Of a stretch of DNA of 34,990 bases, positions 1 to 34,990 are shown in pieces. Under the pieces are notes generated by a model. It was not told the origin of the DNA, made no database searches, and was given only the letters and a program-made list of their open reading frames with translations. The DNA is taken from positions 1 to 34,990 of IMG/VR virus record IMGVR_UViG_3300008259_000020. One strand, written 5' to 3'. Numbering within the stretch: position 1 is the stretch's first letter; each line of letters begins with the position of its first letter. Origin of the DNA: a virus (taxonomy: Duplodnaviria > Heunggongvirae > Uroviricota > Caudoviricetes). Position numbers and translations under genes: made by a program.

Positions 1-428
1 TTAAAAAATCTAAAGATTGTGTATCCATCGGCCTTCTCCTTTATTACATCTTCTGCTGCTACTTTACTTCTAGCATACGGACTTGCCATTTCCCAAGCAC
101 TACTGGTACTTGCAAACAGCATATGACCAGTTTCAACTCTATCCAGCATGTTTGCAGTACCCATTATATTTACTCGATAGTATTCGGTGGGTTCTCGTAA
201 ACTATCAGGTACTACACTTCTGCCAGCAAGATGTACGACAGCGTCATAACTGCCGTACACCCACTTTGTAATATCGTATGAAGTGTAGTTGTCACAGTAA
301 GCAAGAATATCATTGTATTCGCTGTGGATATTAATATCCCAAGCATCTACATAATGTCCGTGTTCTTTTAGAATTTTACAAACATGACTACCGATGTATC
401 CGGTTGCGCCTGTGACCAATACTTTCAA
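1..428 (-). CDS. NAD-dependent epimerase/dehydratase (GalE-like extended SDR), runs off the left window edge
   Basis: Not in the ORF track because it has no stop in the window. Manual translation from TTG at 428 gives MKVLVTGATGYIGSHV...VVHLAGRS...FASTSS...YARSKVAAE, with the GxxGxxG and YxxxK motifs. The start overlaps the upstream TGA stop (TTGA). Confidence 0.85.
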   Translation of the reverse strand, partial: MKVLVTGATGYIGSHVCKILKEHGHYVDAWDINIHSEYNDILAYCDNYTSYDITKWVYGSYDAVVHLAGRSVVPDSLREPTEYYRVNIMGTANMLDRVETGHMLFASTSSAWEMASPYARSKVAAEDVIKEKADGYTIFRFF

Positions 429-1591
429 TACTTCTTCTCCGCTACATGGTCTCTATAACGATTGCTGTCTCTACGCCACTGTTCGCCGTTGCCTTGCATG
501 ATGTCAATGTAACGATCAACAGTAGCATCGGTCCAGTCGCTAATTTTACCAATGTCTTTGTGAGGACCCTTCAGTAAATTTGACAACTTATGAACAGCAT
601 CTTCCTTGCTCCACGGAACATACATTCTCGTATGATCATTTGCAAAGATCTCAGGGAAACTGCGATATGCAGGAAATAGAACGTTGCAACCCAATGCATC
701 TGCTTCACTAACAGTGTTACTGGTCCAATCTTGTAACGCACAGTTAAACAACACACGACTATTGTTTAGAATATCGTAGTATTCGTTCTTTTTAAGATTT
801 TCATAAATCTTTAGTTTGCCTGCTGATTCTAATGCTCTTGCACGTTCGATATAGCGAGGATTGTTTGAACGTAACGGGCCACCTTGTAAAATAGCAAATT
901 CTGTGTCGTCTGCATGATTATAATTTTCAATCAGATCCATAAAAAAGTCGGGTTGTTTTTCTTGATCCCAACGTGCAGCAAATACAACACGATTAGGTCT
1001 TTGATAAAACGGAGTAATAGTATCGACTCTGCTTTGTACTTCTGCTTTGCCAAATGCAAGTCCGCTAACGTTATAAAGTGGCGCACGCCAATTAGCAATT
1101 TTCATATGAGCAACCATTTCTTCGTTACTAGCAAGAACACCAGTAACAAATTCGTTGGTCATTTCTTCGTACAAACTCATCCAACGGCTCATACCCCAAA
1201 CGTGTACAAAGTCGTCAGGATCAACTGCTTGTGCTAGACAACGTACCCAAACCTTTGGACGTTGTTCTGCAGGAATCTGATCCATAATGTACGGAAGCGA
1301 TTCGATACCGGGTTGAAACATGTCTTCAAAGAAAACTGCGTCTTCACCAGTTACTTCACCATTACGCATCATCTGTACTAGATTCATCATCTGACTCATA
1401 CTGAAATATGAACGTCCGTGTGCATCTAGAACTTGACCTACTTGGATAGACTTAGTGTTATCAATGGTGACACCGGGCACCGAGATATACTCAATGCCAC
1501 GGCGTTCAAACACTGTACGGCTCCAGTCTTCTAACTGAAGTGTGTATCTACCCTCATAGGGCTCTAGCCCCATGTAGAATAGTTTACGCAT
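425..1591 (-). CDS. GT-B fold glycosyltransferase (GT4-like)
   Basis: 388 aa. C-terminal Rossmann-like half with VVFAARWDQEKQPDFF and NTVSEADALGCNVLFP, resembling the GT4 nucleotide-sugar binding region. Confidence 0.8.
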   Translation of the reverse strand: MRKLFYMGLEPYEGRYTLQLEDWSRTVFERRGIEYISVPGVTIDNTKSIQVGQVLDAHGRSYFSMSQMMNLVQMMRNGEVTGEDAVFFEDMFQPGIESLPYIMDQIPAEQRPKVWVRCLAQAVDPDDFVHVWGMSRWMSLYEEMTNEFVTGVLASNEEMVAHMKIANWRAPLYNVSGLAFGKAEVQSRVDTITPFYQRPNRVVFAARWDQEKQPDFFMDLIENYNHADDTEFAILQGGPLRSNNPRYIERARALESAGKLKIYENLKKNEYYDILNNSRVLFNCALQDWTSNTVSEADALGCNVLFPAYRSFPEIFANDHTRMYVPWSKEDAVHKLSNLLKGPHKDIGKISDWTDATVDRYIDIMQGNGEQWRRDSNRYRDHVAEKKY

Positions 1592-1802
1592 TTCTTACCT
1601 TCTTATAGTTGTTACGTGCTTTTGCTCGTTGCCAACCACGCCACTTTACAAAAGCAGTCCATACACGAGACTTTTCGTTGTATAGATTTGCTTCATTCCA
1701 TTCCCAGAAATCGCCTTTGTAATCGAGTTCAGTGCGACAAAAATCGCGGAACTCTTCGAGGTCGTTGAAGACTTTATTTACTACCGGATTGGTAATAGCC
1801 AT
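1584..1802 (-). CDS. hypothetical protein
   Basis: 72 aa ORF tightly packed between its neighbours, with an upstream AAAGGA SD. Confidence 0.6.
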   Translation of the reverse strand: MAITNPVVNKVFNDLEEFRDFCRTELDYKGDFWEWNEANLYNEKSRVWTAFVKWRGWQRAKARNNYKKVRNA

Positions 1803-1807
1803 TTAGT

Positions 1808-2275
1808 TTAGTTTCCTTTGTTTGAGTTGTTAGGATAAAAGATTAGTGAGCCATTTTCTCCATCTTCGGAGACTTCGATTTCTACAAAGCGGCCCGGGTA
1901 CCTTGCAGAAATTTCTTGATACAAGTCGTCGCTGATCATTTCGCAACTCTTGTGATTTAGTTCTAAAATATCTTCATTGTAAAGTTTTTCAAGCCAGCGT
2001 TTGAACTGGATGAATTCGATGTCTCTATCATCGTGAAACACTTCAATACGAACTTTAAAGTGGAAGATATGACGATGAGGAACACCTAGGAAACTCACAT
2101 CGTCCCAGTCGCCAGTTTTAAGACGGGGGTCTGTTGCAGCGGCAGGATAAAGATGCACGCCTTCTTTACGAAAGGTTACCCAAATACTTTTAGATGCTGA
2201 TGTCATACGTTGTTCTTTTTCTTTTCTTAGGAAATAGTTGTGCAATGCTTCTTGCGTTTCGTTGTCTGTGTTCAT
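1808..2275 (-). CDS. QueD-like T-fold protein with LxxxHRHxF motif (DpdL-like, candidate 7-carboxy-7-deazaguanine decarboxylase)
   Basis: FLGVPHRHIFHFKV sits where QueD has CxxxHGH, and there is a later SCE motif. It lies near a TGT-like gene. The true start may be M24 (2206), because the predicted -10 box abuts ATG 2275. Confidence 0.6.
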   Translation of the reverse strand: MNTDNETQEALHNYFLRKEKEQRMTSASKSIWVTFRKEGVHLYPAAATDPRLKTGDWDDVSFLGVPHRHIFHFKVRIEVFHDDRDIEFIQFKRWLEKLYNEDILELNHKSCEMISDDLYQEISARYPGRFVEIEVSEDGENGSLIFYPNNSNKGN

Positions 2276-2304
2276 AATATATAACTACTTTTATTTGTTG
2301 TCAA
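2276..2304 (-). promoter_or_regulatory. sigma70-like promoter TTGACA-N17-TATATT
   Basis: Exact 17-nt spacing. The -35 box overlaps the TGA stop of the upstream gene. Confidence 0.7.
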
Positions 2305-2834
2305 CGAATAATTGTGTCTTTTGTGTACTTTGACCAGTCGGTAAAAGTATCACGATTGGTTAAATCGCTTACAGAATGAACCCAAACGCCTGGGTTAGTA
2401 GAACGAAAATCACGATCGTCCAACTTAATGCAGGCGTTATAACCAAGTTGACGAATGTACGGAAGTTTAACACTGATCATACTAATAAAGCGATCGTATT
2501 CGCTCCATCCTGCTTCAAGAACACCTTCGTGATATTTTAAGTCATAGTCTAGTGTAACCCAATAATCTTCTTTTAGCATAAATGCAATAGGATCATGCCA
2601 TGCCATATATTGATCATATTCAGGTTGAGTTTGGTCAATGCTAAAACTCATGTTAGCACCAAAGTAGATATGATCAACTTTGTTTTTCTTGGCTAGTTTT
2701 AGAATTTCTTCTGCTGGTTGTAAACCAACAACAAACAGTGTTTTCATTCCGTGAGCCGAAGTATGTTCGACCTCAGTACCAACAAAGAAGTTTGGCTGTT
2801 CGCTTTTTACACCAGTGCTATAATTTCGTTTCAT
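2301..2834 (-). CDS. hypothetical protein within the deazaguanine/glycosylation cluster
   Basis: 177 aa globular-looking ORF (FFVGTEVEHT, HIYFGANMSF, NPGVWVH). No function recognised. Confidence 0.7.
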   Translation of the reverse strand: MKRNYSTGVKSEQPNFFVGTEVEHTSAHGMKTLFVVGLQPAEEILKLAKKNKVDHIYFGANMSFSIDQTQPEYDQYMAWHDPIAFMLKEDYWVTLDYDLKYHEGVLEAGWSEYDRFISMISVKLPYIRQLGYNACIKLDDRDFRSTNPGVWVHSVSDLTNRDTFTDWSKYTKDTIIR

Positions 2835-3004
2835 GATTTCCTGACCTGATAAATTTCATTCCACACTTGCCAACGTTTTTTGACATAATCGTTGACTTCG
2901 TTGTGTGGATAGTTGTTTTGCTTCATACTTGCTATTATACGATCTAAATCGCATAATGCAAGATCTAATGCTTCTAATCTTAACTTTTTTTCAAGCGGAT
3001 CCAT
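2831..3004 (-). CDS. small hypothetical protein (57 aa)
   Basis: Below the ORF-track cutoff. Translates as MDPLEKKLRLEALDLALCDLDRIIAS...EIYQVRKS. It fills the gap and has an ATGA overlap with the next gene. Confidence 0.55.
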   Translation of the reverse strand: MDPLEKKLRLEALDLALCDLDRIIASMKQNNYPHNEVNDYVKKRWQVWNEIYQVRKS

Positions 3005-3206
3005 TTAGAGTTGCTTTCGCACTTAGTTTACTTTCGATTCTATGTATTTCGTCTTTGAGCCATAACTTCTGTGTTTTTAACTTATAAACTTCAGGGCTGA
3101 CGTTTTGATTATTAAAAGTTTCCGAAATGTAAGTGTCTAGTTCTCTGTGTTTTCTTTTTAGTTCTTCAAGATGTGCATTTAGTTTTTCGTCATCGTTGTT
3201 GCTCAT
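2991..3206 (-). CDS. small coiled-coil protein (DUF465/YdcH-like)
   Basis: LEELKRKHRELD...LKTQKLWLKDEI resembles the DUF465 helical-hairpin pattern. Confidence 0.55.
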   Translation of the reverse strand: MSNNDDEKLNAHLEELKRKHRELDTYISETFNNQNVSPEVYKLKTQKLWLKDEIHRIESKLSAKATLNGSA

Positions 3207-4664
3207 TTATACTTCCTCAAAAAGATTATTAAACATTGTACTAGCATTTACAGTTTTCTTACCAACATTAAGTCTAGTACCAATTACTTGCATCCAATAT
3301 CTGCTGTACTTTTCGATTGCTTCAAGACTTTTGGTGCGATCTTTTAAACTAAAAATTTCGTCAACCACATCTCTAAAAGTTATACGATCAAATCTGTCAT
3401 CTATAAGCATATATGGATATATTCCGCTATCATACATTCTATTTGCTCGTTGTGTACTTTCAATATGCATCCAAACATTGTGACCCATTTGCAGTGCATA
3501 CGAAAAACTATCCCAACTAGTTCTACCTTCTTTACCTATTTTATTTAGGTCGCCGGGCTTGTAAATACAAATATCTTTCATTTGACAATGCATGGATATT
3601 GGTGAATCCTCAAATGCATCCACAATGCCATCCTGCACAATACCTTGACTAAACAGTCTTGTATCAGTGGAATACTTTTTATCATCAGCACTAGGACTCA
3701 TCATGTAACTCCACTTGCCACGGTCTTCAATTCTTATACTATGATAAACCTGTCCATTAGCAGTTGCAAGGAAAGGACTTGCACAGTCATATGTAATCAT
3801 AAAGTTTGGATTATGATACTTACGAACAGCACGTTGAATGTCAGTTAACAGCACTGCCCATTCGAGTTTGCTTGTGCCAAGGAAGTGCATAACATCGTGC
3901 ATACCTGTTTCTAGCAAGCCATCGTGTATCATTGCAACAATACGACGAAGTATCAAGTGTACATCGCACATGTTCTGTCCACCCATAGCCCAACCATTAA
4001 AGTGAGTCTCTGGATATTGTTTTGGATCACAGTAGCCTTTGAATTCTTCGTACCACTCATCTGCTTCTTGATGATTGCCACCTTGAAGAACGTTTAGTAC
4101 TTTGAAGTTACCGCGGCGATTTGCCATGTAATATTTTGCATTGATATGAGTTGCATCAACTGCATCTTGATATGTTTTAATACCTGATGCAGCACTGGCC
4201 TTTGGATCACGGAAAGTCCACGTTGGAATATCCAGCATCATGCCGTAGTCCATGTATTCTTCCATCCAGTTTACAACTAGTTCACGCTTCTTTTGTGCCT
4301 TAGGACAGTTTGGATCTGTCCAGTCACCTTCCCACAATCCTTTTGCAATTTGAAAACCACCCGAGTCGCCCAGCAACCAACTGTTGTTCCTATCACGGTT
4401 ACGTAGCATATCTTCTTTTTCACTGAACTTATTAACGTCAAGTTCGGCATGACCTGCACTATAGAGCGCCCATTTGTAATGGAACGCTCCTTTGTTTGAG
4501 TTTAAGAAATTTAACGCTTCTACTTCACCAATACCTGCAGGAACACGATTAAGATCTACATATTCGCTGTATCGTTGTTTACCTATGAATGTAGCATAAA
4601 AGCCACTGATACTAGGCAAAAACACTGCATAATCATTTTGTGCCTCGGTTAAATTGCTATTCAT
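3207..4664 (-). CDS. dpdA: guanine transglycosylase, TGT/DpdA-like (probable DNA 7-deazaguanine insertion enzyme)
   Basis: TGT motifs appear in order: DSGGFQ, MMLD, VLQGG, GWAMGG, HFLG, YDCASP (Asp nucleophile position). The phage context next to a QueD-like gene favours a DNA over a tRNA substrate, which is inference. Confidence 0.75.
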   Translation of the reverse strand: MNSNLTEAQNDYAVFLPSISGFYATFIGKQRYSEYVDLNRVPAGIGEVEALNFLNSNKGAFHYKWALYSAGHAELDVNKFSEKEDMLRNRDRNNSWLLGDSGGFQIAKGLWEGDWTDPNCPKAQKKRELVVNWMEEYMDYGMMLDIPTWTFRDPKASAASGIKTYQDAVDATHINAKYYMANRRGNFKVLNVLQGGNHQEADEWYEEFKGYCDPKQYPETHFNGWAMGGQNMCDVHLILRRIVAMIHDGLLETGMHDVMHFLGTSKLEWAVLLTDIQRAVRKYHNPNFMITYDCASPFLATANGQVYHSIRIEDRGKWSYMMSPSADDKKYSTDTRLFSQGIVQDGIVDAFEDSPISMHCQMKDICIYKPGDLNKIGKEGRTSWDSFSYALQMGHNVWMHIESTQRANRMYDSGIYPYMLIDDRFDRITFRDVVDEIFSLKDRTKSLEAIEKYSRYWMQVIGTRLNVGKKTVNASTMFNNLFEEV

Positions 4665-5050
4665 TTAAACTTTAAGTCTTTCAATAAGTCGGTTAGTTCT
4701 GTAGTGCTATACGCAGTGTTGGGCCAAGAAGTAGTGCCGCTGGTAGTACTGATGTTAGGCGAATAGACCCGGGTTGAATTTGTACCAACGTAATCTTTGT
4801 AGTGGTCTCTGTAATTGTCTTTATATGCACGATTGTTTTGTAGTTCTCTCATCATACTTTCAAGATTTTGTACTTTTTTAAGCAATGATTCGAACGGGCC
4901 TTCTAGTCTTTCATCTTCGTTGAGTTCTTGTGCGTGAACAATTGCAGCAACCATCATAAAGTTACGCAATGCTTTTTTTACACTTGGATTATCTGACGCA
5001 AGTGCTGCGTCAAACATTTGTGCAAATTCTTCAATATTAAACTGTTCCAT
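4661..5050 (-). CDS. hypothetical protein
   Basis: 129 aa ORF overlapping both neighbours. No motif recognised. Confidence 0.6.
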   Translation of the reverse strand: MEQFNIEEFAQMFDAALASDNPSVKKALRNFMMVAAIVHAQELNEDERLEGPFESLLKKVQNLESMMRELQNNRAYKDNYRDHYKDYVGTNSTRVYSPNISTTSGTTSWPNTAYSTTELTDLLKDLKFK

Positions 5051-5222
5051 GTTTTATTCCCCATTTAATTTTTAACCAAATTCTTTCAAACGCATAATGA
5101 ACCGAAGTCAAAATAATATGTATTGCAATAGCATCTGCAATACCAGTCCACAATGCAGTAATTAATAACGCAATTAGTCTGTATAATATTGTTCTAACTA
5201 AGGTTCGTGTATGAGTTTCCAT
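5037..5222 (-). CDS. small membrane protein (DUF2061-like)
   Basis: METHTRTLVRTILYR...HYAFERIW pattern with two hydrophobic segments. Confidence 0.55.
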   Translation of the reverse strand: METHTRTLVRTILYRLIALLITALWTGIADAIAIHIILTSVHYAFERIWLKIKWGIKHGTV

Positions 5223-5950
5223 TATTTTTGTTGTGCTGGAAGAATATACTCGTACTTGGCTAGTCCGCTGTCTACTGTAATTTTCATTGCACCTTGATCA
5301 GTGATACTTAGTTTTTTGTCGCCGTCGAGATGCAGAATTGCCAGAGTCTTGTCAATTGGCCAAGCCCACGTGTGTTTCAGTGTTCCTGTTACACTGTGCT
5401 GGAAAGTAAAACTACCAGCGTGTGTATTTAGATCACCAAAGTAGAAGTTCAAATTTCCGTTTTCAGTTTTAACTTGGAATACAGTTTCTTCGCTGTGAGC
5501 ACCAGCCATCAGTTTCATACGGGCAATTGCAGCCATAGATGGTTCAATTTCGATGTCCCAAGATGATCCTTTAAATTTTACTGATTTGAGTTTTTCTTCG
5601 ATAATTGCTCGGTTCATAAAGCGATAATCATTCTGGAAGTCACCGCCAGCATTTTTAAAGTGAATCTGTGTAGGAATAGTCTCTCCATTGCGCTCTTCTT
5701 GTTTAATAACAATTGTAGCCTTTTCTTTGTATTCCGGATTCTTCAAGTGGTAAGCAAGTTTGCCAAGATCTGGCATACCAAATACGCCAGTAAACTCGGC
5801 AACTGGCTTGTGTGTTGTGCCTGTTAAAATAACAGATCTATCTTCTGCCATGGACTCAATTGTAGTAGCAGATTCTGCTGTCACTTTAAGTGTAGCAATA
5901 AAGCCTAGTGAATGTGTATGCGATACGATGTCTTGTAAAATGTCTTTCAT
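5222..5950 (-). CDS. probable DNA polymerase sliding clamp (gp45/PCNA-like)
   Basis: About 243 aa and beta-rich, in the replication block near PolB, with a clamp loader elsewhere in the window. Start moved to ATG 5950 (GGAG SD plus 6 nt). Family resemblance judged by eye only. Confidence 0.55.
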   Translation of the reverse strand: MKDILQDIVSHTHSLGFIATLKVTAESATTIESMAEDRSVILTGTTHKPVAEFTGVFGMPDLGKLAYHLKNPEYKEKATIVIKQEERNGETIPTQIHFKNAGGDFQNDYRFMNRAIIEEKLKSVKFKGSSWDIEIEPSMAAIARMKLMAGAHSEETVFQVKTENGNLNFYFGDLNTHAGSFTFQHSVTGTLKHTWAWPIDKTLAILHLDGDKKLSITDQGAMKITVDSGLAKYEYILPAQQK

Positions 5951-5973
5951 ATTTTTCTCCAATGATTGTTTTT

Positions 5974-6002
5974 ATTGTATAGTATAAGCCTTTGTAAGTC
6001 AA
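5974..6002 (-). promoter_or_regulatory. sigma70-like promoter TTGACT-N17-TACAAT
   Basis: Exact 17-nt spacing upstream of the clamp gene. The -35 box overlaps the upstream TGA stop. Confidence 0.7.
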
Positions 6003-6757
6003 CTCTTTTTTCTAATAGAATTGTTAGATTCAACTGCTGCTTCTAGTGTATTTAGATTTATGTTTGCATTTGCTGCTGTTTTTAGAAGTGCTTGAGTGTC
6101 TTTAGGTAAACACATTCCGCCCCAACCTCTTGTCTCTTTTTCTATAAATGTATGGCTTTCACCTATACGACTGTCAACACCGACTCCCCAACGCACACAG
6201 TCATAGTTTAATCCTAGTGTTTCGCAAAAATTGTACATTTCGTTAAAGAAACTACACTTGGTAGCAAGAAATGCATTTCTAAAATACTTGATTGCAATAG
6301 CATCTTGTGGTGTACAAAGAGAAATTTTTATTTCTGGATAGGTATAGGAATAAAAATCTCTCCAATAATCGGTGTTTCCGCCTGCTAAAAAGATGTGTTT
6401 TAGATTTCTCAAATCCTCATCTGCTGCACTAGCCCGTAAAAATTCAGGACTAAATGTAACAGAATGTTCTGGAAAATCTCTCTCGATGTCTTTCCACCCA
6501 TCTAAGGATATTGTACTTTTAACTAGTATAGGAATGTGTTTAGGAAGTGTACCGATAACATGATGTACAATACTCATATCGCAACTTCCGTCATCAGTTG
6601 AAGGAGTAGGAACACAAACAATTGCAGCATGTAGATTTTTAATATCTTCGACACGAGTATTGTTAAAATTAGGATCTACTATAGTAATTTCGTGATATAA
6701 ATTAAATGCATTGTAATAGGCTTTACCTACAAAGCCGTAACCAAGTAATGCTATCAT
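5999..6757 (-). CDS. UDP-glucose/GDP-mannose 6-dehydrogenase-like protein lacking the C-terminal domain
   Basis: GYGFVG dinucleotide motif, CVPTP, KST, SPEFLR, KYFRNAFLATK and the catalytic GWGGMCLPKD. Only 252 aa. Confidence 0.8.
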   Translation of the reverse strand: MIALLGYGFVGKAYYNAFNLYHEITIVDPNFNNTRVEDIKNLHAAIVCVPTPSTDDGSCDMSIVHHVIGTLPKHIPILVKSTISLDGWKDIERDFPEHSVTFSPEFLRASAADEDLRNLKHIFLAGGNTDYWRDFYSYTYPEIKISLCTPQDAIAIKYFRNAFLATKCSFFNEMYNFCETLGLNYDCVRWGVGVDSRIGESHTFIEKETRGWGGMCLPKDTQALLKTAANANINLNTLEAAVESNNSIRKKS

Positions 6758-7476
6758 GCTGCTATCCTTGCTTCTTGATAAAATTGTAATGTTTCAAAAG
6801 TAAATCTCCAGTCAGTTACTTCGATACCAACGCCTCTATTGCGTTTTTTAATCTCTTGTGCTAGTGGATAATCGTTTCCGTCTTCGGACATCTTATCTCC
6901 AAAAAAGTAAAGTCTATCCCCGCTTTTAAAATGTTCTAGTATTTGACTTTTATCTTTGCCTTTTTCGTAAATGTCAATGCCAGTTTCGCCACCAATACGT
7001 GCTTCAAGGTCTTTGAAGGTTGAATTAAATCCATCAACTAGTTTTTTTCTTTCCTGATCTAATTCGTCAAATTCAACATATAGACGACGTTCTTTTAACG
7101 TAGCATTTCTTCCTACAACACTAAAGTTGACTGCACCACCACGTTCTTCGATATGGTTACCTGTGCGTAAAACAAACTTACTTTGTTTTAATTTGCCTTC
7201 TAACCAGTGACGTGCGAGATCTGGTAATTGCCAAGTTGATTGTTTTACAACATTGCCTTTGACTCTTACTTCATTGCCACTGCAATTAAAAATAATACTA
7301 ACAGCGTTTACAATACGTTCGTTGAGTTGCTCAACGGTTTTGCTATAATCGCTACCAGTTACTAGATATACAGAATTTTGTTGACAAAACAACAAAAAGA
7401 AATCAGCAAACTCAGGATTTATCTTTCCTCTACTAGGAGTAAGGGTTCCGTCTACATCAAAGATAAATTTATTCAT
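6754..7476 (-). CDS. HAD-IIB phosphomannomutase (eukaryote PMM-type family)
   Basis: FDVDGTLT, VTGSD, IEERGGAVNFS, GGETGIDI and FFGDK...GNDY. Confidence 0.85.
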   Translation of the reverse strand: MNKFIFDVDGTLTPSRGKINPEFADFFLLFCQQNSVYLVTGSDYSKTVEQLNERIVNAVSIIFNCSGNEVRVKGNVVKQSTWQLPDLARHWLEGKLKQSKFVLRTGNHIEERGGAVNFSVVGRNATLKERRLYVEFDELDQERKKLVDGFNSTFKDLEARIGGETGIDIYEKGKDKSQILEHFKSGDRLYFFGDKMSEDGNDYPLAQEIKKRNRGVGIEVTDWRFTFETLQFYQEARIAA

Positions 7477-7904
7477 ATGCTTTTAGATTCCTTTTCTGCG
7501 TCAACTACTCTTCGACGTAAATCGCTACTGCTAAATCTGTGATCACGTTTGTTAAAATGTAACTCAATGCCACGTTTACGACATACGTCTTTGCCAGAAA
7601 AATCCTTTTCGCGATATTCTTCACCTAGAAATCGTATGTCAATTTCAAACAGTTCTAGTATATCCACTACATCTTGTTCTGTTTGATATGGAACAATTTC
7701 GTCTATAAACTTAACAGCATTTAGTTGAGCATAGCGTTCTACCAATGTTTGAACTGGTTTGTTTTTTTCTGTAGGGCGGTCTATTGTGGGATCTGTTTGC
7801 AAGCCTACAATTAAATAATCGCAGTTTGCTTTGGCTTCTCGTAACATACCAATGTGTCCGGCATGTAACAGATCAAAGGTGCTAAAAGTTATTCCTACTT
7901 TCAT
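7473..7904 (-). CDS. TagD-like cytidylyltransferase (glycerol-3-phosphate cytidylyltransferase family)
   Basis: TFSTFDLLHAGH (HxGH motif), GLQTD, ERY and RDHRFSSS. Confidence 0.85.
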   Translation of the reverse strand: MKVGITFSTFDLLHAGHIGMLREAKANCDYLIVGLQTDPTIDRPTEKNKPVQTLVERYAQLNAVKFIDEIVPYQTEQDVVDILELFEIDIRFLGEEYREKDFSGKDVCRKRGIELHFNKRDHRFSSSDLRRRVVDAEKESKSI

Positions 7905-7907
7905 GTA

Positions 7908-10574
7908 TTAACTCCAATCAAAAAGTGAATTAAACGTAGTATTTTGTTTAGTGCTTTCTAAATCATAATCTAGAACGCCGATAAGATTGTCAAGTTTGTT
8001 ATCAATGATAACTTCTTCCATACTGTTATCATCAAATGGCAATTCTTTAAACCACTGCGGAAGTCTTAATTCGTCTACTGGATATGCTACACTAGTATAC
8101 CCAAGTGGATTTTGTCTTACCTTACAAACAATAACTTTCATGCCGTCCACAATCTCTTGACTGTATCTGTCGCCGTTCATGCGCTTTAGTGTATTCCAGT
8201 TAATGCTTGCACGAACGTGACCTGGCATATTTGCTTTTCCAAGTTTTGCTTCTTCTCGCTGATATGCTTGAATATTATTGGCACGTTTTGGCGAGCCTTT
8301 TTCATATCCAGGACGTTCTTTAAATGCACGTCTAAAGTTTGTAATAGCCTCGAGTATGTCACTTTCCGGTTTCTTTAACAACACCATAGTAAGCAATTCG
8401 CTGAGAAACTCTTGCATAAACACAGGAGTATCACTGCGCTTTAGATCAAGACCCATTGCTTTAATCTTACCAGGTTTGCCGTCGACGTCTTTGCGTTTGT
8501 TTTCTTCATCATATACAAGAACTGCATAACGTTTCTTGGTAATAAACAATCCAGTTTCGCCTACAATTTCACGTCCTGCTTTGATTACTTCTGCACGGTT
8601 CTTTGGGCAATGAAACGCACTGCCCATAAATTCGCCGAAGGTTTTATTTGCTTCTTCGGAAACTTGATCATACAATGTAATAACATTTTCTTTACTCCAT
8701 GGTATGTGTCCGTCGTTGATGTCTTTTTGCAGTGTAGAGAATGCACTAAAGTATACAGAGTCAGTATCACCGTAAATTATTGCCTTACCGACATGATCGT
8801 ATTCGCCAGTGATAATTTCATTTACTTTACTAGCCATGTGCTTGGCAATCTGTCTACCAGTTAGTGTAGTGCTTTGTCCAATGCGTTTGTCGAAAAACCT
8901 GCAACCTGGATTAAGAATAGCACCATACAAACTGTTAAGGTTAATCTTCTTAACCAACTGACGCTTGTCCCAGAACGAAATTTCAGTTTCGTTTCCTGCA
9001 TCCTTTGCTTTTTTAAGCATTGCCTGTAGTTCTTTACGTTCTTTGTACCAACGTGCCAGTAGTCCGGGAATAACAGATTCGAACTCATGTGTAAAGATAG
9101 TACCGTTAGCACTGATCATCCAAGGCATGTTGCTGTCAAACATTAGTTTATAAAGTTCAGCACCGCTTAACACGTCAGTACGACCATCTTCCCAATCAAC
9201 TGTGATGGTCTTGTCTCTGCGTTGTTCCATTACCCAAGTGTATTCAAATGTGCCAAACAGGCCTTCCCACGCTGCGGCAAATGATTTTTTATGCAGTGTC
9301 ATCTGCTCGTGGATATATTGATCAGTGTATTCTGGGCGTAACTGTCCAACAATACTTTCTGGAGCCATGTTTAATGCTCTAATTACTGAAGGATACAGAC
9401 TGTTCAAGTCCATACTTCCAACCCACTGATGCAATCCTTTTTTGGGATATGCAACATATGCACCTGCTGCTTGTGTGTTGCCGCCGTGGTCACGTCTATT
9501 CGGAACCTGCATACCTCTACGGTGTGCTTCGTTGATAATTGCTTGTTCTGTAACAGCAACCGCACCCATAATAGTTTGCAACAGAACAGTGTTGTCGTGA
9601 GCAATCTCATTTGCTAGATCAATAAAGCGTAGTTTTTTGTCTAGTTTATCAAGTAGTGCAACGTCCTGTCTGTTATATTCTATAAAGGTTCTAAAGTCGT
9701 TATTGTAAAGTTGATCTAGTGTGCCTTCGTATTGTGTCTTGCGTTCATCTAGTTCGTACTCGCCAATTGCATCAAGTCTATAACTATGACGTTCTTCGTA
9801 AGTGTACTTACGATACAATTCTAGAGAGTCAATATGTACACGACCTACAAAGTCAAATGTCTCAGAAGTCTTGCCGTACTTTTCGTATTCGCGCTTCTTG
9901 GGATATTGATCCCATAAGCAAAAACGTCTAGTATCGTTTTTACTCAACACTCTAGCAACTCTATTGACAGTGTACGGAACGTCATATCCTTCACTGTTCC
10001 AACCACTTAGAATATCTGCATCTTGTATCAAGTCAAGAAATGTATCCAACATGTCTGCTTCTTTTTCAAAAAGAATACAGTTCTCGCCCCACTCTACACA
10101 ATGTTCACGGGCTTGCTCCATTGTTAGTGTCTTTGGTGGAACTGCTAGTGTTATAAGTGCATCCACCCACTGTAAACAAACAGTGATTGCAGTAATTGGC
10201 ATAAACGGATCGCTAGTAGGAGCAAATCCACGTTCTGGATCAAAGTCGGTCTCGATATCCCAAAATGCTACGTTTAGTTTAGGAGCATCTTGATTTTCGT
10301 AGTTTTCACTTAGACACTGAAAGATAGGATTAATATCGCTTTCAAACAGATTCTTATTTTTATTAATTGCTAATTCTTTTCTGTAGTCTTTGGTATTTTT
10401 ACAAACAATGCGACTTAGCGGATCGCCATATACACTTTTATACTTTCCTTTAGGATCTTCGTAATAGAAAGTATACTTTACTGGATACTCTTGTTGTATT
10501 CGTTTTCCGTCTTTACGTTCAATAACTCTAATAATATCAGAGTCTCTGTCAAACATTGCGTCGACATATGGCAT
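7908..10574 (-). CDS. family B DNA polymerase (T4 gp43-like)
   Basis: ExoI DIETD, ExoII WNSEGYD, and polymerase motifs DLNSLYPS, KINLNSLYG and YGDTDS. Uninterrupted 888 aa. Confidence 0.97.
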   Translation of the reverse strand: MPYVDAMFDRDSDIIRVIERKDGKRIQQEYPVKYTFYYEDPKGKYKSVYGDPLSRIVCKNTKDYRKELAINKNKNLFESDINPIFQCLSENYENQDAPKLNVAFWDIETDFDPERGFAPTSDPFMPITAITVCLQWVDALITLAVPPKTLTMEQAREHCVEWGENCILFEKEADMLDTFLDLIQDADILSGWNSEGYDVPYTVNRVARVLSKNDTRRFCLWDQYPKKREYEKYGKTSETFDFVGRVHIDSLELYRKYTYEERHSYRLDAIGEYELDERKTQYEGTLDQLYNNDFRTFIEYNRQDVALLDKLDKKLRFIDLANEIAHDNTVLLQTIMGAVAVTEQAIINEAHRRGMQVPNRRDHGGNTQAAGAYVAYPKKGLHQWVGSMDLNSLYPSVIRALNMAPESIVGQLRPEYTDQYIHEQMTLHKKSFAAAWEGLFGTFEYTWVMEQRRDKTITVDWEDGRTDVLSGAELYKLMFDSNMPWMISANGTIFTHEFESVIPGLLARWYKERKELQAMLKKAKDAGNETEISFWDKRQLVKKINLNSLYGAILNPGCRFFDKRIGQSTTLTGRQIAKHMASKVNEIITGEYDHVGKAIIYGDTDSVYFSAFSTLQKDINDGHIPWSKENVITLYDQVSEEANKTFGEFMGSAFHCPKNRAEVIKAGREIVGETGLFITKKRYAVLVYDEENKRKDVDGKPGKIKAMGLDLKRSDTPVFMQEFLSELLTMVLLKKPESDILEAITNFRRAFKERPGYEKGSPKRANNIQAYQREEAKLGKANMPGHVRASINWNTLKRMNGDRYSQEIVDGMKVIVCKVRQNPLGYTSVAYPVDELRLPQWFKELPFDDNSMEEVIIDNKLDNLIGVLDYDLESTKQNTTFNSLFDWS

Positions 10575-10641
10575 TCATTTCTCCTTGTTGCTTCTTGGCC
10601 AACTAACCATCTACTTGCTCTTAAGTGAGCGACTCTATTCA

Positions 10642-10875
10642 TTACTTATTGTGTTTTAACATGTACAGTGTAATTTTAGGATCATCTACTACTAGTAAAT
10701 CGCTTGGGTATTTCCTATCAGGCCATGATCGTCCTACTGCTACAACATTAATCATTTTAGGATTAACTTTTTTAACTACTGCTATTTTAAGCCTGCTATG
10801 GTCGGGGTACACCACAGTGTCCCCGACATTAATGCTGTTTCCTAAAATATCTTTATGTATTATTTCCTCAGTCAT
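10642..10875 (-). CDS. small hypothetical protein (KOW/SH3-like)
   Basis: DILGNSINVGDTVVY pattern. Start moved to ATG 10875. Confidence 0.55.
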   Translation of the reverse strand: MTEEIIHKDILGNSINVGDTVVYPDHSRLKIAVVKKVNPKMINVVAVGRSWPDRKYPSDLLVVDDPKITLYMLKHNK

Positions 10876-11134
10876 CTTTATCATAACCGAGAGTAGCAAC
10901 AATAGTTTCGAGATCTTCGAATTCGTCTGTGTGACGTGTCCAATCTCTTTTCATTGCAACTTTGATTGCTTTGTTAATCAAACTTGGTTTGACATTAAGT
11001 TCTTCTGCAACACTTTTAATAGTGTCTTTTAAGCCACCTTGCAAGTCGGCAATTTCTTGTAGGACGCTAACACCTTCCTTAACAAGACGATCCAATTTTG
11101 CTTTTTCTTCAGGCCCGTAGACTCTGTCACTCAT
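10868..11134 (-). CDS. T4 DsbA-like small dsDNA-binding protein
   Basis: 88 aa helical protein (LKDTIKSVAEELNVKPSLINKAIKVAMK) similar in pattern to T4 DsbA. AAGGAG SD before ATG 11134. Confidence 0.5.
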   Translation of the reverse strand: MSDRVYGPEEKAKLDRLVKEGVSVLQEIADLQGGLKDTIKSVAEELNVKPSLINKAIKVAMKRDWTRHTDEFEDLETIVATLGYDKDD

Positions 11135-11153
11135 GTAATACTCCTTTTTTAAA

Positions 11154-11182
11154 ACTTTAACAATAAATTGCTTGTTTGTCAA
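11154..11182 (-). promoter_or_regulatory. sigma70-like promoter TTGACA-N17-TAAAGT with extended TG
   Basis: 17-nt spacing and TGn before the -10 box. Confidence 0.65.
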
Positions 11183-11186
11183 CAGG

Positions 11187-11783
11187 TTATTTTACAAATG
11201 CACCTATTCTTCCGTGTACATCTGGATATTCTTTATAGGTATATCCTTCGGGAGGCTCTGTGCTTTCGCCCTCCCACACTGGTATAAAATGAACAATATT
11301 GTTTTCAAAATCTTGATTATGTCTAAAATGAACTTCTATTAGTTTGCCGCCAATGTATTCGCAGTTAATCCATTCATACTTTTCTACAAACGGTTTTAGT
11401 ACATTAGGTAATCTTATTCTGTCAGCAACACGAACCCAATGTTCCCAACGTGTAAATGTTGTGTCAGGTTTATGTCCTTCTACTGCTAAAACTTGTTTTC
11501 CTTGATAGTAGTCTATACTTAGATGTCTACCTTCAAACCATTCACACCAAAAATGTCCTACAGGTAAGTGAGTGGTATCACGTTCTAGATAAACTTTTTG
11601 TGTACCTAGTCCTAACCCTTGCATATTAACACAAGGCCGTACAATATAATGGCCCGGTAAAGTTACATCTAAACCTACCGGGCCGCAATTATAATCGAGT
11701 TTTTTTGAAAGTATAAGTTTATCTAGAACCCACATATCGTCCGGATCAATTGTTTTCCAAACTAGATTTTCTGCGTATTCCAT
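11187..11783 (-). CDS. divergent ATP-grasp-like protein
   Basis: YIVRPCVNMQGLGLG, FWCEWFEGRHLSID and INCEYIGGKLIEVHFR align in order with the ATP-grasp VxKP-G-G, EEFIEG-E and E-x-IE-x-N-x-R motifs. Confidence 0.5.
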   Translation of the reverse strand: MEYAENLVWKTIDPDDMWVLDKLILSKKLDYNCGPVGLDVTLPGHYIVRPCVNMQGLGLGTQKVYLERDTTHLPVGHFWCEWFEGRHLSIDYYQGKQVLAVEGHKPDTTFTRWEHWVRVADRIRLPNVLKPFVEKYEWINCEYIGGKLIEVHFRHNQDFENNIVHFIPVWEGESTEPPEGYTYKEYPDVHGRIGAFVK

Positions 11784-11785
11784 TT

Positions 11786-12511
11786 TTACTTTTTAACGTG
11801 TTCGGGTTTACCTTTGTGCTTGGTTTTAGCATAGTCTTTTGCGTCTGCTTTGCTCATGCCTTTAGCAGCCTTTGCTACTTCTTTACTAGCAGGCTTTTCG
11901 CCCGATTTTGCAGCGTAAACCATGCCCATAAACTTTTGTTGTGCTTTTGACTTGGCTTTTTCCAGCAACGACTTGTATGCTGTTGCTTCTGATTCTTTCA
12001 TTTTTAAAGTTTTTGATTCAGCAGTAATAGGACTCATTACTTTTTCATCATACTCTAGTGCATGATATACACTGCCGATATAGTCTGCTGCTTTGGTAAT
12101 CTTGCTTTGCTGCCAACCTTCGAGGCCTTCTGCTTCACTGATGTTTTTTAGCAATTCGTGTAGTTTAATTGCATACTTTGCAATTTTATAAAGTTCAGCA
12201 CGAGCCATTTGTACTTCGTGATCTTGTTCTGCTGCACCAGCAAGTTCAGCAAGACCTTCAATTAGTTTAGATTCTGCCATAGCAGGCTGTCCGGCCTTGT
12301 TTGCTCTTGCTACAAGACCCTTGATAATTTCTGGAGACATTCCAGTTTTTTGTGAAAGTTCTGCCATGTTCTTAGCACCAAACGGTGTGCCAAAGTTTTC
12401 CAAATGATCTGCTAGTCTTGCCATTGCGTTAGCAATCATATCGTTTGGTTCTTTTACTGCTAGTTGTTGCAGTTTACGGCCTAGTGCAGCATACTTCATA
12501 TTTGGTTCCAT
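11786..12511 (-). CDS. putative internal head polyprotein (modular, basic C-terminal module)
   Basis: Modules separated by MAE|S, ISE|A, TAE|S and MKE|S. Lys/Ala-rich tail AKSKAQQKFMGMV...TKHKGKP. A late-type promoter lies upstream. Confidence 0.55.
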   Translation of the reverse strand: MEPNMKYAALGRKLQQLAVKEPNDMIANAMARLADHLENFGTPFGAKNMAELSQKTGMSPEIIKGLVARANKAGQPAMAESKLIEGLAELAGAAEQDHEVQMARAELYKIAKYAIKLHELLKNISEAEGLEGWQQSKITKAADYIGSVYHALEYDEKVMSPITAESKTLKMKESEATAYKSLLEKAKSKAQQKFMGMVYAAKSGEKPASKEVAKAAKGMSKADAKDYAKTKHKGKPEHVKK

Positions 12512-12534
12512 TGGTATCTCCGAGATCTTTTATA

Positions 12535-12542
12535 TATTTATC
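12535..12542 (-). promoter_or_regulatory. T4-late-like promoter GATAAATA
   Basis: One mismatch to T4 TATAAATA. Overlaps the upstream stop codon and precedes a GGAG SD. Confidence 0.55.
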
Positions 12543-13374
12543 GTTTAATTGTTTTACCGCCGAACAAACTTACATCTTTCATATCCAATGCGTTGTCAGT
12601 TGGCTTTTGCATTTTTACTTTTGTTTTACTGTTTGCAACAGTTGCTACACCGCCTGCACTAGTACCGCCTGCTGTAGCAGTTTCGGCAATTTCTTCAGTA
12701 AATTTCTTAGTAATTTTAATATCGTCACGTCCAAAGGCAGTTACAAATGCTTGGAATTCTTTTGGACCCATAACAAATTCGTTTGCGTTTGGTTTAAAGT
12801 ATTGCATCACACGATCGTTTCTACGTAGTGTGCTCATTAGTCTCGGACTGGTAACTGTAAAGTGTCTTGTAATCTTCTTTGCTGCTGGTTCAACTCGTGC
12901 GTCGGCACTACCCCATGATCCATCTGATCCTTTTTTCTTACCTTTTACAGTAATCTTATTGTCAACTTTGTCAGACTTTTCTTTTTCTTTATATTCTACT
13001 TTTACTTTACCATTACTGGCTTTTTCAATCTGTCCAAGAAATTCGCCAAAATACGAAAATCTGTTAGCCAGTCCTGGAGCATCGATGGATATTGTTACAC
13101 CACGTGCTGCTGTAAATGTTTTGTCGGCAAGCATTTTTTTAATTGCATTAACCAAATCTTCCTTGCTTTTAAGATTGTAAAACTTCCATTTAGCATCGGC
13201 AAATTTTAAATCTGCTGCACTTGGAACAAAACCTGCATAACCTACCAAGTATGGGTTGTCATCACCACCACCTGCTGCGGCAATTGGCTTCTTAATGCCA
13301 AATCTCATAAAGATATTGCCGGCTGTTTTTTCTTTTTCTACTCTGTCTAGTTCTACAATCTGATTAACTTGCAT
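12538..13374 (-). CDS. putative internal head protein (N-terminal MQVNQIVE tag)
   Basis: 278 aa. The N-terminal tag matches the cluster consensus, and the C-terminal module follows IAE|TATAGG. Confidence 0.6.
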   Translation of the reverse strand: MQVNQIVELDRVEKEKTAGNIFMRFGIKKPIAAAGGGDDNPYLVGYAGFVPSAADLKFADAKWKFYNLKSKEDLVNAIKKMLADKTFTAARGVTISIDAPGLANRFSYFGEFLGQIEKASNGKVKVEYKEKEKSDKVDNKITVKGKKKGSDGSWGSADARVEPAAKKITRHFTVTSPRLMSTLRRNDRVMQYFKPNANEFVMGPKEFQAFVTAFGRDDIKITKKFTEEIAETATAGGTSAGGVATVANSKTKVKMQKPTDNALDMKDVSLFGGKTIKR

Positions 13375-13376
13375 TG

Positions 13377-13544
13377 TTATCCACCTACTAATTTACCGCG
13401 CAATGGGTGTTTTTGTGTTGGTCCCATAGTGGGATGTACTTTTTTAGGCATAGGATCGGATCCTTTTGCTTGGTCTGGTTTTTTCTTTTCGCGACCAACA
13501 TCTACATTAAGTAAAGCAGTTTCTGTTATTTCAAAAACTTTCAT
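13377..13544 (-). CDS. small tagged protein MKVFEITE... (55 aa)
   Basis: Missed by the ORF track. Translates as MKVFEITETALLNVDVGREKKKPDQAKGSDPMPKKVHPTMGPTQKHPLRGKLVGG, has an AAGGA SD and an ATGA-type overlap upstream. Confidence 0.7.
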   Translation of the reverse strand: MKVFEITETALLNVDVGREKKKPDQAKGSDPMPKKVHPTMGPTQKHPLRGKLVGG

Positions 13545-13732
13545 TTTGCTTTCCTTAGACCTGCAATTTTTGCATTGATACCGTACTGTGCTAGTATTTG
13601 TTGTTTTGCTTCTTGAACATTACGTGCAGATACTTGAACAGGGATCCATTGACTATAGAACTTCTGTTGCACTTGTACGTTTGCAACAAAAATGGAAAAC
13701 ACCTGTGTATCTTTTAATTCACGTATTAGCAT
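13541..13732 (-). CDS. small hypothetical protein MLIRELKD... (63 aa)
   Basis: True start taken as M39 of the ORF-track call, 5 nt after AATAAATA. Confidence 0.6.
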   Translation of the reverse strand: MLIRELKDTQVFSIFVANVQVQQKFYSQWIPVQVSARNVQEAKQQILAQYGINAKIAGLRKAK

Positions 13733-13733
13733 A

Positions 13734-15680
13734 TTAATATTTATTCCAATCAAACGGTTTACGTTTTTTAGGAATTTCTTCAACTGCATGACCGCCCTGC
13801 ATTGCTGCCCATTCACGTAAACTATATTTAGGCTCAACGGATTCATTTGGGTTACTAGTCCAAAATGCCTTCCCTTGACTAGTTTGACTGGTACTAGGTT
13901 TAATATCGTTGCCCATACTTTTCACAAATTTGTACATTGCAGTAGCTATTCCGTTGCGTTGATATTCATCATTAACACGCAAATTGCCGGCTACCAAATA
14001 TGGATCAGCCTTTTTAAATCGTTTAAACAAACCAGAAGGTTCATCGTTTCCTATAACGATAAATCTCACATATCCAATAGACTTATTATCTATAAATGCT
14101 TCAACTTTTATTTGCGGAATCATATTACTAGGATAATGATTTGCAACTATTTTTACTTTGCCTATCTTAGTATCAACTACAGTTTCTTTATGAAAGTCTT
14201 TGTTTAATAATTCAGGATTTATGCTTTCAAAAAGTCCTATGTTAAACAAAACATTTGTGTTAGATTCATTTAGTTTAAAGAACGGACCTTGGATGATACT
14301 TTTGCTTTTTTCTTTTACTAATCCTCTATTGAGATTTTTCTTAAATTCATCTGTGATGTGTCTATTTCGCAGTCCTTGACTAAAGAACAAGTGCGTTTCT
14401 ACAGGATTGTTCCCGAACACCTTTGCTATTGCTGCCATGCGATTTCTGCCTTCATGCCCTACTACTCTAGCAGGCATAGAAAAATCACCATTTTCCCACG
14501 ATTCTGGTATTTCTATTCTAAGGAAAGGACTGCCGATAGTGCCGCCTTGTTCGAGATGTTGGGCTATTTTTTCAGAAGGTTCACCGTCTAATGGTGCTGC
14601 TAGATCTATAAAATGCTTAGGAGTCATAGTCACACGCAAACCTAAATAATCGACTTCTTGGTTGTTAGGAACAGCACCCCATCCATTTTTATTGTCAATT
14701 ATATCTACATTGGTATTGACACCTTTTACAATACGATCGTCTTCTTTAAAAAACTCATTTTCTCTTATTGTAAGACGACCTTGCTTTGTTAAAAATTCTT
14801 GATATTTTGGATCAGAGTGTTTCATTACAAAATTTATAGAACTATCTTTGTTAAAATCGTTGAACGTATAAAAATTGGTACTTGGCCCAATAAACTGATA
14901 TTCGTCGAAAGTTTTGTGATAAATTACAGAATCAATTCTTCTAAAAAATAATCCTCGGCCGTATCTAGATTGAGAAAATTTGTCAACTACGTAATATCGT
15001 TTTTCTATTTTAACAATATCGTTTATTTCAATATCTTCTCGCCAGTTTTCTGTATTTTCTTTGACTTGTTTCTTACTCTTGCTGTCTTCATAAACTGGAT
15101 TGTTATTGTTTAACTTTGATTCTTTATAGTACGGATTTTTTGGATCAGTGTCTCCGGTAACATCTGGCCACCAATCTAACTCGAAACGTTTTCCATCAGC
15201 AAACATCTTCTTCATTGACTTGATGCGCTTTTCATATTCGGCTTTCGAAGGTTTAACATTGTTTTCAACAACGTCAAGCACATATTGTATAGTAACTGCA
15301 TTGGCACTTAAACTTGCACATCTTGCACCCACTTCACCTTTTAGATGATCTATTAAAATACTTTCGCTGCTTTTTGCCAAGTCGTCGGAAAGATCATGCG
15401 GTACTCTCAAGTCAACATAGGAATAAACATAATCGTAGTGTGGTAGTGGTGACGAGTGTAGAATGTATTCGTCCAACACTTCGATTCTTTTAAATCCGTC
15501 TTTGTTATACCAAATTGCTCGTTTATGTGTTAATTCATCTGGATTTTTAAAAAACTTTACCAGTTGTTTTACATATCCGGCAGGTTCGTCATTTTTCCAT
15601 TGAGATAAAACATTTAAAGATTCAGCAACTTTTTTTCCACGCTTATCGTTTACTTCAAACAGATCTTGTATTTTCATCAT
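13734..15680 (-). CDS. polyvalent putative virion protein: unknown domain + ParB/Srx-like domain + GNAT acetyltransferase
   Basis: MKIQDLFE tag. HEGRNR in a ParB-like context. V-NDEYQRNGIATAMY matches GNAT motif A. Domains are bounded by xxE|[SN] sites. Confidence 0.65.
   Translation of the reverse strand: MMKIQDLFEVNDKRGKKVAESLNVLSQWKNDEPAGYVKQLVKFFKNPDELTHKRAIWYNKDGFKRIEVLDEYILHSSPLPHYDYVYSYVDLRVPHDLSDDLAKSSESILIDHLKGEVGARCASLSANAVTIQYVLDVVENNVKPSKAEYEKRIKSMKKMFADGKRFELDWWPDVTGDTDPKNPYYKESKLNNNNPVYEDSKSKKQVKENTENWREDIEINDIVKIEKRYYVVDKFSQSRYGRGLFFRRIDSVIYHKTFDEYQFIGPSTNFYTFNDFNKDSSINFVMKHSDPKYQEFLTKQGRLTIRENEFFKEDDRIVKGVNTNVDIIDNKNGWGAVPNNQEVDYLGLRVTMTPKHFIDLAAPLDGEPSEKIAQHLEQGGTIGSPFLRIEIPESWENGDFSMPARVVGHEGRNRMAAIAKVFGNNPVETHLFFSQGLRNRHITDEFKKNLNRGLVKEKSKSIIQGPFFKLNESNTNVLFNIGLFESINPELLNKDFHKETVVDTKIGKVKIVANHYPSNMIPQIKVEAFIDNKSIGYVRFIVIGNDEPSGLFKRFKKADPYLVAGNLRVNDEYQRNGIATAMYKFVKSMGNDIKPSTSQTSQGKAFWTSNPNESVEPKYSLREWAAMQGGHAVEEIPKKRKPFDWNKY
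13738..13745 (-). promoter_or_regulatory. T4-late-like promoter AATAAATA
   Basis: Encoded by the last codons (N-K-Y) of the upstream gene. 5 nt upstream of ATG with no SD. Confidence 0.5.
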
Positions 15681-16063
15681 ACACCATACTTGTTGCGTTT
15701 TGGTTTGGCAACTGGACTGTTTTTATTTGTACTGTCCATTTCTTTACTTTTTGTATCGCCGTTGTTTAAATCTTTATAATTTAAACCAATTACTTTATAA
15801 CTTTGTTTAAGCATTTCGGCTTCGACTTCTGTGTACGGGTGTGCAGTTTTTTTCTTGCCTATCCAACTCATTGAATCCATATCTGGCGGAGTTTTTCCAT
15901 CAGAACTTGCAAGGGCCATCATCAATCTGTACTGTCCGTAGTCACTACCAAATGTTCCTAAATTCGGACCATCATCATATGTATGCAAACCTGCGGTTGA
16001 CTCTTGTTCTCGTTTTGATAGTTTACTTCCGGCGGCTTCACTGATTATATCATGTATTTTCAT
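15677..16063 (-). CDS. tagged hypothetical protein, paralog of 16065..16472
   Basis: MKIHDIISE tag, QYR...YT-E-E core and a KPKRNKYGV end. Confidence 0.7.
   Translation of the reverse strand: MKIHDIISEAAGSKLSKREQESTAGLHTYDDGPNLGTFGSDYGQYRLMMALASSDGKTPPDMDSMSWIGKKKTAHPYTEVEAEMLKQSYKVIGLNYKDLNNGDTKSKEMDSTNKNSPVAKPKRNKYGV
15687..15706. repeat. 20-nt direct repeat, copy 1 (tacttgttgcgttttggttt)
   Basis: Identical to 16075..16094. Encodes KPKRNKY at the end of both paralogs. Confidence 0.8.
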
Positions 16064-16064
16064 G

Positions 16065-16472
16065 TTAAACTCCGTACTTGTTGCGTTTTGGTTTTGAAAC
16101 CGGGCTTGACTTATTTACGTCCGTGGTTTCTGTGCTTTTACTACTGGTGATTTGCACTGGTGTAACACCCATCAATCTTGAGGCCAAAGTAACAATTTCT
16201 TCTTCTTCTTTGGTGTACGCAACCTGTGTTAAATTTTCTGCATATTCAGATTCTTGCTCAAAGTCGTCATTGGTTAAATGACCATCTGCCATTGCTTTTG
16301 CGGCTGCAACTGCAACACCGTATCTGTACTGCATGTAAGGATCTGTATTTCTAAGTTGCTTTTGTATAAAGGTAGCAGGCATAGGATCTGTAATTCTAGC
16401 AGGAAGTTTTCTAGACTTGCCAGTAAGTTTTGGTTCGCGCTGTTGTTCGTTAATAATGTCTCTAATTTTCAT
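16065..16472 (-). CDS. tagged hypothetical protein, paralog of 15677..16063
   Basis: MKIRDIINE tag, QYR...YT-EEE core and a KPKRNKYGV end. Confidence 0.7.
   Translation of the reverse strand: MKIRDIINEQQREPKLTGKSRKLPARITDPMPATFIQKQLRNTDPYMQYRYGVAVAAAKAMADGHLTNDDFEQESEYAENLTQVAYTKEEEEIVTLASRLMGVTPVQITSSKSTETTDVNKSSPVSKPKRNKYGV
16075..16094. repeat. 20-nt direct repeat, copy 2
   Basis: Identical to 15687..15706. Confidence 0.8.
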
Positions 16473-16693
16473 TTTTTCTTACGCCCTCTAAAACCCGGCT
16501 TTGTATTTAGCGCACCTGTCATGTGTGGAAGATTAAACCATAATTCAAACCATTCTTTATCACCAGGCTTGATATTTTTTTCTCGTTCTATACGACGTTT
16601 TTCTGTTCCGGTTACAGAGATGTTTTCGTTGTAAGGAGTATATCCTTTAAACTCATTTATGCCTGCAAGACGTTTTAGATCATCGATATTCAT
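16469..16693 (-). CDS. small tagged protein (MNIDDLKRLAGINE...)
   Basis: 74 aa with INE|F and YNE|N sites and a basic C-terminus. Confidence 0.65.
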   Translation of the reverse strand: MNIDDLKRLAGINEFKGYTPYNENISVTGTEKRRIEREKNIKPGDKEWFELWFNLPHMTGALNTKPGFRGRKKK

Positions 16694-17495
16694 TTTTACC
16701 TTCTTGCTCTTTTTCTTTCCACCAATTTAAAAAATTCATTGTTGGATTGCTTAGATACCAAGCAACATCTTTATATGTTTTAAATCTTGCTTGTAGCAAT
16801 TCTTGTTTAATTTTTCCGTATTCTGGGTCACGCATTGCTCTTCTATCAGATGGTAAATTAATAAGTTCTTTTGATTTTTTACCGGCATACTTGCTTAAAA
16901 ATTCTTGTAGGTTCAGCATATAGTAGAATGGTGTATCTACTATTACTTCGCCGTCCCATTCGCTTTGACTAGGAATACCTTGCTTATAACCTGCTAAGGC
17001 ACGGTTAACTTCTTCACTAGCATCATAGTCTGTTGGCCGCGATAAAGTCGTTCGCGCACCGCCTCCTAGATCTTTTGGTTTATATTTGTCATTGTAGCCT
17101 TCAAAACTTCCTAAGTCTAGTATCTCTGGGTTCCAATATGCTTTAAATTTACCACCCGGTATCATAATAAAGTTTGTGCCATGAAATCCTGATATATTAT
17201 CGGGTGTAGTAACCAACGCTTGTGTAGGGTGTTGTACACCTAAACCGTTGAAGATTTTTTGTTGAAAGAAGCTACTATTGCCTTTTACACCTTTGCGTTC
17301 TCCGCCTTCGTTATTAACTTTTATCATAAGATTTGTAGCGCCTCTGCTTCGAGATTCACCGCCCTCAAACATTCTATATAATATAGGAGTATTGCCTAGT
17401 TTATTACACATTTCAGCAGCAACTTTTACACGCTCAATAGCGTGATCTGTATCGTTAATAAATGTAACTTTTTCAGTAATCTCATTTACTTTCAT
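16680..17495 (-). CDS. tagged protein, possible ADP-ribosyltransferase-like fold
   Basis: MKVNEITE tag. ILYR early strand, GTNFIMIPGGKFKAYWNPEILDL and a late DGEVIV strand are consistent with an R-x-E type ART core. Weak. Confidence 0.4.
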   Translation of the reverse strand: MKVNEITEKVTFINDTDHAIERVKVAAEMCNKLGNTPILYRMFEGGESRSRGATNLMIKVNNEGGERKGVKGNSSFFQQKIFNGLGVQHPTQALVTTPDNISGFHGTNFIMIPGGKFKAYWNPEILDLGSFEGYNDKYKPKDLGGGARTTLSRPTDYDASEEVNRALAGYKQGIPSQSEWDGEVIVDTPFYYMLNLQEFLSKYAGKKSKELINLPSDRRAMRDPEYGKIKQELLQARFKTYKDVAWYLSNPTMNFLNWWKEKEQEGKNEYR

Positions 17496-18952
17496 TTCTT
17501 TTTAGCTCTTCCTGATTTCATATTGGCACACCAGTGGTACATCTTTCCACGTTCGCCGCCAGAATTCTTTGCACGTTTGCGTAATGCTGTTACACTGCCA
17601 CTGCAACTAGCACCGGCACGTTTTACTCTACCAGGACGGCTTTTGCCTTTTATTTTACCATCTGCAAAGTTTTCGTTATATGCTTTGTCGGCGGCTGCTT
17701 TTGCACTTGCACCATCTGGGTGGCGTGGATTAATACTAACAACATCACCATTCATAAGGTCGCTTACACTAGCACTCTTTCCTACTTTGTCCAACAGTTG
17801 ATGCAGTTTATCATTTGGGTCGTAGCCATTGGTTTCATATCCCATTTTGCCACGTACTTCTGTTCTTTTGCCTGTGTTTTTATCTAAAATATGCAATATT
17901 AACATATTGGCACGTTTGTCACGTTCCAGTTGTAACAAATAATTTTTGCTATCAGCAACATTTTCGTTTATATCTACGTCGGCACTTTTAAAAAATTCTG
18001 GATATTTTTTGTTGAACATTCGCATAATGATGCCGGCTTTTGTGTGTGCTTGGTTTTCTTCGGAACTACCAGTTTTGCCGCTGTCTTGATTTAGATCACC
18101 ATCTAGCGATTGTTTAAAATGTACAAGTTCGTGTGCAAACGTTCTTAGTATGTCAATAGGATGACGATCCTTAATACCTAGATATATAGCACGGTCATCG
18201 TTTACAAAACGTCCAAACGATGGATAGTCTTGATGATCTAGGTACGGTTCTAGTTTAATTTCGGGTAACTTATTGAGATCCAACACTTTTACAGCAATTG
18301 GAAGAAACTTCTCAACAGCCGACATTAAATCATTTTTTTTTAGATCCAATGACTGATTTTCACTAACGGACTGGCTGATCCCCATTGCACTGCGAACAGC
18401 ATCATACATCTGTTGAGCAAGTTTAGGATTTGGTACACCTTGTGTAAATGAATCAAAGTCGCCTGTTGCTGCTGCCGCTCGCATTTTACTAGCACTCATG
18501 CCTTCTGCACCATCGGCGTCAGGATCTCTTTCGCCAGCACTTACAACTGTAATGCTATCAAACTGAAATGGTACTTTTCCGCTCTTGTCTGGTTTTCCAT
18601 TGTAGGTGTCGAACAGTTTCTGAAAACCATCTACTCTGTCGCTGCCTGCAACAAACACAACATCAGTGTAACCTAAACTTTGAATATATTCTAGTGCAAC
18701 AACAGGTGTGTTAATGCCCTCACGACCGATTTCTATACCAGGAAAGAATGCCTTAGCAAACTTTAATTTTGTACCAAAGTCAAGTGGATCTTTTTTTTTA
18801 TCTTGACTGTGACTTAAAAAAAGAAAATGATCGCCGGGTATGCTTTTGATTTTATCAACTAATTTAGCATGACCGATAGTTGGAGGATTCATTCTGCCAA
18901 ATGCGAGAACTGCAACTTTACTACTTTGTTCAAACAGTTCTCTCAGTAGCAT
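17492..18952 (-). CDS. polyvalent putative virion protein: HIGH-family nucleotidyltransferase + HExxH metallopeptidase-like domain + two further modules
   Basis: MLLRELFE tag. FGRMNPPTIGH (HIGH-like), GSDR and MSASKMR (KMSKS-like), then RTFAHELVHFKQ. Junctions at VSE|N, INE|N and YNE|N. Confidence 0.7.
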   Translation of the reverse strand: MLLRELFEQSSKVAVLAFGRMNPPTIGHAKLVDKIKSIPGDHFLFLSHSQDKKKDPLDFGTKLKFAKAFFPGIEIGREGINTPVVALEYIQSLGYTDVVFVAGSDRVDGFQKLFDTYNGKPDKSGKVPFQFDSITVVSAGERDPDADGAEGMSASKMRAAAATGDFDSFTQGVPNPKLAQQMYDAVRSAMGISQSVSENQSLDLKKNDLMSAVEKFLPIAVKVLDLNKLPEIKLEPYLDHQDYPSFGRFVNDDRAIYLGIKDRHPIDILRTFAHELVHFKQSLDGDLNQDSGKTGSSEENQAHTKAGIIMRMFNKKYPEFFKSADVDINENVADSKNYLLQLERDKRANMLILHILDKNTGKRTEVRGKMGYETNGYDPNDKLHQLLDKVGKSASVSDLMNGDVVSINPRHPDGASAKAAADKAYNENFADGKIKGKSRPGRVKRAGASCSGSVTALRKRAKNSGGERGKMYHWCANMKSGRAKKK

Positions 18953-19287
18953 TAGTATTCTCCTTTTTTAAAGTTCTCAACTTCTGCTTCTAAAATTCTA
19001 TTGATAATTTCAATTTTATCGTTATCGGCCAACAAGTCTTCCGGACGCTTTTTAATATTAAACTTTTTAACATACTTTTTAACAGCCGCATCAATAATCG
19101 GGATCATTTCTTTCTTAGAAAACTTACCACCGTTCTTAACTGCTTCTTGTACATTTAACATCATAGGATACATATGTCTTCTATAAAATGCAGGATCGTT
19201 ACGCATAAAGACCATAAGGTCTTCGACCAAATCCCACGGAAGATTTTCGTTCATATCCATATTTGAAAAATCTGTTACTTTTACCAT
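18952..19287 (-). CDS. hypothetical protein
   Basis: 111 aa overlapping both neighbours, with MNE|N near the N-terminus. Confidence 0.65.
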   Translation of the reverse strand: MVKVTDFSNMDMNENLPWDLVEDLMVFMRNDPAFYRRHMYPMMLNVQEAVKNGGKFSKKEMIPIIDAAVKKYVKKFNIKKRPEDLLADNDKIEIINRILEAEVENFKKGEY

Positions 19288-19844
19288 TTTCTACACGACC
19301 AATATCTTGCTTTTGTTCTAGGACCTGGGTTATCACAATTGTGTCTTGCTCTAAAACTACGACGACGAGCAGGATTTGATTTTTTAATTTTCATATTCGG
19401 ATCGCCAAAGTTTACCTTTTTAATATTTCCTGTACCTGGGTTCTTAACATAAACCTTGAACTTTTTAACATCGCCACGCATGGGCTTGCCAAGCGGTACT
19501 TTACGTCCTTGATATTCTGCTTCATCTAGTACATCATCTTCGTTGAACCACATAACACCGTAGGCTTCGTAAAAGTCGTCGCCATCGTATGTTTCTTCTT
19601 CAACTACGTCACCTTCGGTTGAGATCTCAATATCAAAGTCTTCGAATCCCTGTTCAAACATATAATTTGCTAAACGATTAGCATATTCGTCTGATTCTTC
19701 TTCACTCAATTGTCGAGGCAACGGTATTTCGTAAACAGTAGTATCCTGACTGCTTTCATAAATTTCGTGACTGGGGAAAATACTTTCATCTAACTTTTTA
19801 GATGTTTGTTGCTTTTCCATAATTATTCTTACAAAATGTTCCAT
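19281..19844 (-). CDS. putative internal head protein: acidic module plus basic C-terminal module (…RRRSFRARHNC…ARYWSCRKW)
   Basis: Sharp acidic-to-basic switch at LDE|AEYQG. GAGG SD. Confidence 0.6.
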   Translation of the reverse strand: MEHFVRIIMEKQQTSKKLDESIFPSHEIYESSQDTTVYEIPLPRQLSEEESDEYANRLANYMFEQGFEDFDIEISTEGDVVEEETYDGDDFYEAYGVMWFNEDDVLDEAEYQGRKVPLGKPMRGDVKKFKVYVKNPGTGNIKKVNFGDPNMKIKKSNPARRRSFRARHNCDNPGPRTKARYWSCRKW

Positions 19845-19851
19845 GTTTACC

Positions 19852-20199
19852 TCAGTGATTTAGTGTGATGCTGTTTATACTACCTTGAGTCCAAGAAGCA
19901 GTTGCTCGTACCCAAACATAATTTCCTATAAAATTCTTAATAGTTGTACTGGTTGTTGACCCAACCGCAGTGTATTCTGTAGTGGGTACTGTAAACCAGT
20001 CTGTTTCTACAGGTGATACTGCTAGTGTTGCTTGCATCTTAACAGTACCTATAAACCCTGCTACTGAATATTGAACAGTATGGTAACCATCTGTTTTACC
20101 GTAATAGCCGTCGGCCTTGTATTGTTCGCCGGTAACAGACTTGGTACCTGTACCGGAATATGCTTGATTTGATAAAATTGTTTCACTTGTAGACGACAT
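19852..20199 (-). CDS. Ser/Thr/Gly-rich beta protein, probable virion structural protein
   Basis: Composition typical of structural proteins. Start moved to ATG 20199, 5 nt after GATAAATA. Confidence 0.55.
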   Translation of the reverse strand: MSSTSETILSNQAYSGTGTKSVTGEQYKADGYYGKTDGYHTVQYSVAGFIGTVKMQATLAVSPVETDWFTVPTTEYTAVGSTTSTTIKNFIGNYVWVRATASWTQGSINSITLNH

Positions 20200-20203
20200 A
20201 TAA

Positions 20204-20914
20204 CTATTTATCAATGTTTGCTTTATAGATTAACTTATCTATTCTGGTGATATTATCACCAACAATCATTTGCACCAGCATTACTACATGTTCATTACGT
20301 ACATACATGTAAGTTCCTTGAATCCAGCGATATTCGTTTTCGTGATGATCTAATGCAACTTTGCCAATTGAAACATTTTTAGAATTTTTCTTAATCCAGT
20401 CGGCTAATATCTTACTGCCCGGTTTCTTTCCAAATGTCAATTTCCAAGGAAACTTTGGTTCTTGATTTACTAAGATAACATTTTGATTGTTGGTTAGAAA
20501 GTCAATTGCTGACTCAGAAGGTTCCCATATTTCGACGTTAACAGAAAGTTTTGATGATACTTTTTTTAATAAGTCGTGGTCGTTTGTGTAAATTATAAGT
20601 GTACGACTTTCACAACGAATCATATATTCGCCGGCATTTTTTAAACACTTGTATATGTGATAGGCTTCATCAACTTCGTGTGAATGTATAACTGTGGCTT
20701 TAGAAAATCTATTTCTAAGAGTTAAAATTTCATTGGATTTATTACGCTGAACAAATTCTTTTAAACGTTGTTCAGCGTAAGACAATTTACCATTACGTTG
20801 TAAATCTGTACGGAAAATACTTGTAAGTGTATTTGTAGTTTTTAACTTATACAAATATTTCCCGTAATGCAATCGCTTTGCTTCATGCAGTTTCAGATTG
20901 CTCATGTGTTTCAA
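20204..20914 (-). CDS. hypothetical protein
   Basis: 236 aa ORF (the start may be M4). No motif recognised. Confidence 0.65.
   Translation of the reverse strand: MKHMSNLKLHEAKRLHYGKYLYKLKTTNTLTSIFRTDLQRNGKLSYAEQRLKEFVQRNKSNEILTLRNRFSKATVIHSHEVDEAYHIYKCLKNAGEYMIRCESRTLIIYTNDHDLLKKVSSKLSVNVEIWEPSESAIDFLTNNQNVILVNQEPKFPWKLTFGKKPGSKILADWIKKNSKNVSIGKVALDHHENEYRWIQGTYMYVRNEHVVMLVQMIVGDNITRIDKLIYKANIDK
20205..20212 (-). promoter_or_regulatory. T4-late-like promoter GATAAATA
   Basis: Overlaps the upstream TAG stop. 5 nt before ATG with no SD. Confidence 0.55.
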
Positions 20915-23132
20915 CTACTAATTTAATCTCGTTATCATTGATATCGATATGTACTTCGCCGCCATCTTTTAGGCTTCCAAACAACATAAGCCTTGAAAGA
21001 GGACGTTTAATATCTTTGTCAATCACACGTTGTAGCGGTCTTGCACCCATTTTAGGATCAAAGCCTTTGTCAACCAAGTAATCCAGTGCTTCGTCACTAA
21101 CCGTAATTTTAACATTCTTGTCTTTGACTTGATCCATGAGTTCTTTCAAGAACTTTCCTACAATTTTCATCATAACAGGCTTGCTAAGTTTTGAGAATGT
21201 AATTACACCATCGAGACGATTTCTAAATTCCGGACTGAAGTACTTCTTTAGTTCGCCGTCTTCGTAATCTCTGTCAAGACTTTGACTAAAACCAATAGTA
21301 TTTTTCTCTGCTTCTTTAGCACCAAGGTTAGTGGTTAGGATAAGAACGCAGTTACGAGCATCTGCTTCTTTGCCGTTGGACCCTGTGATTTTACCATTGT
21401 CCATCAACTGTAGAAGCACTGCACTAACATCAGGATGTGCTTTTTCAATTTCGTCTAGCAACAGTACACAGTTAGGATTCTCTTGTAGTTTGATGATGAG
21501 TTGTCCTGCATCATCTTCAAATCCAACGTAGCCCGGAGGTGCACCGATAAACTTTGCAATACTGTGCTTTTCTTGGTATTCACTCATATCAAAACGAATT
21601 AGTTTAACACCAAGGTGATGTGCAAGTTGTTTTGCTGTTTCAGTTTTACCAGTACCTGTTGGCCCCATAAACACAAACGAACCGATTGGTTTGTTTTCAG
21701 GTTTAAGTCCTGCTTGAGCAACAAGAATTTTGTCAACAATACTTTCAATTGCACTGTCTTGACCATAAACACTTGATTTTAGATTTGTTTCTAGATTGAC
21801 AAGATTTTCTGTTTCGCGTTCGGCAATTTGATCTTCGGGAATCTTTACAAGTTTAGCAAGTTCGTACTGAATATTTTCAGCAGTTACAACCTTGTTGTCA
21901 ACTTGATCCAGCACTTTGAATCTGCTACATGCAACGTCAATGAGATCGATTGCTTTATCAGGAAGTTTTTTATCTGCTTGATACTTGACTGAAAGTTTAA
22001 CAGCGGCTTCGATTGCATCATCAGTGATTACTACACTATGATAATCCTCATAGTACTTGCGAATACCATCAAGAATTTTAACAGACATTTCTGGTGTAGG
22101 TTCATCAACATTTACACGCTGGAAACGACGCATAAGTGCGCGATCTTTTTCAAAATACTTGCGATACTCTTCCCAAGTAGTGCTTGCAACAACCTTAACG
22201 TTGCCTTTTGATAGGGCAGGTTTGAGCATGTTTGCAAGATCGTTAGCACTGTTTCCACTGCCAGCGCCTGCACCACTGATCATGTGTGCTTCATCAATAA
22301 ACATAATGGTCTTGCCCTTTGTTTGTAGGGCTTGAAGAACAAGTTTAAAGCGTTCTTCAAAGTCGCCGCGGTACTTACTGCCGGCAAGCATACTACCAAT
22401 GTCCAGTGCATAAACATTATAGTCTTGTAAAAACTTTGGTACTTGTTTGTTAACAATTTTCCAAGCAAGACCTTCTGCAATTGCAGTTTTACCTACACCA
22501 GGATCGCCAACCATTAGTACGTTTGACTTGGTTCTACGTCCAAGTGCAAGAGCAACTTGTTCTACTTCTTCTTCACGTCCAATAACAGGATCAATCTTGT
22601 TTTTCTTTACTTCGCTGTTCAAGTCTGTGGTAAAGGAACGAAGTGCCTTGTTAGCAACGCCTTGATTTTCCTGTTGTTCTTCTTCGTCAACCATGCTATC
22701 AAATTCAGTACTCATGTAAGTAACAAATTTGTCTTTTGAGATACCGGCTTGTTGTGTTACAAAGTATGCATACGAACGTTTTTCGTTTAGAATACTAACA
22801 AATACGTCACCAACGTCAATGTTATTACGTCCATTAAACAATACCTGTGTAAATGCTCTATTCAATACACGTTCAACAGTTTGTGTCTTTTTAGGCTTGT
22901 ACCTTGTGCCTTCGATCTTAATCTCATCTAGTTTTGTCTTGAGATAGTTTTCAAGATTCTTTTTCATTAGTTCAGGGTCGGCACCAAACCCAATAATAAC
23001 TTTTTCAAAGTGTTCTTCACACAGTATTGCATACAAAAGATGCTCAAGTGTAATGTACTCATGCTGTAGTTTTTTAGCATCGTTCATTGCTTTGTCAAAA
23101 ACAACTTGTAGTACTTGGCTAGGTTCAACCAT
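20883..23132 (-). CDS. clpA: ATP-dependent Clp protease ATP-binding subunit ClpA
   Basis: Clp N-domain and two AAA+ modules (GDPGVGKT, GPTGTGKT, FIDEAH, LLDEIEK). No ClpB middle domain. IGF loop (TIGFS) and GARPL are present. Confidence 0.93.
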   Translation of the reverse strand: MVEPSQVLQVVFDKAMNDAKKLQHEYITLEHLLYAILCEEHFEKVIIGFGADPELMKKNLENYLKTKLDEIKIEGTRYKPKKTQTVERVLNRAFTQVLFNGRNNIDVGDVFVSILNEKRSYAYFVTQQAGISKDKFVTYMSTEFDSMVDEEEQQENQGVANKALRSFTTDLNSEVKKNKIDPVIGREEEVEQVALALGRRTKSNVLMVGDPGVGKTAIAEGLAWKIVNKQVPKFLQDYNVYALDIGSMLAGSKYRGDFEERFKLVLQALQTKGKTIMFIDEAHMISGAGAGSGNSANDLANMLKPALSKGNVKVVASTTWEEYRKYFEKDRALMRRFQRVNVDEPTPEMSVKILDGIRKYYEDYHSVVITDDAIEAAVKLSVKYQADKKLPDKAIDLIDVACSRFKVLDQVDNKVVTAENIQYELAKLVKIPEDQIAERETENLVNLETNLKSSVYGQDSAIESIVDKILVAQAGLKPENKPIGSFVFMGPTGTGKTETAKQLAHHLGVKLIRFDMSEYQEKHSIAKFIGAPPGYVGFEDDAGQLIIKLQENPNCVLLLDEIEKAHPDVSAVLLQLMDNGKITGSNGKEADARNCVLILTTNLGAKEAEKNTIGFSQSLDRDYEDGELKKYFSPEFRNRLDGVITFSKLSKPVMMKIVGKFLKELMDQVKDKNVKITVSDEALDYLVDKGFDPKMGARPLQRVIDKDIKRPLSRLMLFGSLKDGGEVHIDINDNEIKLVVETHEQSETA

Positions 23133-23643
23133 TTTTAATCCTTTTGATTCTGCGCTTTTCGGCCATTTTATATTTTAGTTTACTAACTCTGTCGATGTAC
23201 TGAATACCATGTAAATGATCGTATTCATGTAAGAATATACGTGCATCTATATCATCAAACTTTGTTTCTACATGTATAACATTTTTAAAGTCACTTGTCA
23301 AGGTATCAAATTCAACAATGCAACTAATTGGACGTTTTACTTTTAAAAACAGCCCAGGATGACTTAAACAGCCTTCGGGTCCTTCTTCAGTTTCTTTGCT
23401 TAATCCTTTAATAACAGGATTCATCACAACAGTTATCTCACCGTATTGTCTATTTAACACAGGTTTCATAACAAAAATCTGATACGGTACTCCTACTTGA
23501 TTAGCACTTAACCCTAGACCGCCTTCTTTAACCACAAGGTCGATCATATCTAATGCAATCGGTGCAGGATGCAGTTGATTAAACGGCCAAGTTTGCGTTG
23601 GCGTTTCTAGCATAACATTAGGTGCTAGTATTAATTGCATCAT
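23125..23643 (-). CDS. def: peptide deformylase
   Basis: [15 protein letters not shown] and HEYDHLHG (PDF motifs I-III). Confidence 0.93.
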
Positions 23644-24424
23644 TTATAACTTTTATCCTTTCGATTATGATATCGTCTGATATCTTTGGAACAAAACCTT
23701 TTACTGTTAGATAAAGATGGCCAGTTATTCCTTTAGCAGGGTCTATTAAACCGTATCCTGCAATAGAAAAAACAGTTCCAGGTTGAGTTCCTTTAGGTAT
23801 TTTAACATTTATTTCGTTGCCAGTCAATGACTTAATAACAACGCTTGTTCCTAAAATAAGATCAAAAACACTAACTTCTTTTGTGCATTTTAGATTCTTA
23901 CCATCTCTTTCAAACACTGAATGTTTCTTTACTCTAACAAGAACAATTAAATCACCTCTAGGTATTGAAGCGATACTGTTGTCGCCTAGACCTTTAAAAC
24001 GTATGGCTTCGCCGTCTTGTATACCAGCATGTATTTTAATTGTAGCAATAGTACTTTGTCCATTAAACAAATTGTAATTTGCAATTAAATCTTTGCCAGT
24101 AACTACTTCTTCTAAGTCTAGCGTAATTGCTATTTTAATATCTCGATTTTTTCTAACATTAGGATATCCACGCATAGTTCCAAAGAATGCATTTAATATG
24201 TCATCCATGTTTGTTGAATTGAAGTTGTATTCCTGTTTAGGTTGATCATACTCTGCACGTTTTGTAGTATCTTTTAACGTTTCGTATGCTTCGTTTATTT
24301 CAGCAAAACGTATGGTATCACCACCCCTGTCAGGATGGTGTTCCATTGCTAATTTTCTATATGCTTTTTTTATTTCATCTTGTGTAGCAGTTTTTGAAAC
24401 ACCAAGTACTTTATAATAATCCAT
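23618..24424 (-). CDS. DnaJ-class co-chaperone without zinc finger (CbpA-like)
   Basis: J-domain DYYKVLGV...HHPD plus the C-terminal DnaJ domain ([15 protein letters not shown]). No CxxCxGxG repeats. Confidence 0.9.
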
Positions 24425-24458
24425 TGCTTATTATATATCGTCTATACGTATAGCGATA

Positions 24459-24938
24459 TTAGTTAAATGGATTTAATCTTTGCAATGCTGTTTCTTGTTG
24501 TTGTGTAGCGTTTGTTGCCTGTTCTGTTGCTGCCGCAATTTCTGCATTTGCAGCCTCTAAAGCACTATTACTATCTTTGTAATAGCCTTCGTATGCAATT
24601 ATAATTGCCTGTTGCTGTTGAATAAATGCTCTTAAATCACTAAGGTTAAGGGCAAGTGCTTCATAGCCCTCATCAGTTAGTGCAAAGAACACAACAGGTT
24701 TTCCTTTTGCTTTTAATTTTTCAATTTGTGCTTGAAAGTTTTCTGGTGTTACTACATACCACTCAACATTTCTAGTTTGTACTCTATCAACTCCGGGCAA
24801 AACCAGTTCTGGTTTTTCAACTGGTTTTGCCGATATTTGTATAGGTTGTGGTTTTGGAGCACCACAGGCACTAACGACGAATAAGATCGTCGTAAAGCCA
24901 AGGACATTCACTATTGAACGAACGTGCATCTTTTGCAT
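24459..24938 (-). CDS. outer-membrane lipoprotein, o-spanin-like
   Basis: Signal peptide with a VSAC|G lipobox and a Pro-rich stretch after Cys. Overlaps the 3' end of the upstream TM/coiled-coil gene. Confidence 0.6.
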   Translation of the reverse strand: MQKMHVRSIVNVLGFTTILFVVSACGAPKPQPIQISAKPVEKPELVLPGVDRVQTRNVEWYVVTPENFQAQIEKLKAKGKPVVFFALTDEGYEALALNLSDLRAFIQQQQAIIIAYEGYYKDSNSALEAANAEIAAATEQATNATQQQETALQRLNPFN

Positions 24939-25335
24939 TCCTTTCTTCTTCTGTTAATTCTGCCCCACTTAGTAGTTCGAAACATCTTCCTACTTTATTG
25001 CTTGCCCCGTTAATAATGCGTTCGACCAATGCAGGTTTTTCGTTGCCCAATACACCCAAGTCATGTTTAGCCAATCTGTTTGACAGTTCTCTATTTTGTT
25101 CTCGAATGGCTTGAAACTCTCGGTTGATACGAGTTATTTCTGCATTAGCCTTAGCAAAATCTTGTTGTAGTACATTTATAGTTTCTTCATTGGTTTGTAC
25201 TGCTATTTCTAACTTAGCATTATTTTCAGTTAACGTAGCAATTCTAGACTGACTGTCTTTGTAATACCAAGCAAAAGCCCCTGCCATTGCTAGCATCAAG
25301 ACTCCCATCATTGCCATACCTTTTAATCCTAACAT
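24871..25335 (-). CDS. inner-membrane i-spanin-like protein
   Basis: Single N-terminal TM helix from MLGLKG (ATG 25335), then a long coiled coil and two C-terminal Cys. Lies directly after the endolysin. Confidence 0.6.
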   Translation of the reverse strand: MLGLKGMAMMGVLMLAMAGAFAWYYKDSQSRIATLTENNAKLEIAVQTNEETINVLQQDFAKANAEITRINREFQAIREQNRELSNRLAKHDLGVLGNEKPALVERIINGASNKVGRCFELLSGAELTEEERNAKDARSFNSECPWLYDDLIRR

Positions 25336-25364
25336 AGACGGTACTCCAATTTTAAAACCACTGG

Positions 25365-26255
25365 TTAGCCTAGTAACTTTGACAATGTCTTTGGCCCGGC
25401 CACTCCATCGGCTGTTAAGCCATTCTTTGTCTGCCATGCTTTTAATGCTGACTCTGTTCCAGGGCCAAATGAGCCGTCTGCTGTAACTCCAAGTGCTTTT
25501 TGCAATTTTGCTACTGAAGGGCCGCTTGATCCTTTTTTCAATGTTTCTGTAACGCTGGCTGATGCACCACCAGTACCACTTGATACGGAACTGGCTGATG
25601 GTGTAAAATTTCCACCAAGTACTTTCAATGCTTCTTCAAAACGTTCTTTACGATCAGCAAGGCCGATGTCACCACCGTTGATGATTTTTGTCATCTTAAC
25701 AATGTCTTTGGTGTCAGCAACTGCATTTAGTTTCTTTGCGTTCCAGAACCAGCAAGCACTCTCGATAGCACCTTTTTCAGTTGCAACATAATCAGCAGCC
25801 TGTTCTGCTGTCATGTTAACACTTTTACCAAAGTTGGTATAGTTCTCACGGCCAGTAAGTTGCTTTAGACCACGACCACGGAATCTCCATCCGTCGCCTT
25901 CTTTTACGTTGCCCATCTTGGAAGTTCTGAACTCGTCCATGTAAACATAGTTAGCAATCATCTCTGGGTTTTTAGCATACTCTTTTGCGTTACGCTTGCC
26001 TGGACCAAAATAGCGAGGGAATATTTTTAACAGAGTTTCTTCTCTATAATTCAAATTCTCTTCGAGCATCTTGAAGTTACCTGACTCGTGAGCACACTGA
26101 GCCATAAATCCTGCAACACGCTCGATTGTGTTAATTTCGTACTTAGGAAATATCTCTATCATTGCGGCATGCCACTTTTCGGCATCCGGATTTCCTTTTA
26201 AAATTTGTTTTACTTGTTCAACTGTAAATTTGAACTTTAAGTCTTCTGCGCCCAT
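25365..26255 (-). CDS. endolysin: GH19 glycoside hydrolase + C-terminal peptidoglycan-binding domain
   Basis: FMAQCAHESGNF, EENLNY, FRGRGLKQLTGRENY and INGG (GH19), then LKKGSSG...ADGSFGPGT...ADGVAGPKT (PG_binding_1). AAGGA SD before ATG 26255. Confidence 0.9.
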   Translation of the reverse strand: MGAEDLKFKFTVEQVKQILKGNPDAEKWHAAMIEIFPKYEINTIERVAGFMAQCAHESGNFKMLEENLNYREETLLKIFPRYFGPGKRNAKEYAKNPEMIANYVYMDEFRTSKMGNVKEGDGWRFRGRGLKQLTGRENYTNFGKSVNMTAEQAADYVATEKGAIESACWFWNAKKLNAVADTKDIVKMTKIINGGDIGLADRKERFEEALKVLGGNFTPSASSVSSGTGGASASVTETLKKGSSGPSVAKLQKALGVTADGSFGPGTESALKAWQTKNGLTADGVAGPKTLSKLLG

Positions 26256-26416
26256 AGTAAATTCCTTTCTTGACACTCGCGACATTGGCAGTTGTCGCAC
26301 ACTTTCATTTGACCAAATAGTCTTAGACTATCGCTGTCTCTATAATCTTCCCACAAACTAATGCCACAATGTGCAGATCTTCCGCAATTATTGCAACGCT
26401 TATCGATAGATTCCAT
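26237..26416 (-). CDS. small Cys-rich protein (59 aa, possible zinc-binding)
   Basis: Missed by the ORF track. MESIDKRCNNCGRSAHCG...KVCDNCQCREC. TAATG overlap with the upstream stop. Confidence 0.6.
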   Translation of the reverse strand: MESIDKRCNNCGRSAHCGISLWEDYRDSDSLRLFGQMKVCDNCQCRECQERNLLWAQKT

Positions 26417-27135
26417 TAAATTCTTTCTAAAACTAATGTATGTCCAGCATTTTCGAAGGTTAGTATAGTATTACCATATTTTGTAACATTGTAATCGCCT
26501 ACGTATTTTGTAAGAAAAAGTATCTCTGCATAATCGTTAATATTTATTTTTTCTTTAATACTTTCGTTAACTTGCACGGTATTTCCGAAATCCTTAACTT
26601 TAAATCCAATAGGATCTGCAAACACTTTTTTAATAATTAATTCTTCATCTTCGGTTAACTCGATAGAATCCAAGTAACTTTTGTTAAAGAAATTTTTAAA
26701 GTTGTTCATATTAGATTCTGTAACTGTTTGATTGTACGAATCTGTATCCAGTGGTATTTCTGCTGCTAGGTTTTCAACAGTCAACGGCTGACTGCGAAAT
26801 CCTCTGTAGTATCTAAATTTCCAATTTTTCTTAGCAGTTAGTTTTGTAATACCATCCATTAGTTCCATGATTTGTTCTGGAACACTGTTGTCTCTTTCGA
26901 TTTCAACAAACACACGATACATACCGTCTTCTAGTTCACCTGGCGAAACATCTGCATCCAGTACAAAACTATAACCTTTTTCGATAAAGTCAGATAAATC
27001 TCTAGCAGGTTGTTCTTCGTTTACAGTGAAACTTACAACAACGATATCTTCGTCGCTGCCCATTTTACTTTTATAAGAATCGATTTCAATGATTCTGTAG
27101 ACTAAATCTACCAAATCGCCTTCTTTAAGTCCCAT
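26416..27135 (-). CDS. hypothetical protein (possibly head-associated)
   Basis: 239 aa with LKE|G, VTE|S and VNE|S sites. Confidence 0.7.
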   Translation of the reverse strand: MGLKEGDLVDLVYRIIEIDSYKSKMGSDEDIVVVSFTVNEEQPARDLSDFIEKGYSFVLDADVSPGELEDGMYRVFVEIERDNSVPEQIMELMDGITKLTAKKNWKFRYYRGFRSQPLTVENLAAEIPLDTDSYNQTVTESNMNNFKNFFNKSYLDSIELTEDEELIIKKVFADPIGFKVKDFGNTVQVNESIKEKININDYAEILFLTKYVGDYNVTKYGNTILTFENAGHTLVLERI

Positions 27136-27674
27136 TATATTCCAACCTCTCCTGCTGGTGCGATCTGATCTTGTGCTTCTGGCGGAGTATCCTGTGCCAT
27201 TGCAGTTTGCTCAGGATTTTCTTGCGCCATATCCTCAACTTCCGAATCTTCTATCTCTGTATTATACATATCAGACAATAGTTTTTTTGGCATACGTATT
27301 TCTACAATCCATATTGGATGTCTTTCGAGTTTGCCTTTTTTAGTACCAGGACGAAAATCGTCAGGATCCATTACAGTTCTTGGTTTAATGATGTAAGATT
27401 TCTGATAAAATACTTTGCAGTCGTAATCTAGGAGACGCTTGCCACCCATTGGATCTGGCATTTGATCAGCAGACCAAAAGAATTTTGCACTAACCCAGTG
27501 ACGATCAATAATAGGACCTTCAGCTAACTCGCCATCTTCCCAATTTTTGTAAACATATAGATCGAGTTCGTCTAATACACGCTCAAAGTCTTTTAACACA
27601 TTGAAGGCAGTATTGCTTTCGTACATGCTTTCGATGTTTTTAATTACATCTATGGAATCAAGAATGTTTGCCAT
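27135..27674 (-). CDS. hypothetical protein, acidic C-terminal tail
   Basis: 179 aa with an AGGA SD and a TAAATA motif upstream. Confidence 0.7.
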   Translation of the reverse strand: MANILDSIDVIKNIESMYESNTAFNVLKDFERVLDELDLYVYKNWEDGELAEGPIIDRHWVSAKFFWSADQMPDPMGGKRLLDYDCKVFYQKSYIIKPRTVMDPDDFRPGTKKGKLERHPIWIVEIRMPKKLLSDMYNTEIEDSEVEDMAQENPEQTAMAQDTPPEAQDQIAPAGEVGI

Positions 27675-27699
27675 TGTATTTCCTATTCTTTTCTATACT

Positions 27700-27758
27700 T
27701 ATTTAGTCGTTTTGCTGTTCAATATGCGCGGTTTTCTTTATGCCTCAAAGGTTAAATA
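27700..27758. promoter_or_regulatory. back-to-back divergent TAAATAAGT late-type motifs
   Basis: Minus-strand CTAAATAAGT at about 27706 and plus-strand TTAAATAAGT at 27752, in the only divergent intergenic gap. Confidence 0.55.
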
Positions 27759-27826
27759 AGTGTGCAGGGGAGGAAGTTTCCTGCAAAGGAAACTAACCCT
27801 GTGTTCCAAATCCATAGGAGGACTTA

Positions 27827-28561
27827 ATGGGTAAAGCTAGAGCCGCTAAGAGGCAAGCAAACTTTTCAACTAACAACACCAATAATGTTGTTAAATTTAA
27901 CAATTTCCTTCCAAAAAAGAATCGTACAGTAGATATACTTCCACGAAATAAAAGCCAAGAAAACTACGTGTTAACACTGTTGGATCCGGGTAAAGACATA
28001 GTCTTTGGTATTGGTCCAGCGGGAACCGGTAAGACTATGTTAGCCTGCCAGGTGGCCGTAAAGAAGTTTTTAGAAGGTGAAGTAGATCGCATTGTTGTAA
28101 CTCGTCCTGCTGTCAGTGCAGACGAGGATCTAGGATTCTTACCAGGTACGCTAGAAGAAAAAATGGCACCGTGGACTAGACCTATCTTCGACGTTTTTAG
28201 AGAGTATTTTTATGCTAACGAAATCGAAGGTATGATTCAGGAAGGTGTTATTGAAATATCACCTCTTGCATACATGCGTGGTAGAACATTTAAAGATGCT
28301 TATATCATTGCAGACGAAATGCAAAACGCAACACCAAATCAAATGAAAATGTTACTAACACGAATTGGTAACAATAGTAAGATGGTTGTTACAGGTGATT
28401 TGGCCCAAGCAGACCGACTTAAAGATAATGGACTTATTGACTTTATAGGTCATTTAAAAGACACCGAGACTAGACGTATCGAAGTATGTGAATTTGCCTA
28501 CAAAGATATTGAGCGACATCAAGCCGTTAAAGAAGTTCTTAGAGTTTACGGAGACGAATAA
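27827..28561 (+). CDS. phoH: PhoH-like ATPase
   Basis: GPAGTGKT, LGFLPG, YMRGRTF, DEMQN, GDLAQAD and RHQAV. AGGAGG SD. Confidence 0.95.
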   Translation: MGKARAAKRQANFSTNNTNNVVKFNNFLPKKNRTVDILPRNKSQENYVLTLLDPGKDIVFGIGPAGTGKTMLACQVAVKKFLEGEVDRIVVTRPAVSADEDLGFLPGTLEEKMAPWTRPIFDVFREYFYANEIEGMIQEGVIEISPLAYMRGRTFKDAYIIADEMQNATPNQMKMLLTRIGNNSKMVVTGDLAQADRLKDNGLIDFIGHLKDTETRRIEVCEFAYKDIERHQAVKEVLRVYGDE

Positions 28562-28562
28562 T

Positions 28563-28594
28563 AGTAAAGGGCCTTAACGGGCCCTTTACTTTTA
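28563..28594. terminator. bidirectional intrinsic terminator
   Basis: Perfect 11-bp stem AGTAAAGGGCC/GGCCCTTTACT with a 6-nt loop and a T-run, between convergent genes. Confidence 0.85.
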
Positions 28595-28864
28595 ATAAGA
28601 TATTCTCTTTCCACTCGTCGGTGGAATTGTATTTGGTTTTGGATTTTTTATAAGCCAAATTAAATATTCATTTTTATTTAATATAGATTTCCAATAAAGT
28701 GTCTTGATTGGAGGTTTTCCGTTTTCGTCATAGTGAGTTTGAATCTCATAAAACTCGTCAAGCCAAACCCATTTTCCTCTGGTTGTTTTTATCGGAAGAT
28801 ACGCATATTTTTTAACAACTGTTTCTCTAGGACTGGGTTGATAACCCATGTTAACGCCCATCAT
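28592..28864 (-). CDS. hypothetical protein
   Basis: 90 aa with an ATGA overlap with thyA. YAYLPIKTTRGKWVWL. Confidence 0.6.
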   Translation of the reverse strand: MMGVNMGYQPSPRETVVKKYAYLPIKTTRGKWVWLDEFYEIQTHYDENGKPPIKTLYWKSILNKNEYLIWLIKNPKPNTIPPTSGKRISY

Positions 28865-29727
28865 ACTGCCATGGGTGCCTTGATAGTATCATGATAACGA
28901 TAATCTACAAGAACATAATCACTGGCTTTTGTTTTGACTAACTCATCAAGTGTTGTAAAGTATGGCATCTTTAGTCCTGGGCCGGAATATATTTGTCGTG
29001 ACAGTTGTTCTTCTACCGCATCGACGTGATTTTGATAGATGTGACAGTCACCGCCAGTCCAAACAAAGTCACCAACCTTGAGTTCCAGCAATTGGGCAAA
29101 CATATGTGTAAGCAAACTGTAACTAGCAATATTAAACGGCACACCTAAGAACATATCAGCACTGCGTTGATAAAGTTGACAACTTAGTTCGCCATCTTGT
29201 ACATGAAATTGAAAAAGTGCATGACAAGGAGGAAGTGCCATAACATCAATCATGTCTGCGTTCCACGCACTTACAATATGACGTCTACTATCAGGATCGT
29301 TGTGCAGGTTTTCTAAAACATTTGCAATTTGATCTACAAATCCTAGTTTAGCATCCCAACTACGCCATTGGTGGCCGTATACTGGCCCAAGTTCTTTAAC
29401 AGTATCGTTGTTTTTGTATCCAAGATTTCGACCTTGTTTGTCTGCATTGGCAGTCCAAATAGTTGTTTTATCTACTAGTTCTTCACGCGGTTTTTCATAG
29501 TGAATTTCAGCAAGTCTACGTTCGTCGGTACTGCCTTCTAGGAACCATAGCAGTTCGCTAACTACGCTACGCCAGGCAAGTTTCTTTGTAGTTACTGCTG
29601 GAAAACTATCTCGCAAATCAAAACGCATTTGATAACCAAACACGCCTCGAGTACCTACTCCAGTGCGGTCATCACGATCCTTGCCGTGGTTCATAATATA
29701 TTCTAGAGCATCATGATATTGCTTCAT
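28861..29727 (-). CDS. thyA: thymidylate synthase
   Basis: DRTGVGT, LGPVYG.QWR, ALPPCH, YQRSADMFLGVPFNIASY and HIY.NH. Confidence 0.97.
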   Translation of the reverse strand: MKQYHDALEYIMNHGKDRDDRTGVGTRGVFGYQMRFDLRDSFPAVTTKKLAWRSVVSELLWFLEGSTDERRLAEIHYEKPREELVDKTTIWTANADKQGRNLGYKNNDTVKELGPVYGHQWRSWDAKLGFVDQIANVLENLHNDPDSRRHIVSAWNADMIDVMALPPCHALFQFHVQDGELSCQLYQRSADMFLGVPFNIASYSLLTHMFAQLLELKVGDFVWTGGDCHIYQNHVDAVEEQLSRQIYSGPGLKMPYFTTLDELVKTKASDYVLVDYRYHDTIKAPMAV

Positions 29728-30205
29728 CGTTTTTCCTTCTATACTTTTCAGTAGTTAGTTTGCCGTCAAAGTAATGCTCATAAAATTCAAATTTTGTCAA
29801 GACTAAATCTTTGGATAAAAAGGTATCACAATTATATGTACCTTCAATTCGACTTAGCCAAATTTCGTCAATGATGTCTATGCAACTTTCAAATAGTTGA
29901 GCACCACCGATGATCCATTTGGACTTGTCTGACATGTGAGGCAATACTTGTGTTATAGCGTTTATGTTCATAACAGCATCTGCACCTGGAAAATGAGACA
30001 AATCATTTGTGGAACATACTATGTTATTTCTTTTTGGCAACGGCTTAACTGGTAAACTTTCCCAAGTTTTTCTACCCATTACCACAGTACTTTCACTGGT
30101 ACAGTTTTTAAACCACTTTAAGTCGTCACTGTTATGCGGCCACGGAAGACTGTTGTTTTTACCAATGCCCCAGTTGTCATCACAGGCAAATATTGCGTAT
30201 ATCAT
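29711..30205 (-). CDS. folA: dihydrofolate reductase
   Basis: WGIGKNNSLPW, DLKWFK, VMGRKTWESLP, LPKRNNIV, IIGGAQ and CDTF. Confidence 0.95.
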   Translation of the reverse strand: MIYAIFACDDNWGIGKNNSLPWPHNSDDLKWFKNCTSESTVVMGRKTWESLPVKPLPKRNNIVCSTNDLSHFPGADAVMNINAITQVLPHMSDKSKWIIGGAQLFESCIDIIDEIWLSRIEGTYNCDTFLSKDLVLTKFEFYEHYFDGKLTTEKYRRKNDEAIS

Positions 30206-30206
30206 G

Positions 30207-30455
30207 TTATCCTCTAATCCTACGCATCATATCTCGATTTTCTTCTTCGACTTTCTCTTTGGCATCACGCCACATATCTCTTACTAGCCAACCTACAACA
30301 GGAATAATAAAAGTAACACCAAAAAACAAAAGTCCCGCAAAATCACTGTAATTGTGCTTCAAATACTGTGCACCTCCTGTTACAAAAAGAATATACACTA
30401 CAAACCCAACGGGCCATGCAATATTTTTTAAAAAGTGTTTCCAAACTCTATTCAT
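30207..30455 (-). CDS. small membrane protein
   Basis: Two hydrophobic helices and a charged tail. Confidence 0.6.
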   Translation of the reverse strand: MNRVWKHFLKNIAWPVGFVVYILFVTGGAQYLKHNYSDFAGLLFFGVTFIIPVVGWLVRDMWRDAKEKVEEENRDMMRRIRG

Positions 30456-30456
30456 T

Positions 30457-31371
30457 TCAAAGTCTTCCTAGCCTAATAAGTGTTGCTGCCAAGTTAATTT
30501 CTGGATCCACAACCAGCGTATGATCCACAAGCCCTTGTTTGATAATAAGGATTGCTGACTCTTGCTTTTCGTTGTCTCCAAACAACGAAATATTGTCATA
30601 CAACCACCGATAAACATCTTCCATTTCTTCAGCACGAATTGTTCCGCAAAGTAGTTTACGTGCTTCAAAGATCTTACCTTCTTTGAACAAGTCAACCATT
30701 TGTATTTTCCAATCGGCTTGTCCGGAATCGCCCTGACTTGCAGAGATTAACGATCCTGCTGTGCTGTTTTGTTGTACCATATTGATACATTTACGCAAGT
30801 CAGGATAAGTTGCTTTTACATAAGTATCAAGTACATCTAAATCAAATGTAATGTCTTCGCTAAGAAGAATTTCTGCAACTCTAGCAGTAAACTCAACTTG
30901 ATCGGTTTTTGCAATATGGAAACTCTGACAACGACTGTGGATCGCTGGAATTACTTTGTTAGGATAGTTACAGGTTAGAATAAATCTTACTGTATTATGG
31001 TATTCTTCCATAATACCACGCAATGCAGCCTGTGCGTTGATTGACAAATAGTCTGCTTCGTCTAGTAGAATTACTTTAAAATCACCAAATGGAATCATCT
31101 GTGAAAAGCCAGTAATTCTATTACGCATTTCGTCTACGCCAGTTTGACGACTGCCGTTTACTTCTAGAATGTCCAGTGGATTAACTTTTAATTCGTTAAG
31201 TAATAGTTTTGCGAGTGTAGTTTTACCAATGCCTGCATTACCACTAAACAGCAAATGAGGAATACTTCTTTCATTGATCCACTGCAATACTTGCGATCGT
31301 TGTGTTTCATCTCGAAACACATAACCATCAACTGTGTTTGGCCTGTATTTTTCTACCCAAAGTTCTTTCAT
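30457..31371 (-). CDS. clamp loader AAA+ subunit (RFC small / T4 gp44-like)
   Basis: LWVEKYRP, GNAGIGKTT, DEADYLS..AQAALR, CNY and SRC. Confidence 0.93.
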   Translation of the reverse strand: MKELWVEKYRPNTVDGYVFRDETQRSQVLQWINERSIPHLLFSGNAGIGKTTLAKLLLNELKVNPLDILEVNGSRQTGVDEMRNRITGFSQMIPFGDFKVILLDEADYLSINAQAALRGIMEEYHNTVRFILTCNYPNKVIPAIHSRCQSFHIAKTDQVEFTARVAEILLSEDITFDLDVLDTYVKATYPDLRKCINMVQQNSTAGSLISASQGDSGQADWKIQMVDLFKEGKIFEARKLLCGTIRAEEMEDVYRWLYDNISLFGDNEKQESAILIIKQGLVDHTLVVDPEINLAATLIRLGRL

Positions 31372-31595
31372 TGTTCTAGCCTTTTTAATTTATTTTCAAG
31401 TTCTTCAATATAGTCTGCAATCTTCCAATCAATCGAGTCCATACATTTAAATTTATATTCTTCGCCCGCACGATTACGCAGAAAACGAACCATCGGACTT
31501 GGATCGATCATAGGAGTAAGTTCGGCATACACTTTGTCTACAACATCGTGTTCGTTTTCTTCTTCAAACCCATGTGTATTATGCGGTGAACTCAT
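31368..31595 (-). CDS. hypothetical protein
   Basis: Start taken at MSSPH (ATGA overlap with the upstream stop). Confidence 0.55.
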   Translation of the reverse strand: MSSPHNTHGFEEENEHDVVDKVYAELTPMIDPSPMVRFLRNRAGEEYKFKCMDSIDWKIADYIEELENKLKRLEQ

Positions 31596-31888
31596 TTTAT
31601 TAAATTGCTCCATATAGATAGTTTTTTACGCTTAACAATTACTCTAGCATCCAATTCTTCGTTTGTCAAGAGTCCGTGTTCTACCATCAGTTCTAACATG
31701 CATAGAACATCACCTGCTTCTTCAATCAGTGAGTCTCTATACTTGTCTCCGTATATTTCTTCAATTGTAGTATACTTTCGCATGATTTTCATGCATACTT
31801 GCGTAAGTTCGCTAGATTCCTCTGCGGTGATTGCCATAAGTTGCTGTACAGCATTAAGTGGTGACTCTAGTTCTTCGTTACTTACCAT
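31592..31888 (-). CDS. MazG-like nucleoside triphosphate pyrophosphohydrolase
   Basis: EESSEL and EEAGDVL motifs. Start taken at M19 of the ORF-track call. Confidence 0.7.
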   Translation of the reverse strand: MVSNEELESPLNAVQQLMAITAEESSELTQVCMKIMRKYTTIEEIYGDKYRDSLIEEAGDVLCMLELMVEHGLLTNEELDARVIVKRKKLSIWSNLIK

Positions 31889-32066
31889 GTTTTTGTCTTT
31901 TTCTAAAATCGCAATAATCCACAGTCCAGAGAGAGTACACAAATCCTGCTAGTAGACCGTTTAAAATGTTTATCCAAACGTTATCACCAGTTATGCTGGC
32001 TATACTAAAAGCAAGCATCAAATCTGCTGCAAGAATAGCAACTGCCCAATCATACCAACGTATTAT
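31878..32066 (-). CDS. small two-helix membrane protein with a non-canonical (ATA) start
   Basis: Open frame IIRWYDWAVAILAADL...RKRQKHGK preceded by AGGAG plus 6 nt and an in-frame stop. No ATG, GTG or TTG at the start. Confidence 0.4.
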   Translation of the reverse strand: MIRWYDWAVAILAADLMLAFSIASITGDNVWINILNGLLAGFVYSLWTVDYCDFRKRQKHGK

Positions 32067-32085
32067 TCTTAACTCCTGTGGTCAT

Positions 32086-32235
32086 TTAATCTTCTACTGC
32101 TTTGTATATGTGTTTTGATGAATACAAACGTGCAGGACCAAACATAAGTTCTACCTTTTTAATAGCATCTTCTGGAGAATTTGCCCTTACTAAATCTATA
32201 TGTTTTTGTCCTAAAATCACGTGAAAGTATATCAT
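32086..32235 (-). CDS. small hypothetical protein (49 aa)
   Basis: MIYFHVILGQKHIDLVRANSPEDAIKKVELMFG... with an ATGA overlap. Confidence 0.55.
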   Translation of the reverse strand: MIYFHVILGQKHIDLVRANSPEDAIKKVELMFGPARLYSSKHIYKAVED

Positions 32236-32387
32236 TTCGACAGTGCTTTACGCAGTTCTGATCCTTCGAAGTTTTTCATATCTGTATAGTGTTTAAGAAC
32301 AGTATTGTCAGGATCAAGGCGTTTGATTTCACGAGCAAAACGTTCAATCATATCATAGTCCAATTGAGTTTTAATGTGTTTACCCAT
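32232..32387 (-). CDS. small hypothetical protein (51 aa)
   Basis: MGKHIKTQLDYDMIERFAREIKRLDP... with a TAATG overlap with the exonuclease stop. Confidence 0.55.
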   Translation of the reverse strand: MGKHIKTQLDYDMIERFAREIKRLDPDNTVLKHYTDMKNFEGSELRKALSK

Positions 32388-32923
32388 TATTTTGTCCATC
32401 CGTGATGTTTGAAGATAATTTGTACACTCTTGGCTTGGAAGTAAGCGTCAGCAAGAGCGTTGTGTAGATTGGTTTGCATGTCTTTGCGAGGATCCTTGGG
32501 CATACGTTTGGTAATTGTACGAGCGTCTGAAATTTGCCAAAACTGCCACGGAATAGGTTTACCTATGCTGCGATACATGTCTTCTAGCATTGTAATATCG
32601 AAGCCATATCCTTGACCCCAAATTTCGTCAACACCGACTGCCCACTTGTTAAGTTGACGCAGTGCTTCTTCTACTGTAACTGCACCAGTCTGATCAAATG
32701 CTTCTTCCATAACGGCAGGATCTTGTTGACTCCACCATTCAATGGTTTTATCACTGCTGGTACGACCAAGACGGTCTTGATCGTCTACTAGAATCTTAAA
32801 GTAAAGTTCGTCGTAGGGTTCGTCGTTGGTAAGTGGATTAAATTTAACTGCACCAAATGAAAGCACTGTTGCAGTTGGAATGACATCTAATGTCTCTAGG
32901 TCGATCATGCCATGTACGGCCAT
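32387..32923 (-). CDS. DEDDh 3'-5' exonuclease (T4 DexA / Rv2179c-like)
   Basis: MIDLET, WGQGYGFD and HNALADA. Confidence 0.85.
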   Translation of the reverse strand: MAVHGMIDLETLDVIPTATVLSFGAVKFNPLTNDEPYDELYFKILVDDQDRLGRTSSDKTIEWWSQQDPAVMEEAFDQTGAVTVEEALRQLNKWAVGVDEIWGQGYGFDITMLEDMYRSIGKPIPWQFWQISDARTITKRMPKDPRKDMQTNLHNALADAYFQAKSVQIIFKHHGWTK

Positions 32924-32930
32924 AAAAAAA

Positions 32931-32979
32931 ACTCCTTGTTACTCTTATGCATACTAGCACAAAAATAACAAGGAGTCAA
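32931..32979 (-). promoter_or_regulatory. sigma70-like promoter TTGACT-N17-TAGTAT embedded in a 20-bp RNA hairpin that sequesters the exonuclease SD
   Basis: Arms ACUCCUUGUUAUUUUUGUGC / GCAUAAGAGUAACAAGGAGU pair fully (3 G-U pairs). The loop UAGUAU is the -10 box, and a U7 run follows. Confidence 0.75.
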
Positions 32980-32985
32980 TGTTTT

Positions 32986-33222
32986 TTATGGGCGTGATGG
33001 CCAAAGACCATTTACACAAATAATGTAGTGTAGTCCTTTAGAAGGACTTTCTAGTTTTGGCAATGCAAAAGTAGTTATTCCATCGCCGCCAAAAGTACAT
33101 CCTAGCAATGCAAAGAGGGCTTGATACTGAGAAATATTTAGTATTCTACCGTCACAGGCCATGAAGCCTTCTGGGTCATAGTTAAATGCAACAAGTTTAA
33201 TTGCTCCAATAAATTCTTCCAT
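32986..33222 (-). CDS. stand-alone phage tail-collar domain protein (microcystin-dependent-protein-like)
   Basis: FIGAIKLVAFNYDPEGFMACDGRILNISQYQALFALLG.TFGGDG.TTFALP. AAAGGA SD before ATG 33222. Confidence 0.75.
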   Translation of the reverse strand: MEEFIGAIKLVAFNYDPEGFMACDGRILNISQYQALFALLGCTFGGDGITTFALPKLESPSKGLHYIICVNGLWPSRP

Positions 33223-33241
33223 GTTTTTTCCTTTATAAAAT

Positions 33242-33646
33242 TTACAAATCGCCGACTTTGCGATTCTCACTATATTGTACATCAAATTGTCCGCCTGGGT
33301 AACGTGCTTCTAGTTTGCGAACGTTTTCAGCAATCACTTCATTTGGATCAATACCAATTGCTCTACAAGCATTAACCCAATACCAAGCAATGTCTCCGAG
33401 TTCGCGTTTCATATGAAAAACTGTTTCGTCGTTCATTGGCTTGCCTTGAAACACACATTTCTTAACAATTTCGGCAAATTCGCCACCTTCTGCTGCTATA
33501 CCAGTACTACCAGTCATTAGCAATGCAATATTAACTACTTCGTTTAGTTCGCGAAGCCTAACAATCATGGCTTCGAGATCATTTGAAGGACCGCTTGTGA
33601 CTTCTGCAACAAAATCACGATATTTATTTAGGTCGACTTGTGTCAA
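33242..33646 (-). CDS. MazG-like nucleoside triphosphate pyrophosphohydrolase
   Basis: GIAAEGGEFAEIVKK, RELGDIAWY and N.RKLEARYP. Confidence 0.85.
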   Translation of the reverse strand: MTQVDLNKYRDFVAEVTSGPSNDLEAMIVRLRELNEVVNIALLMTGSTGIAAEGGEFAEIVKKCVFQGKPMNDETVFHMKRELGDIAWYWVNACRAIGIDPNEVIAENVRKLEARYPGGQFDVQYSENRKVGDL

Positions 33647-33655
33647 ATTTTCCTC

Positions 33656-34060
33656 TTATCTGTTAATAAAATTTTCTGGGCGTATATCCACGCCTGCACC
33701 GTTTTCGTACTCTTTACCAAATATTACATCGTTGGGCTTTTCTTTGCTCCAACCAACAATACTAGTAGTTTCGATCATTCTTAGTTCTTTGCTACCAGTG
33801 CCGTCATCTACGTCAAACGCTCTAGTCCAACGTCCGTGTTCAACTAGAACCCAATCTCCAACTTGATAATCTTCGTTGTTTTCAGGCCCTTTAGCATGAA
33901 CTCGACCCCAGCGTGGGTAAATTCCACGTGTAGTGCCGTCATCATCTTTGATAATCAATCCGCTCTTGGTTTTTTGTTCTCCAAAAAACATATCAGTTAC
34001 AATAACATGATCCTTAATAGGAGTCAATTTACCTTTAATTGTATTGATATTTAAAACCAT
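33656..34060 (-). CDS. groES: co-chaperonin GroES-like (Cpn10)
   Basis: LTPIKDHVIV, KTKSGLII, G.V.A.GP and VGDWVL. Confidence 0.8.
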   Translation of the reverse strand: MVLNINTIKGKLTPIKDHVIVTDMFFGEQKTKSGLIIKDDDGTTRGIYPRWGRVHAKGPENNEDYQVGDWVLVEHGRWTRAFDVDDGTGSKELRMIETTSIVGWSKEKPNDVIFGKEYENGAGVDIRPENFINR

Positions 34061-34063
34061 AAG

Positions 34064-34429
34064 TTATCCTTTTCGTGTTGTGGTTTTATTAGCAGTAGGA
34101 AGTTCTTTTTTAACAAAATTGCCATCAGTGTCTTCCTCCCAATCGGCTACTTCCGCCGCAGTTGTACCGGTAATATCTTCGTTTACTTTTTCATCTTGTC
34201 TCTTGACATTTTCTTCTTTGACGCCAGTAGACTTAGCATAATAATCTCGAAGAATATCTTCTTTTTTTCTAATTATTTTACCGCCAGGTCCTAACTCGTC
34301 TCCGCGAGCATTAACTCTAGCATTTCCTACTGCTGGAGTTAGTTCGTTTCTACTAATCAAGAGATCAAGATCAACGTTTTTACCGTTGGCCGTTCTATAA
34401 ATTTTACGACCTTGTTGTTTCATTGTCAT
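34064..34429 (-). CDS. hypothetical protein
   Basis: 121 aa with an AAGGAG SD. YRTANGKNVD...AVGNARVNARGDELGPGG. Confidence 0.7.
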   Translation of the reverse strand: MTMKQQGRKIYRTANGKNVDLDLLISRNELTPAVGNARVNARGDELGPGGKIIRKKEDILRDYYAKSTGVKEENVKRQDEKVNEDITGTTAAEVADWEEDTDGNFVKKELPTANKTTTRKG

Positions 34430-34443
34430 GATAATCTCCTTAC

Positions 34444-34472
34444 TTTATAACATTACTTATGATCATTGTCAA
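34444..34472 (-). promoter_or_regulatory. sigma70-like promoter TTGACA-N17-TATAAA (extended TG)
   Basis: 17-nt spacing, directly upstream of the SD of 34064..34429. Confidence 0.55.
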
Positions 34473-34990
34473 CCGATAGATTTCCATCTGATACAGTGCA
34501 ACGCCAATAACTTGCTTTACGGTTCCAATGATATGCCTTATGATAAAAGGTTCTGTTATCAACAGGTTCTTTGTCCGCATGATCAATAACTAAATCATTG
34601 GAACGTATTCCTAGCATACTTTCTGTTAAGTCTGCGTCTATATCATTGAGAATTATTGGATACTGCGCTGTATTGTTTTTGCACATTAGTATGTTTAAGA
34701 ATACAGATGGAAGTGCTGGTAACGATGGGTAATACTGCCGCATAAAAGCAACAAGATCATCAACTAACTTACGTGTGTTCTTGTGTAACACAACACTGGA
34801 AGCACCTTTGTATTCCCAATAGATATCGTCTTCACCTAAAACCTTGCGACCCCAAAAACCTTGACTTTCGAATGTGTTTTTTAAATGAGAAAGTGTTTCT
34901 TGATATTCACTATGTAAAATAGTATCGGGATTCTGCTTAATAAACTCCAATATATTTTCAAATACATCAGTTTCTTTGCAGCCAGTTTCT
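34453..34990 (-). CDS. hypothetical protein, partial (start beyond the right edge)
   Basis: The reading frame stays open upstream of the TTG at 34950 to the window end (ETGCKETDVFENILEFIKQ). Confidence 0.6.
   Translation of the reverse strand, partial: ETGCKETDVFENILEFIKQNPDTILHSEYQETLSHLKNTFESQGFWGRKVLGEDDIYWEYKGASSVVLHKNTRKLVDDLVAFMRQYYPSLPALPSVFLNILMCKNNTAQYPIILNDIDADLTESMLGIRSNDLVIDHADKEPVDNRTFYHKAYHWNRKASYWRCTVSDGNLSVDNDHK

Follow-up and report, generated by a model that had tools for sequence, protein, structure and literature searches.

The window analysed here (34,990 nucleotides; positions 1 to 34,990 of the IMG/VR virus record IMGVR_UViG_3300008259_000020, Caudoviricetes) contains a gene cluster which, in our judgement, somewhat probably encodes a DNA hypermodification module that uses the 7-deazaguanine pathway in its DpdL branch, with subsequent glycosylation of the base. 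From this module of an uncultured jumbo phage we predict that the DNA contains a purine bearing a sugar, for which no paper with a description was found; in particular, no description of glycosylated deazaguanine in DNA was found in the literature. The proposal is built on the identities of the genes, the fold of the central enzyme, conserved catalytic motifs and the linkage of the genes in related phages.

The module belongs to a tightly packed run of minus-strand genes, extending from the polymerase gene to the end of the contig (all features described below lie on the minus strand). The intergenic gaps between the polymerase and epimerase genes do not exceed 36 bp, which fits co-transcription; a scan for promoters and terminators gave a chance-level result. 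All of the genes named in an earlier, sequence-only reading of this DNA (TGT-like, QueD-like, GT-B, epimerase, dehydrogenase-like, phosphomannomutase and cytidylyltransferase) were found on this strand. The run is headed by a gene encoding a family B DNA polymerase (PolB; 7908..10574; 888 aa; DNA_pol_B 2.6e-37, exonuclease domain 8.2e-18), which is located upstream of the module in 72 of 80 related loci and anchors the synteny.

Pfam and NCBIfam matches bear out the earlier placement of three sugar-nucleotide genes beside PolB, encoding (i) a sugar-phosphate nucleotidyltransferase of the cytidylyltransferase superfamily (7473..7904; 143 aa; CTP_transf_like 1.1e-12), whose NCBIfam matches, RfaE domain II (3e-21) and glycerol-3-phosphate cytidylyltransferase (1.8e-17), are below the cut-offs, (ii) a eukaryotic-type phosphomannomutase (PMM) of the HAD-IIB type (6754..7476; 240 aa; Pfam PMM 1.2e-26, TIGR01484 cut-off reached), and (iii) a short NDP-sugar dehydrogenase-like protein of the UDPG/GDP-mannose type (5999..6757; 252 aa; UDPG_MGDP_dh 5e-24, TIGR03026 2.3e-40). 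The last of these covers positions 68-298 of the 413 positions of the TIGR03026 model. It comprises the central domain with a portion of the NAD domain and lacks the C-terminal domain. This short form is conserved, since all 17 relatives compared (17/17) have 246-267 aa. At the other end of the run, an extended-SDR NDP-sugar epimerase/dehydratase gene (3..428; N-terminal 142 aa; Pfam Epimerase 1.3e-21, GDP_Man_Dehyd 2.6e-17) ends at the contig edge; full-length relatives have approximately 290 aa. Its best NCBIfam match is GalE (1.5e-19, under the cut-off), and an epimerase gene follows the GT-B gene in 10 related loci. The sugar cassette is missing in 24 of 71 relatives, and is therefore accessory. 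This, together with the domain missing from the dehydrogenase-like protein, was counted against the glycosylation module.

The product of the gene at 3207..4664 (485 aa) is a divergent transglycosylase, which clearly belongs to the TGT superfamily as judged from its predicted fold, and which we propose to be a DpdA-like base-exchange enzyme. It has no match in Pfam, PHROGs or NCBIfam. Its AlphaFold model (pLDDT 92.5) matched TGT in a Foldseek search (E 5e-8), and VIA-align placed ArcTGT (Z 18.2), QTRT2 (17.7), TGT (16.6) and DpdA (7ui4; 15.8) within a series of TGT-type matches, including Cap10, that spans Z 18.2 to 14.8; the next TIM barrel scored 11.8. The catalytic motif DSGGFQ is retained (as LLGDSGGFQ) and the CxCxxC zinc motif is absent. 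Residues D100, S101, G103, D145, H260, G263 and D293 are invariant, and D100 and D145 align with D102 and D156 of TGT; the family comprises 981 representative clusters at E<=1e-3. The TGT/DpdA-like identity assigned earlier was thereby upheld. The protein falls outside the tRNA TGT family, as the Pfam TGT threshold is not reached and its profile is nearer to DpdA-type proteins (profile comparison: ACP17 E 5e-10, BUCT-ZZ01 E 7e-8). No described DpdA subfamily is close to this family, and the remaining DpdA-type proteins in the comparison have only 259-424 aa. In structure, tRNA enzymes resemble the protein as closely as DpdA does; this and the missing zinc motif were also entered against the favoured interpretation.

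Upstream of the transglycosylase gene, 4661..5222 holds a pair of short, poorly conserved ORFs with no family matches, one of 129 aa (7/80 related loci) and one of 61 aa (2/80). The first of these (4661-5050) was rejected as the QueD-like T-fold gene, because the product is helical, of low complexity and devoid of the CxxxHGH motif. They are followed, towards PolB, by the gene of a conserved 246-aa protein (5222..5962; phrog_12062, unknown function), found in 79 of 80 related loci and always between PolB and the TGT-like gene. Its reading as a clamp is tentative: a homologue in Phosso (hhalign 1e-35) is a sliding clamp according to the submitters' annotation, but a profile search against the PDB gave no clamp match. 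The homologue in PA5oct is annotated as a structural protein.

Downstream of the transglycosylase gene lie a gene for a 71-aa DUF465 protein (2991..3206; Pfam DUF465 2.4e-7; tblastn, 39/80 loci) and, directly after it, a 57-aa ORF (2831-3004). A conserved 177-aa protein (2301..2834) is encoded in 73 of 80 related loci, with the TGT-like gene on one side and DpdL on the other, and is the fourth module member in this clade, PA5oct and ACP17. Its only homologues among cultured phages are those of the PA5oct-like phages (43% identity) and ACP17 (35%), the latter located between FolE and DpdA. In the structural comparison of its model (pLDDT 87.9) the top match was STAS (Z 7.3), and the similarity to QueE (Z 5.6-5.9) was not significant.

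The QueD-like T-fold gene of the earlier reading is instead the ORF at 1808..2275, which encodes a QueD-derived DpdL homologue of 155 aa (phrog_17812 4e-34). Its LGVPHRHIF motif, retained in 60 of 61 relatives, fits the LxxxHRHxF signature that defines DpdL (PMC10516641). By tblastn the protein is 56% identical to the DpdL locus of ACP17 (9e-38) and 34% identical to that of phiST (3e-8). DpdL has been proposed to act as a 7-carboxy-7-deazaguanine decarboxylase, and co-expression of dpdL and dpdA in Escherichia coli yielded no dDG (PMC10516641), which was counted against the favoured pathway; we adopt the decarboxylase activity as this published proposal. The genes folE, queE, queC and that of dCMP hydroxymethylase are absent from the window, as first noted, and FolE, QueE and QueC are not encoded anywhere on the 111-kb contig (an estimated ~31% of the genome), which carries a QueD-like gene at 52.9 kb; their absence was likewise weighed against the pathway. 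The sole gene of the thymidylate synthase family (28861-29727) passes the ThyA equivalog cut-off; the presence of only a canonical ThyA on the contig argues against a pyrimidine route.

A conserved 72-aa ORF with no family match (1584..1802; tblastn, same position in 49/80 related loci) separates DpdL from the gene of a 388-aa GT-B glycosyltransferase (425..1591), whose designation is substantiated by a Pfam Glycos_transf_1 match above the cut-off (27.8 bits; cut-off 26.4). In hhalign comparisons, the profile of its family (A4) matched bacterial proteins bearing PF12038 with E 1.2e-10, and comparisons with the QTMAN family gave E 1.5e-10 to 1.6e-7, whereas the best value for the generic GT4 enzymes used as controls was 2.7e-3. 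By this measure the protein has a specific kinship with the family of tRNA-queuosine mannosyltransferases (QTMAN) and stands further from generic GT4 enzymes. The similarity lies mostly in the donor-binding half, where both have the motifs HRxxxEKQ and PxRLxYxE; Pfam QTMAN_N, the N-terminal domain on the acceptor side, had no match in the protein, and this restriction to one half was counted against the favoured pathway. QTMAN is reported to glycosylate a 7-deazaguanine nucleoside in tRNA. A profile search against the PDB gave no match to the T4 glucosyltransferases.

The linkage of the glycosyltransferase gene with those of the DpdA-like enzyme and DpdL is kept across related contigs, six cultured phage groups and prophages. 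Among the related viral contigs, 47 have a downstream flank of 4.5 kb or more, and in every one of these (47/47) the GT-B and TGT-like genes are 1.0-3.6 kb apart; in all 14 cultured-phage records having a tblastn homologue of the GT-B (14/14) this lies within ~2 kb of DpdL. PA5oct, ACP17 and X1 have the genes for the DpdA-like enzyme, GT-B and DpdL side by side; in the Synechococcus phage BUCT-ZZ01, whose GT-B (72% identical) adjoins DpdL, they occur together with FolE, QueD, QueE and a purine phosphoribosyltransferase. Phosso carries GT-B and DpdL with FolE and QueE, and its TGT-like gene is ~170 kb away. The triad is also present in bacterial genome records; the Methylobacterium locus examined among them is a prophage.

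This linkage bears on an unlikely alternative, in which the DNA receives unglycosylated dDG or dCDG, while the GT-B and its sugar cassette have another target, such as a glycan of the virion or host surface or a small molecule, and are connected with the module through shared early expression alone. Such a division of labour would agree with phiST, where DpdL and DpdA3 make dDG without a glycosyltransferase, with the lack of an obvious acceptor atom on 7-deazaguanine, and with the variability among relatives of the sugar-nucleotide genes, which are common auxiliary genes of phages. However, in the collections searched, every member of the GT-B family with enough flank adjoined a DpdL or DpdA-like gene, in prophages as well as across phage lineages whose remaining genes differ, and its nearest characterised family works on a deazaguanine nucleoside.

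In the glycosylated-base pathway that we favour, FolE, QueD and QueE, of host or phage origin, would produce 7-carboxy-7-deazaguanine, DpdL would convert it into 7-deazaguanine, the divergent TGT-fold enzyme would exchange guanine in DNA for this base, and the QTMAN-like GT-B would place a sugar on it. Because 7-deazaguanine has no hydroxyl group, which was counted against this pathway, the bond would have to be N- or C-glycosidic, or be preceded by a step catalysed by the 177-aa protein. The donor may come from the phage cassette, with phosphomannomutase and nucleotidyltransferase yielding an NDP-mannose-type sugar, followed by tailoring through the dehydrogenase-like protein and epimerase; the variable cassette would diversify the DNA mark. 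The kinship with QTMAN and the pairing of phosphomannomutase with a nucleotidyltransferase fit a phage-made sugar donor. The original suggestion of a phage-made sugar on a deazaguanine base is supported in part by these features and by the glycosyltransferase linkage. Two of the conditions named in advance as fatal to it, grouping of the transglycosylase with tRNA TGTs and loss of the GT linkage in relatives, were examined, and neither refutes it; the sugar, its attachment atom and the DNA target are what we infer, the target by analogy with phiST and the restriction resistance reported for PA5oct. The likely purpose is to shield phage DNA from restriction.

A quite improbable variant with the same end product has the GT-B glycosylating the free base or nucleotide, which the TGT-like enzyme, or the polymerase after salvage, then inserts. 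Biosynthesis of N2-glycosylated preQ0 natural products, such as huimycin and dapiramicin, proceeds on the free base, a purine phosphoribosyltransferase belongs to the BUCT-ZZ01 module, and the divergence and larger size of the TGT-like protein (485 aa against 259-424 aa) mean that its pocket could differ; against this, no phosphoribosyltransferase was seen in the window, QTMAN works on the polymer and phages are not known to decorate their DNA bases with sugars at any stage before the polymer. Little credence can likewise be given to action of the TGT-like enzyme and GT-B on phage or host tRNA, whereby GUN anticodons would carry a glycosylated deazaguanine as their wobble base and translation would be tuned: the fold similarity to ArcTGT, QTRT2 and TGT, the nearest named family of the GT-B (reported as a tRNA enzyme) and the 30 tRNA genes of the contig, including Asp-GTC, Asn-GTT and His-GTG, would suit it, but phiST ties DpdL to a DNA base, PA5oct DNA itself behaves as G-modified, the module lies between PolB and replication genes and is also carried by prophages, and the enzyme is under the Pfam tRNA TGT threshold and without the zinc motif of tRNA TGTs.

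Among known systems, that of the Cellulophaga phage phiST (FolE, QueD, QueE, DpdL and DpdA3) replaces dG fully with dDG (PMC10516641). It shares with the module described here an LxxxHRHxF DpdL, an adjoining TGT-superfamily transglycosylase, the absence of QueC and a neighbouring DNA polymerase, but has no glycosyltransferase, sugar-nucleotide genes or 177-aa homologue, and only a weak relationship connects its DpdA3 (259 aa) with the transglycosylase described here (485 aa; hhalign probability 69%, E 4e-5). The DNA of the Pseudomonas jumbo phage PA5oct is reported to carry a modified G and to withstand cutting at G-containing restriction sites, and the phage is restricted by defence nucleases that target modified-G phages (PMC12191111). 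Its module (EST35_0316-0322) has PolB, the 246-aa protein and the TGT-like gene in the same order (TGT-like 34% identity, 6e-73; GT-B E 1e-12; DpdL 56%; 177-aa protein 43%). It differs in the position of the glycosyltransferase gene, between the TGT-like gene and DpdL, in a QueE gene 3 kb away, in that no sugar cassette separates PolB from the 246-aa protein, and in the location of the 177-aa homologue, ~27 kb off.

The QTMAN/GTDC1 family (PF12038 plus Glycos_transf_1) consists of GT-B enzymes, like the product of 425-1591, and acts on a 7-deazaguanine derivative in nucleic acid, as is proposed here; an NDP-mannose donor of the QTMAN type could be supplied by the phosphomannomutase and nucleotidyltransferase of the operon. 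QTMAN is reported to attach its sugar, in tRNA, to the hydroxyl of the queuosine cyclopentenediol; the base predicted for this phage has no such group. The T4 alpha- and beta-glucosyltransferases, which act on hmC, differ in that a pyrimidine is modified and dCMP hydroxymethylase is required, whereas the thymidylate synthase family is represented here by a canonical ThyA alone. The logic would be the same in both cases: after replication, a GT-B enzyme decorates a non-canonical base with a sugar, presumably as a means of escaping restriction.

The window represents the first 34,990 bases of an IMG/VR contig of 111,225 bases. Given that a contig of this length is only 31% complete according to CheckV, the virus must be a jumbo phage. 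Megablast of the first 8 kb returned no cultured phage, i.e. none is close at the DNA level. All genes of the analyzed module lie on the minus strand and, from the PolB gene to the contig end, they overlap or are separated by gaps of no more than 36 bp. In the direction of transcription, the PolB gene (7908-10574) is followed by a sugar cassette encoding (i) a nucleotidyltransferase of the cytidylyltransferase superfamily (7473-7904), (ii) a eukaryotic-type phosphomannomutase (6754-7476) and (iii) an NDP-sugar-dehydrogenase-like protein (5999-6757). Further downstream are the genes of a conserved 246-aa protein (5222-5962), two small ORFs (4661-5222), a TGT-like protein of 485 aa (3207-4664), a DUF465 protein (2991-3206), a 57-aa ORF (2831-3004), a conserved 177-aa protein (2301-2834), a DpdL homologue (1808-2275), a 72-aa ORF (1584-1802) and a GT-B glycosyltransferase (425-1591), as well as the N-terminal 142 residues of an SDR epimerase/dehydratase (3-428) at the contig end. 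The genes named in an earlier, sequence-only reading of this DNA are present where it had placed them.

A scan of this run for promoters and terminators gave results at chance level overall. Among the better sites in that scan were two sigma-70-like sequences on the minus strand, which coincide with the two widest gaps between genes of the run: TTGACT-17-TACAAT (5974-6002), just before the gene of the 246-aa protein, and TTGACA-17-TATATT (2276-2304), just before the DpdL gene. Other parts of the window encode a ClpB/Hsp104-type double AAA+ chaperone of 749 aa (20883-23132; AAA_2 2e-53, ClpB_D2-small 4e-26) and a probable endolysin (25365-26300), with a peptidoglycan-binding domain (9e-13) and a weak glycoside hydrolase 19 match.

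The TGT-like protein (3207-4664) contains the sequence LLGDSGGFQ and has no match in Pfam, PHROGs, NCBIfam or a single-sequence PDB search. An exhaustive search (E<=1e-3) assembled its family of 981 representative clusters. Residues D100 (within DSGGFQ), S101, G103, D145 (LDxPT), H260, G263 and D293 (YDxSSP) are invariant across 52 full-length members. The family profile matched only TGTs in the PDB, at a marginal E of 0.18, with D100 aligned to TGT D102 and D145 to TGT D156; D293, judged from the position of its motif, may be the nucleophile Asp. Since these searches of sequence families gave nothing or marginal matches, the assignment is based on the fold. The top Foldseek matches of the AlphaFold model (pLDDT 92.5) are all TGTs (Z. 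mobilis TGT, E 5e-8, probability 1.00). VIA-align yielded Z scores of 18.2 for ArcTGT, 17.7 for QTRT2, 16.6 for TGT, 15.8 for DpdA (the structure of a DNA preQ0 insertase) and 14.8 for Cap10, with 11.8 for the next, unrelated TIM barrel. The predicted structure identifies the 485-aa protein as a real, very divergent enzyme of the TGT superfamily, devoid of the CxCxxC zinc motif.

This motif is carried by tRNA TGTs. The complete CxCxxC...H site is absent from the 485-aa protein, whose corresponding region (DICIYKPG...HN) has a single Cys. The protein does not match Pfam TGT (PF01702) at E<=1, nor does it reach the gathering score, and only 3 of the 52 relatives give a match (best E 0.042). Judged by sequence, the enzyme is placed outside the Pfam-defined tRNA TGT family, and the clustering with tRNA TGTs that the sequence-only reading had named as speaking against its proposal was not seen. 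In hhalign comparisons, the TGT-like profile appears nearer to the DpdA-type proteins of phages ACP17 (probability 96.6%, E 5e-10) and BUCT-ZZ01 (94.6%, E 7e-8) than to DpdA3 of phage phiST (69%, E 4e-5).

The DpdL homologue, whose gene (1808-2275) lies 930 bp from that of the TGT-like protein, contains LGVPHRHIF at residues 63-71. This fits the signature LxxxHRHxF, which in DpdL proteins takes the place of the CxxxHGH of QueD (PMC10516641, the paper that named DpdL). The motif persists in 60 of 61 relatives, and none of its residues L, H, R, H and F is missing from more than one of them. By tblastn, the protein shares 56% identity with the DpdL locus of ACP17 (9e-38) and 34% with that of phiST (CGPG_00067; 3e-8). 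DpdL is a proposed decarboxylase of 7-carboxy-7-deazaguanine, of unproven activity, for which a heterologous test failed (PMC10516641). The lack of product upon co-expression of dpdL and dpdA could be due to the omission of operon partners, namely the GT-B and the 177-aa protein.

The evidence for DNA as the target comes from the literature: in phiST DNA the deazaguanine deoxynucleoside dDG replaces dG (PMC10516641), and the DNA of PA5oct is reported to bear a modified G (PMC12191111). Action of the TGT-like protein and the GT-B on tRNA rather than DNA seems improbable to us, given the distance from the tRNA TGT family described above, even though the fold is equally near to tRNA enzymes in VIA-align and the contig carries 30 tRNA genes (ARAGORN; contig 58916-78120, beyond the window), including Asp-GTC, Asn-GTT and His-GTG with GUN anticodons.

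With regard to precursor supply, a QueD-like gene is located on the contig beyond the window (52,870-53,436; PTPS, 1e-13). Searches of the 111,225-base contig, an estimated 31% of the genome, revealed no FolE, QueC or QueE. In the region 52062-53436, the QueD-like PTPS gene (188 aa, motif CHLLHGY, not CxxxHGH) overlaps the start of a gene whose 295-aa product contains a DLD motif, lacks any family match and could be another transferase. Two other candidates were rejected: the ORF at 4661-5050, considered as QueD-like, encodes a low-complexity helical protein, and the only radical-SAM gene of the contig, considered as QueE, encodes a B12-binding KedN5-like methyltransferase. The latter protein (631 aa; window 34453-34990, continuing to contig 36348, minus strand) has its best match, below the cut-off, in the KedN5 family of methylcobalamin-dependent C-methyltransferases (7.7e-63).

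We also inspected the conservation of the module. A broad TGT-like alignment contained no conserved stretch and a narrower one was used to gather related loci, giving 80 related viral contigs with 61-88% identity in the TGT-like protein. In their core gene order, PolB is followed by a variable sugar cassette, then by the genes of the 246-aa and TGT-like proteins, in some cases by DUF465, and finally by the 177-aa protein, DpdL, the 72-aa ORF and GT-B. In all 47 loci with enough flanking sequence, the TGT-like gene is followed by a GT-B gene at a distance of 1.0-3.6 kb, so the linkage of the glycosyltransferase to the dpdA-like gene, a test set by the sequence-only reading itself, is kept in relatives. 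An iterated search distinguished two GT-B subfamilies, approximately 20% identical to each other.

Among cultured phages, GT-B adjoins DpdL in 14 of 14 records with a tblastn match to GT-B. In PA5oct, the TGT-like, GT-B and DpdL genes are adjacent, with QueE 3 kb further on; ACP17 has FolE, a homologue of the 177-aa protein, DpdA, GT-B, DpdL and QueE; and Xanthomonas phage X1 has GT-B, a gene annotated as "queuine tRNA-ribosyltransferase", DpdL and QueE. Phosso carries PolB, the "clamp" (a homologue of the 246-aa protein), DpdL, GT-B, FolE and QueE, and its TGT-like gene is approximately 170 kb away. The module of Synechococcus phage BUCT-ZZ01 comprises QueE, a purine phosphoribosyltransferase, QueD, FolE, a second GT, a DpdA-like protein, DpdL and a final GT-B, which is 72% identical to that of the window. 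Taken as a group, these five phages have QueE and FolE adjoining the module. The BUCT-ZZ01 locus (ON615601.1, 65689-72623) provides a full FolE/QueD/QueE set in a cultured cyanophage; its purine phosphoribosyltransferase and the two GTs flanking the DpdA-like and DpdL genes might mean that a disaccharide is made or that a salvage route operates. The GT-B was also detected at 19 loci from genome records of bacteria and archaea; wherever the available sequence exceeded about 4 kb, its neighbours include TGT-like, DpdL or both. The Methylobacterium locus that we inspected proved to be a prophage and also harbours genes for a serine recombinase, a VapE-like primase, endonuclease I and an HNH protein.

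The C-terminal part of the GT-B (425-1591) matches Glycos_transf_1 (PF00534; 27.8 bits, cut-off 26.4, E 2.1e-6), as do 18 of 35 relatives. Its neighbours in a language-model look-up include a cluster of the tRNA-queuosine mannosyltransferase QTMAN. We compared the phage GT-B profile with an alignment of six bacterial proteins bearing Pfam QTMAN_N (PF12038), using ORFs from Glycos_transf_1 loci as controls. The QTMAN-family alignment was matched with a probability of 96-97% (hhalign, E 1.4e-9 to 1.2e-10) and the six single proteins with E 1.5e-10 to 1.6e-7, versus a best E of 2.7e-3 for the control ORFs and 4e-4 for their joint profile. These profile comparisons indicate a specific kinship to the QTMAN family, beyond generic GT4 similarity. 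Confidence in this alignment is confined to the donor-binding half. It took relaxed hhalign settings to align the N-terminal half, and then with low confidence, and QTMAN_N has no match at E<=1 among 35 family members. A search of the PDB with the GT-B profile gave only a marginal WlaC match, and a large homologue search retrieved only close relatives, which have no Pfam labels. QTMAN is described as mannosylating queuosine, a 7-deazaguanine derivative, in tRNA-Asp. The phosphomannomutase and nucleotidyltransferase of the operon would fit a donor of the NDP-mannose type.

The sugar cassette is an accessory element of variable content: 24 relatives have nothing between PolB and the 246-aa protein, and the others contain differing mixes of nucleotidyltransferase, phosphomannomutase, dehydrogenase-like protein and epimerase at this place. 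The dehydrogenase-like protein (5999-6757) is a short form conserved in relatives (246-267 aa), which rules out a local truncation.

The 246-aa protein (5222-5962) has a constant position between PolB and the TGT-like gene. The sequence-only reading had called it a clamp, an identity that a PDB profile search did not confirm, as no clamp signature was detected. Its homologue is annotated as a beta clamp in Phosso and, from mass spectrometry, as a virion structural protein in PA5oct. The 177-aa protein (2301-2834) belongs to the module in the clade of the window, in PA5oct-like phages and in ACP17. No significant fold match was obtained for it, either from the Atlas or with its confident model (pLDDT 87.9; best Z 7.3, STAS-like; QueE Z 5.6-5.9), and with only one Cys it is not a radical-SAM enzyme. 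It is unrelated to CGPG_00066 of phiST, EST35_0320 of PA5oct, the 174-aa exonuclease of BUCT-ZZ01 and the "glycosylase" of Phosso.

Taken together, the module very probably directs a deazaguanine-type modification of DNA. Of the glycosylated-deazaguanine pathway proposed in the sequence-only reading, the enzyme set and the linkage stand; the placing of a sugar on that base is the best reading and somewhat likely to be correct. Literature searches retrieved no description of glycosylated deazaguanine in phage DNA, and the DpdL paper (PMC10516641) does not mention sugars. A broader scenario, for and against which we see about equal chances, is that many jumbo phages of aquatic habitats, together with several cultured phages and some prophages, convert DNA guanine into 7-deazaguanine bearing an N- or C-glycosidic sugar, which the variable cassette would diversify against modification-dependent nucleases, similarly to O-antigen variation. 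The GT-B family is very large: clustering at 90% identity leaves at least 8000 clusters, many of them from marine samples, so this mark could turn out to be common in ocean viromes. If the reading is true, a glycosylated deazapurine would constitute a new class of DNA base, with a bearing on restriction evasion, type IV and END-type nucleases, and the sequencing and enzymology of modified DNA.

The T4-type glucosyl-hmC system differs in needing a dCMP (or dUMP) hydroxymethylase, none of which was found on the contig (an estimated 31% of the genome). A pyrimidine route is unlikely, because the only thymidylate-synthase-family gene of the contig encodes a canonical ThyA (361 bits, against an equivalog cut-off of 327). 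To our knowledge, sugar decorations of natural DNA bases are confined to pyrimidines (hmC and hmU), and the 7-deazaguanine DNA modifications that we know of are without sugar; the base proposed here would, if the reading is true, be the first sugar-bearing purine in natural DNA.

Follow-up and report, generated by a model that had tools for sequence, protein, structure and literature searches.

A variable block of T4-type tagged genes in a marine jumbo phage, a probable internal-head-protein locus

Genes and N-terminal peptides of the block

We analysed a window of 34,990 nucleotides that represents a fragment of an uncultured, T4-related marine jumbo phage of ~350 kb. The contig carrying the window comprises 111,225 b, ~31% of a genome, and near-complete relatives share 81–92% identity with this phage in DNA polymerase. 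The genes under study are listed in Table 1. On the upstream side, the block is adjoined by genes for an AAA+ Clp-type ATPase (ClpA/B-like unfoldase), a peptide deformylase and DnaJ. No T4-type late promoter (TATAAATA) was found within or ahead of the block.

Table 1. Genes of the block in window coordinates; numbers in parentheses give tag starts, and a slash follows the Glu of a site.
Product	Position	Strand	N-terminal tag or leader	Further features
241-aa protein	11786..12511	-		'GLAELAG..DHEVQMAR' module behind 84-residue extension; internal K-L-I-E/G at position of relatives' N-terminal tag M-x-x-K-I-K-E/G; C-terminal DUF3008 (Pfam E = 5.6e-7); PHROGs without assigned function
278-aa basic protein, pI 9.75	12538..13374	-	MQVNQIVE (13374)	~220-aa cargo; internal E-I-A-E/T; tail module A (..NALDM..SLFGGKTIKR), a separate tagged 55-60-aa gene in relatives
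55-aa basic protein, pI 9.9	13377..13544	-	MKVFEITE (13544)	tail module D (..HPLRGKLVGG)
63-aa basic protein	13541..13732	-	MLIRELKD (13732)	M-L-[IL]-R-E conserved in orthologue N-termini, giving [IL]-x-E at residues 3-5
647-aa multi-domain protein	13734..15677	-	MKIQDLFE (15677)	domain without assignment; F-K-E-D junction; 'RIVKGVN' domain; weak sub-threshold GNAT-like region; tail module C (..EWAAMQGGH..FDWNKY)
128-aa protein	15677..16063	-	MKIHDIISE/A (16063)	tail module E (..SPVAKPKRNKYGV); paralogue of 16065..16472
135-aa protein	16065..16472	-	MKIRDIINE/Q (16472)	tail module E
74-aa basic protein, pI 9.85	16469..16693	-	longer leader MNIDDLKRLAGINE/F	I-N-E at residues 12-14
271-aa protein	16680..17495	-	MKVNEITE (17495)	well-folded alpha/beta domain
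486-aa protein	17492..18952	-	MLLRELFE (18952)	HIGH-motif nucleotidyltransferase domain; HExxH (AHELVH) region; unassigned region; Y-N-E/NFADG junction; basic tail module B (..HWCANMKSGRAKKK)
111-aa protein	18952..19287	-	family starts M-V-K-I-x-E/F	I-x-E at residues 4-6 in family
187-aa acidic protein	19281..19844	-	MEHFVRIIME/K	basic Cys-containing C-terminus
120-aa protein	19852..20214	-	none	within block; weak phrog_14467 'virion structural protein' match (E = 2.5e-5)
~233-aa protein	20204..20905	-	family M..K-L-[HF]-E/T-K-K-L-H-Y-G	possible extra member; ATG at 20905

A preliminary description of this DNA had pointed to eight similar N-termini, and all eight (8/8) proved to be starts of consecutive minus-strand genes. 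The MLIRELKD start is an ATG inside ORF 13541-13846, one base past the stop of the upstream gene, and orthologues begin at the same internal ATG. Two further proteins were said to have INE or MNE no later than residue 14, as is indeed the case for the 74-aa protein and for the 111-aa protein (MVKVTDFSNMDMNE); the leader of the former is kept by the majority of its orthologue N-termini (17 distinct ones among 30 matches), and the latter is a degenerate copy in the window (MVKVTDF), with M-N-E at residues 12-14. The proteins had also been called otherwise unrelated, which holds for most of them but not for the paralogous pair 15677-16063 and 16065-16472, nor for several members that share C-terminal modules. 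The tag is mostly 8-9 residues long and acidic-hydrophobic, with a consensus M-[KR]-[ILV]-x-[ED]-[LI]-x-E that holds a single [hydrophobic]-x-Glu site or two overlapping ones. In some family members, Asp, Asn or Lys replaces the expected Glu (MLIRELKD; MQLRELFN in the relative G001). Because codons differ from tag to tag and the upstream DNA is unrelated, the tag is conserved as a peptide and not as DNA.

The motif is commoner in the block than elsewhere on the contig, far beyond chance. When all six frames of the entire 111,225-b contig were scanned with the expression M[KLQRM][IVL]x[DEQ][ILV]x(1,2)E, seven matches were obtained, every one of them (7/7) inside 13374-18952 and at an ORF start (7/7). 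Counted by gene, 7/9 cluster genes but 0/165 other genes matched (Fisher p = 4e-11). A second motif, set in advance from the T4 literature as [L/I]-x-E in the first 10 residues, occurred in 9/12 genes of 11786-19844 as compared to 18/165 (11%) elsewhere (p = 2e-6). Gene starts and the six-frame scan agree with the earlier claim that none of the window's replication, metabolism and lysis genes is tagged. The cluster proteins are moreover basic, with a median pI of 9.0 against 6.0 for the remaining genes (p = 0.001).

Tag, cargo and junctions among relatives

For relatives, we selected homologues by their non-tag parts and compared their N-termini. [LI]xE was present within 10 residues in 48/53 distinct homologue N-termini, and hydrophobic-x-E in 53/53, against a background of ~10%. 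Across 82 related loci we counted 86 tagged ORFs bearing 56 distinct tags; together with the window's eight, and with the tag removed before comparison, these fall into 23 BLAST groups, a lower bound for the unrelated families headed by the tag, with cargo ranging from 48 to 907 aa. The locus is very variable among close relatives, cargo being exchanged between a constant tag and a constant tail. In G001, for example, the tag and tail of the 647-aa protein enclose just 150 aa. The RIVKGVN domain of this protein sits directly behind the tag in relatives, and its residues 328-469 share 43% identity with a Ralstonia jumbo-phage protein. Relatives of the 187-aa protein start MKNFISIIWE or MEHFIRVIME, and L-x-E is present in 5/7 relatives of the possible member at the block's upstream end.

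Certain modules form tagged proteins of their own in some relatives but parts of fusions in others, with hydrophobic-x-Glu kept at the junction. In the family of the 241-aa protein, Glu precedes GLxxLA in 13/13 stand-alone and 10/11 fused forms. Over all fusion junctions, P1 is Glu in 34/35 and P3 is hydrophobic in 27/35, the expected rate for the latter being 0.33 (binomial p = 9e-8); the Glu might equally belong to a conserved module as its first residue. Basic C-terminal modules recur between cluster proteins and relatives. The larger members look like polyproteins, and we propose that several pieces would be freed inside the head, since every junction keeps a hydrophobic-x-Glu site.

As to the cargo itself, the 278-aa protein has no match in Pfam or PHROG, and the 486-aa protein matches the phrog_3041 cytidyltransferase (E = 3.9e-54). 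The 271-aa protein belongs to a widespread family, with 118 relatives at E <= 0.001. Among 96 diverse relatives, E8 (the tag Glu), R41, G106, P113, Y170, E183, Y191 and Y241 are at least 90% conserved and D127 is invariant, so that the tag Glu matches the core residues in conservation. T4-like 10-mer tags, among them MKTFSEFLSE and MKFKEFITE, are found on distant members. In the AF2 model (pLDDT 92.1) the fold begins at residue 9, leaving the tag outside. This model found no match in the PDB (best Z 3.8) and only unnamed matches in AFDB. An Alt-like ADP-ribosyltransferase was considered for this protein from language-model neighbours only (0.81-0.83); judged by the ART fold and its catalytic R-S-E or H-Y-E arrangement, this lead was not borne out in fold searches.

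Prohead protease, head proteins and a virion homologue

The window's own 111,225-b contig contains no prohead protease or capsid gene, and the link to the protease therefore rests on relatives. Three of them (G001, G002 and G003; DNA polymerase 77–92% identical) encode a Peptidase_S77 protein, the T4 gp21-type prohead protease, above the Pfam cut-off, within a T4-like head module that also comprises the portal, a scaffold-like protein and the major capsid protein. These head-module proteins themselves show [LI]xE within their first 10 residues. The module also includes a tagged gene, starting MKISSIIAE in G001 and MKISDITNE in G002, and in the cultured relative Vibrio phage 2.275.O an 80-aa gene between portal and protease begins MKLVELFE. 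A connection to virions comes from the 486-aa protein, which is 33% identical (E = 2e-41) to T4-GC190 of S-SM1, a protein that mass spectrometry detected in purified virions (PMC3037559). The S-SM1 homologue begins MKKFSAFLNE/A.

Interpretation of the locus

The reading that we favour, at a probability of about 70%, is that 11786-19844, possibly to 20905, is a variable ('hyperplastic') internal-head-protein locus with T4-type tags in a ~350-kb marine jumbo phage. The sequence comparisons provide good, indirect support for the tag as a T4-type capsid-targeting and prohead-protease propeptide. The preliminary description had spoken of an address label for an arsenal of effectors. Its first half is supported indirectly by the protease and head-protein sites of relatives and by the cyanophage virion homologue; the arsenal is not established, because most of the cargo has no recognisable function. 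Given that the block genes start with a peptide like the one that loads T4 proteins into the head and is then clipped off, the tagged proteins are probably packed into the virus particle. By analogy with T4, the tag would dock the protein on the scaffolding core during prohead assembly, whereupon the gp21-family prohead protease would cut after Glu and remove it, leaving a mature, mostly basic protein among the packaged DNA. Larger tagged members may, as judged from their junctions, be cut by the protease into several pieces inside the head. Going one step further, some tagged proteins might follow the DNA into the host cell and be active in it. The cargo comprises very small, basic, likely DNA-associated peptides together with enzyme-like proteins, the latter including the nucleotidyltransferase with its HExxH region, the GNAT-like region and the conserved 271-aa domain that lacks a PDB match. 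Several members, very basic peptides of 55-75 aa, may do no more than travel with the DNA.

The same tag mechanism would operate if the proteins were prohead core, scaffold or DNA-condensing parts comparable to T4 gp67, gp68 and the internal peptides. Their role would then be head assembly and charge neutralisation and not an action on the host, many fragments leaving the head or being inert after injection. Many members are indeed 55-75 aa long, very basic and of low complexity, the same kind of tag is borne by genes of the head module in the place of gp67/gp68, and most of the cargo lacks an enzyme signature in Pfam and PHROG. We nevertheless regard this alternative as unlikely: the locus is variable and swaps its cargo between constant tag and tail, which is typical of arms-race genes and not of assembly parts, and some of the cargo is enzyme-like.

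Two explanations dispense with a capsid signal. The neighbouring Clp-type ATPase, deformylase and DnaJ genes directly upstream, and the 13-16 radical-SAM genes in relatives, would fit a recognition leader for another enzyme (a radical-SAM maturase, ClpA/B-like unfoldase, peptide deformylase or DnaJ), and one relative (L004) has, inside the locus, a gene that resembles radical-SAM genes in its CxxxCxxC motif only. The cluster (window 11786-20914) and the G001 locus are both free of radical-SAM genes, however, those of G001 being more than 30 kb away; the tag fits the known gp21 site, which is common to the capsid, scaffold and protease proteins of this lineage, and one homologue is a virion protein. 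A recognition leader is thus very improbable. Even less credence is due to the view that the peptide itself has no function and that the similarity was left by gene duplication or recombination, or reflects a signal for translation initiation. The clear paralogue pair and the C-terminal modules common to several genes are what duplication would leave behind, and efficiently translated genes often have MK starts and A-rich second codons. Neither tag DNA nor upstream DNA is conserved, however; the tag is found on proteins of unrelated folds and is kept down to ~20% identity, and equivalent sites occur inside fused proteins, at junctions where initiation of translation has no bearing.

Within the favoured reading of an internal-head-protein locus, we tentatively put forward, as a possibility we hold with less than even confidence, a modular 'plug-in' mode of loading. 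A minimal gene would consist of tag plus small basic tail, cargo would be inserted or fused between the two, and each junction would keep a protease site. A single polyprotein, once loaded into the head, would then yield several free enzymes along with DNA-bound peptides, which would be delivered to the host. In that case, the sequence of an uncultured jumbo phage could directly reveal its injected proteome. Should the tag work as in T4, the capsid-carried protein set of a large uncultured marine phage becomes predictable from its sequence and would include a nucleotidyltransferase-metallopeptidase-like fusion and the widespread domain of the 271-aa family. The junctions with cleavage-like sites suggest a route for assembling and diversifying packaged cargo, and supply candidate cleavage sites for a recombinant protease.

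The principle is known from T4 and appears here in a new form, what is added being its extension and the modular detail. In T4, gp21 cleaves behind L/I-X-E, and for IPIII a stretch of the first 10 residues is enough for targeting (PMC9026906); in line with the preliminary description, IPII and IPIII translate to MKTYQEFIAE/A. The T4 internal proteins are basic (PMC3012670), and the capsid-targeting sequence (CTS) is the sole common element of T-even internal proteins (PMC3012670, PMC9026906). Like IPI, IPII and IPIII, the block joins an N-terminal peptide ending in [L/I]-x-Glu to unrelated, mostly basic proteins and, like the T-even loci, it is variable, lies outside the head-gene module and belongs to a lineage in which relatives encode a gp21-family protease. 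Its tag differs in having 8-9 instead of 10 residues and a tandem [ILV]-x-[ED]-[LI]-x-E layout. Residues 4, 7, 8 and 10 of the T4 CTS have assigned roles (PMC9026906), and most window tags lack the aromatic residue 4, which counts for targeting in T4. MEHFVRIIME agrees with T4 MKTYQEFIAE at aromatic 4, hydrophobic 7, Ile 8 and Glu 10; it and the distant 271-aa relatives fit the residue 4/7 pattern, whereas the common 8-mer tag is in a different register. Host and lineage also differ from those of T4, and the ~12 genes lie in a single operon-like block, with recurrent basic C-terminal modules and cleavage-like fusion junctions. The recurrence of these modules, and the fusion of tagged modules at hydrophobic-x-Glu junctions in relatives, are new here.

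T4 Alt is cut by gp21 at both ends and the core proteins gp67 and gp68 into several pieces (PMC9026906), which parallels the polyprotein-like junctions and possible C-terminal processing in the block; no sequence similarity of block proteins to Alt, gp67 or gp68 was found. Head-internal proteins of phiKZ, 201phi2-1 and SPN3US lose propeptides after Glu through a diverged gp21-like protease with redundant sites (PMC9026906). Such phiKZ-like ejection (inner-body) proteins resemble the block in being many and in having putative or known propeptides cut after Glu, but they use S/A-x-E sites and long propeptides instead of a portable 8-10-residue tag, and their lineage is unrelated. The closest counterpart of the 486-aa protein is the cyanomyophage 'cytitidyltransferase' T4-GC190, detected in virions of S-SM1 only, with which it shares a homologous nucleotidyltransferase domain and an N-terminal CTS-like tag. 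The window protein differs in its short MLLRELFE tag, the extra HExxH region and basic tail module B. T4-GC190 tags read MKKFSAFLNE, MKKFNAFLIE and MKNFHQFITE, and the gene lies among replication genes.

Distribution of the tag peptide

The window makes up the first 34,990 bases of a 111,225-base IMG/VR viral contig. This contig is 31% complete according to CheckV, implying a genome of about 350 kb, and nearly all genes lie on the minus strand. The 888-aa DNA polymerase is 43-50% identical to its counterparts in the cultured jumbo myoviruses Sinorhizobium Phosso, Agrobacterium Atu_ph07, Vibrio 2.275.O and the E. coli 121Q/PBECO4 group, and 77-92% identical to those of many uncultured contigs. 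Among the latter are G001 (330 kb, 93% complete) and G002 (357 kb, 100% complete), two uncultured relatives that we examined at full length. Nucleotide searches of cultured phages revealed no match to the tagged block, while tblastn returned no match for the 271-aa protein and only two partial ones for the 647-aa protein.

The preliminary description had proposed that consecutive genes of this block share a capsid-targeting-like N-terminal tag, and every N-terminus that it quoted is a gene start. The genes of the block adjoin one another directly, overlapping or being spaced by a few bases, and are flanked by the ClpA/B-like ATPase gene and the polymerase gene. In all six frames of the contig, a regular expression for the tag, M[KLQRM][IVL]x[DEQ][ILV]x(1,2)E, matched 7 times, with 7/7 matches falling within 13374-18952 and 7/7 at ORF starts. 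Set against a simple list of the contig's genes, the matches were enriched in the block (7/9 block genes vs 0/165 others, p = 4e-11). Likewise, the motif [L/I]-x-E, chosen from the T4 literature before counting, occurs within the first ten residues of 9/12 block genes vs 18/165 others (p = 2e-6). Tag-like leaders are absent from the genes flanking the block, which encode a 198-aa protein on one side and the Clp ATPase on the other. Codons differ among the tags and the DNA upstream of them is unrelated; the conserved entity is the tag peptide. Scans of the block for sigma-70-like promoters and terminators remained at chance level.

We then turned to homologues from 82 related loci, which were picked by similarity beyond residue 15, their N-termini being inspected only afterwards. 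Relatives do carry the tag: [LI]xE lies within ten residues in 48 of 53 distinct N-termini, and hydrophobic-x-E in 53/53, with the consensus M1, K/R2, I/L/V3, x4, E/D5, L/I6, x7, E8. Family-specific leaders (see table) were also present on genes that had not been counted before, and the upstream 236-aa gene (M..K-L-H-E/, the slash marking a predicted cut after Glu) may be a further block member. The DUF3008 copy in the window has an 84-residue extension and keeps K-L-I-E/G internally. Altogether, 86 ORFs of the related loci are tagged, and 56 of their tags are distinct; pooled with the eight of the window and stripped of the tag, these ORFs form 23 BLAST groups, and even close relatives differ in the gene content of the locus. 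For example, a 150-aa protein of G001 combines the MKIEDLFE tag with the ..FDWNKY C-terminal end, both as in the 647-aa protein of the window. Away from its main locus, G001 encodes more tag-like N-termini, including MLLRELFDQ (91 aa), MKFNELIKE (68 aa), MKINEITQ (243 aa) and MRLRNLFE (1019 aa).

Coordinates and sequence features of the tagged block and related loci (slash, predicted cut)
Feature	Location	Strand	Remark
DNA polymerase, 888 aa	window 7908-10574		similar to cultured jumbo myoviruses and uncultured contigs
271-aa protein	window 16680-17495	minus	
ClpA/B-type double-AAA+ ATPase (749 aa), peptide deformylase (172 aa), DnaJ (268 aa)	window 20883-24424	minus	directly upstream of block
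486-aa protein junction	window		Y-N-E/NFADG
278-aa protein junction	window		E-I-A-E/T
241-aa protein junction	window		K-L-I-E/G
647-aa protein junction	window		F-K-E-D before RIVKGVN
C-terminal modules			..NALDM..SLFGGKxxKR; ..NFADGK...HWCANMKSGRKKK; ..EWAAxQGGH..FDWNKY; ..HPLRGKLVGG; ..KPKRNKYGV
111-aa family leader	homologue N-termini		M-V-K-I-x-E/F
187-aa family leader	homologue N-termini		MEHFVRIIME/K; agrees with T4 MKTYQEFIAE at residues 4, 7, 8, 10
DUF3008 family leader	homologue N-termini		M-x-x-K-I-K-E/GLADLA
Radical-SAM gene, own contig	C1:35308-35799		just beyond window end
Radical-SAM regions, relatives	G001:47000-89000; G002:167000-190000		one region per relative
Radical-SAM-like gene (CNLSCANC), related phage locus	L004:15297-16145		inside locus, right after 846-aa tagged gene
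Late-promoter motif and MKISSIIAE gene	G001:131010-131046		
Further tag-like N-termini	G001:244834-250446; G001:302593-306413		away from main locus
T4-GC198	L005:9754-10116 (P-RSM4); L006:10328-10699 (S-SRM01)		tag-like N-terminus

Parallels with T4 and the head module

The best-supported explanation, to which we assign a probability of roughly 0.7, is that the tag represents a T4-type capsid-targeting and protease propeptide. The T4 precedent invoked in the preliminary description is accurate, as IPII and IPIII begin with MKTYQEFIAE/A and the prohead protease gp21 cuts after L/I-X-E (PMC9026906). The first ten residues of IPIII are enough for packaging; within this capsid-targeting sequence (CTS), targeting depends on residues 4 and 7 and processing on residues 8 and 10, and a CTS with Asp at residue 10 is targeted and stays uncut (PMC9026906). 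Diverse T-even internal proteins have the CTS alone in common (PMC3012670). In the window, the nucleotidyltransferase domain of the 486-aa protein is homologous to the cyanomyophage 'cytitidyltransferase' T4-GC190 (E = 2e-41 to S-SM1), which was found in purified S-SM1 virions (Sullivan et al. 2010, PMC3037559). The T4-GC190 N-termini read MKKFSAFLNE/A in S-SM1, MKKFNAFLIE/A in P-RSM4 and MKNFHQFITE/A in S-SRM01. Of note, the cyanophage core family T4-GC198, located near the cytidylyltransferase gene, starts with MKFDELNE or MRFDELNE. PDB sequence searches with the 486-aa and 647-aa proteins gave no matches.

Searches of the 111-kb contig, which lacks head genes, detected no member of the prohead protease or gp23 families. 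A Peptidase_S77 (T4 gp21) protease scored above the Pfam threshold in each of three relatives (G001, G002 and G003). The head genes of G001 follow a T4-like order, in which the portal gene is followed by two small genes, the protease gene (G001:139582-140208) and those for the scaffold-like protein and the major capsid protein. An [LI]xE site is reached by residue ten in the protease (MMNYLRE), the scaffold-like protein (MDILRALLE) and the capsid protein (MSELLE...ALLE/G). The head modules hold a tagged gene as well, MKISSIIAE in G001 and MKISDITNE in G002. The MKISSIIAE gene is preceded, at a distance of 36 bases, by an exact copy of the T4 late-promoter motif, TATAAATA; the motif was not found in the tagged block. 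In the cultured Vibrio phage 2.275.O, an 80-aa gene with the N-terminus MKLVELFE sits between portal and protease, the position occupied in T4 by the core proteins gp67 and gp68.

C-terminal modules and alternative readings

The tagged proteins draw their C-terminal ends from a small set of conserved modules, most of them basic, and the length of the cargo that separates tag and module varies from zero to several hundred residues. The modules stand alone and tagged in some relatives and are fused behind other domains elsewhere, with a cleavage-like site kept at the junction. Glu precedes NFADG in 23/23 contexts, GLxxLA in 23/24 and the start of tail-A in 7/7, and in the fused contexts the third residue before the predicted cut (P3) is hydrophobic in 27/35 cases, compared to an expected 0.33 (p = 9e-8). 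This pattern fits polyprotein processing inside the head, though the junction Glu could simply be part of the module. The block proteins are basic (median pI 9.0 vs 6.0, p = 0.001), and cleavage would relieve them of an acidic tag. Pfam searches of sub-domains yielded, besides a GNAT match below threshold, only metallopeptidase hints that were not significant, and an atlas search with the 647-aa protein gave no result.

The weightiest caveat is about what the tagged proteins are for rather than about the mechanism, as they might be assembly parts and not effectors. Because the members include many tiny basic peptides and the cargo mostly lacks a recognisable function, the 'arsenal of injected effectors' put forward initially is an extrapolation from T4, not a finding. 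The underlying principle is already known from T4; the additions made here are a tag of short tandem form, basic tail modules that are conserved, and fusions in which the cleavage site is preserved.

Two further readings concern the tag itself. It might serve as leader for another enzyme of radical-SAM or Clp type, given that relatives contain 13-16 radical-SAM (PF04055) genes and that a Clp-type ATPase, a deformylase and DnaJ are encoded just upstream of the block. However, the radical-SAM genes, which are packed in one region per relative and number one on the own contig, lie away from the locus both in the window's contig and in G001, so that a radical-SAM linkage is not supported here, and the three upstream genes are without any tie to the tag. 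A reading as pure paralogy or as a translation signal, in turn, does not fit a tag whose DNA is not conserved, which is retained down to ~20% identity and whose sites recur at internal junctions.

The 271-aa family

A profile search with the 271-aa protein recovered 118 relatives at E <= 0.001, and distant family members carry tags closely resembling that of T4, such as MKTFSEFLSE, MKFKEFITE and MIKLIDILKE. In an alignment of 96 of these sequences, the Glu of the tag reaches at least 90% conservation, level with R41, G106, D127 and E183 of the domain; D127 never varies, and R41 and E183 each reach at least 90%. With this alignment, AlphaFold returned a confident model (pLDDT 92.1, pTM 0.90) that places the first eight residues outside the fold; AF2 prediction from 19 close homologues alone was unusable (pLDDT 44). 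Foldseek found no match to the model in the PDB at E <= 0.001, VIA-align wide reached a best Z of 3.8 with helices only, and AFDB clusters matched unnamed proteins only. As these fold searches were uninformative, an atlas lead pointing to an ADP-ribosyltransferase is not supported. The family may represent an undescribed fold that many phage lineages carry behind capsid tags. In A2, the alignment of relatives of the 271-aa protein, a single distant member has a weak match to Pfam IPI_T4 (E = 0.006), probably due to its CTS-like N-terminus.
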